DNA from: Chrysemys picta bellii | Taxonomy: Eukaryota | Assembly (NCBI RefSeq): GCF_011386835.1 | Contig: NC_088795.1 | Location: 12,276,001-12,340,000, forward strand | Reading direction: 5' to 3' | Length of the DNA: 64,000 bases | Shown: positions 1 to 64,000 of the stretch, in pieces | Numbering within the stretch: position 1 is the stretch's first letter | Layout: each line of letters opens with the position of its first letter | The notes under the pieces: generated by a model | The model's input: the letters and a program-made list of their open reading frames with translations, nothing else | Databases searched by the model: none | What the model was told of the DNA's origin: nothing | Translations under genes and position numbers: made by a program

Positions 1-16
1 GCATTCCAAATGCCAT
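1..16 (-). CDS. EPGN: Probable EPGN (epigen) first coding exon, N-terminus only, truncated by window edge
   Basis: Minus strand reads ATG GCA TTT GGA ATG C (MAFGM..), matching the sauropsid proepigen signal-peptide start as I recall it. A TATA box lies ~90 nt upstream, and EPGN normally follows MTHFD2L on the same strand. Only 5 codons are visible. Confidence 0.65.
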
Positions 17-104
17 ATCTAGTAGCAGATTAACAGTGTTTTCTTCTCTTCTTTCCAGAGAGCTGGGTTGTTCTGCTTACCTGTGCTCATGTGTCTTCCT
101 TGCA

Positions 105-112
105 CTTATATA
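105..112 (-). promoter_or_regulatory. TATA box of the putative EPGN promoter
   Basis: TATATAAG on the minus strand, predicting a TSS near 80 and a ~65-nt 5'UTR before ATG at 16. A CCAAT (ATTGG on minus) lies at 139-143. Confidence 0.55.
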
Positions 113-440
113 CCGTGAAGCGTCGCCTGCTGTTCTGACCAATAAAAAAAACAACGTGCATCTGGCAACAACCTAAAGCCTCAGGCCAACCACACATTCA
201 TTTAGGAAACTATCATTATCTAGCAATCTGTTCGGGTTTTCTTTTGAAACACCCGTTTCCTATTACCTGTAGGCATAATTGTGCATGCAAGGACACTGTT
301 TTATGGAGAAACCTGGTATCTGTCAAAGCAGAGTAACAAGATACAATGAAGCAAAAGTCAGTGAAACTAAACGTATGTACTACTTACAAATGAGAGATAT
401 TTTCTGTGTGGCTTGTATTTTGGGGGGCTTATATTATTCC

Positions 441-500
441 TAGAGAGGAAGGATTGGCCAATGGTTAAGGCACTAGCTGAGAACTTAGAAGACACAGACC
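441..500 (+). mobile_element. Degenerate tRNA-head (MIR/CORE-SINE-like) fragment
   Basis: GGCCAATGGTTAAGGCACTAGC A-box-like head; short and diverged. Confidence 0.3.
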
Positions 501-504
501 TCAC

Positions 505-1030
505 TGAAGCTGATGGGTGTGCTAGCCACCTCTCATTCAGGCTAAAAAGGGAGCAATGAAATGTCTCTTTGTTTAGTGATAGCTGAAACAATGGGAGACC
601 ACCACCCAAGGTACTGGCTGTATGTAAGGCCTGGGCAGAGGCTTAGCCATGCATGCCAAGAGGTTTCCTTGGAACTGATTGAAAATGCAGGGGTTGGGGC
701 GTTCTTTGGTTGGCGCTATGGGGGTGAGCAGAAAGCCTGGGGAAAGCCAGAGAAGAACTGGTAGCATGGCTGTGAAAGGAAACCAAGAGGGCTTCTCTTT
801 GGGCAGACTACTGGGCAGGAAGGTAGACTTGGAAGTTGTGAGGAAGAAAACTGACTCTTCCTGTTTGTTTCTATTGTGTGCAGGGAAACAGGACTCTGTT
901 TACGTTCTTTGTAAATAAACAGGGTTGCACTGACAAATATACCTCACTCCTATCACTCACTGCTCTTTCTAATGGAAACAATCCTGCAAGGCCCTCCATA
1001 TTGGCTAACAGCTCAGGCCAAAGGGGCACC
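505..1030 (+). mobile_element. Solo LTR-like element
   Basis: Purine-rich U3-like body, AATAAA at 914-919 followed by a U5-like tail ending GGCCAAAGGGGCACCA. Resembles turtle ERV LTRs; boundaries approximate, no TSD resolved. Confidence 0.45.
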
Positions 1031-1766
1031 AAAAGCCATATAGGTACCTAAGAAGATACCTGAAAGATAGTACAACATCAGTTACATTTCTATTAGTGTT
1101 TACAATTAGGAGTGGTCCCTCCCAGTGGTCACTAATTTAATCAGCAGTCCCTGGTCCAGCAAAGCACTTGTACATGCAAGTAGTCCCATTGCCCTAACTC
1201 TCACACATTGTTATGCTCACAGAACACAAGCAGCCACTTCCACTTTCTCAACAGAGAGCTAGAGGGAGGGACTAACATTTCACAATGTAAGGATACTGTG
1301 GTACATCTCTACTGTTCTCACTGTGTCAGGTTATTCCTCTGTGTTGTGTTCCTCTCAGTGACCCAGCGGATTAGATCCAGGAGCTTCACTTGTCAGGAGG
1401 AAAATGGCGTGTTAGCCTTGCCCATTCTAATTCACTCTCCTGGGAATGCATTACAGCCAGGAGGTTTTGATCTTTGTCAGTTGTGCTGTGTCACTGCACA
1501 CCTGCACATTCGTGGGGTGCAGCTTGTGTTTTATGCCTAGGTGGGTAACCCTTGCTAACAAATCACAATTCAGGAGGATAGCTGGATCAAGCGAGCTTGA
1601 TTTTCTATATCTATCCATCCATGCACCCACCCACACAATAGGAACTTAATTGAACCAGTACCCACAAGGTGGCTTCTTCATTATCAATAGGTTCAGTAGG
1701 ATTGTATCCTTATACCCGGATCCTGCAAATACTTATGTGTGTGTTTAAATTTAAGCATGTGCCTAA

Positions 1767-1971
1767 GGCTATGTCTGCACATCTGTACTGCTGCAGCTGT
1801 GTCGCTGTAAGGTGTCTGTGTAGACGCTCTCCTACCGGCATAATTAAATACAGCGGTAGCTATGTTGGCAGAAGAGCATCTCCCGCTAACATAGTGCTGT
1901 CCACACCAGGTCGGTCTGGGGTATGTTTTTTCACAGCCCTGACTGACAAAAGTGCTAGTGTAGACAAAGCC
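1767..1971. mobile_element. Harbinger MITE
   Basis: TIRs GGCTATGTCTGCAC / GTGTAGACAAAGCC, with TAA target-site duplication at 1764-1766 and 1972-1974. Confidence 0.85.
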
Positions 1972-2316
1972 TAAGTGTATGCTGGACTGGGACATTATTT
2001 GTACATGGTTGTTGACATGGTTTATGCCTCAGGCTTCAAATGTTCTTCCTGTAAAAAACACATTACAGAAATGAACATTTTATTCCGTTCATTTGGCACA
2101 ACAGTTTTATTTACTTCCTTGGTTTATACTATTTTGGCCACCATTAATTTTTCTAAATATGTAGAAAAATGTTAGCAGAAATAGAAATACTTTTACTTTT
2201 CATTTTTGTATTTTATGTACATTTAACGAAAATAGCAGGTATTTGGTGTTTAAAAACTAAACAGAAAAAATGGTCATAAGAAAAATCAGTACAAGTGTAA
2301 CTTTCCAACTTTTTTT

Positions 2317-2322
2317 TTTATT
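2317..2322 (-). terminator. Candidate MTHFD2L polyadenylation signal
   Basis: AATAAA on the minus strand ~1.5 kb past the stop codon, followed by CA and a U/GU-rich tract. Other AATAAA hexamers exist at ~2080, 2106 and 2678. Confidence 0.4.
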
Positions 2323-3835
2323 GTAGAAAGTACATTTTTGTAATTGAAGAAATATTCAGCATTATATTTGGGCTTTTTTCATTCAGGCAATCTACAAACT
2401 ACTGGCAAGCATCAATGGCTCTTGATTAGAGTAAATAATCAAAACCCTCTCTACTGAAATTCAGAGATGTAAACAATGGCCCAATCTGACACCAACTGAC
2501 GTCAGTCGGAGCTGGAGTGGGCCCTCAGTGTTAATAATATATGCAATCATCATCAGAATGGCTTATTATTGGTATTCACTGGCATTCCCATTTTAATTTT
2601 ACATCGCATTTGATTACTCTAATCCAGTTTTTGAACTGACATTCTCTCTCATTGAATGAATAAGTGAGCATCAACATTTTTATTCCTTCTTTAAATACAG
2701 ATAAATATTCCCCATTCTCCCAAGTTTGCCTCTTATTTTTATAGCAGTAGTGTCCTCGTCCCAATGTCACTCTTCTGTGGTCACTGAAGTGAATAGCAAA
2801 ACTCCCATGGGACCAGGATTGGGCCTTATGGCAGAGACTAAGAACATAAACTGATCACAGGAGGCAAGAGGGAACGCAGTTCATAGTTTTAACACAACTA
2901 TTTCATTCTGGATGATCTTTTCCTCCCCTTTTATATTACCGATGACACATTTCTATAGTAGGTTTTACTATAGACTTATTAATCCCAGCCCTGATCCTGC
3001 TAAGTGATCCATACATGGTCACATCATAGGATCAGGGCATATCAAACACTGAGCATGCTTAAAAAGAAACACAACACACTGCATGTGTAGCAACACATTT
3101 GGCTAACAAAGCCTGGATTGTGAAGGAGACAAATTCTGGTTTCCATTCTAGTGCACGTAGCCTCCACTGACTTCTGGGTACGTAGATAAGGTCAGAATTT
3201 GGCCTTTTGTGTGTAAGCTTATTTTAATATAAAAAAAATCTACATGCTGAACGTGAGCTTTATGATTTACCTTTATGATTTCAGCATGACTGGCATGCAG
3301 TTGAATCTTAGGTTGGAATCTTGCATTACTTGGGCATGCAAAATTCCTACTGACATCAACAGAAGTTTTGGATTTGCAAGGAATTCAAGATTTAGAATAA
3401 ATTTTTCAAAAGTGTGTAAGTGACTTGGGAGCCTAAGTTCAATTTTCAAAAGGTGATTGAGCATTTAGGAGCTTAAGCGTCATTAACTTTCAATGAAGTT
3501 TAGGGTCCTAACTGACTAAGTCACTTTTGAAAATAGGACTTAAGAGTAAAATTTTCAAAAGCATCTTAGTCATTTTTTTTTTATAAACAAGATTGACTCA
3601 CAGAACAACAATACACATGTGAAAGCTGTGATTGCACTTTGTTTTACTCACAATTCAGCTGCAGGAGGTAACAGAAGGTATTGCAACATTTTGTAAATCA
3701 TTCTCAGAGTCATAATATTTTACATGAAAAAATAAATACAATGTAGAAATAAATATATTTGTAGTAAAAAATAAATGTTTTATGTATCAATAAATAGAAT
3801 GACTGGGATTCATTTTTTCGTGTAGCAGTAGCTCT

Positions 3836-3948
3836 CTAGTAAATGAGCTTTTTAGCAGTAATGAGCGTGTTCTTCAAGAGCATGGCAACAGTCATGGGTC
3901 CTACTCCTCCTGGGACTGGAGTGATAAAGCCAGCTTTCTTCTTTACCT
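3836..3948 (-). CDS. MTHFD2L: MTHFD2L exon 8 (last coding exon, 113 nt)
   Basis: ttatattag|AG GTA AAG.. encodes (E)[36 protein letters not shown]. The short KKxIY C-terminus is MTHFD2L-type, not MTHFD2. Confidence 0.97.
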
Positions 3949-4239
3949 CTAATATAAACAGAAAAAAGGATACGACTGTAAGAATATTTCAAAACAATAT
4001 ATTTTCAAAAGCTCTGATATTTCAAAAGTGTGCATGAATTTACTGTATCATCTCAGGAAAGTTTGGGAATCTCACTTTGAAAATAAAAAAGGAAGTCCAA
4101 GTCACCTGTGCATCTGGTGGATGGAATTACAGATGGGCTTCCACCACCACTGTTCTAAAAACGTACCAACAGCAGGGCTGCAGTTGAGATTTGAGCCCTC
4201 TGTCTCAATCTGGCCTACCACCTGTGGCCAGAATACTTA

Positions 4240-4499
4240 GGCCTGGTCTACGCTGGAGGTGGGGATCGATCGAAGTTACGAAACTTCAGCTACGTTATTT
4301 ACGTAGCTGAAGTCGACGTACTTAGATCTACTTACTATGGTGTCTTCACTGCAGCAAGTTGACTGCTGACACTCCCCCGTCGACTCCGGAGTACCAGAGT
4401 TGATGGGAGAGTGCTTGGCGGTCGATTTATCGCGTTTTCACTAGACGCGATAAATCGACCCCTGGTGGATTGATCGCTCCGGAGGCAAGTGTAGACATG
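4240..4499. mobile_element. Harbinger MITE (hairpin family A)
   Basis: Left TTA + GGCCTGGTCTAC, right AGTGTAGACATG (degraded end). Internal hairpins CTTCAGCTACG..CGTAGCTGAAG and GATTTATCGCG..CGCGATAAATC are shared with copies at 12141, 33712 and 58327. Confidence 0.85.
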
Positions 4500-7400
4500 T
4501 AGTGTCCATCAAAGGAAAGGGAGGAGTAAAAAGAGAGAGGAATTTACTGGCTAACATGGCTTAGAGATCTGGGATAAGACCAAAAGACAAAGTTGGGGCT
4601 GAATGGATCCAGCACCTCAAGTAATAAATTCTCACAGGGATCATCAGTTTTACATAATTAGTTTCCTCACAGGAGGCTGCTGAAAACTACACCAGCAACC
4701 CAGTCACAAACCATGAAACATTACCCTCCCCCCACCCCCCGCAGGGTTAGGGCATTCTTTCATTACTCATGAGAAATACTAATGGCAGTATCCTGGACAT
4801 TTAAAAAAACAGCCTTTAAGGGCACAGGAGAAATGGAGAACAGTGTCATGTTAACCTGTTGGCATGGGAGATGGAATTTCTTGGTACAATGTGCTACTTA
4901 TATATTTTGCATAAGGTTAACCATTGGAACTCCAGGCTAACCACTTGCAAGGGAATCATTTCACTTTCAGAAAACCCATCCAATGATGGAATGCAATCAA
5001 TAAATTATGTGCTAGTTGTGGTTATTCTACATGGAAAGTCTATTTCTGCCCTCAACTGTCCAGACTGCTGTAGCTTGTGATTATTTTCGGGTTGTACATC
5101 TTCACCTCCCCACTAGCAGCTTCAGAATTGGCAGTGCTAGCTCTTAAGGAATTGCCAGAAAAATCAAACCCTGTTGTTCCTGCCAAAGGCATGAAACAGA
5201 ATAGAGGAGTGAACTGGAATTGCTAAACAGCATTTGCCACGGAGTTGGACTCTGCATAGCAGGTGGATTCTGCTGGAGAAAGTTTGGGAAAGGCACCTAT
5301 GCACAGCATATATATGTGGATTAAGAAGGAAACATCTTTTTTTCCCCCTAAGTGGACCATGTTCATCTCCGATGTAAGTGGGAATATCCCACCAAAGTCA
5401 GTAATGGGCTGAAATTGCACCATTATTTTCAAATTAGGCATTATATGAGATCCATGGAGATGAAGGGCTAGAAAATTAGGCAGCTAAAATATGAGGAATA
5501 AAGTTACTTGACAATACTACCGATAAATTAAATGTACATGGGTCTGGTGCTCGACTGGTGGAGTAAAATGAAAGATCTTAGAAAGAACCATTGAGAGAAG
5601 AAACTAAGGGTTGCTATTAGTTTAATAGACAGGATATTAATTAATTTTCTAGCTGTTTCTTTGTAACGAACAATTGATTACGAATGAAGATACCTCTCCA
5701 GACTATTTTTTGCAGTTAGGGCCTGATGCTGCATCCACTGATGTAATTGACAAAGTTCCCATTGAGTTCAGTAGCGCCAAATCAAGCCCTTACTGAGGCG
5801 AAATCTAGTAGTGGTAATTAAAGGTGATAGGGTTTTAATTACTCCATTGATTGATGCCACCAGCCATGTTAAAAGCTTTTTGAAAGGCAAACATAAATTG
5901 CAATGTGTTTTTTTGCTTATATTATACAATAAGAATGAATTTGATGAAATATGACAGTCACCCTTAAAATTCTCGGATACATGATTTGCATTTTCTTTTA
6001 TTAGTTTTATAATTTTGAACAAATTCCTACTCGTTTTTTGATTACATTTGGTGTGTTAATTTAGTCAAGTTTTCACTGCACTGTCCCAATCAATGTCATA
6101 GTCACTGAATGGAACTATACCCGGGCCTGAAGTAATATTAGCACATATCAAGACTGTTATCCTGTATTGGGGAGTAACGTAATACTAATTAAAACAGAAT
6201 GCATCTCAAATGGAAACAAATTTGTTTCCAAATGGTAATATTTCATGGTTTTCTTTTCAGAATGCAATTTATACCATCTTATTTACAAAGAGATGCAATA
6301 TACAACCTGAAGATGTTTTTCCTGTAGAAAGCTTAGCAATGAAAATCATGCATAGTATTAATTAATTACCTGAAGTGCTGGTGTCCCTGTTGGGACTAAA
6401 TGCACGGGGTGCTGTTTTTCCCAGATGCTGGGCAGTTCCTATTCTTGCACTGAATGTTAGGTACTGTATCATTATCGTGCATCAGAGTGAGACAGAGGTT
6501 TACTTTTATACTGGCTTACATAACTACCTGCCTAGGATCAGTTTGCGAAGGACAGTCCAAGGGCCACATTTTTAAAATGAACAATAGGTGACTAAGTAAA
6601 GCCATCTAAAAATGAGTTTGCCCTTGCAAAAGGGTGATTGCAGTCTGGTAAATCCCTAGCTAGAGGAGTAAATGTGGATGTGTTGAATGCATTTTTTGCA
6701 GACAAACTTCGGTGCCCAGATCTGAAAATCTGGCCCTGAAACTTCTAAGCAGATTTGGTTTGATTGTGCAGCTTGATAAATCAGCGTGCGGTTTCTGAGC
6801 TGGCGTTTGGATACGACAGACCTATCAGCAGCAAATGACGTGTTGCATTGGCAATTACTTTGTCTCACCTTCACTTTTAGGTGATGTAAAAGCTCTAGCC
6901 TCTGAATCTGCTTTAACTGCATGGAGACTCCTGAAACATACAGTGCCCTAAGCATTTATTTGGCAGTCTGGAAAACGCCAGTATTCTAATTAAGCGCCTA
7001 AGGGGAACGAGTTGTCACTTTGTAGCTTCTTTAGAACTTTAAAATATCTCTTTGATTCTTAACAAGAAATGAAAAGCAGATTGTTTCCTTGACAAACAGG
7101 ATCCTCGACTTTGGAAACAGTCTTCATTTGCTAGGTTCCTTTAAAGTTAAAAACTTCAGACATCGAAGAGGATTAATCACACAATCTAAGAGTAGATGAC
7201 AGTGCTCTCATGCCAATAAACTAGACTCATTCATGTCAAAAACAGCCAGATACAAACATAACTTCACTCTTTGAACTGAACATTTGTGGGTAACAGTCTC
7301 AAGGAGTAGTCTGCAACTTTTGCGGCTCAAAAGTTGATCTGTGTACAACAGTCACAAGAGCATTTTGGCACAAACTTTACGTTTAGCACGTTATTTACTT

Positions 7401-7968
7401 CAAATGGTCATTAATTTCAAATGCAACTTTTTCATTATATATTTCACACATAGTACTATTTTTTCCCTATGTGAACATGTAGGCTGTGATTTGCCACTTT
7501 GTACAGTAGTTGCATACCAGTGTAACTCCATTGTTTCTAATGGAGCTACTTATGTTTTACAAAGGTGAAAGTGAAAGGAATGCCGGCCCATAACATTTGT
7601 TCTATATGATCTGTAGCTAGCAAGCTATTTGTGCAGTGCCTAGCACCATAGTATGTAGGTGCTTTGTAAAGTAATTAGGAAGAAGCATGCATTGTCTGCC
7701 CTCATTAACTCTACTCCTCCCATGGGTGGAAAGGAAATGTATCCAAAGTGTTGGTTTTTAGGAGGAGGGTTTGTATTTGTTGCTCTGTTTGTGTATGTTT
7801 AGGAGCATACTTTGCTCTGAAAGGAGAAACACATAGACTCAACCTGATCTTCAGTGTGTAAGATGTTCCACAGCCAAGAGCCTCGATCCACGTGGTAGAG
7901 ATGCTTGCAGATATTGGCCAATTTTTCAAAACATCCACTAATGTTGGATGCCCTACCTCAGACCCTTA

Positions 7969-8265
7969 GGGTATGTCTACACAAGGAGTGCTTTGCTGAT
8001 CTAGCTATACCTGTATACTAGCCCGGCAAATCACTCCTAGTGTGAACGCAGCTTATACTGGCAAAACTGAGCTTTTACCAGTATAGCTTAGTTTGTTTGA
8101 GAGTGAAGGGATGGAGGTGGGGGGCTGGAATAAGCTATAATGGCAGAAGCTCAGTTTTGCCAGTATGGGGCTTTTGCCAACACAGCTCTGTCAGGGGTCA
8201 CACCTCTTCATATTCCTGACCAACATAGCTAGGCCAGCAGAAGTTTGTTGTGTGGAGTTAAGGCC
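7969..8265. mobile_element. Older Harbinger MITE
   Basis: TTA + GGGTATGTCTACAC left TIR; decayed right TIR GTGTGGAGTTAAGGCC; internal inverted TATACTGGCAAAACTGAGC repeats. Confidence 0.6.
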
Positions 8266-8408
8266 TGATTTTCAGAGGTGCTGCGTACCCACAGCTATCA
8301 TTGCCTTCAACAGAAGCTGTCTCCTTTGGTCCAAAAGAGAAGATCCAAACACACTAGGACCACCCGAGTGAGAAAATGTGTGAGTTGGAGCAACGTCTAG
8401 ATATAACA

Positions 8409-8482
8409 AGTTTCAGGGGAGAAAGGGACTGCTGTATGAGAGAGGCGATACAACATTTCTCTCTATATATTGTATATAGATG
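8409..8482 (+). repeat. 74-bp direct repeat, copy 1
   Basis: AGTTTCAGGGGAGAAAGGGACTGCTGTATGAGAGAGGCGATACAACATTTCTCTCTATATATTGTATATAGATG matches 15039-15112 with 3 mismatches. Confidence 0.9.
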
Positions 8483-8938
8483 TATTTAATAGGTTTGGCG
8501 TGTAGTAAGCACATAGAGCCAAATTAAGCATTCGTGTACACACTGACGGCAATGGACTAACAGCTGTTTACATCAGGATTAAATTTGGTTCAGAGACCTA
8601 CAGCAGTAAGAGACAATCTGGATGGAAAGAGTCAGGCCTGATCCTGCTTGGAAGTCCATAGCTAATTTTACATTATCTCTGTACTTGGACCAACTAAGAA
8701 CATCTGAGAACGGATATGGTGTGCATCTATGCCTGGTCAGAAACTCTGGATGTTTTGTGTAGAAAATATGCTATGGGTACTTCAAAAACTGTTGCAGCCA
8801 TCACATTAACTATCCGCTGCAAAATCCTTATTGACATATGGAGGCTCTGCTGCAGCCTTCCTGCTGAGCCATATGAGAAACACCAGGAAGTTATCCACAA
8901 ATGTCAGGTTATCCCAGGCACATTAGAAGTCGCTATTG

Positions 8939-9122
8939 AGAAAAGATAGCTCAGTGGGTTGAGCATTGGCCTGCTAAACCCAGGGTTGTGAGTTCAATCC
9001 TTGAGGGGGCCATTTAGGGAACTGGGGTAAAAATCTGCCTGGGGATTGGTCCTGCTTTGAGCAGGGGGTTGGACTAGATGACCTCCTGAGGTCCCTTCCA
9101 ACCCTAATATTCTCTGATTCTG
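8939..9122 (+). mobile_element. Turtle polIII/SINE (tRNA-Lys head + CR1 3' tail)
   Basis: GATAGCTCAGTGG..CTAAACCCAGGGTTGTGAGTTCAATCC tRNA-like head fused to the CR1 3' end GGTTGGACTAGATGACCTCC..TTCCAACCCT..TTCTCTGATTCT. Confidence 0.9.
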
Positions 9123-9161
9123 AACTTTGAGGACAGGGTTCACCTGCAAACCAGATACAAG

Positions 9162-9268
9162 GGGGGAGGTTTTCAAAAGCACCTAAGGGAATTAGGAGCA
9201 CAAGTCTCACTGACAGTCAGTGGAACTTGTGCTCTTAAGCCCCTCAGGTGATTTTGAAAATCTCCCCC
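9162..9268. repeat. Old palindromic MITE-like element
   Basis: ~53-nt arms (GGGGGAGGTTTTCAAAAGCACC..CACTGAC / GTCAGTG..GGTGATTTTGAAAATCTCCCCC), 1-nt loop, ~80% self-complementary. Related short palindromes occur at about 3400-3570, 5716-5790, 6700-6960 and 58850-58905. Confidence 0.7.
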
Positions 9269-10757
9269 AGGACTAATAGGGGGAAATACTGAAAAACTCA
9301 AACACAATGATTAGGCCCTTTGACATCAATTCATGTACATGGAATAGTTGGTACATGATCAAGTGCTGCATAAAGCCCATTGTGTTGGGCCTGCACCAAA
9401 ATACTTATTCCTCTTTTGAAACTTACTAAGCTATTTATTTTAATGATACTTGGTGGAAGTGAGTGCCACGGGCTAATTATATAATGTTCTGTATGTTGCA
9501 CAACTATTCCATATTACAATTTTTATGTTTGTTTCCTTTGAGTCCCGTCAGATGTCTGTTTTTCCTTATATTCTGGGGAAGAGTAAGCATGAACACCCAC
9601 ATGATTTTGATCCTCATCTCTGCTCAAATGTGAAGCTTGAAAACTTCGTTTTGTTATCGTTTCTTTGAGTATAGAGAGAAATTTTATAAGTACCATAAAG
9701 TAAAACTTTATAAGATCTTCAAAAACAGATGTAGAGAGCCATCCTGAATTCCCTCCAGCAGAGGTGGGAATTCACCCCACTGTCCACTTTTAAAGCATTT
9801 AAAGATTTCTTTAGTTTAAAATAGCATCTTTCAGTATTTATAAAGCAGGGAATCCAAAACGTTAGTTGTGATGTGGCAATTGAAGTTTCCACCTTGCTGT
9901 TAAAGGTGATCTCAAATCATACTGCTTGATTAATCCAAGCCATATTTATACATTTTTCTTATAAAGGAAATTTAAATTTGGATTGCCCACATCAGACTTA
10001 ATGCCCCACTTTCTATTCCAGTGCACATTTTTCTATGTCAAGGATGGTTTAATAGTAGGGAACAGCTGAGATCAGGGAGGGTGGCAGGATGGAGCCAGGT
10101 GACACTTTAAACTGTTACTGCATATTACTGCTGGCCATTTAAAGCATCTTATACTCAACTGTAAAAAAAAAAAAAAAGAATCAGATGTGTATAAATATGA
10201 ATTCAGCCAAATGGTCAATTTGTATATTAACTGATTATAATTCAGAGAATCGTTAAGTTAATTCTCAGTACAATACTTTGCTCAGTTTAAAGATACTGTT
10301 GGTAAAAACAAACATGTAACTTAAACACATTAAATAAAAATGCAAATATCTAATAACTCAGATTGTGATTACTATATCATTTTCACTTGATAAGCTGGCT
10401 CCACTTCTTAAGTGCTATATCAAATAATTTGCATGTAAATGTTTTACTTTACAGCCTATATGCATCAGATTGTTGCTGGTTCATTAGTATCGGTGAAAGT
10501 TTCACTAAATCATTAATCAAAACAAAACAATCTCCCTATGGCAATGTGCAGCTAAGTACTACCTGTAACTTCAGTGGCATAACCCAAGTTAAAGTTCCTC
10601 CCTCCTTCTGGGATCTTCCCTCACCCCAGGTAAAATCATGAGGAACAACCCACAGCAGAACTTGTCAAGACATACACAGCACAGTAGTAGGTCTGCAGGT
10701 ACAGAAACTTTGAATCACGACCTGGCCATCCGGATATAGCTTTATATTATCTTCAGA

Positions 10758-10945
10758 TTTCAGAGTGGTAGCTGTGTTAGTATGTATCAGCAAAAACAAC
10801 GAGGAGTCCTTGTGGCACCTTAGAAACCAACAAATTTATTTGGGCATAAGCTTTCATGGCCTAAAACCCACTTTAGCCCACGAAAGCTTATGCCCAAATA
10901 AATTTGTTAGTCTCTAAGGTGCTACAAGTACACCTCGTTGTTTTT
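10758..10945. mobile_element. Penelope-like element pLTR fragment with inverted copy
   Basis: TTTCAGAGTGGTAGCTGTGTTAGT..GGCACCTTAGA..GCATAAGCTTTC pLTR sequence followed by its inverted copy, the typical PLE insertion structure. Confidence 0.85.
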
Positions 10946-11309
10946 ATTATATTCATAGTGTCAGACAAACTTTTTAAGAAATCAAGAGAAACGTGGCACA
11001 CAAATTTAAGATGTGTTTATGCAAATCATGTTTCCTTGTATATACTAGTAGTCTGTGGAACTTTTGTTTACTATATTTTGTTGCAGTTCTGAACGGCATC
11101 TGCTATGTAACATTTCTTGTACTATTTTACCATCTTTTACTTACTACCGTACAAAGCAGCAAGTGAAGAGAGCATTGTTACAATTGTATTTTCAGAATAA
11201 TTTCCTGTATATCTCCATTTTAAATATGCAATTATACATATGCACATACATGTCTAAAATATATCTAGGATCAAGCCTGTTGCTCTACTCATGAGAGTAA
11301 TAATGGAGA

Positions 11310-11491
11310 TATCCTATCCTATCTCCTAGAACTGGAAGGGACCTTGAAAGGTCATCGAGTCCAGCCCCCTGCCTTCACTAGCAGGACCAAGTACCAATTT
11401 TGCCCCAGATCCCCAAGTGGCCCCCTCAAGGATTGAACTCACAACCCTGGGTTTAGCAGGCCAATGCTCAAACCACTGAGCTATCCCTCCC
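11310..11491 (-). mobile_element. Turtle polIII/SINE
   Basis: Minus strand GGGAGGGATAGCTCAGTGGTTTGAGCATTGGCCTGCTAAACCCAGGGTTGTGAGTTCAATCCTTGAGGGGGCCA head plus CR1-type tail. Confidence 0.92.
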
Positions 11492-12140
11492 ACCCTGTAA
11501 TTTCATTGACTTTAATAGATCTTTATGTGTGAGTAAAGCAAGCAGGATTTTGACTAGTTTATGTATGTGACACTCTAGCACTCCTTTTAAAAACATTTTG
11601 AATACAATTGTGCTGTCGGTCTGAGAGCCTGTATGCCAAGACTTGAAAGATTATTTTTAAAAAATGTGAATGAATTTCATGCATATCAAAATGAGGGGCC
11701 AATAGCTAGAACATGGATAGGTGTAAACTTCCCACACACAGCTCTGTCAACAAACTTTAATTTTGAACTGTAACAATCCTGCTAGTCCAGTCTAGAGCTT
11801 CTTTTGAGCAGACATTGTCAATCAAGACGCATTGTGCAGTTGTTTGGTAATACATTGCACAAAAAAGGACACTAAAATGAGATCAATGTGCACATTGTCA
11901 TTTGTGATCTAAGATAGGATCGTTTGCACCCAGATTTTCAGGATCAAAAGATTTATATATAGCAAGTCTTAGCATGGAGAAAATTACTTAAGCAAAATTA
12001 ATATCATTTTAAAATATGAGTTTCCAGTGGAAGTGCAGAAAGATCCTTGATAACATCAGCTTGACCAGTGATGCTGTAATATGTACTATATGCAATTGGA
12101 GTCCCTAAACTTGTTGAGGTCTGGGAATTGCTTTCTCTAA

Positions 12141-12451
12141 GGCCTGGTCTACACTGGGGGGGGAGGGGGGGGCAAAAGGGGGATTAATCTAAGTTACGCA
12201 ACTTCAGCTATGTGAATAACGTAGCTGAAGTCGATGTACTTAGATAAACTTACTGCGGTGTCTTCACTACGGTGAGTCGACTGCTGCTGCTCCCCAGTCA
12301 ACTCCGCCTGCGCCTCTCACCGAGCTGGAGTACAGGAGTCAATGGGAGAGCGCTCAGGGATCGATTTATCGCATCTAGACTAGACGCGATAAATCGATCC
12401 CTGCTGGATTGATCACTGCCCGCCAATCCGGCCGGTAGTGAAGACATATCC
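12141..12451. mobile_element. Harbinger MITE (family A)
   Basis: GGCCTGGTCTACACT / AGTGAAGACATATCC termini, TAA/TTA flanks, family-A internal hairpins. Confidence 0.88.
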
Positions 12452-12793
12452 TTAGTGGTCATGGACATAAGATGCCTAAAGGGAGCAGGGAAACTTGGGG
12501 AGGAAGTGGCACCACAGCCCTTTGCCATTTCTTCCCCTGCACCTGTCATCAGTGCTGGCATGCATTTTATAATTATACGTCCCAGTTTCCTTTAAAAACA
12601 ATCAGACTTGGGCTCTTTAATAGAGCATGTATTAAGCTGAGATACAACTTCTTGCTTCTTCAATACACTTCTTCAGGTGAGGAGAAAAGATTTGATTTGA
12701 CAAATTAATTTAACCATCTCATTTTTAAAATAATCAAATACCTTAAACCCAACTTATCCAGTCCTTTTATATCAGAAGGGGTATTTTTCTTAC

Positions 12794-12919
12794 CTTCAAA
12801 GTCCACATCCCCTACTAATTTGGTTTTCCCTGTCAGAGGATCGTGGATATGGTTGATGCCTACGTCAATCACAACTGCACCTTCTTTAACCATATCAGCT
12901 GTAATCAACTTTGGAATAC
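12794..12919 (-). CDS. MTHFD2L: MTHFD2L exon 7 (126 nt)
   Basis: tttcag|GT ATT CCA..TTT GAA G|gtaag; (G)[41 protein letters not shown]. Confidence 0.97.
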
Positions 12920-13344
12920 CTGAAATCATCAAGAAATATTTGATTAACACAGCCAGATACAGAACTAAGTAATCTGCTCTTAATTATAGAAAAGGCAGGA
13001 AAAAATTGGGTTTATTTTTTCAGCATCTTTGTCATAGTTCTGATACACAGAAAACACTATGGTTTTAACTACGTTTTGAGGGTCAGAAACAAAGTTGATG
13101 TCAAGAGGCTGTGTCTACAGTGCGCAAATAATTTCAATTAGGCTACGTAAGATCCTATTTCTAGAGCACATCATTGGATTCTTTGATTTTTCATATATTT
13201 AATTGTTAAATACTTGACATTCCAACCATTTACCTGAACAGTGTAAAAAACTGTTTACGTAACATTGCTGACACAAATTTTACTATTCTAGAAGCAGATA
13301 AAATATTGCAACTGTTCAACATCTACATGCAGCCACTAGGAGAT

Positions 13345-14035
13345 CTAGCAAGACATTGTGGACTCAAGATATGCAGGTGACACACAACTCTATCTTTCAC
13401 TACATATGAAAACACCACTGTCACCAAGCTAACCCAGTACTTGACTGAGATCAGTTCATGGATGAAAAACAACTGCTTGAGGTTGAACCTGAGCAAGTGG
13501 AGGTTACGCTGCTGGCAGAAGTAAACGCAGAGAAGCTTGTAGCTAGGAAACAGTCTCCTTTGATTGAAGATACACACCCACAATTGGTTAGTCAGTCCAC
13601 ATTTTAGGAGTGCTCTAGGATTCCTTGCTGATGCTAAGCAACTCCATAATAACACTAATAAATAATTCTACTACCTATGGCTAGTTAGGAGATTGCATCC
13701 CATCCTGATGGATGATGACCTGGCCTCAGTAAAACATACTTTCATCAACTTCTAGCTGGACTATAGCAGTGCAGTTAACCTGAGCGTGAAGCCCTCAGCA
13801 ACTGAGAAATTCCAATCTAACTCAAGTGCACGGTGCATGTCTTCAACCAGCCACCACTAATAAAAACAACTTAATACACATAAAAAGAAAAACTCACATA
13901 ATTCCCCTCAGCTCACAGAGAAGATGGGAGAAAGAGAAAACCACACATGACAGATGATAGTTACATCACTTAAAACACTATACTGGAAGATACCACGGTG
14001 ATGAATGTGGTATAAGAACCAGAATAGAATGGAAA
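13345..14035 (+). mobile_element. Degenerate L2-type LINE 3' fragment
   Basis: Decayed RT region YAGDTQLYLS..EISSWMKNNCLRLN (cf. YADDTQLY..WM..N.L.LN) and a tail ending GATACCACGGTGATG..AGAATAGAAT. Confidence 0.7.
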
Positions 14036-15038
14036 GTTATCTCAGTATTTGCAGTTTTAGCTAAATTTCCTTATAATCATGAGAGGAAATAACTAGAATT
14101 CTGCAAATACCAAGGTTGTTATCCAAAGTAATTGGTAAGTATAAGGGTGACCTCTTTGTAGACACACATTCATCCTGATCTTACTCCCATTGAAGACAAC
14201 AGCAAAACTCTTTTGATGTCAATGGGAGCAGGAATGGTCCACAAAGACTTTCCTCTTTGCAAGGATCCTCATCGGAAGGGGCTTGATTTTAACACCCAGG
14301 CTTGTGCAGAGAGATGACTGCTCTAATCTGGCCTCCAGGCTCTGCTAAAAATCCAACATAAGCTCTTTGAACCATTTCAACACTTCTCTTTGATGCAGAG
14401 AAAAGCCCTACCTCTCACGAACAGAATTTTAGTGCCATCTTTTTGAACTGTGTTCCAATAGTTAAATAAACTTTATAGCATTTTATATTTTTAATGTAAC
14501 TTATTGCTATGGCTTTAGAGACAATCACAACAGATCTGACTAGATATCAGCTCACTTCTGGCTAGGCAAATAGTTAATTAACAGTTCCCTCAACTGTTAA
14601 GACAAATACTATATGACACTAAACCATTATGTGCTATTGAGGAATAAAGTATCGAAATACTTGTACATTACCTACGTATTATATTTTACATGATCTAATC
14701 AGAATAACACTCAAACCACTCAAAGCCATTTCCACATTTTCTTACCTATCACATTAGGGAACCCCCCGCTTTTTAAATGAGAAGACATTCCATCTTTAAA
14801 ATAAAATACAGTCTTGCTTCATGAGTTATGGGGACACCTTCACTCCCTTGACGCTGCCACTCTTTAGTAATATGGTCATTCTAATACTCTAAAACGGAAC
14901 ATCTGCAGTACCCCTCAGAGATATATATTGTAATAGGTTTCTCCTCTCCCACTAGCTGGGTCACAGGCAGGAATGGTTTGAGAGAGCTGTGGGGGGCAGG
15001 AGAATAGAAAGCAAAAGTGAGTGTTTCTGGATGCAAGC

Positions 15039-15112
15039 AGTTTTAGGGGAGAAAGGGACTGCTGTATGAGAGAGGTGATACAACATTTCTCTCTCTATAT
15101 TGTATATAGATG
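15039..15112 (+). repeat. 74-bp direct repeat, copy 2
   Basis: Matches 8409-8482 with 3 mismatches. Confidence 0.9.
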
Positions 15113-16208
15113 AGCTTGAAAAGTGTTGAGAGAGGCAAATTTTCTAATATACTTTCCAATAATGTTGAGAGGTGCTGGCCTATGTCTATTTCATCAAACT
15201 GTTGCACAATAAACTGGAAGTTGTACTGGTAATAGGACAACTCCACAATTTTATGGGGGAAATTATCTGAGTGGCATAGGGAGAAAGGCATACTCTACAA
15301 CTCTTATTAAAGCTAACAGGAGTTGCACAGCTAAATCCTTTATAAAAAGGTTTAAGAACATGCCCCATTAATAGAGTAATATTTAAACTAAATAAAAAAA
15401 TCACCCTCCCCCACAACACAATTAATAAAGTTATTTAATTCTGCCTCAGCGCAGAGGGCTGGACTAGATTCAGACCCTACATTTCTAGGATTCTGTGATT
15501 TACCAAAGCCTCCTTTGTATATTAACTGCTAGGAGATCACCGTCTCCTAACATGCTTTACTTCTAATATGTGGGAAATTCTTAAATGCGTAGGTTTTGCA
15601 GAAAAAGCTAATTATCTATTTTTTCAAAATCACAATTTAGGCAGAGCCCTTTTCTGCGAGAAATCTGAAATAAGAACACTTGAGGAACTGAATAAACCAT
15701 TGGCTTGATAAAATGCAGGCTTCAAAAACTAACAATTAAAATGAAGATCGAGGATTGCATCATGAGTAGCATTTATTGCAGAAAAGGGGTCAAACTGGGG
15801 GCCAGCCTGCAAGTGGGCCTTCTATAGATGTGTTAGGGCACACACAAAGAGCCGCCTCCTGCTGGCACTTCCCACATACGGGCCTGTCACAACTGCGGCC
15901 CCGCCACAAATGGGCGGGGAGGAAATAGGTTCATGCCCTGAACTCCCTTCGTCCTAGCAGCCGAGCAAGCCAGGCACATCAGTGAGAATATTGCACCATC
16001 CCAGAGAAAGATGCAGTCTGCACAGTTCCTGTGAACTCAGGAAAACTTAAAGGGATTATGCCTTCCTGAGGCACTATCTGTCCCTGAGCTTCCACTGGGG
16101 CTGTGCAACTCCACGCCACACCCAATACAGGGCTGTGTGTACTTTGCACAATCTAGCCCTGATAGATCTCGTATTGTGCAATGAGTGTTGTATTGTGTTC
16201 CTCTAACA

Positions 16209-16427
16209 CAGGGGTTCTCAAACTGGGGGTTGGGACCACTCAGGGGGTCGTGAGGTTATTATGTGGGGGGTCGCGAGCAGTCAGCCTCCACCCCAAACCC
16301 AGCTTTGCCTCCAGCATTTATAATGGTGTTATATATTAAAAAGTGTTTTTAATTTATGGGGGGGGGGTCACACTCAGAGGCTTGCTATGTGAAAGGGGTC
16401 ACCAGTACAAACGTTTGAGAATCACTG
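16209..16427. mobile_element. hAT-Charlie MITE
   Basis: TIRs CAGGGGTTCTCAAAC / GTTTGAGAATCACTG; 8-bp TSD CTCTAACA / TTCTAACA. Confidence 0.88.
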
Positions 16428-17700
16428 TTCTAACAAGTGACATGAAGAAAAAGTGTAAGGAACAGGTACTGAACGCAGTTTAACTACAAGCATAGCCAAC
16501 AACTAACTCTGTTCAGAAGCTGAGATTAAACCCTGACAGTAAGTTCTGATGAACTACTAAGAAGCATTTATCTACACAGACATGCTAAAGAAAATGATTC
16601 CACCTCCTTTATTATTTTCCACTTACAATTTGTGAATTCTGGTTAAGTGCACAGTCTAGTAATCACCATGTAGGAGATCTGAGCTCAAGACCCGAGCTTG
16701 TTTTCTTGCTCCTAAGCTGGCATGTGAAGAAATGCATTTAGCCTGTCAGGGAAAGCAGCACCTCACTTCATACTTGAACAGAAATGATAAGCCTCAGAGT
16801 AAACCATCCCCATCCCTATTCCTCTGGAAGGCAGTTAGCAAGGCTTGGAGTGTGGAGGAGTGATGGGAGAGGCGAAATGACACAAATTCTGTGTACTGCA
16901 AGAGGGGTTCGAATGACCACTGTGAAAAAAAATAATAGAAGAACTGCATAGACATTGGCCAAACTAGTTTCTAATGTTGTTAGGATGTATATTAAAAATG
17001 CCATTAAAGCAACATTTGCCATCCAAAGTTGGAACTCTGATTAGTTCTTTCTTTAGTAAAGAAAGGCCAAATCAAAACACAACTATTTCTGTCTACATAT
17101 CTCCAGTAATATCAAACCACTGAACTTTCCAGTTACTAATTATAGAAAATCCATTCTTTCAACAGCCCATTCTTCCATTTACCTCTTTATTCGGCAATTG
17201 TACAAAACAAGGATGAACAATACATACATAATACCAAAACAATCGCATTTAGTTTGCCAAGACTGCCCTTAATTCTAATAGCAAAAGAAAGACACTATTG
17301 TTATCCGCGCATGGCCTCCAGCTGATTTAAGGAAACCCTACTGTCAGAAGCAGAATGACTCACCGTTTTTGTACAGTACAGAAAATGTTTTAGTTTATAT
17401 AATTATACCTGTATACGTTGTGCACTGACTGGTTTCCATTCCTGAGTTCATCCTTAAGCTTCCCTAAGGGGAAGGTGTCATACCTGATGAGAAACTAGTT
17501 TATGAATCTGCAAATATGAAGGGCAAGAACTGAGGGCCAAATCTTTTTCCTTACTCAAAACAAGCAGACCTCAGCAAGCATGAGCACAACCCACTTAGTT
17601 ACCACATTTAACACAGCTAATTGCCCCACAGTTGTAGAAACCAAGCACCTGGTGAGTTTTTAATATTTGCCACTTTAGTATTAAGGACACTTAGTGTTAC

Positions 17701-17793
17701 CTGCAGCTACTATTATAATGTCAGCGAGTTGGGTATGCATCTTCAGCTGTTCTTCTGGAGTATATCTGTGAGTAATTGTCACTGTAGCATCAC
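17701..17793 (-). CDS. MTHFD2L: MTHFD2L exon 6 (93 nt)
   Basis: ttacag|GT GAT GCT..GCT GCA G|gtaac; (G)DATVTITHRYTPEEQLKMHTQLADIIIVAA. Too short for the ORF track. Confidence 0.96.
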
Positions 17794-20700
17794 CTGTAAT
17801 GTACAATATTCACAATGAATTGTCATTTATAAAACTCCCACACGGTATTTATTAACAGGCGGAAATGATTCAGTAGATTTTGGTATATGAAGAACACACA
17901 TTCGATCAAATAAATTCCTGTCTTATGATCTGACACATCATCAGATATATTTCTTTGTTATGATCCGACACTCTTTTTCAGCATATGCAGAATGCGATTG
18001 CTTACCTTCCCACACGTACAAAAGTGCAACCACATTACTCCCATCCTTCAAAAGCATAACTCAGTGCAGTTGTTTAACAGTGTGGACTAAATTCCTTCCT
18101 GGGTTAACGTCACTGAGTTTCATGGAATTACATGGGAATGAATCTGGCCTCATGAATCTATCTTACTAAATGTGATATGAGTATAGCATTATAAGACCCC
18201 TTCACTTATCACAACCTAAAACACTGGATGTAAGGGGATTATGTTTATAACTTTCTCCTCATATGCCCTTGGCCATTCATCTCTCTCTGTGCCAACTATA
18301 CACCTCTCCTGCCATTCTGTGGCACAAATTCTGAGGGAGACTATGGACTTCTCTAGGTTTACAACCTGAGGCAACAGCAGAGTTACCTTCACATCTCTGC
18401 ATTTCCCGCAGGTCAGAGTTTAGTTTTCAATGCATGTCTTGGAGAGGTTTGAATATACAAAAAGGGCAACGAGTGATAATTAATGTTAACTGGAGCAGAT
18501 TCATTCTTATTGATATTTCCCCTCAGATTTGGAAACGGTTCATCATGCAGGAAGGAGACATCTATGGCTCTGCCTCCGTTCTATCCACAACAGAGCTTGG
18601 ATTGCATGGGGATTCCTGGGAGCTATGACAGCAATATGGAAGTCTACCACCAAGGATTTTCTGCTTACAAAGCTCTGCCAGTGGTTACCATTAGTTTCAC
18701 GTTGGGGGCCAGCACATGGAATATCACTGTTGATTGCAGTGGCCCTAGCAGATTTCAGAGAGGAGAGGATTTCTTTAAGAAACATACATGCCCCAAACAA
18801 TTAACAACACTGTCACTATTTGTGTATCTGGTAAAATTCCTATTAGACAGACTTGAGAATGCCGGTCACTGTGCCCACTTAGGGGAAGAAATTAGCCAGA
18901 CCAAATCATATGGTATTATCAAGTGACGTATCTTGGCTGTCCTATGCCTTCTTCTACTAAACCCCAGGAGAAGCGCAAAGATAGCTCATCTCACACTGCT
19001 CAGACACACATTATTCCATTAATATGGATGCCAAAAAGAGTAAAAAGAAAAATGTCTCCCAAATCTCCATTTCTGCTTTTCTTTCATTGCAGATGCAGAA
19101 AAGTCTTGTTCCACCATCTCCTGTTACTTGCTGTTAAACAAAGAGCTGATCACTCATCTGTGCCAGAGACCATAGGAAGAGTTTTCATGCATGGCAAATG
19201 GAGGCCTACAGTCTTTTGGGCAAACTCTGGAGACCTGCCCTTGCATGGGTGTATGTATTTAGGCAAGGACAATTCTTCGGTGGTGCCTAACACTAGATAT
19301 GAAAAATCGTACAATTGTGGGGTACCTGAGAGTAGCCCATCATGCAAATCAAGGAGGTTTGTGAGCATGGGGACCAAGCTTCCTTGTTGTCTTCCAAAAG
19401 CAAGGAGGAGATAATTGGGAAAGCAATGAAGGTAACAATCAGCAAAGGAGACTCTTCCCAGGCCCTGAGCTTGATACCAGCTCTCTTTCTCTTTGCTATC
19501 TTCCCTGCATATCCTGAACCTGTTTCACCCCATGTTTTTCACCCTCCATCCATCTCAGGTCCCTTGGCACACTGTCTCCTCTTAAAATTTTACACTACAA
19601 TTTTCACTATTTCAGTCCCTGCCATCTGCCCTGACACCTCAGGCACATCTATTATTGACCAAATCTGCACCTCAGGTCATTGCTACACTTTTCTTCCTAT
19701 ACCTTCAAACTGTGCCCTCACTGGATTCTTTGTTCTTCTTCCCTATCCATCCTTCATGTATCCACCCTACTGTGAAGGTCACTCCCTCTTCCAGCATATG
19801 CCTGTACTTTATGTGCTCTCCCACAAGAGAAATGAATCATGAATACTACAGTAATTGGCAGCAGGGAGACACCCAGAGTGTGGGAACAGCTTCATTGAAT
19901 CAGTGGACCAGAGGAGGTTACATTGAGAGAATTTAAAAAGCTGTTGCAAAACCCACCTATCTGTTAAAGCTTATCCATAACCAACGTTAAAAACAAACCA
20001 AGAAAAAATGAAACCAAATAAGCTAAAGGAAACAAACAGGCATAGACTCAGAGACTGGAAAGGGTGAATCCCCTACAAAGTATCCTCTGGACATCAGCAT
20101 GCAGATCTAACTGTTCAGCACTGAGGCTCTTTGTTGATGGGGTCCCTGGGGGAAAAAAACCTGGATGGTTGGCTGGCTGAAACACAATTCTAAGTGACAG
20201 GAGATAGACAGAAACGGTGATAAGGGGTCAAAGGGAGGGCAGCAACTTTCCGTACTCAAATTCAGGCTCTAAGGACGAAGAGCCTGGCTGCAGCTGACTC
20301 TGGGTGTTAGCTGGACCATTCTTCTATAATCTCTTAGCTAATAGGTCTGGTGTGACAGCAACACCCCCAATCATTCTTGCCAAGAATCCTATAGGCCTTG
20401 AGGTTACTTAAGGCTACATTTTCCTCCCTTAGCATCTTAGGGATCAATAAATGAAAGGAAATGTACAAACCAGGTATTGTGGAAACAGAAAGGAGATGTT
20501 ATTCTTTCTGGAAATCTGCTCTCATATATTTCAACTTACTGATTATCATTGGCACAAAAAAAATTAATGAGGGAGCAATTCCACTGGTTGTTTAGATGGC
20601 AAAAGTTTATCTTCTTCGAGGATCTCTCTCTCACATAAGTGAATGGATACTTTAGTTAACCTGCTTGCATATTGAGATGCTTATATGAAATGAACCTCTT

Positions 20701-21997
20701 TTATAGTTAATTTATTTTTTCCACCCAAATTGCAGAAGAACCAGATCTCCTCTTAGGAAATTAATGCTATGGGTTCATTGATATAAATAATAGGCTCCAG
20801 ATTGTCTGCATTGATCCATTATTGCTGAGATTTCAGGAGAGAGCACTGAATGCCTCACATTGCCAGAACAATCTAGACTCTGGAAAACAGCCTGAGGTGT
20901 AGATGCTATCCTGAATGGAAGAGCTTTATGCTGGTACTAATCATTCCACGTTACCAAGTGCAGGAATTGATAATGGTGTGGAGTTACTGGAATGTGTAAC
21001 ACAACTCCTCCAAGCATAAGTAATGCCTCAGCTGAGCTGCCGCCGCCACTGATCTCAAATTTCTTGTAAAAAACAAAAGAATTCAGCTATTTTACATCCT
21101 TGCTTGGTATCCTTAAACTTCAAATGAACTGTGAAGAACAAGGTAGCATGTTCCAGTTCCGGGCTAAAACTGCAATACCAGAGATGCAGTGCTGTAGACC
21201 TGCCCTCTTTTCTGGACTGATGGGGAGATCAAAAGGGACAAAGCCACAGAGGAGGAAATGTCCATGAGGCAGCAATTAGAAACTGATGTTATCAGTTTCC
21301 ATTCCCTTAGGGAAAAGAGTCAAGGGAGGGGAAACATAGACCCTGACATTATGGAATCCAGAGCCAAGAAACACAGATGTGTATCTAATAGGGGATCTCT
21401 GAAAAAAGAGCCACCTTTGCAACAGTAAATATGGGTACAGTTCTCATTAAGATTTTAGAAAGGAAGACTTTTATAAAACTGAAAAGCCCTTCCACACCAA
21501 CTTTCACCAAAGAAACTTCCTCTGAGGAGAGGAAATGCCAGCTTGTTTAGAAAAAAATACCTTTCCTTTATGCACATAATCACACAGCCTTTTGAGCTAT
21601 TATATTGCTGGCCAGAGATTCTGCAACATCAAGAGTAGGCTGGAAACTTAATCAGCTTCTTAGGATGAATATTACAGGCTTTCCCTAGAACTTCTGAGGA
21701 AGGATTTGTCCTTAGGCAATCCCTAAAGCCAAAGAACTAGCAGCTGCATTGAAGAATGGGCTTCACATCCACACCAGTTATCACGGGACTTGTATGAACC
21801 TCAGAGTAGGGAGCTTTTCTGTTTATTTTGTGGTTAGGTTAAAATACCATAAATATATTTTTTCTATACCCCATTACCTAAACTTCAAAAATAAACTTGG
21901 AGGAAAAGATTTTGCTGACCACGGCTTTTTGTGTGCTTCTGCTGAATCACTCCACCAGCCTGCAAATAGAGTTAGGGTTGCAGCCTGGTTTCTAGAG

Positions 21998-22327
21998 CAG
22001 CGGTTCTCAAACTGTGGGTCAGGACCCCAAAGGGGGTGGGACTCCATTTTAATGGGGTCACCAGTGCTGGCTCAGACTTGATGGGGTCTGGGGGCGGGGC
22101 CAAAGCCCGAGCCCCACCGCCCAGCACCAAAGCCAAAGCCCAAGGGCTTCAGCCCTGGGTGGTGGGGGTCAGGTTACAGGCCCCCTGCCTGGAGCTGAAG
22201 CCCCTGGGCTTCGGCTTTGGCCCCCCCGCCCGGGATGGTGGGGCTCAGGCTTTGGACCCCTTGGGGTCATGTAATAATTTTTGTTGTCAGAAGCGGGTCG
22301 CAGTGCAATGGAGTTTGAGAACCCCTG
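21998..22327. mobile_element. hAT-Charlie MITE
   Basis: TIRs CAGCGGTTCTCAAAC / GTTTGAGAACCCCTG; TSD TTCTAGAG / TTCATGAG (Charlie NTCTAGAN preference). Confidence 0.85.
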
Positions 22328-23742
22328 TTCATGAGAAGAATACGATTTCCTTTCTGAGGCCAGCATCAACTTTCCTGCCAGAGGGATCAGATAGGAAGGT
22401 GTTGCCATCTGCAGGACAGAAGGACTTCTAGAAACATATCAGTATAGTTGAATCCAGCACAGGAAAAGAGCCCCATAATTGTGATATGTCTGTAAAGAAT
22501 TTGTATCAATTTATCAAAACTTTTAGAATGGGGGATTCCTCATCAGGAATATCTCTGACCTCCGATACAACCTAATCCTGATCAGATAAAGCTAGACAAG
22601 TTCTGTATCTCCTCTCAGCATCTAGAAAGATCCCCCCGTGTCCCCAACTTTTTCAGCTTTAAGACAAGCCTGTAAATCCGTAGAAAATAATTTAATCAGA
22701 TTATTGATGCCATCCAATTTAACGTTCCTCAAAGAGTCATTGTTTGAGGATTTGTATTTATTGTACTCACTGGGTTCTTAAAAAAAAAGGAAAACCTTTT
22801 AAAGTTTCTTTTGAAGGTGTGTGGGTTTGTTTGGGGGTAGATGTCTTATTCTTAGGAGAAACTGAGGGTGACTATTTTTACTTACTTTTCACCTTTGCCC
22901 TTATTGGTGGAGGAGGGATCATTGTTGTCAGAGAAAGAACCACTCAGAAGAAATACAGAATGGGACTTGGTTTAGTGAGATTTAGCAAGGAACAGAGGGC
23001 TCTTCCATCAAGAGGTCATAAATGTTTAAAGTGTGGTTCTACTCTAACGAGTGGCTGCAAAAATGACACTGTGAGATTAGATGCTTATTGCCCTTCACTG
23101 ATTTCAGATACAATTCTTAATTCTTAATTTTATAAGTAAAAATATGCATTTTAAAAAATGTTAGACCTTCAAGCCCTCCGTGAGATCTGAAAGTCAAGCT
23201 TTTCTTCTTTTCTCCTCACTCATCATCATCAATTACCCTGAGCCAAAATGATGAGCATTGGATTCCAGATGCTCCTTAACAACAGGTTATCGAATGCTAA
23301 GTGGGGCATCATTGGTGGGATGGTCTTGGGACATCACACTGTGAGGTTTTTGATTTGTCAGGGAAGTCGGGATCAGAATGAGGGAAGAATTCTGACTAGT
23401 ATCTTACTTTTTAGAAGTCAGATGGTAAGAGGTTTATGAGGGTAGGTTCAAACATTGTATGATGCAAATTATAACTCAATGTAACCAGGAAACATACACG
23501 CTTTAAAAAAAGATTTATCCCATTAGATCATTTCACCACAATTAGTATATCCACTCTCATTTATAGATTAAAACAAGGAAAAGGTATGTAAAAAATGTAT
23601 GCCAAAATGCTAAATTTGAGATTTCAAATTAATAATAGAAAATCCAATGAAGGTTCCCCTAGCAGCTATCTCCTTGCTCTCAGGGATTACAAGAACGTTG
23701 TCCATTATCTGAGCATTGGGTAACTTGACTACAATGCAGTAA

Positions 23743-23915
23743 ATAATACACATAGTATACATAAAAGAACTTCACTTTGTTTTATAACCAAAGATGTGAA
23801 TACTGTTGCAGATTACAAACATGTAAGTATAACAGATGTTTGTAATCTGCAACAGTATTCACATCTTTGGTTATAAAACAAAGTGAAGTTCTTTTGTGTA
23901 TAGTATGTGTATTAT
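23743..23915. repeat. Long inverted repeat (fold-back palindrome)
   Basis: Perfect 60-bp arms at 23763-23822 and 23836-23895 with a 13-nt spacer, extending to 80-bp arms with 2 mismatches. Confidence 0.97.
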
Positions 23916-23987
23916 AGTACGTGTAAACGGAGTGTTTTGAGGAAACCAACAAAACACTTCCCTTGTTTTATCATTTCCCTCTCAACT

Positions 23988-24289
23988 GGGCCCTGATTCA
24001 CCGGGGCTGCGGCTGAGCTGAGGTTGCGGGCACCTCATAAGTACAAAGGTGGCTGTACACTTCTTTTGCACCTCCCAAAGTAGGCTACAGCAGGGGCTGC
24101 TCTAAATGACTCCCCACAGAGCCACCTAGCACTACAGTGTGGCTGAAGTGCAGAGCTCCATTCCACTATGACAGGGGCTGTATAAGTTCTGCTGGCTATA
24201 TGCCTCTAGGGAATCCCCTCCTTCTAAGACTGGGAGCTTTCCACAGAGCCATCACACAGGGGTCACAACACAGGGCAGAATCTAGCCCT
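23988..24289. mobile_element. Old non-autonomous DNA element
   Basis: GGGCCCTGATTC / GAATCTAGCCC terminal inverted motifs like other old palindromic elements here; GC-rich interior. Confidence 0.45.
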
Positions 24290-25149
24290 TTGTGTCTGTA
24301 ATTCAACCATTTTATAAAGACGGATTAAATAGGGATGGAAATCATGCCCACAAAGACAACTTTTGGATCGTCTACAAAGCTCCTATCAAGCCAAATAAGG
24401 GTTAAACTGATAGAAGCATCTTTAATTAATTCATCCTCTAATAAGTCACCCAATTCCCAAGTTACGGCCAGCTTTTGGGTTGGCAAAAGCCCTGTTACAC
24501 ACCTACACATCCATCTTCCTTTCATTCCCGCACTTGTTTTGTTACGGATGCTTTGACTAGAAGAATAGATAATTTAGCCTATAAAAATACAAAGACACCT
24601 CTCTAGAAGTACAATACATTTGACTGGGAGGAAAGCAGCACATTGTATCTTTGCCAGCCAAGAGCATGTTGGGAGTCTCAACATGGGGGTGGGGGGGGGA
24701 AGAGTAGGTTGGAGGCACAAGTTGGGAGCAGATTCTGTGGTTGAGTTTTATGGGGGAGGGAGGAATGTGAGGAGGAGCCAGGGGCTTGATGGTGATCTCC
24801 TTTATCAAGCTATACAACAAAAAAAATGGATTCTATTCAGTGGTTGGGTGAAGCTTTTGGCTGGGTCCGCTGCCTTGTTCCCCTGCTTCATTTCCCCAAT
24901 GTTCATAAATATGAAATCCTACTTCAAAGGAGAGCCAATGAAAAAGCCACTTATATGTCGAATAGTACATTATGCACAGAGACACAGGAGGAAAAGGACC
25001 TATTAATAACAATAGTCAGAAAGTAGAGGCTTCATCCTTGACAAATAAAACAAGCAAATAAAGTCCTACAAAGTATATGCCGGGTGAACATTTAAAGACC
25101 ATATAAGATAATGCTACCCTTTTAGAAGGCAATGTTGGATGACGGTCTA

Positions 25150-25380
25150 TTGTGTACAATACAGAAATGAATATTGAGTCTACAGAGATATTCAAATTCT
25201 GGAAAGAGTACAGAACTTGACAAATTAGCTTAAGGGGCATGAAAAAGATTTCCCAATGAAGCAAGGCTCATTGAATTTAAAGATATGTGTTGAGAAAAGG
25301 TGACGGCAAAGGAAGTGTTATTATAGCTTTTAAGTACCTCTGGGGTGAAACAATGAAACAGGAAATATTTCCAGGAGGGG
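25150..25380 (+). mobile_element. Ancient CR1/L3 fragment
   Basis: Decayed match to the CR1 ORF2 C-terminal region (AGAGATATT..TGGAAAGAGT..GAAAAG..TAAGTACCT). Confidence 0.45.
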
Positions 25381-25963
25381 GTTTTCAGAAAGCTGAGTGA
25401 ATACTGCAAAACAGCATTTGCAAACATTTGCTGGAATAAAAATCTATAGATGTATTTCAGTGGTAATTCATAACCCTTTCATTTGTCTTTCACAAATATT
25501 CATACAAATAACTTTCATGTGCAAGAATGTTCATAGAAAGAAAAAGTCTTACAAATACCTGTGCAAATATATAGTTGCAAAGTTTTGCGACAGAAGCATT
25601 TGCATGGTCATCTGGAAACTGACTTAAACAGCTTCAATTCCTCCCCCGCATATAAAAGTTTCAGACAGCCAATCATGGAACAAAAACAATAGCCCTGGGA
25701 CTCAGATGTCCAGTCACACAGCATAAATAATGAATTATGGATGGTGAATAGGAGTTGCTTATAATCTGTAGGCAATCCCAGACTGAAAGATATTTGCATA
25801 AAACATTAATCAAATGAGCTTGAAAAAGAAGTTCATGCTAGCTTAAGTCTGTGGATCTAAGTAAATCTGCAAACAGACAAAGAACTAATTTACTCAAATA
25901 AACTATTTGCTACGAATACTTTACACAGTTCTGGATATCAAATGTACATGGAGGATTCATGCA

Positions 25964-27973
25964 ATCATAGAATCATAGAATATTAGGGTTGGAAGAGACC
26001 TCAGGAGTCATCCAGTCCAATCCCCTGCCCAAAGCAGGACCAACACCAACTAAATCATCCCAGACAGGGCTTTGTCAAGCCTGGCCTTAAAAACCTCTAG
26101 GGATGGAAATTCCACCACCTCCCTAGGTAACCCATTCCAGTGCTTCACCACCCTCCTAGTGAAATAGTGTTTCCTAATATCCAACCTAGACTTCCCCCAC
26201 TGCAACTTGAGTCCTTTGCTTCTTGTTCTGTCATCTGCCACCACTGAGAACAGCTGGGCTCCATCCTCTTTGGAACCCCCCTTCAGGTAGTTGAAGGCTG
26301 CTATCAAATCCCCCCTCACTCTTCTCTTCTGCAGATTAAATAACCCCAATTCCCTCAGCCTCCCCTCATAAGTCAAGTGCCCCAGCCCCCTAATCATTTT
26401 CGATGTCCTCTGCTGGAATCTCTCCAATTTGTCCACATCCCTTCTGTAGTGGGGGGACCAAAACTGGACGCAATACTCCAGGTGTGGCCTCACCAGTGCC
26501 AAATCTAGGGGAATAATCACTTCCCTCAATCTGCTGGCAATGCTCCTACTAATACAGCCCATTATGCCGTTGGCCTTCTTGGCAACAAGGGCATACTGCT
26601 GATTCATATCCAGCTTCTCGTCCACTGTAATCCCCAGGTCCTTTTCTGTAGAATTGGTGCTTAGCCGGTCGGTCCCCGGCTTGTAATGGAGGACGGGATT
26701 CTTTGATCCTAAGTGCAGGACTCTGCACTTGTCCTTGTTGAACCTCATCAGATTTCTTTTGGCCCAATCCTCCAATTTGTCTAGGTCACTCTGGACCGTA
26801 TCTCTACCCTCCAGTGTATCTACCTCTCCCCCCATTTTAGTGTCATCTGCAAACTTGCTGAGGGTGCAATTCATTCCATCATCCAGATCATTAATAAAGA
26901 TGTTGAACAAAACCGGCCTCAGGACTGATCCCGGGACACTCTGCTTGATGCTGGCTGCCAACTAGATCTACATCAAGTTGTTGATCACTACCCGTTAAGC
27001 CGACATTCTAGACAGCTTTCTATCCACTTTATAGTCCATTCATTCAATCCATACTTCTTTAACTTGCTAGCAAGAATACTGTGGGAGACCATATCAAAAG
27101 CTTTGCTAAAGGCAAGATATATCACATCCACCGCTTTCCCCATATCCACAGAGCCAATTATCTCATCATAGAAGGCAATCAGGTTGGTCAGCCATGACTT
27201 GCCCTTGGTGAATCCATGTTGACTGTTCCTGATCACCTTCCTCTCCTCCAAGTGCTTCAGAATGGATTCCTTGAGGACCTGCTCCATGATTTTGCCGGGG
27301 ACTGAAGTGAGGCTGACCAGTCTGAAGTTCCCTGGGTTCTCTTTCTTCCCTTTTTAAAATACGGGCACTATATTTACCTTTTTCCAATCATCCGGGACCT
27401 CCCCCGATCACCACAAATTTTCAAAGATAATCGCCAATGGCTCTGCAATCACATCAGCCAACTCCCTCAGCACCCTTGGATGCATTAGATCTGGACCCAT
27501 GGACTTGTGCATGTCCAGCTTTTCTAAATCGTCCTTAACCTGTTCTTTCACCACTGAAGGCTGCTCACCTCCTCCCCATACTGTGTTGCCCATTGCAGCA
27601 GTCTGGGAGCTGACCTTGTCTGTGAAGACTGAGGCAAAAAAAGCATTAAGTACTTCAGCTTTTTCTATATCATGTGGTTGCCTCTCCCATTCAGTAAGGG
27701 TCCCACACTTTCCCTGACCTTCTTCTTGTTGCTAACGTACCTGTAGAAACCCTTCTTGTTACCCTTCACATCCCTTGCTAGCTGCAACTCCAGTCGTGCT
27801 TTGGCCTTCCTGATTACACCCCTGCATGCTCGAGCAATATTTTTATACTCTTCCCTAGTCATCTGTCCAAGTTTCCACTTCTTGTAAGCTTCCTTTCTGA
27901 GTTTAAGCTCACCGAAGACTTCACTGTTAAGCCAAGCTGGTCACCTGCCATATTTGCTCTTCTTTCTGCACAT
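25964..27973 (-). mobile_element. 5'-truncated CR1 LINE (PsCR1-like) ORF2 with RT
   Basis: ORFs 26050-26961, 26988-27287, 27408-27593 and 27665-27862 give CR1 ORF2 motifs (QHGFTKGKS, GSVLRPVLFNIFINDL, KFADDTK, LVRPHLEYCVQFW). (ATTCTATG)n tail at the left end; frameshifted. Confidence 0.97.
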
Positions 27974-29189
27974 TCTGCTATTCTTACTGATTTAAGGAAA
28001 GGGTTTAACATTAGTTATGGATGTAGCTGTGCAGATTTTTAATTAAATGTTATTGTAATTTAGGCTACATGTCCTAAAGGACAACAGTAGTAACAGGATG
28101 CGCAGGAAGCAGGCCGAGCTTTCATTGGAGCAAATACATTCACACGGCCGTCGCTACAAAGAAAACACTGGGAGAACTGGTTCATTTAAATACTGTATCA
28201 ACAATTCTAAGCATGGGAGAACACAGGCAAATCCTGACTACAAGTGAAGAAAACAGGTATTTAACTGGTCCGCATAGCTAAGCTGTGAAACAGGTCATTA
28301 CTAATTCCATAGCAATTTCTCTTTCTGATTATAAAACAAAAAGTGTCTCAGATCACTAATTCTTCTGAGTCTTGGCTGGTAGAAGCCAGAAAACTGTATA
28401 GTACTTTTGCCTATCAAACGTCACTGCTTTAATTAGATCAGCATTGTAGATGGGAACTTGGAAAGTTAGTCCTGCTTCCTTAAACCTCATAACTAACAAT
28501 ATAAGAGAACTAATTCTTCTTCCCGGGCAATGAATGGCAAAATTCCCATTGATTTTCATGAGAGCAGGATTGAGCCCACAGCTTTTCACTGACTATAATT
28601 ACTACACAAACATACAGAGAAGTTCCAAACACTAACTTTCCCACAGAGGCTTCATGGAAAAAACAACTATATGATTAGTAAGAAGCTTTCAACATTTCAT
28701 TATATTAATAATACATTTTGCTACACTCCTACTAAACATGACTGAAATTAAGCAACACCCATTTTTACTTCATTTATAAATGACACTTCTGAAGTTCTAA
28801 CATCAAAACAATGTTGCAATAGGGTAATATCTTATTTAAAATTAAATAGCATTTGTTATTCTTTTTACTCTGCAATTATAGCGGCATATCAGTGCCGCTA
28901 TAACTAAGGAAGCATCAGTCATTCCATTATAAACCTTATTTTCAGGGGGGACATAAATTGAACCATAACTAAATTCCTCCGGGCTAAGAGTTAACGTTAG
29001 AGGTCTCAGATGAAAAGATACTTTGGTTTTCATTTATAAATGTTGATAAGCACAACCTAAATAATATGGTATACTACAAAAGGGGTCAGATATACATACC
29101 AATAATTTAAAAGAATATACAAAAAATTGTAAGTAATATACAAGTTTGGAAAATGAGGATGTATCTGCATTATTTTTTTCTAAATATCA

Positions 29190-29977
29190 TGTGTACCTCA
29201 GTTTACCTCTGTGATTTCACCCTGCCTGGCTCCACAGAATTATATCAAAGGATGCTGTTAGGGGAAAATCAATGGGAAATGAAACTATGGCAAAAATAAG
29301 GTACAGTCCAGAGAACACCACCTTGTGGAAACAATGAGGAAGCTATCAATTGGGAAATACCCCGGGCTAGATTCCAACTAGGCTGGCAAAGTTTACTCTT
29401 CCATACCTAGGATCATAGGGGATGCTAAAACCTTAAAGATGCTGGCTTAGGGAAGAAGGAGGTAGAGTTAGTTGTCAGCAGCTGCCTGGGGGGAGAAGAC
29501 TCTGACAGAGACACACTAAGAAAGCAGCACAGAAACCTCAGCAAACCGACTCTCAACCCAGAGATGGAGACAGCCAGGCAAAAGGGAACTTACAAAAGCT
29601 TGCAAGGAAAGATTATGGGGTAGGTAAAGACCTATGCGTATAAATGTTTTTGTTGTTATCCTTTGTTGTGTGAATTATGTACATTTGGCTGAATAAACAA
29701 TGCTTTCTTTTGAATAAAATATTTTTGAGTCACTTTAATCAGCAGCTGTTTCAGGCTCCCAGCGGAAAACAGTTGTCAGGTGCCAAACGCAGTTGGATCT
29801 TTTGGGTTTACATGGTTAGTAAACAGGAGACTGAAGCCCAGAGATCAAGTCTAAGAGCGGTAGGACCACAAGGTTTCACCCGAGAGGGGTGAAGGTAGCT
29901 AAACCTCTCCCCAAAGTGGTGCAAGTTGAGAGAGATTAAAAGGGATCTAAAGTGCATCTCGCCCTGTAACCGTGACA
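29190..29977 (+). mobile_element. Solo LTR-like element
   Basis: TG..CA termini (ends CTGTAACCGTGACA), TATAAA at ~29639, AATAAA at ~29691 and ~29713. Left boundary approximate. Confidence 0.55.
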
Positions 29978-30595
29978 ACATGACTGACAGAAGATACTAT
30001 TTTAATACATTGAAAAATTAATCATTGTCAACAGTTTTAAGCTATATTGGAGCAAACAAAGTTGATTTGTTTTGGATGCATTTTCTCATTAATATAACTT
30101 AAAAACCCATCCTTATCTGAAGTCAATGGAACTATTTATGTGCTTAAAGTTAAGAACGTATAAGTACTTTGCTGAATCAGGGCCTTAGGTATATGGGGGC
30201 AAAAGGGGAGGGCCTGATCCTAAGGCCAATGGTAGCAGCGGGAATTAAACAGACGCTCAGCACCTTTCAGGATTTGATCCTAATCGGTTGTGTAAATTAA
30301 TACTTATCGCTCAGTAAGATGAAGTCCAAATTAAGGGCCATACACGAATAGTCCCATTTAAGTCAATGTAATTATTTGGGAGAGAAAGACAAACTGCATT
30401 TGTCGCATAGCTTTGAAATCAAGATGAAATGGTGGTTGTTGAGACTATTCTCGGTGATGAAATATTGTGATTGGCCCAGAAAAAACAAGGGACAAGGAAG
30501 ACAGGAAGAGAAGGAGAGTTGGGATTCTGGATAGTTTGTCATACTGACACTGTGAGCTAGAAACAAACTACCATTTCTGCTTCGAGATTTGTGTT

Positions 30596-30852
30596 TCATA
30601 GAACCATAGAATATCAGGGACCTCAGGAGGTCATCTAGTCCAACCCCCTGCTCAAAGCAGGACCAACACCAACTAAATCATCCTAGCCAGGGCTTTGTCA
30701 AGCCGGGCCTTAAAACCTCTAAGGATGGAGATTCCACCACCTCCCGAGGTAACCCATTCCAGTGCTTCACCACCCTCCTAGTGAAATAGTGTTTCCTAAT
30801 ATCCAACCTAGACCTCCCCCACTGCAACTTGAGACCATTGCTTCTTGTTCTG
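30596..30852 (-). mobile_element. CR1 3' fragment
   Basis: Highly similar to the 3' end of the 25964 CR1 ([23 protein letters not shown]..). Confidence 0.93.
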
Positions 30853-31614
30853 TTTCTTAGCAAGCTTTCAGTCAGGTCCTAAGTATGGACATGTATAAAA
30901 AATTAAGACACTGCATATCATTTTAAACATTTCTATGGTCAACATTTCTTATAGAAAATTTAATTTAGTTTTAATCAACCCCTTCCTCAATACATTGTTA
31001 GAGACCACTGTCTAACTGCATCAGTTGTGCTTATCATCAGATTCAGCGCAGAGGAATATCTATCTTGGGAGACTGGTTCTGTGTTTGTGTGGAATAGATT
31101 TGTTGGTGAGTAGAGAGATTTCAAATCGTTGGTTATGCACCTAAACAAGGTAAACTTAGGAACTATACATTAACAAGACTGCTAGGATGTGGTCGAAAAA
31201 CGACAACTGCCTCCTGGCCAAATTGAACATGTTTATTTTAAGTAGGGATTGATGAATCTCAGAAGTGCAGAGTTTGGGCTAAATTTGGATAAGTATCCAA
31301 AAGTTCAGATTCTTATCCAAACAGTCTGAACCTCAAGAGTTTAAACAATTAAGCTGGAAATTTTGCAAGAACAAATATTTTCACGAGATTACGAGCATGG
31401 TGTTTTCTGCATGGAAACTGGAAGGAAACATTATTAATCCAAACATATTCGGAACACAGAAAAGATTGTTTGAGTATGATTCTAAAAAAATTAAGTGATG
31501 GTACTACGGATGAAATGGTCCATTTTCTTTTCCCCTGCCCCTTTTCCTCTCTCTCATTTTGGGCACCTTCACTGATCAGGTTATTAAGGTAAAGCATAAT
31601 ACTCTTGGACATAC

Positions 31615-31722
31615 CTCCAGGCCTTTCATGTTCTCCATCTGTATGTAAAAGCATTGAAATAGGCATTCCTACATTCTTAGATCTTCCAGCTACAACAACA
31701 TTTTTTCCAAACGTTTGTATTC
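31615..31722 (-). CDS. MTHFD2L: MTHFD2L exon 5 (108 nt)
   Basis: ctgtaag|GA ATA CAA..CCT GGA G|gtatg; (G)IQTFGKNVVVAGRSKNVGMPISMLLHTDGEHERPG (Rossmann GRS..VG motif). Confidence 0.97.
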
Positions 31723-32179
31723 CTTACAGGGAAAAACAAAATAAAAAATAATTCAGCTAGTCTAAAAGACCCAAAAAAACCTCACCACTTGAACTTGAAT
31801 ATATTTTTTCCTATTTTAGTTTTAAAATAGGTGTTTTCATAATAAGGAATTTTTGCCCTCAATTTTATATTTTTCTGCAGAACTTATCCAATTTATCACT
31901 TAAATTATCTTTCATTACTTAAAATTGAGGTTCATATAAACTCTAGTACAGGTACTTGCATATGATATTACAAAAATATGCAAAATATATTGGTGACCAT
32001 GAAATTACATCATGAAAGATCAATACATTGTTTTGACTATTCTCGCCGTGCTCAATTTATTGTACATCTACTGGCTTTAAATATCTTATTCTATCTGCAG
32101 AATACTGCTCCATCCATCTTACTATTCTTTAAATATTCTTTTAATCCTTTCTTCTCCATTCAGTCCAGTACTGTAACAT

Positions 32180-32985
32180 AAAAAAATAATATGAAGCAGT
32201 ACATGTTTGCTGCCAAGTTTTGAAATGCCAAACCAACTTTTGACAGCAGTAGTCTCTTCAGAGACTGCACTACTTCAATGCAGAGAGAACACTTCTTTCA
32301 TTTCAATTTATTCAACTAGTTAAATTCAATGATGAGTTCACTGAAAGTTAAAACATCAACTGGGAGTTGAAAAAGAAGGAAAACTTCTTTTCCTCTTCTG
32401 ATCTAGGAATAAAAACTTGGTGAAAGTGCATGGGAGCTACTAGTTCTAAAATCTGGAAGCACATGGTGACCAGAAGTAATCTGTTCAATTCACTAAACTA
32501 CAGATAATATTTACTTAGTTTATCACACGTTTTGAAAAACTTTTTTTTCTTATGCATCCAGCACATTTAAGGTAGCTTTATTTAAAAAAAAATATCTGTT
32601 TTTGTTCATTTTTAATTGAATTTGAATTTCCATCCAAATAGAATTTGGCACAAATCACAAGTAAAAAATGAATCGTCATCTAATAAATAAGAAAGGCATA
32701 ATCCTTCATTTTCTAATATAATAAAATATGTAAAAGTTAAGAATCTCAATGAATAGAAGTTAAGCTCAACTAATCGCTTAAATAAATGTATATCCTCCTG
32801 GTTAGCAAAAAGAAGCACCAAATTTAGTGAAAGGCTATATTTAGTAGCAATTCAACATGTTTTAAAAGATACCAACTAATGAGAATCAGACTTTCTTCAG
32901 GAAATAGTTTATTTAAATCAAGCTTTCCTACTTACTGATTAAAACTGATTATTTAAATCGCTTTGATTTAAATCAATCCATCCTG
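32180..32985 (+). mobile_element. hAT deletion-derivative, 3' part
   Basis: Remnant of the hAT C-terminal dimerisation region (LLTAVVSS..AER..S..NQLGVEK.GKL.FL) and right end with TGATTTAAATC repeats ending TCAATCCATCCTG. Left boundary approximate. Confidence 0.6.
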
Positions 32986-33079
32986 CTGTATTCTATCATG
33001 TAAATATCTTTGTATATGCTTTCTTGCCAGCATTCATTTTTCTTCTCCAGAGCATTTCAATAGACATTTAGTTTCCTAC

Positions 33080-33232
33080 CTGTTCTTTTTATAATTTCCC
33101 AAACAGCAGCAGCAGTGGCAGGTATTACAGAAGGTTGATCAAGACACAGTCGTCCAATGTTGATAATATGGAATCCATCCACATCCTTTTCAGGTGCAAC
33201 AATATTGCAGACTGTTCGTTCATCTATATGAT
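33080..33232 (-). CDS. MTHFD2L: MTHFD2L exon 4 (153 nt)
   Basis: ttttccag|AT CAT ATA..AGA ACA G|gtagg; (D)HIDERTVCNIVAPEKDVDGFHIINIGRLCLDQPSVIPATAAAVWEIIKRT. Confidence 0.97.
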
Positions 33233-33711
33233 CTGGAAAATTGTTATTTAAAAATTATATTTCTTCTCAGCTGTCAGCAGAAGTGAGCACTCCCAGCCCA
33301 AATATTTTATTTTTAAGGAAAACCACATGTATTTTATTCAGTTCAACAGTCTGTCAGGTCACCATTATTATTCACCATGACTAAACTGCCAGCCTGATCT
33401 GGGGGAAAAATCCTTGCTAACCCCACATATGGCAATCAGTAGTTTAACTGAGATCTATTTCAAAACAGATTTAGTTAAATTATCACATCTTTTGTACTAC
33501 AGACAAGCCCAGATACCTCGTGAGTTAAAATTTAAATCTGTTATTAAAATATAGTGTTCATTGGTCTGTGTGAAAATAGTGTAGTGGTTTCAGTCCAGGT
33601 TCCAGTGGATTGATGTCTGCAACACTCAGAAACCACCACCATAAATGACACACTAAACAGAGTAGTGAAGGACCAAATGAGAAAGGAGAGTGAATTACCC
33701 TCTCGCTCTTA

Positions 33712-33998
33712 GGGTATGTCTACATTACCCGCCAGATCGGTGGGCAGTGATCAATCCAGTGGGGATCGATTTATTGCATCTAGTCTAGACGCGATAAATC
33801 AACCCCTGAGCGCTCTCCCGTTGACTCCTGTACTCCAGCACCGCGAGAGGCGCAGGCAGAGTCGACGGGGGAGCGGCAGCAGTCGACTCACCGCAGTAAG
33901 TCGATCTAAGTACGTCGATTTCAGCTACATTATTCACGTAGCTGAAGTTGCGTAACTTAGATCGATTCCCCCCTCCGCCCCCCAGTGTAGACCAGGGC
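33712..33998. mobile_element. Harbinger MITE (family A, inverted orientation)
   Basis: GGGTATGTCTACATTA / AGTGTAGACCAGGGC; perfect TTA TSD at 33709-33711 and 33999-34001. Confidence 0.92.
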
Positions 33999-34001
33999 TT
34001 A

Positions 34002-34233
34002 GGATATGTACACAACCACTTATCTCAGCAGATGTTGCTCAGGGGTGTGTAAAAAACACCTCCCTCAGCGGCATAAGTTACACTGACATAAGCGCTGGTG
34101 TGGACAGTGCTACGTTGGCGGGAGACACGCTTGTTGGGGGTGGTTTAATTATGTCAATGGGAGAGCACAGAGCAGCTACATGAGAGATCTTGGTGCAGCT
34201 GTGCTCTGTAAGCTGCCTAGTGTAGACAATGCC
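34002..34233. mobile_element. Harbinger MITE abutting the previous one
   Basis: GGATATGTACACA / AGTGTAGACAATGCC; flanked by TTA at 33999-34001 and 34234-34236; interior resembles the 1767 and 36056 family. Confidence 0.8.
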
Positions 34234-34733
34234 TTAGAGGTGGCCCCTCTAGATCACTGCAGAGGCCTAAAGGCAGGGCTCTGCAAGAAAGAGGGGAGTT
34301 TACAAAGCCACTACTATAACTGTTCTGAGTATATAGAGAGGACTTCAATCCCCAGGCTTTGAGGCGGCACCTTTCACCAGTTCTAAATTCACAAGAAATA
34401 CTTAATGAACAACTCTCACCTCCACCCTTGAATCTGTTAATATCGCTGCTGCTGCTTTTCAGACAAAAACAACGACTCTAGAGCTAAAAGCCAGCACACT
34501 CCAATCTATTCCCAGAGTCAATCATTAGTCAGTAAATCAGACTTTGTCCTCCTTACTTATGTTACACTGCCATCATGTGGCCAATTCATTTCACTGATTG
34601 AAAACGGCTGAAATTAATATTAGATAACAATGAAGTTTTGCACTTTAAAACGAACAAAAAACCAACACTTTCCAGCCACAGATCTCGAAACAACTTAAGA
34701 GATATTAAACCTCAAAACCCTTTGTGAAATATA

Positions 34734-34845
34734 GATTATTTATTCCCATTTTACAGATGGGGCAACTAAGGCACAGAGAGGTGTCCAAGGTCAAAGAGCA
34801 AGACTGGTGGCAAAGGTGGAAACCTGATCTGACTCACAGTCCTGT
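34734..34845 (-). mobile_element. MIR/CORE-SINE fragment
   Basis: TTATTCCCATTTTACAGATGGGGCAACTAAGGCACAGAGAG..CCAAGGTCA core signature. Confidence 0.75.
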
Positions 34846-34847
34846 GC

Positions 34848-36055
34848 TTTATTACTATTATTTGTATTACAGCAGACCTTAGACACCCCAGTCAGGGCCC
34901 AATTCTGCTAGGCACTGTACACATGTGTACCAAAAAGACAGTTTCTGCCCTTAAGAGCTCACAATCTAAGTGCATGATGAGACAGCAGATGGACACAACA
35001 GAGGGGAACACAAGGCAACAGATTATGATCAGTTCAGTAAGCAGTAGTCGCAGCGCACCAACTGCCTAGTCATTGCTGAGTGTTTTGTAGGCATCACCGC
35101 ATGGGTGGGCTTTTAGGAGAGACGTAAAGGAGGATAACATAAAGGCTTTGTGAATTTTTACACATAGCTCATTCTAAGCATAAGAGAACATGAGAAAAAG
35201 CATGAAGCTGTTTGAAGGAAAATTGGACTAATGGGTGATAAAGGTTAGCACTGTTGGCGGAACAGAGGTGAGGTTGACCACTTGATAGCATACAAGACGC
35301 GATAGGTAGGACTGAGATATGCCATAAAAAGGCCTTAAAAGTGAAGACAAACCATTTGTTTTATGTGGTGGAGAAGGGGGAACCAATGGAGGAATGCAAA
35401 AGGAAGTGACAGAGCAACAAGTCAAGAAAATTATCGTTGCGGCAGTGTTTTGAGTGTATTTAATGGGTGGTAGGCAAGGTGACTTTTATCAAGACTCGAA
35501 AGAAAGAGGTTGCCGTAGTCAAGTTGGGAGATGCTGAGATCCTGGCATGAGAGTTTTAGCTGTGTTGACGAGAAGAGAAGCTGAATCTTACGGTATGCCT
35601 ACATTGTGAGCTAGCGGTGTGATACCCACCTCACATACATATACTTGCACTAGCTCTCTTTGCGCTAGCATGCTAAAAACAGTAGAACAGGCATGGTAAC
35701 ATGGACAGTGGCAAGTGATGGCACAGGCTAGCTGCCCAGAATATGTACCCACAGGATTCAGGCAAATTTGTATTCCAGGCAGCTAGTGGCTACATTACTA
35801 TTTTTAGTGCGTTAGCTCGAAAAGAGCTAGCACAAGTATGCGTACAGAAGCTGCGTATCACACCCCTAGCTCGTAGTGTAGACATATCTTTAGAGACATT
35901 GTCCAGAAAGAAGCAGCAAGATTTAAATGTAGCCTGGATGTGTGGATCTAGAAAGAGGGCAGAGTCAAAAGAAGATGCCAGGATAAAGTGACAAGGAGGA
36001 CTACAGGGTTGTCCTTGGTGACAGAGAAATGTTGGGATGTAGAAGAGTAGTTTGG
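34848..36055 (-). mobile_element. L2 LINE 3' portion
   Basis: L2 tail (TATTATTTGTATTACAG..CTAGGCACTGTACA..AAGAGCTCACAATCTAA) followed by purine-rich antisense RT remnant; interrupted by the MITE at 35591. Confidence 0.7.
35591..35889. mobile_element. Harbinger MITE inserted in L2
   Basis: TTA + CGGTATGCCTACATT / AGTGTAGACATATC + TTA; GCTAGC repeats inside. Confidence 0.7.
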
Positions 36056-36268
36056 GAGGATGTCTACACTGTAGACCTTACAGCCGCTGTACGGTCTCCT
36101 GTGTAGCAGCTCTATGCCAGCAGGAGAGAGCTCTCCTGTCGGCATAATTAAACCACCCCTAACGAGGGCAGTAGCTAGGTCAGCGGAAGAGTCGGTCAGG
36201 GTGTGCTTTTTTCATACCCCTCACCGACAAAAGTTTTGTTGACAAAAGTACTAATGTAGACATAGCCC
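36056..36268. mobile_element. Harbinger MITE
   Basis: GGATGTCTACACT / AATGTAGACATAGCC; same interior as 1767-1971. Confidence 0.78.
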
Positions 36269-36892
36269 TAAGAAGCTTGCTTTAACCATGATACCATGTT
36301 TCCTCTGGAAAAAAACTTAAATCTCTCATTTCTATTCTAGCTACTATTTTATCAAATGATGTTTTTCTTTGGAAGCTATACAATAGCTGTAATTAGTTAT
36401 TGATTTGTTAATTAGTTGGATACTGGTTTGTTTTCACATGGGGAAAAAAACATGCAGAAAATGCTGTCCAAAGCCTATGATTAGCAGGTCTGAAGGGGTC
36501 ACCTTTAATGAAAAACCTTATTAGCAGAACAAGTAATCTAAAAACAGAACAAAACAAAACAAAACCCCACTTGCATATCCCATGAAAATGATAAAGTTGG
36601 CCATGGTCAAGTAGAAAACAGAAAGGTGTTTGACTCAGTGCAATCAATACAAAATTTTCTGGGATGCTAATTAAGAAACAGCAAGTACTTTATTTAAAAT
36701 GTTTGTGCTTTGCGATGGAGGGGAATACACAGCAGCTGCCAAATGCCAGTATAACACACAGCACCCCAAAATGAATAGGGGGGGGACCAGGATCCTACCT
36801 CTCCCCCACACACTGGGACTCAAGCAAAGGATTCTGTCTAAAAGATAAAGGCCTAAAATGGTTAAATCTCTTGACATTTGTACTACCAGACT

Positions 36893-36973
36893 GCATAGAT
36901 TCATAGATTCATAGATTATAGGACTGGAAGGGACCTCGAGAGGTCATCGAGTCCAGTCCCCTGCCCGCATGGC
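36893..36973 (-). mobile_element. CR1-type 3' tail fragment
   Basis: (CATAGATT)3 tail plus GGACTGGAAGGGACCTCGAGAGGTCATCGAGTCCAGTCCCCTGCC. Confidence 0.85.
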
Positions 36974-37515
36974 ATCTATCATAGTATCCCTGGGAGTGCA
37001 CTGAGCTATATAAACATGGACATCTCATATGCTTGTCCCACTCTGCACATGCATCCATCTGAGAGCCACCTATGAAGGGACCCCTCCATGCACACCTATA
37101 CCGGGGTCACATTAACCAATGCTTTCTGGAGCTCCACTTGTGCAAATTAACAGGTAATTGAAGCAAATCATTAAGTAGTTCAAAGTACTTCTATCAAGTA
37201 CTTCTATCTATTTACTACTTGTACAATTAGGACTTCCCTGGGGTCAGAAACAGTGAAGCAGTTAGCAAAGCAATCACATCTTCTATTTCTAATGGCCCAT
37301 TTTTATAATTACCGTTGCTCATATAGGTGTGTGTTACATAAATAGTTTTTATTATAACAATTATATTTTAATATTATAAAGTATTTTCCATGATACACAT
37401 TTAATTACTATATTGTGTCTGTGCAGTGTTCCAATACCTTTGGAAAAGAAAGAGATTGCAGAATATAAAAACACCAAAGAAAAAGCAGGTTCTGTCCTTC
37501 CAACAGTTACAGTCC

Positions 37516-37540
37516 AATAAATAAATAAATAAATAAATAA
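37516..37540. repeat. (AAAT)n microsatellite
   Basis: About six AAAT units. Confidence 0.9.
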
Positions 37541-38097
37541 GAGGCTCTTTGTGGCTGACCATCCGTTGTTAATTCATTCTAGAGAAGCTACATAGACCTA
37601 GCATTCCCAGATCTCAAAGCAAAGACATTTCGTGTGCGTGCGTGCATGTGAAATCATATGAAAATACCATAGGAACAGATTCTCTACCAGACAAGGAAAG
37701 AGATGCAACTGAATCTCTTAGCTGTGTAAGGAAGAATATTGCCTCATCTTTGAGAGCACCCAAAAGAACCAAATTACCTTGGGAAAAGGCTAGTGTTTAT
37801 TTTTAAAAAATGAATTGCATACTTAATGCAAAAAACACAGTGCTCAAATACAGAAGGGGGGACAACTGGCTTGACAACAGCACTACTGATAAGGATCTGG
37901 GAGTTGTGGTGGATCACAAGCTCAACATGAGTCAGCAATGCGATGCTGTTGCCAAAAAAAAAAAAAAAGCAAATGCAATTTTAGGTTGCATTAACATAGG
38001 CATAGCATGCAAGTCACAGAGGTGATAATACTGCTCTACTCAGCGGTGGTTAGGCTCAGCTGGAGTACTGTGTCCAATTTTGGTCACCAGTATATAA

Positions 38098-38258
38098 AAT
38101 CACAGAATCATAGAAGATGAGGTCTCTTCCAACCCTAAGGAGGTCATCTAGTCCAACCTCCTGCTCAAAGCAGGACCAATCCCAACTAAATCATCTCACC
38201 CAGGACTTTGTCAAGCCAGGCCTTAAAAACCTCTAAGCATGGAGATTCCACCACCTCT
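38098..38258 (-). mobile_element. Younger CR1 3' fragment nested in the older CR1
   Basis: AATCACAGAATCATAGAA tail and sequence near-identical to 30596-30740, in opposite orientation to its host. Confidence 0.85.
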
Positions 38259-38330
38259 GCAGAGAAACTGGAAAGAATCCAGAGGTGAGTGTCAAAGATG
38301 ATCAAAGAGATGGAATGCAAGCCATGCGAA

Positions 38331-39035
38331 TAGGGTCCTACCAAATTCGCGGTCCATTTTGGTCAATTTCATGGTCATAAGATTTTAAAAATCGTAAATT
38401 TCCTGAGTAGAAATCTACTCTTTAAAGCTGAAATTTCATGGTGTAATTGTAGGGGTCCTGACCCAGAAAGGAGTTGGGTGGGTGCTTTGCAAGATTATTG
38501 TTGGGGGGCTTGAGATACTGCTACCCTTACTTCTTTGCTGCTGCTGGCAGCAGCACTGCTTTCAGAGCTGGGCAGCTGGAGACCAGTGGCTGCTGGCCAG
38601 GAGCCCAGCTCTGAAGGCAGAGCCACTACCAGCAGCAGCACAGAAGTAAGGTTTGCTGGGCCCTCAGTAAACAGCCGCCACACTCTGGCCGCCCAGGTCT
38701 GAAGGCAGCAGCGCAGAAGTAAGGATGGCATGGTATGGTATCGCCACGCTTACTTCTGTGCTGCTGCTGTCGGGGCACTGCCTTCAGACCTGGGTGCCTG
38801 GCCAACAGCTGCCGCTCTCCAGCTGCCCAGCTCTGAAGGCAGTGTAAAAGTAATCCCCCTAAAATAACCTTGTGACCTCCCCCTCCCCCCCGCTGCAGCT
38901 CCCTTTTGGGTCAGGACCCCCAATTTGAGAAATGCTGATCTCCCCTGTGAAATCTGTATAGTATAGGGTAAAAGCACACAAAAAGGCCAGATTTCATGGT
39001 CTGTGATGCATGGCCACGAATTTGGTAGGGCCCTA
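38331..39035. mobile_element. Non-autonomous hAT element
   Basis: TIRs TAGGGTCCTACCAAATTCGCGG / CCACGAATTTGGTAGGGCCCTA; 8-bp TSD CATGCGAA / CATATGAA; internal CTTACTTCTG..GCTGCTGC repeats. Confidence 0.88.
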
Positions 39036-39435
39036 CATATGAACAAAGGCTGAAGGAACTGGGTATGTTTACTTTGGAAAAGAGGAGACTGAGGGGGAAC
39101 ATGATAGTGGTCTTCAAATACTTGAAAGCCTGCCATAAAATAGATGGAGAAAAGTTATTTTCTCTTGCCACAGGGCGCAGGACAAGAGGCAATGGGTTCA
39201 AACTACAGCGTAGCAGATTTAGATTAAATCTCAGGAAAAACTTCCTAACTGTAAGAACAGGAGGACAATGGAACAGACGCCTCGGGAGGTTGTGGAAGCT
39301 CCTTCACTGGAGATTTTCAAAAGGAGGCTGGATAGCATCTGTCTTGGATGGCTTAGGAACAACAAATCCTGCATCTTGGCAGATGGTTAGACTAGATGAA
39401 CCTCGTGGTCTCTTCTAACCCTATGATTCTATTCT

Positions 39436-39687
39436 GGGGAAAAATCTGGAACTGGGAGTGTGTTGGGATCACCCAGTGGGGATTTTGAAGGCTGGTGAGA
39501 GACAAGGTGTGGCTGGCTGGCTGCAGCACAGAGAGACATCGCTGGGAATGACTTACACGCTGGAGGCCGTTTGTGAGCAGTCCAAGCTGGTGGCTTCAGT
39601 AGCAAAGCATTGGAAAGGGCATCCCAGGTTACAGGGCGGAGTGACACAGCTACTCATTAGTCTGGACTGTACCCAGGTATGTCACAG
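39436..39687 (+). mobile_element. LTR 3' fragment
   Basis: Ends GTCTGGACTGTACCCAGGTATGTCACA, an LTR-like ..CA terminus; no 5' part identified. Confidence 0.45.
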
Positions 39688-40133
39688 CTTCCCCAGGCAG
39701 TGAGTATAGCCCCACCCCCCTCACACACAACACAAGGGAGTGGGAGAACGTCTGGCCAGTTTATAAAGAGAGACTGACTTATAGAATAATTCCTGTCCAC
39801 CTTTGAGAAAATATGTGAGATGCACAATATTCCAGGGCATAAACAGATACCTATCCTCTTAATCAGATTAATGGGGAAATTTGTGCATTTGATAAGAAAC
39901 CTCAGCTTCAATAAGAATAATCTCCAGTGTTTCATTCGTGAGATACAGGACAAAATAAGGAATCAATATGAAATAATGGGTGTAAGCATCATGCAGCAGA
40001 CTCATTATAATCAGCAGTTTCCTCTGACGAGCTTTTTATACCAATGGGGTGCAGCTGGTATACACAAGTTGTTTACAGTTTCTCTCTTAAAACTGTCCAA
40101 ACGTAAAGCATATAATAAAATTGCATTACTTAC

Positions 40134-40256
40134 CGGGAAGAGGTAGCTGGACTAATATACCATTAACTCTTGAATCATGGTTTAATTTGGCAGTCAGATC
40201 TAGAAGTTCTTCCTGAGAAATGTCTTTAGGCTTCAATATTATCTCACTACAAATGC
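40134..40256 (-). CDS. MTHFD2L: MTHFD2L exon 3 (123 nt)
   Basis: tttttatcag|GC ATT TGT..CTT CCC G|gtaag; (G)ICSEIILKPKDISQEELLDLTAKLNHDSRVNGILVQLPLP. Confidence 0.97.
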
Positions 40257-42034
40257 CTGATAAAAAAAGCAAAGCAACAGACATTTGCATAGTGCAAGCT
40301 TTTTCTAAGGTGAGCGGAGACATTTTTGGTGAGGTTTTTTTAGAAGTGCCCAGCACTCGCCCAACTCTGCTCCCATTGACTGTCTTCAATGAGCACTTAT
40401 GAAACTCTCTCCTTTTCTGTTTAATTTGAATAGTATGCATATATAATTCATGTGTAATCTTATAAAGAAATTCATAGGAAGTTAAATGTCTTAATTCAGT
40501 AGGTCTAACAATATTAAAAACAGATTTATGTATGTTTGGAAAATCCTCATCAAATAATTTGTCAAGCAACATCATAGAATTGTAGTTATCTTGATATCAA
40601 AGTGATTCAGATTTCCGTTTAGACTGTGGTGTTAATTCAGGAGGGCTGCTTATTCTTCCAATGTAGTCATCATTAAATGCATTTTTCCTGCAGGATTTTA
40701 GAGGAAACATTTATAATAATAAAAGTAATTCTTCTATTGATGAGACAATATAACAGAATTCTAATTTCATTTTATATACCAAGTTCTCCATCTTCCCTAT
40801 GAATTGAAATAATAAAGTTATAGGGGGAAAATAAAGATTTTTGCAACATCCTATGACATTCCTGAGCAGTTCAATTTTTTTGTTTTGTTTTTAACTGAAT
40901 ATCAAACCTAGTGCATGAAAACAATATAATTTAATCTAAAAATATATAAAACCAACTGACTATTAGTGGGTCAATTCATTCTTTTCACTACTACAGGGAA
41001 TAAAGTATAAGACAAGGATTTTTGTTTGAAGCCGGTATTCTTAAGGACATCTAAAAGAAACACCCACACCCTATCTGTTTTATATTCCATATACCACACT
41101 CATCACCCTGGTGTCAGAGCATCCTGTCCCATACTATAATCTACAACCCTTTCCAAGCAGGGTAAAGATGTGAAAACTGAAGATGATGAAAATAGGGGTA
41201 AAAAGCAAGACTGTAACAGGATGATCTGCCCCCTTTAAGGTAGTGTGGACACAGAGCCAGCTAGCGCTGTTAAAATAATTATATATCAGTGTTTCTCCTG
41301 TTATTCCTTTCTTCACTGCTACTGAATTTTCACTGCGATCAAAAGACTGATGTAAGATAAGAGGTGAAATTCTGCCTCTACAGAAGTAGTGTGTCTATTA
41401 GGTAGAATGAAAATAATATTGTAGCTGAGCAACTGGCTGCATTACATATATTTGCTAGGAATTACAGTTTTCTTTATGCCGAGATGTAGATGTACTTCTT
41501 GTAGTCACCCTGTAAACGAAGGGTGCAAAAACTGATTTTAACCTATTTTGTTAGGGAAGACCTGGATCCTTTTTCTCCCTCTCATTTTTCAGGGAGATGG
41601 TCTAGTCTAGATGACCTTATACGCTTCATTTTTGCTTGAGGGGGAAAAGCTGTGATTGTTTTTGGTGAGGTTCTTTGTGGTTTTCATGTAATTTCTTATT
41701 GTTTTAATGATGATATTTGAACCAAAGAAAGAATGTGCTTTGTCTTATGAAAATAGATACCCTCTCTAAGCAAGAACCCTAAGCCCGCTCTAAGAAATAC
41801 TGAAAGACGTGTTCATCAGGAAGTTTGGGCAAGTTAATCCTAGCCAGTGATATTATTGCTATAAATGATACTTGGTAGAAGCTATTAAAGGGGATTGATT
41901 CGAGAAAGATATCCATAGCTAACAGCATGCATTTTTAAAATGGTATCTAAAGTTAAGCAACTAAATCCTTATTTCATCATATAAATAAGTGGACTGACTT
42001 TCAGAAGTGAATGAGAACTGAGCACACTTAGAAC

Positions 42035-42248
42035 CAGGGCCAGCTCCAGGGTTTTGGCCGCCCCAAGCAGCCCAAAAAAAAAAAAAAAAGCCACGATCGC
42101 GATCTGCGGTGGCAATTCGGCGGGAGGTCCTTTGCTCCCAGCTGGAGTGAGGGACCGTTCGCCGAATTGCTGCCGAATACCTGGACGTGCCGCCCCTCTC
42201 CGGAGTGGCCACCCCAAGCACCTGCTTGCCAGGCTGGTGCCGGCCCTG
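42035..42248. mobile_element. hAT MITE
   Basis: TIRs CAGGGCCAGCTCCAG / CTGGTGCCGGCCCTG; perfect 8-bp TSD CTTAGAAC. Confidence 0.92.
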
Positions 42249-42454
42249 CTTAGAACTTACATTTGAAGAACTGAAGCTAGGCCTTTAGCATGGTGGATCC
42301 CACTGAGAAATAATCAACCTCGGAGATGGAATTGTAAGCAGAAGCTTTTCAGAATTTTGATAGTGTAAAAGAGTTAGATGAGTTATGGGGAGTAGTGGTG
42401 TGGCAGTGTGGTCTGCTGATTGGGCACTCAACTGCAGAATCTATGAGCTATTTA

Positions 42455-42667
42455 CAGGTTTCAGAGTAGCAGCCATGTTAATCTGTATCCGCAAAAAGAA
42501 CAGGAGTACTCATGGCACCTTAGAGACTAACAAATTTATTTGAGCATAAGCTTTCGTGGGCTACAGCCCACTTCATCAGATGCATAGAATGGACCATATA
42601 GTAAGAAGATATATCTACATACAGAGAACATGAAAAGGTGGAAGGAGCCATACCAACTCTAAGAGGC
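42455..42667 (-). mobile_element. Penelope-like element pLTR fragment
   Basis: CAGGTTTCAGAGTAGCAGCC..GGCACCTTAGAGACTAACAAATTTATTTGAGCATAAGCTTTCGTGGGCTACAGCCCACTTCATCAGATGC, homologous to 10758 and 60222. Confidence 0.88.
42544..42583 (-). ncRNA. Minimal hammerhead ribozyme motif (PLE type)
   Basis: Minus strand GCAU-CUGAUGA-A-GUGGGC UGUA GCCCAC-GAA-AGCUU-AUGC: intact core, 6-bp stem II, palindromic loopless stem III (AGCU), 4-bp stem I. Confidence 0.8.
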
Positions 42668-43288
42668 GATTCTTAATGCTGAGACTGCTGCTTTTTGGAT
42701 TTAGAGGTGTGACGCTGTTGCTTTTATTTATGAATCCAGAAAGAAGGTATTCAGCGGCAAAAGGAATTCCACAAGGTACTGTGGCTATAACTTTATATAA
42801 TGCCTTACAATCATGATATGAAATTTTCCTACAAAATATAGCTACTTCTTTTGAGACATGTCAATTCACAAGCTCGGTTCCTTCAAATTCTAGGATATTA
42901 GAATTTGTTTCTAGAGATTCAGGTGGCTGTACTAGTTATAGAGAAAGATTAATTCAGATTGGAAAAGTAATCTCTTAAATTTATCTAAAAGTTTAAAATA
43001 AGTTATCCTGGGGTGGCTTGTGGGAAGGACCAAAAACTGGAGTGACTTCCACTTGATTACCCTTAATCATCTGTCTTTCCAGAGCAGGCAAATATTGCGT
43101 ATTGCCATAAAGTACCATACAAAGAGTTGAGAAGCCATAAGCATTTTTCCCGCTGTGGTTTCCCCTAGTTTCTGATTTCTGAGGGAAAGCATGCAAATAA
43201 TTTATTCAAAAACATTTAAAGTGTAAAAAATTACTTCACTGAACTCCAACACCACTCTCATGCCTAATATGAATATAATATGAAAATA

Positions 43289-43527
43289 CACCTCTACCCC
43301 GATAGGACACAACCCAATAGAACATGAATTCGGATATAACCCAATAAAGCAGCGGCTGGAGCACTGGGCCCTTTAAATCACCACTGGGGAAGCCGGTCCA
43401 GTCCAGCACGGTGTACCGGCTCTTGCCGGTACACCGTACCGGACCAAATCCGATATAACGTGGTCTCACCTATAAGGCGGTGAGATTTTTTGGCTCCCGA
43501 GGACTGCGTTATATCGGGGTAGAGGTG
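43289..43527. mobile_element. TA-target (Tc1/mariner-pogo-like) MITE
   Basis: TIRs CACCTCTACCCCGATA / TATCGGGGTAGAGGTG, TA TSD; perfect 13-bp internal hairpin at 43408-43437. Confidence 0.85.
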
Positions 43528-43714
43528 TAGTTCTTCGTTTGTTTGCCTCTTGACTACATTCCTGCAGTATGACAATACAATATTGTCCACAGTATGTAAA
43601 TTAGGGGTATTCAAAAAGGGAAATGACACAAAATGAAACCAAGATATTGGTCATTTTGAACAAGAACAAATTTCATGCTTAATATGCAGACATTTGTTCT
43701 TACTCATCACATAC

Positions 43715-43899
43715 CTACAGCAGCAGCTGCCTTCATCTTATTTCTTACATATGTATGACTGGCTGGGTTGTCTCCTACTAAAATGACAGTGAGATGAGGT
43801 CTCTTGTTCCCAAGGGACATCCATGATTCTACATCCCTCTGGACTTCTTTATAGACTTGTTTAGCAAGCTGAGTCCCTGAGATAATGGTTGCTTCATCA
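43715..43899 (-). CDS. MTHFD2L: MTHFD2L exon 2 (185 nt)
   Basis: tttttatag|T GAT GAA..GCT GTA G|gtatg; DEATIISGTQLAKQVYKEVQRDVESWMSLGNKRPHLTVILVGDNPASHTYVRNKMKAAAAV (YxxxK cyclohydrolase motif). Confidence 0.97.
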
Positions 43900-44324
43900 C
43901 TATAAAAACAAAGATACAAATTCAAGCGTTAAAAACCTACCATCTTAAGTAAAAAATTTCACAATCAAAATACCTAAAATACTCAGATCTCCTGTATTAT
44001 ATATTTACAAATGTTGAGGCCAATGGAGATCGACCTGTTGTTTGAATGATGAATAAATGATAGTATGAAGTTCAAGTGTGGCATGCCAGCTGCTTTCTAA
44101 ACGATAAAGAAGTGGAAGGTCCTGCGTCCAGAGAACCCCCACACATTCCAAAGAGCAGCTCAGACACCTGTGTGGCACTGTTGCCCCAATTTCCTCAGAC
44201 ACACAGCTGGCATCATGTTAATGCCCAGAAGCCCATGGATTGGGGGCAGAGTCTGGGGATAAAGTCCAAGGGAATCCGATTGGAGATATCCGCCCTTAAA
44301 ACCTTCTTGTAGCTCTTCCCCCGC

Positions 44325-44348
44325 CACACACACACACACACACACACA
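44325..44348. repeat. (CA)12 microsatellite
   Basis: Direct reading. Confidence 0.95.
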
Positions 44349-44516
44349 AAGTAGGGGATACTGCTGCCCCACACTTAGTTCAAGGCTATAATTGTCCTGT
44401 TATTTACAATATAATCCCTTTGATCATATCTAGGTGGTGCCATTTCTTTGCTTTCCCAGGGCCTAGTTGAGATAAGGCGTTTGGTGAGAACAAGCTGATG
44501 GAAGTTCAGTCTAGAT

Positions 44517-44814
44517 CAGGGATCGGCAACCTTTGCTCCGCGGCCCGCCAGGGTAAGCCCCCTGGCGAGCCAGGATGGCTTGTTTACCTGCAGCGTCCAC
44601 AGGTTCAGCCGACCGTGGCTCCCACTGGCCACGGTTCGCCGCTCCAGACGCATGGGACTCCCTCGGCCCGCACCGCTTCCCGCAGCCCCCATTGGCCTGG
44701 AGCAACGAACCGCGGCAGGTAAACCAATCTGCAGACGCGGCAGGTAAACAAACCAGCCCAGCCCGCCAGGGGGCTTACCCTGGCAGGCCACATGCCAAAG
44801 GTTGTCGAACTCTG
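44517..44814. mobile_element. hAT-Charlie MITE
   Basis: TIRs CAGGGATCGGCAACCTTT / AAAGGTTGTCGAACTCTG; TSD GTCTAGAT / ATCTAGAT. Confidence 0.9.
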
Positions 44815-45416
44815 ATCTAGATAAAAGTGGGGATCTTATTTCATAGGGTGAAGCAACTCAAGGAACTGAAATCCGACAGGGGTTGGGAATGCTCTACTTA
44901 CAAGAACAATTAGTTCACCAGTTTCTCCAAATTTATAAAGGTAAACATTGTTGATGCAAGATGAGAAGAATTTTAAAAAATAAAAAATAAAGCTAGGTCA
45001 CAGAGCAGTTGGAGTAGATAATTCTAAAGTCTCTCCTAAACAGGTAAGGCCTTGTCTACACTACAAAGTTTTGTCGACAAAAGTGATGTCAACACTCAAA
45101 AATTGACATAATAAAAATAGGAAAGTCATGTTCACACTCGCTCCCTCTGTCGGCAGAGCACGTCCACAGTGGGGGCACTATCATCGACACGGTGAGCAAT
45201 GCATTGTGGGTACCTATCCTACAGTCCAGCTCAACACTTTCTGTTGCTAGGTGTTGTGGGATGGCAGAGCGGATTGCGGCACATCTTGGGACTGGGCTCA
45301 ATGTCCCATGGTGCATTGCTTTCTGTCCCAGCACTTCATGGGCTTCCAGCTTTCTTTCACAGCATTTTTGCAATGGCCCTTCTTTGCTGTGCACCCTGGC
45401 ATCTTTGTGAGAAGGG

Positions 45417-46804
45417 ATGGATCCCGTCCTGCTCTCCTATGCTCTGTTAACTGCCATGAAGACATCACGGATGACAGTGCAGTTAACTGTGAAGTTCCTA
45501 ACTGAAGAAGACTCACAGACACCTGACATGCTGCGCGATATGGATAAGAGCAACTTTAGATTGCTTTTGGCACTCACAGAACAGCTGCATAGGGTAGACT
45601 GTTGCTTTTTAGCTTGAGAAACAAGCACTGAATGATGGGATCGTAGCGTCATGCAGATGTGGGATCATGAGCAGTGGCTACAGAACTTTCGGATGCGGAA
45701 AGCCACCTTCCTGGAATTGCGTGCAGAGCTTGTCCAAGCGCTTCGGTGCAAAGACACCAGAATGAGAGCTGCCCTATTGGTAGAAAAACATGTGGCAATC
45801 GCTGTGTGGAAGCTACTGGATGGTCGCAAATCAATGTGGAGTGGGGAAGTTGACCATTGGGGCTGCATTAATGCAAATGCATAGGGCAATAAATCACATC
45901 TTGCTATGAAGGACCGTGACTCTGGGAAATGTGTGTGAAATAATGGACAACTTTGCAGAAATGGGTTTCCCTAACTGTGGAGGGGCGATAGATGGCACAC
46001 ATACACCTCTACCTCAATAGAGCGCTGTCCTTGGGAGCCAAAAAGTCTTATCGCGTTATAGGTGAAACCGTGTTATATTGAACTTGCTTTGATCCACCGG
46101 AGTGCCCCCCACCCCTAAGCACTGCTTTACCGCGTTATATCAGGTGGCGTTATATCGAGGTAGCGGTGTATTCCAAATTTGGCACCAGACCACCTTGTGA
46201 TGGAGTACATCAAAAGAAAGGGGTACTTCTCCATGGCACTGCAGGCGCTTGTGGATCACTGTGGGTGTTTCACTGACATCAACACAGGGTGGTCCGGGAA
46301 GGTGCATGATGCACGCATCTTCAGGAACACCAGCCTGTACAGAAAGAAACAAGTGGGGACTTTCTTTCCAAACCAGATTACATTGGGGGTTGTTGAAATG
46401 CCCATAGTGATCCTGGGAGACCTGGCGTACCCCTTACAGCCATGGCTCATGAAACCTTACACAGGACACCTGGACAGCAGTAAGGAGTGGTTCAACAACA
46501 GGTTGAGTAGGTGCCGGATGACAGTTGAATGTGCCTTTGGCAGATTAAAGGCGCACTGGCGATGCCTTTATGGCAGGTAAGACCTCAATGAGGATAATAT
46601 TCCCATGGTCATAGCAGCGTGCTGTCCTTGCATAATCTCTGTGACGCTAAGGGTGAAAGGTTTGCTCAGGGGTGGAATGTTGAGGCAGACCGCTTGGCTG
46701 CTAATTTTGAGCAGCCAGATACCAGGACTATCAGAAGAGCCCAGAGGGGGGCAATTCAGATCAGGGAGGCTTTGAGGCAACACTTTGAAAATGAGAACCA
46801 GTGA
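45417..46804 (+). pseudogene. H1 Harbinger (HARBI1-like) DDE transposase, disrupted
   Basis: MDPVLL..QWLQNFRMRKATF..IDGTH|..NRKGYFSM-like..GKVHDARIF..LGDLAYPL..VECAFGRLK..LHNLC..ENENQ*. Several stops, a deletion near 45817 and a MITE insertion. Confidence 0.95.
46004..46168. mobile_element. TA-target MITE inserted into the H1 transposase
   Basis: CACCTCTACC / GGTAGCGGTG TIRs with TA TSD; same family as 43289; removal restores IDGTHIP. Confidence 0.9.
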
Positions 46805-47061
46805 TGTATATCTCTGTGATTGGTGCTTCAATGTTACATTACACATAGTTTTCCTAGGAAGCAATGTATTTGGGGCCCTACATTCCAATAAGCACATGAT
46901 TAACATGCCTGTGCATGTATTGGTAGTGCCTGCTATCTCAATTTGTAGGAAACAGAGATGAGTTACCATTCAAAAATTTTGCTTTTATTGTACAAGAAAC
47001 AACACACACCAACATACAGAGATGGTTGGTGGGAAAGGAGGTACCAGGGAAGGGCAGATTT

Positions 47062-48685
47062 TCACAGCTGTGTGCAAGTCCAGCTACCATTGTGAAAGTT
47101 GTCCGAGGGGGTGGAGTGAAGGGGAAACCGAGAAGTCCCGGAAAGCAGAAAGGACTGTGTGGGTGGAGTTGGGGGGGGGCATGGAAAAGAGTTCTGAATG
47201 TGCTGCAGGGGAGGGCGGGCTCAGATCTGCTCAGTCTGCAGCATTATTAAGGACTTCAGCATCTGCATTTGCTCCTCCATTACTTTAATCATCCACTTAG
47301 TTGCATCCTTAAACTCCTGATTCTCTTTTCTGTCCTGCTGTTTGGCTTCCCAGCACTCCTTGCATTCCCTTTTCTCTGCATTGGAGCAGTGCAGTACCTC
47401 CTGGAACATGTCTTATTTGCTGTGTCTTGGGCGCTTTCTTATCTGGCAGAGACGCTCCGCCGGGGTGCGTGGGGTGTTCCTGAAGGCCACATCTGCCGAA
47501 GCACAAGGGACAATGCATAGACGTGGGATTGTTAAATTCACACTCATGCATTGAAAAATTTCAGTTAAATACACTTTTTGCGACGTAACAATCACTTTCT
47601 CATTGACCCTTGGCAGGCACAAATCTCTGCGAACACCCAAAGCATGGTGAGTGTTGGTGGGGTTGGGGAAAGCGCTCCACATGGGGAAAAGAGCACACAC
47701 TCTGCAAGGGTTGTGGTGCAACCTACTAGGGAAAAAATTCTAAAATTTTCCCACACTTCTCCACAGACAGGGGTCATTGTAGCAGCTCTCTCACTGCTAA
47801 GGGTAAGCAAGGAAATGAGGGTACATCTATTCCATGCTCGTGGCTTCCACCCTACTCCCTACACTGCTTGCCTATGTTCCGCTTTGGTCCCTGCACAAGT
47901 GATCGCCAAATGGCACGGGAAAGTTTCCTACAATGGGGGAAAGGAACAAAGCTGCTCTGCCACGGAACTTTCGGCAGAGGATTGCCAAGTACCTCCAGGA
48001 AACTTTCCTGGAGATCTCTCTGGAGGATTCCTGTGAGATCACGGCATGCATCAACACTCTATTCCGCCGTAATGATTAGCTACACAGGGAAATGTCCATC
48101 ATCCAGAAACACAGACAGCCTCCCACATTTCTATACCCTGAACCCACCTCTGCACTACACAAATCACAGCCATCTCCTCTCCTGCGTCTTGCTCACCAGA
48201 GAGCAACTGCTGAGACTGGCTAGACACCTCTGGAGTGGAGAACAGTTCTTGGCTGCCTGCCCCACCGGGAGCTCCACATTGTCATCTAACTCCATCTCTT
48301 CATCAATAACTTTGTCCTCTTTCCACCACCTCCAGGCCTGCTGAAGTATCTACAGGGACCTTGGCAGCGGAGGTGGGGTTGCCCCCGAGGATAGCATCCA
48401 GATCCTTATAGAACCGGCAGGTCTTAGGTGAAGCACCGGAGTGACGGTTTGCTTCCCTCACCTTATAGTACGCCTGCCTCAACTCCCTTATCTTCGCTCT
48501 GCACTGCAGTGTTCCTGATCATGGCCCTTTTTTCACAAGCCTCAAGAAATGTGCCCGTAGGTATCCCAATTCCTATGGCTCAAGCGCAGCTGTGACTGCA
48601 CAGCCTCCTCGCCGCATATCCTGATCAGATCCAACAGCTCCACAGTGGTCCAAGCGGGAGAGTGTTTGGTGTGATAACCTGACAT
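47062..48685 (-). pseudogene. H1 Myb/SANT-like (MSANTD/NAIF1-type) gene, spliced, disrupted
   Basis: ATG at 48685 after cttcccag|gtaacc; SPAWTTVELLDLI..GEEAVQSQLR..KIRELRQAY..TCRFYKDLDAILGG. 5'UTR intron 48692-48791, coding intron 47493-48196 (gtgag..cttcggcag), last exon KRPRHSK*DMFQEV..QL*. Confidence 0.9.
47644..48079 (+). pseudogene. Third Harbinger gene in H1: BEN-like domain nested antisense in the Myb intron
   Basis: ATG|gtgagt (47644-47652), 120-nt intron ending ..cttctccacag (47766), exon 47767-48079 = TGVIVAALSLLRVSKEMRVHLFHARGFHPTPYTACLCSALVPAQVIAKWHGKVSYNGG/RNKAALPRNFRQRIAKYLQETFLEISLEDSCEITACINTLFRRND*. One extra A at ~47941. 43/90 aa identical to the H2 counterpart. Confidence 0.75.
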
Positions 48686-51600
48686 GGTTACCTGGGAAGA
48701 TGCGATGAGACCTCTCCATGCTGAGCCAGCAGGAAATAGAATTTCAAAAATCCCTGGGGCTTCTAAGGGGGAGGGACAGATGGTTGTTTACCTGGCTGCA
48801 GGACAGTGGAGTTCAAGCTGATGACCAAAGTAGTCACGATGGGCATTGTGGGACACCTCCTGGAGGCCAATTAAAGTGATGAAATCAAGCATGGTGTCTA
48901 CACTGGCACTTTGTCAAGAAAAATTTAGAGAAAAAAGACATACGTCTCTCGTTGGGGTGGTTGTATTTGGTCTCCAAAACCGGGCATTTTTCCCGACAAA
49001 AGTCGCATCGCAGTGTGTATGCATTCACTGTTTTGGTGACAAAAGGCAGTTTTTGATCGACAAAACTTAGTAGCGTAGACAAGGCCTAAGACTCAGAGGC
49101 AGAGTAAGTGGGTTCTAAACACTGTATTGTTAGTAGCCAGCATGCTATATATTGTTAGAGATACAGACCGAAGAAACGTTGAGGATTTTTGTACCATTTC
49201 ACAGCTTCACTCTCCCTCTTTCACACATCCAACAACTAGAAGTCAGACAACTTCTATAACTATGAATAACATTTTAAAAAATAAAATCTCTCTCTCTTAG
49301 AAGGGGGTTAGCACTTTCAAAGCTGAAGTAAAGTATTACAGTTCATAAAGACAGCAACTCTCCAACCTTTAAAGCTCAATCCCGTACATTTTACGTAGCC
49401 AAAACTCTCACTGATTTCAAAAGGTGCATGAGGAAAATGGGATCTGCATTTTATAAGCAGGAGCAACATTAAAAACTTGTCCATCATGCCATTCAGTTGT
49501 CCCCGATTGTAATAGAAATGCTTCATTTTATATACAATATTGCCTGTCCTACAATTACCTTGTAGTAAATTAGTCATCAAAATTGTCAGATCACGAAGCT
49601 GAGGTTATAGATAATATTAGCAATTCTAGAGAGGTCAGTCCCACATTGTTTAAGTATCTAGTCATCTTAGTTTGTTCTTTTCCTTATTTAGGGTCTTTCT
49701 TCTACAGTGTTTCACATTTGGGCCAGCTGGTTACAGGTTACGTTATCCAGATCAGGCACATGTTAATCTTTTATGTTTATATTCCAGCCTATTGCTTTTT
49801 CACAGAAAAGCTAAAGTGTGTGACTTTCAGATATTAGACGATTCATTTTTGCTGTGCCAGGCAATGCAACCCTTAAATATATAAAGCAATAAAATTGTTA
49901 ATCAACGAGAAAACTTGACTCATTTATCTGGTTTGGAACAAGATGTTCTGCATGACCCAATCAATCCAAGACCACCTTTATATGTAAAAATGAAACAAAA
50001 TCTGAAATTATAACCTCTATTTTTGCTTAAGTTGCATCAGGCCAGGTCTGCCTTCCTAGCAAAATATCAAACTGTCCCCTCCTTACACCAATCTCTTCTT
50101 ACAACCCTACTTTATTATTTCAGAAATCTGTGCACCCTCTTTAATATTAATGTGGGCTGGTGTCCAAATGGACCTCAGAACGAAAATTAACTGTGGTCTC
50201 CCCAGACAGATACAGGGGGCCAAACTAATCCACCAAATACAGAACTGCAGGGAAACACAACCCATATTTGTTTCTAACTAAAGAATCTTTCACTCTTGTC
50301 AGGTTGCCACTGTAAAATTACTGTAGCTCTGGGGAAAAAAAGAGCATAGACTCTTGGAACCACTTTCAACCAAGAATTCCAAAATTCGACTTCCCACATC
50401 TCTGGGCAACAGAAATTATAGGAACTTTCATTCTCAAACTCTCTAAAATCTGCCACTATTCACTCCCCTTTATATATATATAGTCTTTAAGTAGTAAGTA
50501 CATGTTGAACTGTACTTGAAAATAGGAGCATGGACTATGGAGTACAGCTTAATAGGCAGCCTGCTCGAAGCACCGCTAAGCAAGTGAGCAGTTGAATTCC
50601 TCACTAGCTGCAGTTTTTGAGTAAACTAACTTTTTCCTCTCGGTCCTATTATAACTACCTTTAACCTTAACTGCCACTCTTATGCTGCTGATACTTAACT
50701 GAACTTGTATTTCAGCTGCTTCTTTACCAACTGCTTTCTGTTGGCTTTCTTGTCTCAAAGCGAGTTTGCAGCTCTCTCTCAACATCCCTCAGTTAACTGT
50801 CTGAAAATGGAAGTCATTCACTTGGACAAGGGCATCCTCAGGAGCAATTCCATCTTCTCCATCCAGATCTCCCATTTGACTCTCCTGTCTGTACCCACTC
50901 GGTTTTCCTTGACTGTGTTTTCCAGTCTCATCTGTCTGATATATGTAAATGTGCATATTAGCTCTGCGCCAACACTGCCTGCATACAATATAACCCTGGT
51001 TGGACTACCCCTCCTCTGAAGTTGTGTGTTTATCTCCTCGCATATTTCAACTCCTTGTCTTTTCACACATTCCAAGGAAAATCAAGGAAGCCAAGCATGA
51101 TAAATATATATATTTAATATTGTTTCTAGACAGGAATATTATATCTTTCTATATTAAATTATGTCTATTATGTCTGACTGCATTTGTATAGAGAACGTAA
51201 ATCTTACTTTCAGAGGATTAAATAAGATATGTATGAAGTACCAGTGGACATGTCTACTCTTCCTGCGAAACACAGAACTGCACAGTGGAGGATACCAGTG
51301 TTCTAGTCTTACACACAGCATCAAAAGAACTGCTGGTGGTCCACATATCCATGACACAAGGATCAGAATCCTATAGGAAGCTTGCTCCCACTTTTCTAGA
51401 TAGGAAGCAGGACTATGAGCAAGACACCCTCCCACTCACACATCTTGCTTTCTTCTTCTGAAAGAGAACTATAGTTTTGTGTCTATACATACGCACATGC
51501 ACACACTATGCAAGGGACCAAGCCCTGCTTTGAACCGAGTTCAATTTAGAATAAGTGAATTATATTGAGTAACAAGAATAACTTTGTTTAGAAAGTATTT

Positions 51601-52559
51601 TTTATGAAAAGGTGTAATACTACCAACCCAGGAGGTATCCTTGAAAGGTCAGTGTTTGGTATGAACAGCCTAGTGAGAACAAACTCAATTTATTCCACAG
51701 CAAAGCCACTAAAACAATAAATATGTATCAGCTCAAATGGAACCACTAATATACAGCTGCTGTTCTTTTCTTTTAATTCAAAAGCTGGCTTTAGCCGTTT
51801 TCTCCCACAATGTTTTGTACTGGGAAACACTATCCTTCCTTAACTGTGATACCAGAGATAGGAGATAGATGTAATTTCATGCTTCTCAGTTATATATATG
51901 CCCTTATTTACCCTTCCTGTGGTTCTCTCTCGTCTTGCACGTTACATGCTTTGGCTATTACAATACTTTGGCTCTGATCTTTCCTTTTCTGCACTTGTTA
52001 TGCCAATTAAATATTGAAAGTCACCTGTGTTGGGCAATACTGTACGTATTTAATCTGCTCTTTAAAACATATCATACTGTATATAAGTGAAATCATGTTA
52101 TTCTCATTTAGCCTCCTAGTTTTCACTGTAATTGTATTATCAAAGGACTAATTTTCTTAATCCTACATATACAGTCTAACCTTCTAAAACATCTAAGGGC
52201 AAGCTTGTACCCTTAAAGAGTAACACCAGCCCCATGGCATAGGTCTAAAAGAGCGGTCATCACTCAATTCTGACCTTACACACAACAAAATAGTTAGGAC
52301 TCTCTAACATTCATCAAGCTGAAATTGGTGGTATAACTAATATGGTTTAGAGCGTGAAGTGCCAAATTAAAAATGCAACGGATCAATACAGTGCATTGAC
52401 CTTGGTCAAGAACAAATGTTATGCCAATGTATTGTGGCTGAGAGGTAATATATATTTCTTAGAAGATATGATATACCTGTACCTACTTAGTGTTCCTTCT
52501 AAATATAATATAAAGCAAATCATACAAGCATAAGCCAGAGCTAATTGTAAATGGCGACA

Positions 52560-53420
52560 GCTCACAAAAGAATGTAGCTTTTTCAATGTATTTTAACAAC
52601 CTAATGGAGGGTTGTTCCTACCTAGTGGTGTATTTTGCTGAAATCGTTGACATTCAAAATATCCATGTTTTAAGCAAGAAAGATAATCTTCAAGAAGACC
52701 TAAACACATTAAGGGAGCGAACTATCAAACAGCTGATAGATTTTAATATGAGCAAATTTAAGAGCCGAGATGGATTGCTTAAAAACTACAATACAAAAAC
52801 TATAACATGTAAGGTAGAATACTGGAATATCCTGGCAAAGAAAGGAAGGTTTCAAGTTAGCACGGATATGAAAATGGACACAATTTGTTCAGTTAAAGCA
52901 CAGAAGATCAAAAGGATTCCAGGCTACATTAGAAGATGTAAATAAACATAAGCAAAACAAGAAAAATTATACCATTGTAGAAGGCCATGGCAAAGCCCAT
53001 CTGGAATACCATGCCCGGTTTCAGGCATATTACTTCCACAACTATGGCCTTGGCTACACTGGCGCTGTATAGCACTGCAACTTGCTGCGCTCAGGGGTGT
53101 AAAAACGCCCCCGCCCTGAGCGCAATGAGCATAGCGCTGTAAAGTGTCAGTGTAATCAGAGCCTGCAGCGCTGCACACTCGCTCGCAGTGCTGCAAGCGA
53201 TTCCCCCCGGAGAGGCGGAGTACATACAGCGCTGTGAAGTCCCGAGTGTAGCCAAGGCCTATGTAGAAATTCTGGAGAAAAGTCCAAAGAAGATGAAAAC
53301 TCAAACAGTAGTGACGGCCTTATCTATGATAGGCTTCTATAAATTGAAAATAAGGCCATTGGGGGAGAGAGATCTTATTGCGGTTTGTTTATGGAAATGG
53401 TCTTTACAACCCAAGAAGCA
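52560..53420 (+). mobile_element. Ancient CR1/L3 RT fragment
   Basis: ORF 52586-52945 is a decayed IFINDL..FADD..LQ.DL..L..FN..K pattern (YFNNL..FAEI..LQEDLNTL..FNMSK), followed by AKPHLEY-like sequence; interrupted by the 53046 MITE. Confidence 0.65.
53046..53259. mobile_element. Harbinger MITE with H2-type termini
   Basis: Perfect TIR GGCCTTGGCTACACT at both ends, TAT TSD, multiple CAGCGCTG subterminal palindromes. Confidence 0.92.
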
Positions 53421-54091
53421 TGCCACTGCAGATTCCCACGATATGGGGAAAGTAGAAATGTTAAAAAATATTAAATTTTGTATAGATGAAAAGGTTTCAG
53501 CCCTTTTTCTTGTGAAGATAAACTTTAAAATGCAAATCAATGTAAAGTAATCATTAGGCCTTTTGGGAATGGAGCATTAAAGGGTATTTTCACACTTCGT
53601 ATGTAAAAAGAGCCTGTTAAGTTGTGGGTATCACCTCCCTTCAAAAACAAACCTAATCTTGTTAAACCTTCCCAAAACCCTTAGGCCTTGGCTACACTTG
53701 TGAGTTACAGCGCTGTAAAGGCTCCCCCAGCGCTGTAACGCACTCCCCATCCACACTGGCAAGGCATTTGCAGCGCTCTATCTCCGTGGTTGCAGCGCTG
53801 CATGTACTCCACCTCCCCGAGAGGAATAGCGAGTATTGCGCTGCCGCTGCAGCGCTGCGGTGCCAGTATGGCCACCCAATGCGCTGTGAATGGCCTCCAG
53901 AATTATTCGACAGTATCCCACAACGCCTGTTCTAGCCACTCTGGTCATCAGTTCAAACTCTACTGCCCTGGCCTCAGGTAACCAACCATGTGACCCACCC
54001 TTTACATTCCCGGGGAATTTTAAAAATCCCCTTCCTGTTTGCTCAGCCCGGCATGGCGTGGAGTGCTATCAGCGAATCTTTCCAGGTGACC

Positions 54092-55650
54092 ATGCCTCCA
54101 CGCGCCAAGCGAGCCCCAGCATGGAGCAATGGCGAGTTGCTGGACCTCATCAGTGTTTGGGGGGGAGGAAGCTGTATAGTCCCAGCTGCGCTCCAGCCGT
54201 AGGAATTACGATACCTTCGGGAAGGTATCAAAGGACATGATGGAAAGGGGCCATGACCGGGACGCCCTGCAGTGCAGGATTAAAGTGAAGGAGCTCTGGA
54301 GTGCCTACCGCAAAGCCTGCGATGCAAACGGCCGCTCGGGTGCTCCCCCTGCGACCTGCCGATTCTACAAAGAGCTGGATGCGATACTTGGGGTTAACCC
54401 CACCTCCACTCCGAGTACCACCATGGACGCTTCAGAGCCTGGGGGGGAGGAAAGGAGAAGGAGGAGGAGGAAAATGGGAGTGATGGTGGTGGGCCGGATG
54501 GAGACACCCTGGAATCCCTGGAGCCAATGCAGCCAGGAGCTCTTCTCGAGCCAGGAGGAAAGTAGCCAATCGCAGCAGCCAGTACTTGGTGGAGGACAAA
54601 CAGAAGAGCAGGTTCCCGGTAAGCAGGGGTTTTTTTCGGGAAGGAAATTTTCGGTGCGGGCTCTTTGGGAGAGGAGGGTTAGGCATACCTAGATGCGGAA
54701 TAATGCATTGATGTGGTTTATCACATTGCGGTAATCGGCCTCGGTAATCTCCTTGAATGTCTCATCCAGAACGTGAGCAATGCACTTGCGCAGGTTTATC
54801 GGGAGAGCCACCGTAGTCCTTGTCCCAGCCAGGCTAACGTGTCTGCGCCACTGTGCCGTGAGGGGCAGGGGGACCATTGCTGCACACAGGCAAGCTACAT
54901 ATGGGCCAGGGTGGAAGCTGCATTGCAGTAGAAGACCCTCCCTTGCTTCCCAGGTCACCCTCAGCTATTATGCTGTTGTGTAGACCCTGTGTGTTTTCTA
55001 CTCCTTAAGTGTGGGGGGAATCATTACTCTGTCTGGTATAAACAATGCTGCCTCTGTTAAATGTTGCATTTTGCCTATACAGCTGCATCAACCTTGAGAC
55101 CTCAGCCATCCCTCTTATCGCCTGCTCAGAGACTGCAAAGACTCAGGAAGAGACCGCGAAAAAGCAAATAAGACATGCTGCAAGAAGTGATGCGGCAATC
55201 TATTAAAGAGAATGAGAAAGCACAGAACTGGAGGGAGAGAGAAAGCAGGATCCGCCAGGAAAACGCAGCGCACCGGCGGCAAAGCACTGCGCACCGGCAG
55301 CAAAGCACTGATAGGCTCATAAGCATCCTGGAGCGCCAAGCAGACGCTATCCAGGAGCTGGTAGCCATGCAGAAAGAGGAGCAGAACCGCAAACGCAAAC
55401 GCCACCCACCCCACAGCCCTTGTCCCAAAACTCTTTCCGTTGTGCCCCACTGTCACCTCCAACCCACTTTCCCCAACTTCTGTGTTCTTCACGCCACCCG
55501 CTGCCTCCAACACCAGTATCTTCACCACCCAGCCCTGAAAACCACGACCCTTACCCTCTGCACTCAACCCCCATCACCATGCAGTATAGCTGTCCTGAAG
55601 TGCAGCACTCACTGCACAGCACACCAGACAGGACATACGCGAATCTGTGA
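54092..55650 (+). pseudogene. H2 Myb/SANT-like gene, spliced, lightly disrupted
   Basis: MPPRAKRAPAWSNGELLDLISVWG/EEAV*SQLRSSRRNY..QCRIKVKEL..TCRFYKELDAILG. 5'UTR intron 53978-54085, coding intron 54619-55082 (gtaag..ctatacag), last exon KRPRKSK*DMLQEV..TYANL*. +1 G at ~54160. Confidence 0.92.
54689..54964 (-). CDS. Third Harbinger gene in H2: BEN-like exon nested antisense in the Myb intron
   Basis: Uninterrupted frame LRVTWEAREGLLLQCSFHPGPYVACLCAAMVPLPLTAQWRRHVSLAGTRTTVALPINLRKCIAHVLDETFKEITEADYRNVINHINALFRI*, gaplessly homologous to H1 47797-48067. No ATG or clear acceptor is retained upstream. Confidence 0.75.
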   Translation of the reverse strand: MRVTWEAREGLLLQCSFHPGPYVACLCAAMVPLPLTAQWRRHVSLAGTRTTVALPINLRKCIAHVLDETFKEITEADYRNVINHINALFRI

Positions 55651-55687
55651 TTGTACCGTTCCCCACTCCACCCCCTTGTTTCTTTTC

Positions 55688-55725
55688 AATAAATGGATTC
55701 TTTGACTTTGAAAACATTCTTTATT
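55688..55725. terminator. Back-to-back polyadenylation signals between the convergent H2 genes
   Basis: AATAAA (+) at 55688-55693 after the Myb stop, and AATAAA (-) at 55720-55725 after the transposase stop. Confidence 0.65.
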
Positions 55726-55847
55726 ATTGCATAAAGTAAAAGACTCCTTAGCCCAGGAAATAAACAGGCACTGCAAGTCTGCTTAGCAAACACCGATTCC
55801 TAAAGATTGGAACTACTGCACTTCACTCCCGTGCACGGCACCAGATA

Positions 55848-57100
55848 TCACTGTTGGTTTTCAGCCTCAAATCGCTCCCTCGAGGCATCCCTAATCCTTG
55901 CAGCCCCGCGCTGGGCCCCTGTAATACCCCTGCTCTCTGACTGTGCAAATTCAGCCTCCAGGTGTTGAACCTCAGAGGTCCATGCCTGAGTGAAGCTTTC
56001 ACCCTTCCCTTCACAAATATTATGGAGGGCACAGCATGTGGATATAACCACGGGGATGCTGTTTTCGGCCAAGTCCAGCTTCCCATACGGAGATCGCCAG
56101 CGGGCCTTTAAATGGCCAAAGGCACTCTCCACAGTCATTCGGCACCGGCTCAGCCTGTAGTTGAACCGTTCCTTGCTGCTGTCAAGGCTCCTGTGTAGGG
56201 TTTCATGAGCCACGGCATTAACGGGTAAGCGGGATCTCCAAGGATCACAATGGGCATTTCAACTTCCCCAACTGTGATCTTCCGCTCTGGGAAAAAAGTC
56301 CCGGCCTGCATCTTCCTGAACAGCCAAGTGTTCTGAAAGATGTGTGCATCATGCACCTTTCCAGGCCAGCCTGTGTACATGTCAATGAAACGCCCACGGT
56401 GATCCACAAGCGCCTGGAAAACCATAGAGAAATACCCCTTCCGATTAACGTACTCGGATCCTAGGTGGGGTGGTGCCAGAATAGGAATGTGCGTCCCATC
56501 TATCGCCCCTCCACAGTTAGGGAACCCCATTTGTGCAAAGCCATCCACTATTTCCTGCACGTTACCCAGAGTCACGGTTCTTCTGAGTAGGATGCGATTA
56601 ATGGCCTTGCAAACTTGTATCAACACGATTCCAACCGTCGACTTTCCCACTCCAAACTGGTTTGCGACCGACCAGTAGCTATCTGGAGTTGCCAGCTTCC
56701 AGATTGCAATAGCCACCCGCTTCTCCACTGGCAGGGCAGCTCTCAATCTCGTGTCCTTGCGCCGCAGGGTAGGGGCAAGCTCCTCACACAGTCCCATGAA
56801 AGTGGCTTTTCTCATCCAAAAGTTCTGCAGCCACTGCTCGTCATCCCAGACTTCCATGACGATGCGATCCCACCCCTCGGTGCTTGTTTCCTGAGCCCAA
56901 AAGCAACATTCCACGGTGCTGAGCATGTCCGTGAATGCCACAAGCAATTTCGTGTCGTATGCGTTATGCGGCTCGATAGCATCGTCAGACTCCTCACCCT
57001 CACTCTCACTGTCACTTTGGATCTTAAGGAATAGTTCGACAACCAAACGTGACGTGCTGGCGAGACTCGTCAGCATACGCCTCAGCAGTTCGGACTCCAT
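55848..57100 (-). pseudogene. H2 Harbinger DDE transposase, one frameshift
   Basis: MESELL..WLQNFWMRKATF..IDGTHIP..NRKGYFSM..GKVHDAHIF..LGDPAYPL..KPYT(G)/SLDSSKERFN..VESAFGHLKARW..LHNIC..ENQQ*. About 417 aa if a 1-nt deletion at ~56190 is repaired. Acceptor ..ctgtgcag at 57120 precedes the ATG. Confidence 0.95.
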
Positions 57101-58326
57101 TTCCCGCAGACAGATCGCGCTGCACAGAAACGGTTGAAAGATGGTGCCAAAGGTGGACGGAAACAAAGGGATTTCTGGGATGCGAAGCGATGCATCACGG
57201 GGCATTGGGACAGGACCCAGAATCCCCCTTCCCACGCCCCCTTCCCACAACCCACGGCGCCAGAATGGGAAAAGGTGCTCTGTGGGATAGCTGCCCATAA
57301 TGCACCGCTCCCAATAGCGCTGCAATTGCCGCAAATGTGGCCACGACCGTGCGCTGGGCAGCTGTCAGTGTGGACAGACTGCAGCGCTTTCCCTACTCAG
57401 CTGCACGCAGTCAGGTTTAACTCACAGCGCTGTACATCTGCGAGTGTAGCCAAGGCCTTGGGCTGGTCCCTTTGTGAATGCATACATTTTGGAGGGGTAG
57501 GAAAATAAATAGTTTGCCAGTCTACCCAAAATTGCTAAAGCTGGATGGGTCTGCTTAAACTCAGCAACCAAAACAAAAAGACACATGGACATGTGTAGAA
57601 AACAAACAAAAGCATGCACTAAAGCAGTCTTGCACATTTTTTAAGGAAATGTAACAACCCATACACCGAATCTTCTCTCTCACCTTTACCAAGCTGGTAA
57701 GGCTAATATAGAATATATTGTGGTCAGGCATGTAAAATAAGTCCTAAGTGAGCTGACAAGCCAAATTTTTCAGGCTGCGTTAAATACATAGAGAACATAT
57801 TCCATCGTAGAGGTTATTCAAGTGTTCTGAATTTTTAACCCCCAAATGTAATTGCAGAAAGCCCCTTAATCAGGTTTGAAAAAAAAGAAATAAAAGGATT
57901 ACTAGAAAACCAGTGTCTTATTGGGGTATAAAGAGCATTATATGCTATGATGATTATTTACATGTAGGGGATTAAATTTTAAAATGATCGAAAATTCCTG
58001 TTTGTCCCCAAATTGGTTTTTCCATGTATTCTTTAATTTATAAATTTAAATTATTTTAAGGATGCGGAAATTATTTTATTAGCAGTTACAGAGATGAAAC
58101 GGATCTTTATCAGAAAACATATGTGACTTTTGTAAATTTCACTTTGTAAGGTAGGTAACAGTGAGCTAATAACAATATTTTATTTAAAACATTATTTGTA
58201 CCAAGGAAAATGCAAGTGAACTATAACCCTACACATGGCTCACTTTTAAGTACTTCTCACTGAGTACTTCTGCAGAAACAGATGGTAGCTATTTGATATG
58301 CATCTCTATTTTAAAGGAAACTCTCA

Positions 58327-58623
58327 GGCCTTGGCTACACTTACCGGCAAGTTCGACGGCTGGAAATCGAACTTCTGGGTTCGACTTATCGCGTCTAGTC
58401 TGGACGCGATAAGTCGAACCCGGAAGTGCTCGCCGTCGACTGCGGTACTCCAGCTCGCCGAGAGGAGTACCGCGGAGTCGACGGGGGAGCCTGCCTGCCG
58501 AGTGTGGACCAAGGTAAGTTTGAACTAATTCGAAATAAGGTACTTCGAACTTCAGCTACGTTATTCACGTAGCTGAAGTTGCGTACCTTAGTTCGAATTA
58601 GGGGGGGTAGTGTAGACCAAGCC
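58327..58623. mobile_element. Harbinger MITE (family A, CpG-rich copy)
   Basis: GGCCTTGGCTACACT / AGTGTAGACCAAGCC, perfect TCA TSD, family-A hairpins. Confidence 0.92.
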
Positions 58624-60221
58624 TCAGTTTGAAACTGGCTATGTAAAAGGAATACGTTTTATTTTGCTAATTATTAAACGTTGCGACTAAGGACACTAAG
58701 TTTTAGTTATCTGTATTAATGAGGGTGACAGAACTCTGTATTATCAATGAAGCTATTATTGATTACTCCCTCTGGATCTGATTGTGAACCCTTTACTCAC
58801 TCAAGACTCACTGAAGTTGTGAATCAAACCCATCAGGTGAAATCTTGACCCCATTTGAAGGCAATGGGAGTTTTACGATTGATTTCAAAGTGGCCAGGAT
58901 TTCACCTCTTGTCTTTAGCATGGTCCTTGGGACTCAAACATCTTATTTTTACTGCATTTATGTATTTCCATCTATGCCAAGCAGAACTCTGGGAGTTATT
59001 GAACCATTCAATAGTGTGCCTTTGAGGTTATAGCTACACTCACCAGTTTTGAAACGGTTTGCTTGCCTGGCTTTAACATTAGAGTTTTAACACTACGTTA
59101 ATATATTGCATTTTTAATGTTCTTTAGCCTTAGCCATATTATAGTTTACAAAATCTTAGCACAACTGTCATCAATACAAATTCCCTGAAGAGCAAAGACT
59201 AACAACATTTTACTCATTCAGAAATCTAACATCACAACTACCATATTATTCCCAGACTATTAAAAATGTCTCCCTAATCCACTGGACCAGTTATAAGATG
59301 AAAAGATACATGAGGTGACACAACAAGAGCCAAAATGTAGATAGTTCTGTGGCACAAATCCGTGTTTGGTGCAGCAGTTCTCTGTTTGCTATGCCTATAG
59401 TTATTCTCTGAAAATACAACAACCTGAAGAAACCTCTTTCCAGAAGGAGAAAAGATAAATAAAATAGATTTGGGGCTTGCCTCCTCTTCATATATACTCT
59501 TCTTGTCAAAATAATTACAGGCTGCCTCTTTTTTCTTGCAGACTACTCCATCTTCTTCCTTTACTGGCCAAACAGCCAGCAAAATTTTTGCCCAATTTCC
59601 ACTTGTGCTTAAATTATTTCAAACCAAGGTAAGGACAAAGAAAGAATAGTTATGCGTCGACTATCGTATTAATTCTTTAAGAAGTACAGATATTAAATGC
59701 TTTGGGGCTATTCATAAACACTTATTCTCTTTATCATGTTTTATTCAGAAAAATAGAACGCACATTGACAGAATATATTAATATTTTCACAATTAGCCAA
59801 ATTTGCCACGTGTGTTGAGATATCTCAGTTACACAGACAAGAATTCCTGAGACTACTATAGTAGATATACAATGGAGATTTTTTTTTTTTTTTTTTTAGG
59901 TATAACATCAACAAAATTTATTTATTTCAACATTTAAAAAAGGAATAGACTTGTACACGTCAAGTATTAGTGCAGTAGAGTAATAAATTATTCTTCATTT
60001 GTAGGATAACTTTTATAAAGTGCACTACCAACAATGGCTATTATAATGAGATGTTTCTAATTAAATTTCTTATCAGTGCTTTGTTATTTGATAATATGTA
60101 TTTCTATTTAAGCTCTGTTTGACAAATATGGATGTGGGACATTATGAAAAGAACAACTGGGAGTGAAATCTTGGCCCCATTGAAGTCAATGGCAAAACTC
60201 ACATTGACTTCATTGAGGTCA

Positions 60222-60470
60222 AGTATCAGGGGCTAGCCGTGTTAGTCTGTATCCACAAAAACATCACGGAGTCCGGTGGCACCTTAAAGCCAAACAGTCT
60301 TAATTTAATAAATATATAATTTAATACATATTATTGTTCTCTTCATATGTCAGTATATAATGCCTGCATCTGTAATTTTCACTCCATGCATCTGAAGAAG
60401 TGGTTTTTTTTACCCACAAAAGCTTATGCCCAAATAAATCTGTTAGTCTTTAAGGTGCCACCGGACTCTC
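60222..60470. mobile_element. Penelope-like insertion with inverted pLTR pieces
   Basis: Forward pLTR piece, AT-rich filler, then an inverted piece containing a hammerhead remnant. 11-bp duplication CATTGAGGTCA at 60211-60221 and 60471-60481; inserted in an old CCATTGAAGTCAATGG palindrome. Confidence 0.8.
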
Positions 60471-60860
60471 CATTGAGGTCAGAATTTCATCCTAGAAGTC
60501 CAGGCCTAATGTACAAGTCTAAGGCATCTTGGAAAAGTATATTAGTCTGATTTGCACAAAATGTGTGGCTATAACTTCAGTAAAAAGCTATATAGAGAAT
60601 ATGCTGATTTTGATGATAAAGAAAAGCATGTTAAAAGAAAAATGCTGGTTGTTAATTTCTACTTTCTTATTCGATTTAGTAAAATAAATTGCTCATGTTT
60701 TGTTGTTACAGCAATCAATATGATTTTTTTTTGAGAGGGAGAGGCTAACCACTCTCTATGTTCAATACAAAACCACCACCCAATTTCTTGTGCAAATACA
60801 CATACAACAGTTAAAAATCACCAATGCAAAATGTAGTTTGACATTTATAACGAGTTTTAA

Positions 60861-61298
60861 AAAGGGACACTGTCAGAGTTTTTAGATTCAAAATTTTGAC
60901 CAATTTTAAATTGATGTCTGATGAGTACAGTCCTCTGAATTCATTTTTTAAGCTTATTATTTGATCAAACAATAAATGTATTTAGAGGAAGCAATATTTC
61001 TTCAAGTCTCCGAAAACCAGTATTGTGCTCCTTCTCTACTAGAACAACACTTAAATTGCTTCCCCAAAGTAACATCAATAGAGTACATGTCTACAGACAG
61101 GAAGATGTTTTGGCATGACAATAAGACACTAAAATAACATGAAAATTGTTGATGATTCAAGATATAGAAAAAATATAGATACAGATGTTTAGACTTCTAA
61201 AACGATTAAGAAGATTAAGATTAAGTGCAATTAAACACAATTTAGGGTAAAATTAATATTAAGGATTATTTTAAAATATTACTTGGCAGTGTCCCTTT
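60861..61298. mobile_element. Kolobok-like non-autonomous element
   Basis: Terminal inverted motifs AAAGGGACACTGTCA / TGGCAGTGTCCCTTT in TTAA-like context. The superfamily call is inference. Confidence 0.55.
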
Positions 61299-62852
61299 AG
61301 TGATTTAAAAAAAAAAAAAAAAACGGTCTAGGGGGCATATGGGGGAAAGCAGACAGTGGTGAATTCTGGAAGATGGAATCTCTTCTCTCTGCTGGTCCTA
61401 GAAGAGAAGAGAGAAACCAATAAGAATAAACACACTGCCTTGTATCCACCCCAGCCTTGTCCCACAACTCAACAAGACGCCATTCACAACCTGACGCTAA
61501 TTCTTCATGGCACTGTTTTGCATGAATTATGTTATATTAAGAAATATATCATTTTTATCAGTATAACATTCTGGAAATTCCTATTATGAGAATTTTTTTC
61601 ACCATATCTAAACTGCAAATTTTTACTATCACTTCTAAGCCTCCTGCTAATATCTACCAACTTGCTGAAAATTATTATTTGGGACTACAGTAGAACAGGC
61701 AGAAATTGCAAACCAATTCCCAGCATCCATATGGATATAAAAATCAGAAGATAATGCCACCATTTAATATTTAAGCAAAAATATACTCCTTCCAAAGTAA
61801 ACGTTTTCCATCTTGTGCATTTCTCTTTAAAATTAGTCTATATTCTTTCACATCAGCAGCAAACATTCTAAAAAAGTGTAAAATACCAGTTACACTGAAA
61901 GCAAAGATCATGTAATGTAAATTATATTTTTCATCTTAAATATGAGAGTTTCAACCATTTATTTGCTCACTAGCTATCCCTAGAATCTTATAGAGTACAT
62001 TCTCTTAAATTCTGTAACTGCTATTAATGCTAAAATGAGTTTTTACATACTTTAAAGGAGGAGGGACAAATACTACTTCAGTATATCTTTCATAGTGTAA
62101 CACACACATGCAGGCTCTCTCTTGTATTAGTTGGCCTTATACAAAAACATTCCAAACAAGTTCAGTTCCTAATTCAAGAGACCCTCAGGAACATGAATTC
62201 TCTAAAGTAAAACAAGCATGGACTGCTTCTAAAAAAACCCTGAGATTTTCTGAATTCATATAGGATGATTGTTTTGCATGAGACATCTCTAATTTATTCA
62301 TCTGTAGAAAGCCAACTATCCAGGGATTCCCTATATAATTGAGGCAACTATTTGAACGCTCTTTTGTAACAGCCGGCAAATACTGTTACTTTTGGCATTT
62401 GGATTAGCAAGCGCCAGGAAATTATTTCAATTGCCCATTTAATCACAACTGATTCTGTCTAGAAGGTATTGTTGAAACAGAAAAACAAATTGAAAATTCT
62501 AATATTTTGCCATCTCTCCCTTTGGCACCCTGATACTCTCAAACTACTTTCCTTCTATTGTGAATTATGATATTGGTAAGAACAGTTTATACGACTTTTC
62601 ATCAAGAAATGGGATTTCAACAATTTTTTAAAGCATAAAAAAGCCCAGCTTAAACCTTTTCCCCTACTTGCCTACTCAGGTCAAAATCTAGACAATTTAC
62701 TCCAAATAAAGCAAAATTAATATATGTACTTAAACTACTAAGTCAAGAAACAAAATATCAGTACTTCAGAAAAACAAACAAATATGAGATTGTGCTTCTG
62801 TGCACTGAACAAGTCAATGAGAGTAACAGTTGAAGAAAAACCTTTTTGCTTA

Positions 62853-63123
62853 GACCTTGTCTACACGGGCAAGTTCAGCCAGCTATATTTAACATAGTTT
62901 TATCAGTGTGACGCGCCTATGTGGATGTTCTTATTCCAGTATATGAGTGGCTTTTTTCAGTTTATCTTAAAACTCCTTCCCAAGCAACATAAATTAAAAC
63001 AAAAAAGACACTCTTATGCCAGAATAAGAATGTCTACACAGGGCGATTATACTCGTTTAACTATCAGTTTAAACTCTCAGTTTAGGTTACACAACATGTT
63101 TTTTTCCCTATATAGACAAAGCC
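62853..63123. mobile_element. Old Harbinger MITE
   Basis: TTA + GACCTTGTCTACAC / TATAGACAAAGCC; internal inverted TTCTTATTC(C/T)GG(C/T)ATA-like repeats. Confidence 0.6.
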
Positions 63124-64000
63124 CCAATAACTGAGCTCTGAGAAAACCCAGCAGGGAAATAATGTGGTCTTATGTTTCTAAAGCTTGTATAAATTTACTA
63201 TAGTATATACAGTGGATGTTTCTTCTTAATAAATGCAGTAACTGATAAAGTATAACAAAGATAAAGTTGCCTAGCATCAGTTTCAGAGGGTCATAGAAAT
63301 ACTACAAACCCAGGAGATCACATGGTCCATTACATCCTGTCCCTTTCAATCCCTGATATCCCAATGCCCTAAGATCAATACACTCAAAACTATGTGATTT
63401 GCTGAATTCATTATCTTAGAAACAATTATTTTTGGCACCACACATCCAAAAAACTAGTCATATAAAAAGGCAATGTTTTTCGACATCCATCTCAGGAACA
63501 ATGGGATCAGTTCTCTCCACTATTTTCTAGAACAATGAAAGGAGAGAGATTCGGGTGGACATTTACTTAATGTTGTCACAGTAGTGTTGGCGGATTGTTT
63601 CCTTTTAGAATTAGTGAAGAGCAAATAGCATTGCGTCCATGTAGGATATTTTTCATGATGTACATAAAGTCCAGTGTTACTAATATTTATCTCGGAACAG
63701 ACTCTTTAGATAAAAAAGGGTCTCTGGTAAGAGACTGACTAAAATCCCCTCTTCCATATCCAACAGGAGCAAAGAATTGTCATACCATAGTACCAAGAGT
63801 AAACCAGCAGGCGAGCACATTAAATTATATGTTACACAGTCAAGGTGAGAGACTTGACAAGGCTTTTTGTTCATTGCTGTGATAAATTGAACAAACTTTC
63901 CACAAAAAATATTTAGGTCTTTTTTGTACAATGTTCTTGAACAAACACACACAATGCATCCATCTACAATATCTTTCATTTCTTTTTTTCATATCACATA

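What the first reader, a model, noticed from the sequence alone, without database searches (positions are those of the whole stretch)
45048..49086. Model: one promoter, two products (transposase or BEN) opposed to a convergent Myb gene
SEEN: in both elements the transposase ATG is preceded by an acceptor-like site (ctttctttcacag at 45362 in H1; tttctgtgcag at 57120 in H2), implying a non-coding first exon. The H1 BEN micro-exon also begins with an acceptor (47616) and has no obvious promoter of its own. INFERENCE: the leader exon could splice either to the transposase exon or, skipping the transposase and the antisense Myb last exon, to the BEN micro-exon. Any BEN transcript must overlap the Myb transcript in antisense. 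That makes a compact three-component circuit (transposase + Myb + BEN) with built-in mutual interference. BEN could be a transposase cofactor, a methylation-sensitive reader of element ends, or an anti-silencing factor.
Basis: inference. Interest (0 to 1): 0.7.

Follow-up and report, generated by a model that had tools for sequence, protein, structure and literature searches.

The report
Turtle Harbinger transposon, nested BEN gene
Two dead copies of a turtle Harbinger jumping gene carry a real third, BEN-fold gene hidden inside the intron of their Myb gene, but the proposed "one promoter, two spliced products" scheme rests on splice-like motifs that are no better than chance and are not conserved in sister copies.

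Summary
H1 (45048-49086) is a dead PIF/Harbinger copy with a TAA duplication, 36-nt inverted ends, a + strand transposase and a convergent two-exon Myb gene. It also holds a small + strand gene nested in the Myb intron.

I confirmed independently that this third gene is real. It is conserved in at least 5 diverged turtle lineages, with between-lineage dN/dS of 0.13-0.36. It folds as a BEN domain (Z 11.8 to BEND3 BEN4). The scan had already noted this gene on this same DNA (s1-325559, s1-325556).

The model's specific evidence fails:
- The acceptor-like sites before the transposase ATG (45362, 57120) are of a kind seen 4-8 times per kb per strand.
- They sit at non-homologous positions and are absent from sister copies.
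- No leader donor is conserved.
- The AG at 47616 recurs at the homologous position in one other lineage only.

What is conserved everywhere is ATG|GTRAG (CTG in one lineage), a 120-450 nt intron, a strong acceptor and an exon of about 100 codons. Most copies also keep a poly(A) signal inside the Myb intron. The transposase has its own poly(A) signal.

Annotated turtle gene models splice host exons, or the transposase N-terminus, into the BEN exon, so splicing over the transposase is plausible. The promoter remains unknown. I favour a nested unit with its own start (0.45) over the leader model (0.15).

The parts
45045..45047 (.). Target-site duplication TAA (left); the right copy is at 49087-49089
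45048..45083 (+). H1 5' terminal inverted repeat (GGCCTTGTCTACAC...)
   Evidence: (I8: 36 nt, 89% complementary)
45084..45416 (+). H1 leader. It contains the acceptor-like site ending at 45362, a donor-like site near 45190 and a TTGTGGGA motif at 45254. None of the splice-like sites is conserved.
45417..46804 (+). H1 transposase gene remnant (DDE_Tnp_4). It is broken by stops and by an unrelated repeat of about 165 nt inserted at 46002-46168.
   Evidence: (joints 46001->46169)
46981..46986 (-). Myb poly(A) signal AATAAA on the - strand, tail-to-tail with the transposase 3' end
47221..47492 (-). H1 Myb gene, last exon (coding part; stop at 47221-47223)
   Evidence: joint 47493->48173 in three runs
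47493..48167 (-). H1 Myb intron (GT..AG on the - strand). It contains the whole BEN gene on the opposite strand.
47617..47646 (+). Its 3' end, ATG 47644-47646 followed by donor GTGAGT 47647-47652, is conserved in all lineages. Its 5' boundary (AG at 47616) is not.
47647..47766 (+). BEN intron, 120 nt, GTGAGT...ccacag
47767..48079 (+). BEN main exon (BEN-fold domain; stop TAG 48077-48079). H1 has a private 1-nt insertion near 47940 that shifts the frame.
   Evidence: (table 4, 47940)
48168..48685 (-). H1 Myb gene, first exon (Myb_DNA-bind_4 type), broken by stops and frameshifts
49051..49086 (-). H1 3' terminal inverted repeat
53685..57457 (-). H2, a second copy from a diverged lineage, 72-76% identical to H1 in the alignable genes. 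Transposase 57100->55848 with one frameshift. Myb exon 1 54092-54618 (+), Myb intron 54619-55082, Myb exon 2 55083-55705 (+).
54689..54958 (-). H2 BEN exon, open for 89 codons. A deletion of about 196 nt between 54965 and 55003 removed its micro-exon, intron, acceptor and first codons.

Best explanation
H1 and H2 are dead copies of a three-gene Harbinger transposon. The third gene encodes a BEN-fold protein of about 100 residues. It is a compact two-exon unit lying wholly inside the Myb intron, on the transposase strand:
- a short first exon whose last three bases are the start codon;
- an intron of 120-450 nt;
- one coding exon with a strong acceptor;
- in better-preserved relatives, a poly(A) signal just before the antisense Myb exon-1 donor.

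I think it is most likely transcribed as its own nested unit, starting within about 150 nt upstream of the ATG. This step is inferred, not shown.

Because the coding exon has a strong acceptor, it also captures donors from any upstream exon on the same strand, whether transposase N-terminal or host exons. Turtle genome annotations record such chimeric messages. The transposase and Myb units end tail-to-tail at their own poly(A) signals.

Shown here: the anatomy, its conservation, the selection on the ORF and the BEN fold. Inferred: the position of the promoter.
For: Harbinger identity: DDE_Tnp_4 and Myb_DNA-bind_4 hits, TAA duplication and 36-nt inverted ends.

BEN gene:
- The profile search finds 64 representative clusters.
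- dN/dS between lineages is 0.13-0.36, against about 1-2 in the shifted frames.
- The AlphaFold model has pLDDT 95.4.
- The nine best structural matches are all BEN domains (BEND3, BANP, BEND6; Z 11.8 down to 7.3), and the next match is Z 3.3.

Own start: ATG|GTRAG followed by a YAG acceptor is present in H1, L001, L002, L003, L004, L005 and L007. L008 keeps the donor with CTG instead, and its main exon begins with ATG. The flanking intron sequence is unalignable between lineages.

Own end: AATAAA or ATTAAA lies 32-71 nt after the BEN stop and before the antisense Myb donor in 6 of 9 copies.

Separate transposase end: AATAAA lies 106-168 nt after the transposase stop in 5 of 7 copies.

No conserved acceptor at the 5' side of the first exon, and no conserved donor or acceptor in the leader.

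The Myb intron is removed in contigs of three runs.
Against: No transcription start site was observed, and no core-promoter motif is conserved upstream of the ATG across lineages. A TATA-like TTATAT occurs about 70 nt upstream only in L003/L004, and TCTCGCGAGA occurs only in L008.

H1 and L005 share CCCTTGGCAG|GCACA, which could be a true acceptor in that lineage.

The RefSeq models (Malaclemys LOC128825970 X1/X2, Malaclemys LOC128826488, Mauremys SLC6A9-like) reach the BEN exon from upstream exons without using the first exon. The start-codon exon is therefore not obligatory.

The runs laid were contigs of uncertain RNA status and cannot show starts.
Confidence: 0.45

Rival explanations
1. 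A single promoter at the element's 5' end makes a non-coding leader exon. This exon is spliced either to the transposase exon or, skipping the transposase and the antisense Myb last exon, to the BEN micro-exon.
For: Acceptor-like strings exist at 45362, 57120 and 47616. The 47616 AG is shared by H1 and L005. The BEN exon is demonstrably able to accept distant upstream donors across a whole transposase in annotated models. No conserved BEN promoter motif was found.
Against: Sites of this quality occur 4-8 times per kb per strand. The two pre-ATG sites are non-homologous and are absent in L001 and L002, and no leader donor is conserved. In H2 the only good donor is 33 nt from the element's end. 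The AG at 47616 is missing in L007, and the AG before L001's ATG is missing in L002. The transposase has its own AATAAA before the BEN gene. No such joint was listed in four runs (63 further joints were not shown).
Confidence: 0.15
2. Alternative splicing from a donor inside the transposase coding region (after about 95-135 codons, ..IVLQ|GT) directly to the BEN main exon. This would make a fusion of the transposase N-terminus and BEN as a regular second product of the transposase promoter.
For: RefSeq Malaclemys LOC128825970 X1/X2 join ..DRIVLQ to the BEN exon in frame (L004 8367->9522). A Natator CCDC90B isoform uses the same ..IVLQ| point as a donor of a cassette exon. Other annotations also join a transposase N-terminus to BEN (P0003, P0011, P0018, P0044, P0077, P0087). 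Both sites are phase 0.
Against: The junction differs in almost every model (after DID, DIMV, AVGQ, LQKQ, TLGN, IVLQ), as expected when predictors bridge broken ORFs. The one RefSeq case is an internally deleted copy of 3.3 kb. The GT is simply the Val codon of a conserved QVW, and H1 has lost it (CAG|ATG). This route leaves the ATG|GT first exon, conserved in all lineages, unexplained.
Confidence: 0.2
3. BEN has no dedicated promoter. It is expressed only when an outside transcript (host gene or neighbouring repeat) reads into the element and splices to its acceptor, as a built-in exon trap.
For: Many annotated host isoforms end in the BEN exon: PFKFB4 in Trachemys and Chrysemys, CDK6, RAB3C, TEDC1, ST13 and SLC6A9-like. 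LOC128826488 starts in a repeat outside the element.
Against: A conserved in-element start codon and donor would be pointless under this model. Purifying selection between lineages implies a reliable supply of the protein in active elements wherever they insert.
Confidence: 0.1

Closest known systems
Canonical vertebrate PIF/Harbinger elements (e.g. Harbinger3_DR of zebrafish), which have two genes
   Same: DDE_Tnp_4 transposase plus a Myb/SANT-like DNA-binding protein, a 3-bp TAA duplication, and short inverted ends with subterminal repeats.
   Different: These turtle lineages carry a third, selected gene with a BEN fold, nested antisense in the Myb intron. Three Harbinger papers in the held library (PMC9179366, PMC9392472 and the abstract of PMC13668399) treat the elements as encoding two proteins. 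A full-text search found no paper linking Harbinger elements to a BEN gene.
En/Spm (CACTA) of maize, which makes TnpA and TnpD from one promoter by alternative splicing (from my own knowledge)
   Different: Here no conserved leader donor or acceptor exists. The transposase has its own poly(A) signal, and BEN has its own start codon and poly(A) signal.
BEN domains of BEND3 (BEN4, 7v9i/7w27), BANP (7yug) and BEND6 (7yul)
   Same: The same fold over 83-90 residues at 2.1-3.0 A, Z 8-11.8, and a G-x-x-K-x-ALP-x-N motif pattern in the family alignment.
   Different: Pfam BEN (PF10523) is not reached by the turtle proteins. The best score is a distant relative at 20.8 bits against a cutoff of 23.2. 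A profile search of PDB sequences finds no BEN chain. DNA binding and target are untested.
Host-transposon chimeric genes made by exon capture, such as SETMAR (from my own knowledge)
   Same: Upstream host exons splice into a transposon-borne coding exon that supplies the C-terminus and the 3' end.
   Different: The captured exon here is the accessory BEN gene, not the transposase. The events are recurrent, young and seen only as annotated isoforms.

Membership tests
PIF/Harbinger DNA transposon | DDE transposase of the DDE_Tnp_4 / Plant_tran type | tested here: met
   PF13359 at E 5.5e-24 for H1 and 6.7e-18 plus 2e-09 for H2
PIF/Harbinger DNA transposon | Second gene encoding a Myb/SANT-like DNA-binding protein | tested here: met
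   PF13837 at 28 bits (cutoff 27) for H2 exon 1. The H1 homologue was read on the - strand.
PIF/Harbinger DNA transposon | 3-bp target-site duplication (TWA) and terminal inverted repeats | tested here: met
   TAA on both sides of H1, with 36-nt inverted repeats 89% complementary. H2 has CAA and TAA.
BEN domain (PF10523) | Sequence match above Pfam's gathering score | tested here: not met
   No hit for the window ORFs or the turtle proteins. Only the distant relative P0039 scores, at 20.8 bits against 23.2.
BEN domain (PF10523) | BEN fold: a helical domain with a short beta hairpin, superposable on solved BEN domains | tested here: met
   Model pLDDT 95.4. Z 11.8, 2.1 A over 88 residues to 7v9i. 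The top nine matches are all BEN, and the next is Z 3.3.
BEN domain (PF10523) | Sequence-specific DNA binding | not testable with these tools
   Alignment A2 of four leaders: the sites are non-homologous and absent in L001 and L002. The chance rate is 4-8 per kb per strand.
   No such joint appears among those listed in four runs, but the runs are contigs of uncertain RNA status and 63 joints were not shown. Annotated models join other upstream exons to BEN.

The most novel reading that the evidence does not exclude
The strong acceptor of the BEN exon is an evolved feature, not an accident. It lets the element make BEN from whatever promoter lies upstream, whether its own transposase promoter (giving an N-terminus-BEN fusion that could compete with or guide the transposase) or a host gene's promoter. 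These Harbingers would then act as natural gene traps that keep generating host-BEN fusion proteins. That would be a possible birth route for vertebrate BEN-domain genes.
Probability: 0.15. Interest if true: 0.75.

Novelty: new variant of a known kind. Interest (0 to 1): 0.45.

Why it matters
Harbinger elements are usually described as two-gene transposons. A selected third gene with a DNA-binding fold, nested antisense in the Myb intron, changes that picture and invites tests of what BEN does at the element's CpG-rich ends.

How BEN is expressed decides whether it is an independent regulator, a splice-controlled alternative to the transposase, or a trap for host transcripts. The recurrent host isoforms ending in the BEN exon also matter for annotation, because they may be real chimeric messages or systematic artefacts in turtle gene sets.

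Tried and rejected
- Pfam on all window ORFs gave no BEN hit, and likewise for relatives.
- A profile search of PDB sequences found no BEN chain. The protein atlas gave only chance-level hits. Foldseek E-values were weak (best 0.53), although its top hit was a BEN domain. Only the structural re-alignment was clear.
- RNA evidence was weak. No listed holder run is on record as RNA. Four 'RNA?' runs were laid as short contigs from many paralogous copies. They showed the Myb intron removed but nothing for the leader model, and they cannot show starts or strand.
- I looked for a conserved internal promoter motif. TCTCGCGAGA occurs only in L008, and the window shows chance level. TATA-like strings are lineage-specific.
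- Look-ups of P0025 and P0090 were not on record.
- A word search with H1-like BEN proteins found no further RefSeq model for that lineage.
- The literature search found no paper linking Harbinger elements to a BEN gene.
- I rejected the many transposase-BEN fusion predictions as strong evidence, because their junctions differ from model to model.
The H1 BEN exon was searched in two pieces by reference, and the fold used the natural Chelonia protein P0001. Runs of N in L001 and L007 were left as they are.
Full report
**What is in the window**

H1 (45048-49086) is flanked by TAA on both sides. It ends in 36-nt inverted repeats that are 89% complementary.

On the + strand it carries a DDE_Tnp_4 transposase. 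The homologous start codon is 45417 and the stop is 46802-46804. The gene is broken by stops and by an unrelated insertion of about 165 nt at 46002-46168, which other copies lack (joints 46001->46169).

On the - strand lies a two-exon Myb/SANT gene. Exon 1 is 48685->48168, the intron is 48167->47493, and exon 2 is 47492->47221. Contigs from three runs join 47493 to about 48168-48173, which matches removal of exactly this intron. Exon 1 is broken by stops and frameshifts, so all three genes of H1 are dead.

H2 (57457->53685, - strand) is a second copy from a different lineage, 72-76% identical to H1 where alignable. Its layout is the same.

A host exon of the tetrahydrofolate dehydrogenase/cyclohydrolase type lies at 43707-43925 on the - strand. 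Both elements probably sit in an intron of that gene.

**The third gene is real and has a BEN fold**

I tested this independently. The scan had already noted the gene on this same DNA (s1-325556, s1-325559).

- The H2 ORF (54958->54689) has close relatives annotated in Chelonia mydas.
- A profile search found 64 representative clusters, reaching geckos and zebrafish.
- Six ORFs from four to five lineages give between-lineage dN/dS of 0.13-0.36. The same alignment read in the two shifted frames gives about 1-2. Within lineages the ratio is 0.5-0.8, as expected for copies decaying after insertion.
- Pfam's BEN model is not reached, and a sequence profile finds no BEN chain in the PDB.
- The AlphaFold model of the natural Chelonia protein P0001, built with a 39-sequence alignment, has pLDDT 95.4.
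- Its nine best structural matches are all BEN domains (BEND3 BEN4 at Z 11.8, 2.1 A over 88 residues; then BANP and BEND6). The next match is Z 3.3.

**Anatomy of the BEN gene**

In H1 the start codon is 47644-47646, immediately followed by the donor GTGAGT. An intron of 120 nt ends in ccacag at 47766. The coding exon runs 47767-48079. A private 1-nt insertion near 47940 shifts the frame, and other copies lack that letter (table 4).

The same ATG|GTRAG, an intron of 120-450 nt and a pyrimidine-rich YAG acceptor are present in H1, L001, L002, L003, L004, L005 and L007. In L008 the donor is kept with CTG in place of ATG, and the main exon itself begins with ATG. The surrounding intron sequence is too diverged for blastn to align between H1 and H2, so these signals have been held by selection.

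H2 has lost about 196 nt here (between 54965 and 55003). That deletion removed the first exon, the intron and the acceptor.

In 6 of 9 copies an AATAAA or ATTAAA lies 32-71 nt after the BEN stop, just before the antisense Myb exon-1 donor. H1 and H2 have lost it. The whole BEN unit therefore fits inside the Myb intron. It overlaps the Myb pre-mRNA but not the mature Myb message.

The strings are present at 45362, 57120 and 47616. Several results count against them:

- Acceptor-like sites of that quality occur 3.9-8.3 times per kb per strand in this window.
- In an alignment of four leaders (H1, H2 and two Chelonia copies of the H2 lineage), the two sites fall in different columns. L001 and L002 read CTG where H2 has CAG, and the H2 lineage reads GGCACC where H1 has CACAG.
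- The only good donor-like sites in the leaders are likewise private to one copy.
- H1's site is 55 nt upstream of the homologous ATG (45417), not next to it.
- The AG at 47616 is shared with L005 but absent at the same place in L007. In the H2 family, L001 has a different AG 13 nt before the ATG, and L002 lacks it.
- The transposase has its own AATAAA 106-168 nt after its stop in 5 of 7 copies, followed within about 35 nt by the Myb poly(A) signal on the other strand. The transposase and Myb units thus end tail to tail before the BEN gene.

**What supports part of the model**

Public annotations contain many gene models in which an upstream exon is spliced into the BEN coding exon.

- In Mauremys, a host exon of an SLC6A9-like gene is joined across 8.5 kb to the BEN exon of a complete Harbinger. 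The join skips the element's transposase and its antisense Myb last exon.
- Malaclemys LOC128826488 starts in a repeat 1.2 kb outside the element and does the same.
- RefSeq isoforms of PFKFB4 (Trachemys and Chrysemys), CDK6, RAB3C, TEDC1 and ST13 end in a BEN exon.
- Malaclemys LOC128825970 joins the transposase N-terminus (..DRIVLQ) in frame to the BEN exon, on an internally deleted copy.
- A Natator CCDC90B isoform uses the same point as a donor.

I could not see the read support behind these models. The many other transposase-BEN fusions in ab initio gene sets use a different junction each time, which suggests predictor bridging. All these routes bypass the conserved start-codon exon.

**Direct RNA evidence**

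No listed holder run is on record as RNA. The four runs I laid are short contigs drawn from many paralogous copies. They show the Myb intron removed and other copies lacking the H1 insertion. They show no listed joint from the leader to 45362, 47617 or 47767. Sixty-three further joints were not shown, and contigs cannot show starts or strand. This test neither supports nor excludes the model.

**Verdict**

A shared non-coding leader is not supported, and the claimed antisense overlap applies only to the Myb pre-mRNA.

My estimates for how BEN is expressed:

| Explanation | Probability |
|---|---|
| Nested two-exon unit with its own start, whose acceptor also captures upstream donors | 0.45 |
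| Transposase N-terminus-BEN fusion route | 0.20 |
| Pure read-in capture | 0.10 |

The pieces were searched by reference. Runs of N in fetched loci were left alone. No step needed referral.

Noticed in passing
window 53685-53860 and 57316-57457 (H2 ends); 45069-45082, 48994-49001, 49058-49065 (H1 ends): Each lineage has its own CpG-containing short repeat confined to the element ends. All 8 AGCGCT in H2 lie within 175 nt of an end and none lies in the 3.4-kb interior. All 4 CGACAAAA/TTTTGTCG in H1 lie within 100 nt of an end. These are candidate binding sites for Myb or BEN.
   Followed up: partly
window 45254 and 48846 (H1); H2 positions 208 and 3535 from its 5' end: TTGTGGGA occurs once near each end, in the same orientation. 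It sits at almost the same distance (207/208 nt) from the 5' end in both diverged lineages. It may be a conserved protein-binding site shared by the lineages.
   Followed up: partly
window 46002-46168: An unrelated, very abundant short repeat is inserted in the H1 transposase. Read depth there is in the thousands, and other Harbinger copies lack it (joints 46001->46169).
   Followed up: partly
window 53237-53261 (and leftwards): A further H2-type terminal repeat faces away from H2's own end 420 nt to the right. It is probably the end of another H2-family copy or a MITE lying to the left.
   Followed up: no
window 43707-43925 (- strand): A host coding exon with a THF_DHG_CYH domain (PF00763, E 1.7e-14), of the MTHFD2/MTHFD2L type. 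Both Harbinger copies probably lie in an intron of this gene, H2 in the gene's orientation.
   Followed up: partly
L008 21903-21912: A perfect TCTCGCGAGA, which from my own knowledge is the CGCG element bound by the BEN-domain factor BANP. It lies about 130 nt upstream of the donor of the BEN first exon in a Mauremys Harbinger. It was not found in the other seven loci or in the window's elements.
   Followed up: partly
proteins P0019/P0074, P0023, P0024, P0026, P0090, P0036 (turtle RefSeq): Annotated isoforms of PFKFB4 (two species), CDK6, TEDC1, RAB3C, ST13 and an SLC6A9-like gene end in a Harbinger BEN exon. This is either recurrent exon capture or a recurrent annotation artefact.
   Followed up: partly
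protein P0099 (Natator depressus CCDC90B isoform X2); P0146 (Chrysemys MTHFD1L isoform X7): A stretch of the Harbinger transposase N-terminus (..RAKRRQ...WWDRIVLQ) is annotated as a cassette exon or terminal exon of host genes. It uses the same ..IVLQ| boundary.
   Followed up: no
window 44510-44821: A 96-nt inverted repeat pair, 81% complementary, just left of H1, with very high contig depth. It is another repeat family.
   Followed up: no

What the first reader, a model, noticed from the sequence alone, without database searches (positions are those of the whole stretch)
47617..48079. Hidden third gene in a Harbinger transposon: BEN-like protein nested antisense in the Myb/SANT intron (element H1)
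SEEN: inside the 704-nt coding intron (47493-48196) of the minus-strand Myb gene, the plus strand carries a complete mini gene structure. It has an acceptor (ctttctcattgacccttggcag, 47616), a 30-nt micro-exon ending in a lone ATG, a consensus donor GTGAGT (47647), a 120-nt intron with a pyrimidine tract and CAG (47766), and an exon giving a ~105-aa protein once one extra A at ~47941 is removed. The C-terminal half is absent from the ORF track because of that frameshift. ESTABLISHED: Harbinger/PIF elements are described as two-gene systems (DDE transposase + Myb/SANT DNA-binding protein). BEN domains (BANP, BEND3/5/6/7, NAC1) follow the pattern helix..S(L).G....K..LD......I...(V/L)...F......(W/D)..I...I(N/D)..(C/L)R. 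INFERENCE: VSYNGGRNKAALPRNFRQRIAKYLQETFLEISLEDSCEITACINTLFR fits that pattern, so these elements would encode a second, BEN-type DNA-binding protein. I am not aware of this architecture being described, but I could not check the literature.
Basis: partly seen in the sequence, partly recalled or inferred. Interest (0 to 1): 0.95.

Follow-up and report, generated by a model that had tools for sequence, protein, structure and literature searches.

The report
Third BEN-fold gene in turtle Harbinger
A turtle Harbinger DNA transposon carries, besides its transposase and Myb-like genes, a small conserved spliced gene for a protein with the fold of a BEN DNA-binding domain, lying backwards inside the Myb gene's intron; the copy in this window is dead, and the exon also acts as a terminal-exon trap in host gene models.

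Summary
The one-base frameshift near 47940 is private to this copy: the second Harbinger in the window (H2) and copies in Chelonia read straight through.

The exon is really coding. Only this frame is open in five copies. dN/dS between lineages is 0.24-0.37. The exon is 57-69% identical where the intron interior is 27-46%. ATG|GTGAGT is invariant in four lineages.

Unresolved: no RNA junction was seen. Some gene models, including a RefSeq locus in Malaclemys, join the exon to the transposase N-terminus instead. So it may be an independent gene or an alternative 3' exon of the transposase unit.

RefSeq isoforms of PFKFB4, TEDC1, CDK6 and RAB3C end in this exon.

The scan met the same architecture before at two other places in this genome (s1-312471, s1-314109), and those follow-ups agreed. 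I found no paper describing it.

The parts
45045..45047 (.). Left target-site duplication, TAA
   Evidence: the same TAA follows the right end. A 3-bp TWA duplication is typical of PIF/Harbinger.
45048..45083 (+). Left terminal inverted repeat (GGCCTTGTCTAC...)
   Evidence: I1: 36 nt, 89% complementary to the right end.
45417..46804 (+). Harbinger transposase gene, decayed: frameshifts, and a high-copy insert of about 168 nt at 46002-46169
   Evidence: DDE_Tnp_4, E 5.5e-24 on ORF 46179-46577; ORFs; about 70% nt identity to H2; insert inferred from joints 45977/46001 to 46169/46170 and the depth spike.
47221..47492 (-). Myb-like gene, exon 2 (coiled-coil C-terminal part)
   Evidence: ORF 47221-47409; acceptor cggcag| read; spliced contig joint 47492 to 48167.
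47493..48196 (-). Intron of the Myb-like gene, which hosts the nested gene. The donor may be at 48167 rather than 48196.
   Evidence: table 5: joint skipping 674 nt in runs X1 and X3.
47617..47646 (+). Micro-exon ending in the proposed start codon ATG (47644-47646); Kozak-like A at -3 and G at +4
   Evidence: Homologous acceptor + about 29-34 nt + ATG|GTGAGT in L004, L001, L002 and L010. ATGGTGAGT is invariant in alignment A4.
47647..47766 (+). 120-nt intron of the nested gene (GTGAGT ... cttctccacag)
   Evidence: Intron interior is 27-46% identical between lineages against 57-69% for the exon. Homologous introns are 118-131 nt. The C. mydas gene model P0001 uses exactly this structure.
47767..48079 (+). 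Terminal coding exon for the BEN-fold domain; one-base insertion at about 47940/47941 breaks the frame in this copy; stop TAG at 48077-48079
   Evidence: (table 4); fold.
48197..48685 (-). Myb-like gene, exon 1 (Myb/SANT-like DNA-binding part), decayed
   Evidence: ORFs 48303-48482 and 48542-48685. tblastn to the Myb_DNA-bind_4 gene of L002, E 2e-9 and 1e-12. The fragments themselves give no Pfam hit.
48988..49067 (.). Three subterminal copies of the palindromic motif TTTTGTCGACAAAAGT (a fourth lies at 45069-45084)
   Evidence: family D1. Candidate binding sites; which protein binds them was not tested.
49051..49086 (-). Right terminal inverted repeat, followed by TAA (49087-49089)
54689..54964 (-). 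Homologous BEN exon of the second, diverged Harbinger (H2). The frame is intact, but a deletion of about 200 nt has removed the micro-exon, the intron and the first 9 codons.
   Evidence: compared with L001 and L002.

Best explanation
H1 (45048-49086, TAA target-site duplication) is a dead copy of a turtle PIF/Harbinger transposon whose family encodes three proteins, not two. The third is a protein of about 100 aa that consists of one BEN-fold domain. It is encoded on the transposase strand, downstream of the transposase, by a terminal exon (47767-48079) that lies antisense inside the intron of the convergent Myb-like gene.

In four of five turtle lineages the start codon is the last three bases of a tiny upstream exon (ATG|GTGAGT) and is joined to the main exon by removal of a 118-131-nt intron. 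In the fifth lineage the ATG lies at codon 3 of the main exon. The micro-exon has its own conserved acceptor, and its length varies out of step with the reading frame (29, 30, 34 nt). So the part before the ATG is most likely 5'-UTR, and the transcript starts further upstream, plausibly at or near the transposase promoter (one transcription unit, alternative splicing).

Shown: the coding constraint, the conserved splice signals and the BEN fold. Inferred from what solved BEN domains do: the protein binds DNA sequence-specifically and acts on the element itself, for example at the subterminal palindromes, as a cofactor or a regulator of transposition. Because the exon has a strong acceptor and is terminal, copies that land in host introns appear in RefSeq models as alternative last exons of host genes.
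Against: No contig in four presumed RNA runs showed the 47646 to 47767 joint among the 15 joints listed (55 were not shown), and contigs cross the acceptor unspliced. Those runs are stored as contigs, so a rare isoform could be missed. No member reaches Pfam's BEN gathering score, and the profile finds no solved BEN chain by sequence. Several gene models join the exon to the transposase N-terminus instead of the micro-exon: P0003, P0020, P0022, and RefSeq P0028/P0126. One lineage lacks the ATG|GT donor. No conserved polyadenylation signal follows the stop; AATAAA or ATTAAA is present in L003, L007 and L009 only. DNA binding and any role in transposition are untested.
Confidence: 0.68

Rival explanations
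1. The exon is not a gene of its own. It is an alternative 3'-terminal coding exon of the transposase gene. A donor inside the transposase coding sequence (…IVLQ|VWD…, CAG|GTRTGG) or further upstream is spliced in frame to the BEN exon. The product is the transposase N-terminal 40-135 residues fused to a BEN domain, a truncated product that could regulate transposition.
For: RefSeq Malaclemys LOC128825970 isoforms X1 and X2 use donor CAG|GTATGG at L009:8367/8368 and acceptor aaccag|GTGAGC at 9521/9522. C. mydas models P0003, P0020 and P0022 also start with the transposase N-terminus. All junctions are phase 0. In H1, base 45657 is A, but other family copies have G, which restores CAG|GTGTGG at the same site (table 3). 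Both genes are on the same strand and the micro-exon has an upstream acceptor.
Against: The donor site also encodes the conserved transposase residues Q-V-W, so its conservation says nothing about splicing. The three C. mydas models use three different donors. The RefSeq locus is an internally deleted copy. Every lineage keeps a start codon dedicated to the exon: ATG|GTGAGT in four, ATG at codon 3 in the fifth. That is unnecessary for a fusion product. Micro-exon lengths of 29, 30 and 34 nt do not preserve a frame with an upstream coding exon. The two readings can coexist.
Confidence: 0.22
2. The exon is a passenger. A host exon of the Pat-type BEN family was captured by a turtle Harbinger lineage and is carried along without any function for the element. 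Its splice signals are leftovers of the host gene.
For: Related domains sit at the C-terminus of many non-transposon proteins in fish and frogs. The sturgeon and zebrafish loci have no Harbinger genes within 8 kb. The top named structural relative is a host protein, Xenopus Pat.
Against: Between Harbinger lineages that differ by about 30% in their transposase DNA the exon shows dN/dS 0.24-0.37, an open frame and invariant ATG|GTGAGT. Meanwhile the surrounding intron has drifted to near-random identity. That means selection acted while the element was propagating. Capture may still be the origin of the gene; this rival concerns only lack of function.
Confidence: 0.07
3. There is no gene. The ORF and its signals are chance, or the conservation belongs to the opposite (Myb) strand, for example an alternative Myb exon.
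For: The antisense frame -2 shows almost the same amino-acid identity (38-53%) on the same alignment. Both H1 and H2 have short antisense ORFs.
Against: Frame -2 has 1-2 stops in every copy and the other frames have up to 9; only +1 has none. The near-equal identity is the expected artefact of sharing third positions. A very confident fold (pLDDT 95.7) and 100 homologues are incompatible with chance.
Confidence: 0.02

Closest known systems
Canonical PIF/Harbinger elements (two genes: DDE transposase + Myb/SANT-like protein), as surveyed in PMC4482050 and PMC9179366
   Same: DDE_Tnp_4 transposase, Myb/SANT-like second gene, short TIRs and a 3-bp TAA target-site duplication; about 4 kb long; the two genes are convergent.
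   Different: Carries an additional conserved coding unit for a BEN-fold protein, nested antisense in the Myb intron. The surveys describe two ORFs only.
BEN domains with solved structures: BEND3 BEN4 and BEN3 (7v9i, 7w27, 7v9h), BANP (7yug, 8yzt), BEND6 (7yul), NACC1 (8yzs)
   Different: Sequence identity is 6-14%. No member passes Pfam's gathering score (best 20.8 against 23.2 bits). The protein is a single stand-alone domain of about 100 aa encoded by a transposon, not a multi-domain chromatin factor. DNA binding is not shown.
Xenopus laevis Protein Pat (Xpat, UniProt O73622), a germ-plasm and primordial-germ-cell protein
   Same: Its C-terminal residues 186-280 superpose on the model with TM 0.89, rmsd 1.1 A, 25% identity, E 3.6e-7. 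That is far closer than any named BEN protein. The fish and frog relatives found by the profile likewise carry the domain at the C-terminus.
   Different: Pat is a 293-aa host protein with no known link to a transposon. The relation rests on two predicted structures, and I did not recover Pat by sequence search. The direction of any transfer is unknown.
Transposons that make two products from one transcription unit by alternative splicing (maize En/Spm TnpA and TnpD; Drosophila P element transposase and repressor), from my own knowledge, not tested here
   Same: If the BEN exon is reached from the transposase promoter, the element would choose between transposase and a small DNA-binding protein by splicing, as those elements do.
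   Different: A different superfamily. Here the second product's exon lies inside the intron of a third, convergent gene. The shared promoter is only inferred.

Membership tests
PIF/Harbinger DNA transposon | DDE transposase of the DDE_Tnp_4 type | tested here: met
   PF13359, E 5.5e-24, 85 bits on ORF 46179-46577.
PIF/Harbinger DNA transposon | Second gene encoding a Myb/SANT-like DNA-binding protein | tested here: met
   H1's decayed fragments give no Pfam hit on their own. They do align (E 2e-9 and 1e-12) to the gene in L002 that carries PF13837 Myb_DNA-bind_4.
PIF/Harbinger DNA transposon | Terminal inverted repeats and a 3-bp TWA target-site duplication | tested here: met
   36-nt TIRs, 89% complementary, with TAA on both sides.
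BEN domain (Pfam PF10523) | Sequence score above Pfam's gathering threshold | tested here: not met
   No hit for the H1 pieces or for P0001. 16 of 57 family members hit BEN at E<=1, best 0.0026. P0036 scores 20.8 bits against a cutoff of 23.2.
BEN domain (fold) | The BEN fold, as seen in solved BEN-DNA complexes | tested here: met
BEN domain (function) | Sequence-specific DNA binding | not testable with these tools
   Inferred from the fold only. Candidate sites are the subterminal palindromes.
Pat-type C-terminal domain (Xenopus Pat and fish/frog relatives) | Close structural and detectable sequence similarity to the Pat C-terminal domain | tested here: inconclusive
   TM 0.89, rmsd 1.1 A, 25% identity between two predicted structures. 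The profile reaches fish and frog proteins at E 1e-4 to 1e-9. Pat itself was not recovered by sequence.
Independent protein-coding gene | Own start codon, open frame under purifying selection, splice signals | tested here: met
Independent protein-coding gene | A processed transcript with the predicted junction; own promoter | tested here: inconclusive
   The junction was not among the joints listed from four contig-level runs. Gene models disagree on the upstream exon.

The most novel reading that the evidence does not exclude
The BEN-only protein is a germline-directed regulator or cofactor of Harbinger transposition. It belongs to a vertebrate-wide 'Pat-type' BEN subfamily exchanged between transposons and host genes. 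On this reading the frog germ-plasm protein Xpat, and the many fish and frog proteins that end in this domain, trace back to exon capture of such a transposon gene through its strong terminal-exon acceptor. The turtle RefSeq chimeras (PFKFB4, TEDC1, CDK6, RAB3C) would then show that process under way.
Probability: 0.15. Interest if true: 0.8.

Novelty: new variant of a known kind. Interest (0 to 1): 0.6.

Why it matters
Harbinger elements are treated as strict two-gene systems, and their domesticated descendants (HARBI1/NAIF1, the MSANTD genes, plant ALP1/HDP) are read in that light. A conserved third gene for a BEN-fold protein would add a new player to Harbinger biology, possibly a regulator of transposition. 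It would also give BEN domains a transposon reservoir in vertebrates. It offers a concrete mechanism, a ready-made terminal exon with a strong acceptor, by which host proteins could acquire C-terminal BEN domains. The close structural match to Xenopus Pat, a germ-plasm protein for which I know of no assigned domain (my own knowledge), gives a testable lead on that protein. For genome annotation it explains a set of 'hypothetical proteins' and odd isoforms in turtle gene sets.

Tried and rejected
- Pfam on the two H1 pieces and the 152-aa ORF: no hit at E<=10.
- Pfam per member and a PDB profile search with the shallow alignment A2: only chance hits, such as IgE constant domains at E 0.04.
- PDB profile search with the deep alignment A3: TFIIA gamma at E 0.02. 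I judge it spurious because the fold does not agree.
- AlphaFold with 9 sequences: pLDDT 48, unusable. It was replaced by the 57-sequence run.
- Read laying on four presumed RNA runs: the predicted 47646-to-47767 joint is not among the 15 joints listed. The runs are contig-level, so this is not evidence of absence.
- Logan proteins P0016 and P0018 (102 aa) looked as if they might be spliced cDNAs. Their contigs are unspliced, and the called 'M' is an internal GTG.
- ESM Atlas feature search: scores of 0.85 to bacterial clusters, noise.
- Search from the fish member P0061 to reach Xenopus Pat by sequence: only close fish relatives were found.
- Sturgeon and zebrafish loci: no Harbinger genes within 8 kb, so I do not claim the non-turtle relatives are transposon-borne.
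- Opposite-strand coding was rejected because of stops.
- The weak similarity between the transposase motif LQNFRMRKATF and the BEN motif LPRNFRQRIAKY (D2) has E 4.3 and is treated as chance.

Full report
OBSERVATION

- an acceptor ending at 47616;
- a 30-nt micro-exon whose last three bases are ATG (47644-47646);
- GTGAGT at 47647;
- a 120-nt intron ending ...cttctccacag at 47766;
- an exon from 47767 to the TAG at 48077-48079, with the frame broken near 47940/47941.

ELEMENT

H1 spans 45048-49086. It has 36-nt terminal inverted repeats and TAA on both sides. Its genes are:
- a DDE_Tnp_4 transposase on the plus strand, broken by frameshifts and by a high-copy insert of about 168 nt at 46002-46169;
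- a convergent Myb-like gene on the minus strand, whose intron holds the finding.

Four copies of a palindromic motif, TTTTGTCGACAAAAGT, sit in the subterminal regions.

IS THE EXON CODING?

A second Harbinger in the window (H2, about 53900-57340, opposite orientation) is about 70% identical to H1 in the transposase and Myb exon 1. It is not alignable by blastn across the intron. Yet tblastn with the two H1 halves finds one continuous ORF in H2 (54689-54964, minus strand), with 48-49% identity and E 5e-11 and 9e-7. That ORF spans the exact point where H1 needs one base removed. Contigs of other H1-family copies lack one base at 47940 (table 4), so the frameshift is private to this copy.

Using X/NNN at the break, I compared five copies:
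- Only the proposed frame is free of stops in all of them; the other five frames have 1-9 stops each.
- dN/dS between lineages is 0.24-0.37, with a third-position excess (for example 28/23/47).
- Two copies of one family give 0.81, as expected for dead copies drifting after insertion.
- H1 against L002 is 57% identical in the exon, 28% in the intron interior and 6/6 in the donor. Against the closer L004 the figures are 69% and 46%.

GENE STRUCTURE IN OTHER COPIES

The profile search found 100 relatives at E<=1e-3. I fetched the DNA behind eight of them.

Four lineages have the same layout: acceptor, 29-34 nt, ATG|GTGAGT, a 118-131-nt intron...ttccacag|, then the exon. They are H1, L004 (a Logan contig), L001/L002 (C. 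mydas, H2 family) and L010 (C. mydas, 'DVIIMEDIS' type). ATGGTGAGT is invariant in the alignment. In L004 the intron holds an in-frame TAG, so the ATG can reach the exon only by splicing. The C. mydas gene model P0001 is exactly lone ATG + 131-nt intron + exon.

A fifth lineage (L009, L011, 'VTMNDITLL' type) lacks the GT donor after the homologous ATG, but it has a conserved ATG at codon 3 of the exon. So every lineage gives the exon its own start codon.

The micro-exon lengths (29, 30, 30, 34 nt) do not keep a reading frame. I read the bases before the ATG as 5'-UTR. The conserved upstream acceptor then implies a still earlier exon.

In all six turtle loci tested for context (L001, L002, L004, L009, L010, L011), the transposase lies upstream on the same strand and/or the Myb exon lies downstream on the opposite strand. 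The window's own H2 has lost the micro-exon, the intron and nine codons through a deletion (against 17).

WHAT IS THE TRANSCRIPT?

This is the weak point. My one read-laying run, on four presumed RNA runs stored as contigs, showed the Myb-intron joint but not the 47646-to-47767 joint among the 15 joints listed. Contigs also cross the acceptor unspliced. Two Logan 'proteins' that looked like spliced cDNAs turned out to be unspliced.

Gene models disagree upstream:
- P0003, P0020 and P0022 (C. mydas) start with the transposase N-terminus.
- The RefSeq locus LOC128825970 of Malaclemys (isoforms X1 and X2) does the same. In Malaclemys the donor is CAG|GTATGG inside the transposase coding sequence (…IVLQ|VWD…) and the acceptor is the conserved one.
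- The same site reads CAG|GTGTGG in other H1-family copies (table 3), but it also encodes conserved residues, so its conservation is not informative.

I therefore keep 'alternative 3' exon of the transposase unit, giving an N-terminal-transposase-BEN fusion' as a live rival that may coexist with the BEN-only product. That RefSeq isoforms rest on transcript evidence is my assumption, not something I checked.

THE ACCEPTOR IS USED IN HOST GENE MODELS

Several RefSeq isoforms of host genes end in this exon:
- PFKFB4 X4 (Trachemys) and X3 (Chrysemys);
- TEDC1 X5 and RAB3C X3 (Chrysemys);
- CDK6 X2 (Malaclemys);
- a GlyT1-like protein (Mauremys);
- a KDM4B-like protein (Gekko).

The exon thus appears as a terminal-exon trap when a copy sits in a host intron.

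FOLD

- Sequence methods alone do not call BEN. There is no Pfam hit for H1 or P0001 and no solved BEN chain by profile.
- Pfam BEN is nevertheless the only recurrent weak hit: 16 of 57 members against 2 or fewer for any other family. One relative scores 20.8 bits against a cutoff of 23.2, and UniRef names one fish member 'BEN domain-containing protein'.
- With the 57-sequence alignment, AlphaFold gives pLDDT 95.7 and pTM 0.86: five helices and a short hairpin. The 9-sequence run had given pLDDT 48.
- Foldseek finds TM above 0.5 only for BEN domains.
- The AlphaFold cluster library adds many 'BEN domain-containing' entries at TM 0.6-0.74.

I file the protein as BEN by fold. It is not a member of Pfam's family by score.

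WIDER FAMILY

The nearest named protein is Xenopus laevis Pat, a germ-plasm protein. Its residues 186-280 match with TM 0.89, rmsd 1.1 A and 25% identity. More distant profile hits are fish and frog proteins that carry the domain at their C-terminus behind unrelated N-terminal parts (SAP/SPRY, KRAB zinc fingers, HSR, ATF7IP_BD). The sturgeon and zebrafish loci I fetched have no Harbinger genes within 8 kb. A gecko-type contig shows an acceptor 12 nt before its own ATG but no Myb exon. So I claim residence in a Harbinger element only for turtles. Whether the element captured a host exon or the hosts captured a transposon exon is open.

MECHANISM

- Shown: a conserved coding exon under purifying selection, with conserved splice signals and a BEN fold.
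- Inferred: the exon is translated from its own ATG into a BEN-only protein of about 100 aa. It is transcribed from upstream, probably with the transposase. It binds DNA, as solved BEN domains do. It acts on the element, with the subterminal palindromes as candidate sites, as a cofactor or a regulator.

NOVELTY

Surveys of 214 PIF/Harbinger families and of teleost Harbingers describe two ORFs only. No paper in the library links Harbinger with BEN. Repbase and Dfam could not be checked.

The scan itself has met the same architecture at two other places in this genome (s1-312471, s1-314109), with follow-ups reaching the same reading. One of those notes calls the genome a painted turtle.

This report adds:
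- the tests of coding constraint;
- the lineage survey of the start codon;
- the rival based on the transposase-BEN gene models;
- the host-gene chimeras;
- the match to Pat.

Noticed in passing
window 46002-46169: A short, very high-copy repeat (about 168 nt) is inserted in the H1 transposase. Contig depth jumps to 6,000-25,000 there, other copies join 45977/46001 directly to 46169/46170, and a similar 85-nt stretch lies at 43445-43529. It is probably a SINE or MITE. It explains the gap between the two transposase ORFs.
   Followed up: partly
window 43707-43925 (minus strand): ORF reading ...GNKRPHLTVILVGDNPASHTYVRNKMKAAAAVG, which from memory looks like an exon of a methylenetetrahydrofolate dehydrogenase (MTHFD2 or MTHFD2L). 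If so, H1 sits in or near that host gene, antisense to it. Not tested.
   Followed up: no
window 44510-44821: A stretch of about 310 nt that matches its own reverse complement at 69% identity. It is a large imperfect palindrome just upstream of H1. All the overlapping ORFs are Pro/Gly/Arg-rich on both strands.
   Followed up: no
window 45069-45084, 48988-49003, 49031-49046, 49052-49067: Palindromic subterminal motif TTTTGTCGACAAAAGT, one copy in the left TIR and three near the right end. These are candidate binding sites for the Myb-like or the BEN protein.
   Followed up: no
window 53900-57340 (H2): The second Harbinger has a long transposase ORF (56150-57334, 394 aa) followed by a frameshifted C-terminal part (55848-56213), and a Myb gene on the plus strand. 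It is also a dead copy.
   Followed up: partly
L009:6001-9833 (Malaclemys CM051176), and proteins P0019, P0023, P0024, P0025, P0034 and P0113: RefSeq isoforms of host genes (PFKFB4, TEDC1, CDK6, RAB3C, GlyT1-like, KDM4B-like) end in the Harbinger BEN exon. In these models the normal C-terminus is replaced by a BEN domain.
   Followed up: partly
window 45677-45712 against 47959-47994: A 36-nt stretch, 72% identical, links the transposase N-terminal motif (LQNFRMRKATF) and the BEN motif (LPRNFRQRIAKY). At the protein level E is 4.3, so it is probably chance.
   Followed up: no
UniProt O73622 (Xenopus laevis Pat), residues 186-280: The C-terminal domain of this germ-plasm protein is predicted to have the same BEN-type fold as the transposon protein (TM 0.89). 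I found no paper that assigns it a domain.
   Followed up: partly

What the first reader, a model, noticed from the sequence alone, without database searches (positions are those of the whole stretch)
54689..54964. Same nested antisense exon conserved as protein in a second, divergent Harbinger family (element H2)
SEEN: at the equivalent position in H2 (inside Myb intron 54619-55082, on the transposase strand) is an open frame that aligns to the H1 peptide with no gaps at 43/90 identities by hand count. Conserved blocks are LRV..E.R, FHP.PY.ACLC.A.VP, A.W...VS..G.R, ALP.N.R..IA..L.ETF.EI...D and IN.LFR. Conserved residues often use different codons: PY CCC TAC vs CCA TAT; ALP GCT CTG CCA vs GCT CTC CCG; ETF GAA ACT TTC vs GAG ACA TTC; IN ATC AAC vs ATC AAT; L CTA vs TTA. 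The flanking intron sequence does not align by eye. The segment FKEITEADYRNVINHINALFR resembles the BANP BEN C-terminus (F-GITESDWYRIKQSIDSKCR, recalled from memory). INFERENCE: this is purifying selection on a protein encoded in what would be annotated as intron. It is the strongest in-window evidence that the third gene is real. This copy seems to have lost its ATG micro-exon and acceptor (TAG at 54965-54967 directly precedes the frame).
Basis: partly seen in the sequence, partly recalled or inferred. Interest (0 to 1): 0.9.

Follow-up and report, generated by a model that had tools for sequence, protein, structure and literature searches.

The report
BEN-fold third gene in Harbinger transposons
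Two old, divergent copies of a turtle Harbinger "jumping gene" share a small protein-coding exon hidden backwards inside an intron of their Myb gene; selection has kept it, it folds like a BEN DNA-binding domain, and Harbingers are normally described as two-gene elements.

Summary

- **It is coding.** Codon-position identity is 0.59/0.68/0.41. H1-H2 dN/dS is 0.28-0.30, similar to the transposase (0.16-0.28) and Myb (0.25-0.63). The other five frames have stops. Across 11 copies ML omega is 0.39 (2ΔlnL 76 against omega 1).
- **It is intronic for Myb.** Spliced contigs from three runs remove exactly 54619-55082.
- **It has a BEN fold.** The AlphaFold model (pLDDT 92) matches BEND3 BEN4 at Z 12.8 (89/91 residues, 1.9 Å) and BANP at Z 10.0. 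The next non-BEN chain scores Z 2.3. Pfam BEN is not reached by sequence.
- **The start is conserved.** Four families keep an ATG|GTGAGT micro-exon, a 117-172-nt mini-intron and an acceptor.
- **The H2 copy is truncated.**
- **Host genes splice into it.** Turtle gene models splice host exons (PFKFB4, TEDC1 and others) into this exon.

The transcript's 5' end and the protein's function are unresolved. The scan had already found this gene on other DNA of the same genome (s1-314109, s1-312464). I found no paper describing it.

The parts
54689..54964 (-). H2 remnant of the BEN-fold coding exon: 91 codons (54964-54692) plus TAG stop (54691-54689). It is 5'-truncated.
   Evidence: Open frame. 42-43/90 identity to H1, E 3e-20. 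dN/dS 0.28 in this frame only. AlphaFold model pLDDT 92 with a BEN fold, Z 12.8. 39 database relatives, mostly turtle proteins.
54965..54971 (-). Breakpoint of a copy-specific deletion of about 200 bp. The deletion removed the ATG micro-exon, the mini-intron, the splice acceptor and roughly the first ten codons.
   Evidence: Window 55003/54965 corresponds to L002 10093/10327. The L006 and L007 comparisons show the same gap. Contig loose ends at 54965 and 54967 continue into the missing sequence. The sequences can be compared side by side.
54619..55082 (+). Intron of the H2 Myb/SANT-like gene; it contains the BEN exon on the opposite strand.
   Evidence: Joint 54617->55082, GT..AG (cut +1), in contigs of runs X1, X2 and X13.
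53890..54618 (+). H2 Myb/SANT-like gene, exon 1 region (decayed, in two frames).
   Evidence: Pfam Myb_DNA-bind_4 E 3e-6 on 54237-54692. Homologous to H1 48861-48195.
55083..55450 (+). H2 Myb-like gene, exon 2 (charged, coiled-coil-like tail). An in-frame TAA lies two codons before the ATG at 55175.
   Evidence: ORF 55175-55705. 46% identical to L002 9939-9394. Acceptor position from the RNA joint. The TAA is read directly.
55848..57334 (-). H2 transposase (DDE_Tnp_4), split by a frameshift near 56150-56213.
   Evidence: Pfam E 6.7e-18 and 2e-9 on the two ORFs.
53684..57457 (-). Whole H2 Harbinger copy. It has perfect 14-bp terminal inverted repeats (53684-53697 and 57444-57457), flanked by TTA and TTG.
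   Evidence: The ends agree with the blastn extent against L002 and L006.
47767..48079 (+). H1 BEN-fold exon including its stop codon. The frame is broken by one extra nucleotide near 47944.
47617..47646 (+). H1 30-nt micro-exon ending in ATG (47644-47646). It is followed by GTGAGT and a 120-nt mini-intron (47647-47766).
   Evidence: Sequence. The same ATG|GTGAGT, mini-intron and acceptor are seen in L003, L002, L006, L007 and L008.
45048..49086 (+). Whole H1 Harbinger copy, with terminal repeats at 45048-45061 and 49073-49086. Transposase on the + strand, Myb on the - strand.

Best explanation
**What it is.** The stretch is the 5'-truncated remnant of a real protein-coding exon. It belongs to a third product of this clade of turtle PIF/Harbinger transposons.

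**Anatomy of intact relatives.**
- The unit lies wholly inside the roughly 660-nt intron of the Myb/SANT-like gene, on the transposase strand.
- It starts with a short exon ending in ATG, with a purine at -3 and G at +4, followed by a GTGAGT donor.
- A 117-172-nt mini-intron follows, then a pyrimidine-rich acceptor.
- The main exon has about 100 codons, then a stop, then AATAAA 53-63 nt later.
- The roughly 100-residue product is a single BEN-fold domain, a 'BEN-solo' protein.

**Proposed function (inferred, not shown).** Solved BEN domains such as BEND3, BANP and BEND6 bind DNA. I therefore propose a DNA-binding regulator made by the element, most likely acting on the element's own ends or promoters as a repressor or cofactor of transposition.

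**What is shown.** The exon is coding, is under purifying selection across families, has a BEN fold, sits in a truly spliced Myb intron, keeps its start and splice signals, and is truncated in the H2 copy. The transcription start, DNA binding and any effect on transposition are inferred.

**Side effect.** The strong acceptor plus terminal exon acts as a natural gene trap, adding a BEN tail to truncated host proteins.
For: **Coding and selected.**
- Codon-position identity is 0.59/0.68/0.41. dN/dS is 0.28 in this frame only, and the other frames have stops.
- All 21 pairwise comparisons among seven copies have pN below pS, with dN/dS 0.19-0.57 where dS is not saturated.
- H1-H2 constraint (0.30) is like the transposase (0.16-0.28) and Myb (0.25-0.63).
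- The codon model on 11 copies gives omega 0.39, lnL -2474.5 against -2512.7 at omega 1.

**Part of the element.** The same position, between the antisense Myb exon 2 and exon 1 and downstream of the transposase, is seen in H1, H2 and L002. L001, L003 and L006 show the antisense Myb exon 1 just downstream of it.

**Intron status.** A GT..AG joint removing 54619-55082 is present in three runs.

**Fold.**
- AlphaFold model: pLDDT 92, pTM 0.80.
- All top Foldseek PDB hits are BEN domains.
- VIA-align: BEND3 BEN4 Z 12.8 (89/91 residues, 1.9 Å), BEND3 BEN3 11.6, BANP 10.0, BEND6 8.7, NACC1 8.0, then a drop to 2.3.
- AFDB clusters are dominated by 'BEN domain-containing protein' entries.
- The distant relative P0033 touches Pfam BEN at 20.8 bits.

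**Start and splice signals.** The ATG|GTGAGT micro-exon, mini-intron and acceptor are present in four families. Models P0006 (M|DEFIVEDISLL...) and P0050 use them.

**3' end.** Poly(A) signals lie 32-63 nt after the stop in L001, L002, L004 and L006.

**Acceptor in use.** Host-gene chimeras end in this exon: PFKFB4 in two species, TEDC1, a kinase, a Rab and a transporter, plus GTPBP1.
Against: - No read or contig here shows the micro-exon spliced to the BEN exon, and no transcription start was mapped (one search used contigs on a copy that lacks the junction).
- Several gene models instead join a transposase N-terminal exon to the BEN exon: P0044 and P0024 from Malaclemys, and P0003, P0049 and P0013 from C. 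mydas.
- The third family (L001) has no ATG|GT micro-exon; its relatives carry an in-exon Met instead.
- The peptide does not reach Pfam BEN, and a family profile finds no BEN chain in PDB by sequence.
- Both window copies are dead: H1 is frameshifted and H2 is truncated.
- No test of DNA binding is possible with these tools.
Confidence: 0.8

Rival explanations
1. The exon is an alternative 3' terminal exon of the transposase transcript, not a separate gene. Transcripts start at the transposase promoter and either make full transposase or splice from an N-terminal transposase exon into the BEN exon. The second route gives a transposase-N-terminus plus BEN fusion. Such a fusion would act as a truncated regulator, as P-element repressor isoforms do. 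This partly overlaps the best explanation: one promoter with two products is compatible with the micro-exon ATG being used when the upstream exon is non-coding.
For: - The RefSeq Malaclemys models P0044 and P0024 join transposase residues up to ...WWDRIVLQ to the BEN exon (L001 9963-10370 to 11519-11830).
- C. mydas models P0003, P0049 and P0013 do likewise.
- The exon lies downstream of the transposase on the same strand.
- AG dinucleotides that could serve as acceptors sit just upstream of the micro-exons.
Against: - The donors used by these models differ from model to model.
- The Malaclemys donor CAG|GTATGG lies inside the transposase ORF and is not conserved in H2, which has GAA|GTCTGG.
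- The conserved ATG with a Kozak-like context at the micro-exon end would be unnecessary for a fusion.
- I could not check RNA support for these models.
Confidence: 0.25
2. The exon is a passenger. A host BEN gene fragment was captured once by an ancestral Harbinger and carried along. It keeps a foldable sequence but has no role in the element's life cycle, and the low dN/dS reflects selection acting elsewhere, for example on domesticated host copies.
For: - The closest structural relatives outside the transposon copies are host-type proteins: Xenopus Pat (TM 0.92), a 292-aa chordate BEN cluster (TM 0.87) and a C. mydas 247-aa protein.
- Many database hits are host-gene chimeras.
Against: - The exon holds the same position and keeps its start and splice signals in at least four Harbinger families. 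Their transposases differ by about 40% in protein, with near-saturated synonymous sites.
- Selection as strong as on Myb, over that much divergence of the element lineages, is hard to get for a useless passenger.
Confidence: 0.08
3. There is no gene. The similarity comes from chance, from an alternative Myb exon on the plus strand, or from a conserved RNA or DNA element.
For: - One antisense frame (r2) also shows 37/89 identities.
- Both window copies are broken.
Against: - The r2 frame has stops in both copies and a lower BLOSUM sum; this is the usual echo of a sense frame.
- The third codon position is the least conserved (0.41), which an RNA or DNA element would not produce.
- Myb mRNA splices the region out.
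- There are 39 database relatives, 18 of them at E<=1e-10.
- The AlphaFold model is confident.
- The likelihood-ratio test rejects omega 1.
Confidence: 0.02

Closest known systems
BEN-solo DNA-binding proteins and BEN domains of BEND3, BANP, BEND6 and NACC1 (Pfam PF10523; PDB 7W27, 7V9I, 7V9H, 7YUG, 7YUK, 7YUL, 8YZS)
   Same: Same fold over the whole domain: Z 8.0-12.8, 83-89 of 91 residues aligned at 1.9-2.9 Å. Like the BEN-solo factors, the product would be little more than one BEN domain. BEN is an established sequence-specific DNA-binding domain (Dai et al. 2013, cited in PMC11601247).
   Different: Sequence identity is only 5-17%. The peptide does not reach the Pfam BEN threshold. It is encoded by a transposon, nested antisense in an intron. 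DNA binding is untested.
Canonical PIF/Harbinger transposons (two genes: DDE transposase plus Myb/SANT-like protein)
   Same: DDE_Tnp_4 transposase, Myb_DNA-bind_4 protein, short terminal inverted repeats and a TTA-type 3-bp flank.
   Different: The surveys I read describe two ORFs only (PMC4482050; PMC9179366 and PMC9392472). Here a third conserved coding unit sits inside the Myb intron on the other strand.
Xenopus laevis Protein Pat (xPat, UniProt O73622), C-terminal domain
   Same: Best structural match among reviewed proteins: TM 0.92, rmsd 1.2 Å, 91 residues, 23% identity, E 4.5e-5. This is closer than any canonical BEN protein.
   Different: It is a 293-aa host protein known as a germ-plasm component.
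Host-transposase fusion genes formed by exon trapping (transposase capture; from my own knowledge of Cosby et al. 2021, not read here)
   Same: A transposon-borne DNA-binding-domain exon with a strong acceptor is spliced onto upstream host exons. Examples are the PFKFB4, TEDC1, GTPBP1, kinase, Rab and transporter chimeras.
   Different: The captured domain is not the transposase's own DNA-binding domain but a separate BEN gene of the element. Whether any of the fusions functions is unknown.

Membership tests
BEN domain (Pfam PF10523) | Sequence match to the Pfam BEN profile at or above the gathering score (23.2 bits) | tested here: not met
   No BEN hit for the window peptide at E<=1. Only 2 of 24 family members touch BEN (best E 0.005). 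Full-length P0033 scores 20.8 bits, below the cut-off. The family profile finds no BEN chain in PDB by sequence.
BEN domain (Pfam PF10523) | BEN fold: a compact helical domain of about 90 residues, superposable on solved BEN domains | tested here: met
   Model pLDDT 92. BEND3 BEN4 Z 12.8, rmsd 1.9 Å, 89/91 aligned. BANP 10.0, BEND6 8.7, NACC1 8.0. The next unrelated chain scores Z 2.3. Foldseek probability 0.99 and TM 0.73.
BEN domain (Pfam PF10523) | Sequence-specific DNA binding | not testable with these tools
   Needs EMSA, SELEX, PBM or ChIP with the expressed domain.
PIF/Harbinger transposon | DDE transposase of the DDE_Tnp_4 / Plant_tran type | tested here: met
   Pfam DDE_Tnp_4 E 6.7e-18 and 2e-9 on the two H2 ORFs.
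PIF/Harbinger transposon | Second gene encoding a Myb/SANT-like DNA-binding protein | tested here: met
   Myb_DNA-bind_4 E 3e-6 (28 bits against a cut-off of 27) on 54237-54692. Its intron is confirmed by an RNA joint.
PIF/Harbinger transposon | Short terminal inverted repeats and a 3-bp TWA target-site duplication | tested here: met
   Perfect 14-bp repeats at 53684-53697 and 57444-57457, flanked by TTA and TTG (one mismatch). H1 has the same repeats with 1-2 mismatches at 45048 and 49086.
Independent third gene of the element | Own start codon, splice signals and poly(A) signal conserved across families | tested here: met
   ATG|GTGAGT with purine at -3 and G at +4, a 117-172-nt intron and an acceptor in H1, L003, L002, L006, L007 and L008. 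AATAAA 53-63 nt after the stop in L002, L004 and L006. The L001 family has no micro-exon.
Independent third gene of the element | Own promoter or transcription start, and a spliced mRNA joining micro-exon and BEN exon | tested here: inconclusive
   Read laying on the H2 copy gave no such joint, but this copy lacks the junction and the data were contigs. Gene models of both kinds exist.

The most novel reading that the evidence does not exclude
The BEN protein is a functional third component of Harbinger transposition or self-regulation: a sequence-specific binder of the element's own DNA. Transposon-borne BEN genes of this kind would also be the source of host BEN-solo genes. One candidate is the Xenopus germ-plasm protein Pat, whose C-terminal domain is the closest reviewed structural match (TM 0.92). 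Part of the vertebrate BEN family would then have been spread or founded by DNA transposons, through the exon-trapping route that is visible today in the turtle chimeras.
Probability: 0.15. Interest if true: 0.85.

Novelty: new variant of a known kind. Interest (0 to 1): 0.62.

Why it matters
PIF/Harbinger elements are the textbook two-protein DNA transposons: a transposase plus a Myb-like partner. A third, selected, BEN-fold gene would change that picture in three ways.

- **Element biology.** It would add a new player to how these elements are targeted or restrained. It is hidden antisense in an intron, where annotation pipelines and transposon libraries would read it as non-coding.
- **A testable system.** The BEN domain binds DNA, but its link to mobile DNA is barely explored. 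This gives a direct test: does the protein bind the element's ends, and does it repress or assist transposition?
- **Host gene evolution.** The exon's acceptor is already producing host-gene-BEN chimeras in turtles. This is a live example of how new DNA-binding proteins can be assembled.

It also has a practical lesson. Many 'uncharacterized protein' and odd 'isoform X' models in turtle genomes are explained by this exon.

Tried and rejected
- **Pfam on the peptide** gave only noise hits (UNC45-central, SRA_like), which I rejected.
- **ESM Atlas feature search** gave no usable lead; the best score was 0.77.
- **Family profile against PDB sequences** gave nothing below E 0.5; TFIIA and lipoprotein rows were rejected as chance.
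- **blastn between H1 and H2** does not see the exon at all. Protein-level comparison was needed.
- **Alternative frames and the opposite strand** were tested and rejected.
- **An alternative Myb exon** was rejected because Myb mRNA splices the region out.
- **A transposase-to-BEN splice joint** on the window copy was not seen. The copy lacks the acceptor and the runs were contigs, so this says nothing either way.
- **Depth peaks over the BEN exon** in run X1 (about 3,000-5,000 against about 200 beside it) are tempting as a sign of expression. I did not use them, because contig depth is summed over paralogues and the tool warns against ranking parts by depth.
- **Logan contigs L003, L004, L005, L008 and L009** were fetched in the hope of finding spliced mRNA. 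Those that carry the micro-exon (L003, L008) still contain the mini-intron, and the others run on upstream of the acceptor without a recognisable upstream exon, so none settles the 5' end.
- **The look-up of encoding contigs for P0024** found no record; P0044 was used instead.
- **Literature searches** for Harbinger with BEN, BEN with transposase, BEN with domestication, and Harbinger with a third ORF gave no description of this gene. Repbase could not be consulted.
- **My first TIR script** printed no matches. The repeats were read by eye from the printed ends and then confirmed by pattern search.
Full report

On the minus strand, 54964-54692 is an open frame of 91 codons. It ends at TAG 54691-54689 and is immediately preceded by TAA TAG. 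Its translation matches the H1 frame 47797-48067 at 43/91 residues. blastp gives E 1e-24, and tblastn against the whole window gives E 3e-20, with nothing else in the window below E 0.3.

One correction is needed. The two copies align without gaps only as protein. At DNA level H1 carries one extra nucleotide. The family consensus (VSY.GG.NKAALP) places it near 47944, which gives 42/90 identities. H1 is therefore a broken copy.

**2. Is it coding, or something else?**

- In the claimed frame, identity by codon position is 0.59/0.68/0.41. There are no stops, the BLOSUM62 sum is 190 and Nei-Gojobori dN/dS is 0.28.
- The other five frames have 1-6 stops per copy, sums of -3 to 126 and dN/dS of 0.40-1.58.
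- The flanking intron does not align: 35-45% identity in a forced alignment against 55-56% in the exon. blastn sees the transposase and Myb exon 1 but not this region.
- For the same two elements, constraint on this exon (dN/dS 0.30, 47% amino-acid identity) is like that on the transposase (0.16-0.28, 61%) and Myb (0.25-0.63, 44-51%).

I then added copies from other turtles and other families (L001-L009).
- All 21 pairwise comparisons among seven copies have pN below pS. Where dS is not saturated, dN/dS is 0.19-0.57, and bootstrap support is strong in all but one pair.
- A codon model (GY+F3X4) on 11 copies gives omega 0.39. The log-likelihood is -2474.5 against -2512.7 with omega fixed at 1, so 2ΔlnL is 76.
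- These are dead copies whose terminal branches evolved neutrally, so the true constraint in the active lineages was stronger.

**3. Is it really inside the Myb intron?**

Contigs from public runs were laid on 53600-57700. Three runs from three studies and three organism labels show a GT..AG joint that removes exactly 54619-55082.

The same order is seen in H1, H2 and the C. mydas copy L002: transposase, then antisense Myb exon 2, then this exon, then antisense Myb exon 1. The copies L001, L003 and L006 show the antisense Myb exon 1 just downstream of the exon. H2 is bounded by perfect 14-bp inverted repeats at 53684 and 57457 with TTA/TTG flanks. H1 has the same repeats at 45048 and 49086.

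**4. What does it encode?**

A full HMMER scan of 1.84 billion representatives found 39 relatives, 18 of them at E<=1e-10. Almost all are turtle proteins, from Chelonia, Caretta, Lepidochelys, Malaclemys, Trachemys, Chrysemys, Mauremys and Pangshura. The domain nearly always sits at the C-terminus.

Pfam gives nothing for the peptide. A distant relative (P0033) touches Pfam BEN at 20.8 bits, below the 23.2 cut-off.

An AlphaFold model built with a 24-sequence alignment is confident: pLDDT 92 and pTM 0.80, with five helices and a short hairpin.
- All top Foldseek PDB hits are BEN domains.
- VIA-align gives BEND3 BEN4 Z 12.8 (89/91 residues, 1.9 Å), BEND3 BEN3 11.6, BANP 10.0, BEND6 8.7 and NACC1 8.0. 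The next chain scores 2.3.
- AFDB clusters give a long run of 'BEN domain-containing protein' entries.

By sequence this is a divergent branch that Pfam BEN does not capture.

**5. Gene structure**

In four families the exon is preceded by the same arrangement: H1 and L003; L002, L006 and L007 (the H2 family); and L008.
- A short exon ends in ATG, with a purine at -3 and G at +4, followed directly by GTGAGT.
- A mini-intron of 117-172 nt follows.
- A pyrimidine-rich acceptor then opens the frame 8-10 codons before the conserved D-I-x-L-L-R.
- Intact relatives carry AATAAA 53-63 nt after the stop.
- C. mydas models P0006 (M|DEFIVEDISLL...) and P0050 use exactly this ATG and acceptor.

In H1 the parts are: micro-exon 47617-47646, mini-intron 47647-47766, exon 47767-48079.

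The H2 copy lacks all the upstream parts. Three C. mydas copies show about 200 bp missing between 54965 and about 54971-55003. Contigs from other copies run on from both sides of the breakpoint into the missing sequence, including ...EFVLDDISL just before LRVT.

**6. What is not settled**

Other models splice an N-terminal transposase exon into the BEN exon: RefSeq Malaclemys P0044 and P0024, and C. mydas P0003, P0049 and P0013. Their donors differ from one another. The Malaclemys donor lies inside the transposase ORF and is not conserved in H2. I therefore favour the micro-exon ATG as the conserved start. However, AG dinucleotides in front of the micro-exons leave room for transcripts that begin at the transposase promoter.

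**7. Mechanism proposed**

The product is a BEN-solo protein of about 100 residues made by the element. By analogy with solved BEN-DNA complexes, it is a sequence-specific DNA binder. It most likely acts on the element itself, as a repressor or cofactor. This step is inference.

A demonstrated by-product is gene trapping: host exons are spliced into the exon in annotated isoforms. Examples are PFKFB4 (in both Trachemys and Chrysemys), TEDC1, a CDK-like kinase, a Rab3-like GTPase, a glycine-transporter-like protein and GTPBP1.

**8. Novelty**

The Harbinger surveys I read describe two ORFs. Searches pairing Harbinger or transposase with BEN found nothing relevant. Repbase was not available.

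The scan itself had already found this gene on other pieces of the same genome, and two follow-up agents reached the same reading (s1-314109, s1-312464). This report adds:
- the cross-family selection tests;
- RNA confirmation of the Myb intron;
- the H1 frameshift and the H2 deletion;
- the conserved start and splice signals in four families;
- the host chimeras;
- the lead to Xenopus Pat.

Noticed in passing
model of window 54692-54964 (-): The best structural match among reviewed proteins is the C-terminal domain (193-282) of Xenopus laevis germ-plasm Protein Pat (O73622): TM 0.92, 23% identity, E 4.5e-5. This is closer than BEND3 or BANP. A 292-aa chordate 'BEN domain-containing' Atlas cluster (TM 0.87) and a C. 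mydas 247-aa protein (M7BJY4, TM 0.92) look like the same group. It may be a host relative, or a domesticated copy, of the transposon gene.
   Followed up: partly
P0020/P0043, P0021, P0022, P0025, P0032; Atlas row 1: Annotated turtle isoforms of host genes end in this BEN exon in place of their normal 3' exons. They include PFKFB4 X4/X3 (Trachemys and Chrysemys), TEDC1 X5, a CDK-like kinase, a Rab3-like GTPase, a GlyT1-like transporter and GTPBP1 X4. This is exon trapping by intronic Harbinger copies.
   Followed up: partly
window 53046-53259: A pair of perfect 14-bp Harbinger terminal repeats (53046-53059 on +, 53246-53259 on -) encloses only 214 bp. This is a MITE-like non-autonomous derivative lying next to H2. 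Further single ends lie at 58327, 1958, 12141, 34220 and 62853.
   Followed up: no
L008 (Logan contig, 1648 bp): A fourth BEN family is arranged differently. A transposase N-terminal fragment (8-171) lies about 190 nt upstream of the ATG micro-exon. Myb-like matches lie downstream on the same strand as BEN, not antisense. This is either a rearranged copy or a different architecture.
   Followed up: no
P0023 (Triplophysa tibetana, 1818 aa), residues 1393-1472: A fish protein annotated ZMYM4 carries a stretch 32% identical to this BEN-fold domain (E 8e-9), just before its QRICH1 domain. It also has zf-FCS, QRICH1 and DUF3504 domains. So the domain also occurs outside turtles and outside Harbinger.
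   Followed up: no
window 54696-54969 and 55655-56065, run X1: In one organism's runs, summed contig depth over the BEN exon (about 3,000-5,000) and over the transposase 3' end (up to about 16,000) is 10-80 times that of neighbouring bins. The contigs come from paralogous copies (many A>G and T>C differences). This may reflect highly expressed chimeric or domesticated transcripts, but contig depth cannot be ranked.
   Followed up: no
L002 10655-10675; window 54619-54640: In intact relatives the BEN gene's AATAAA lies only a few nucleotides from the Myb exon-1 splice donor on the other strand. The 3' ends of BEN transcripts would therefore overlap Myb exon 1 antisense. Together with the convergent transposase and Myb transcription, this could make double-stranded RNA.
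   Followed up: no
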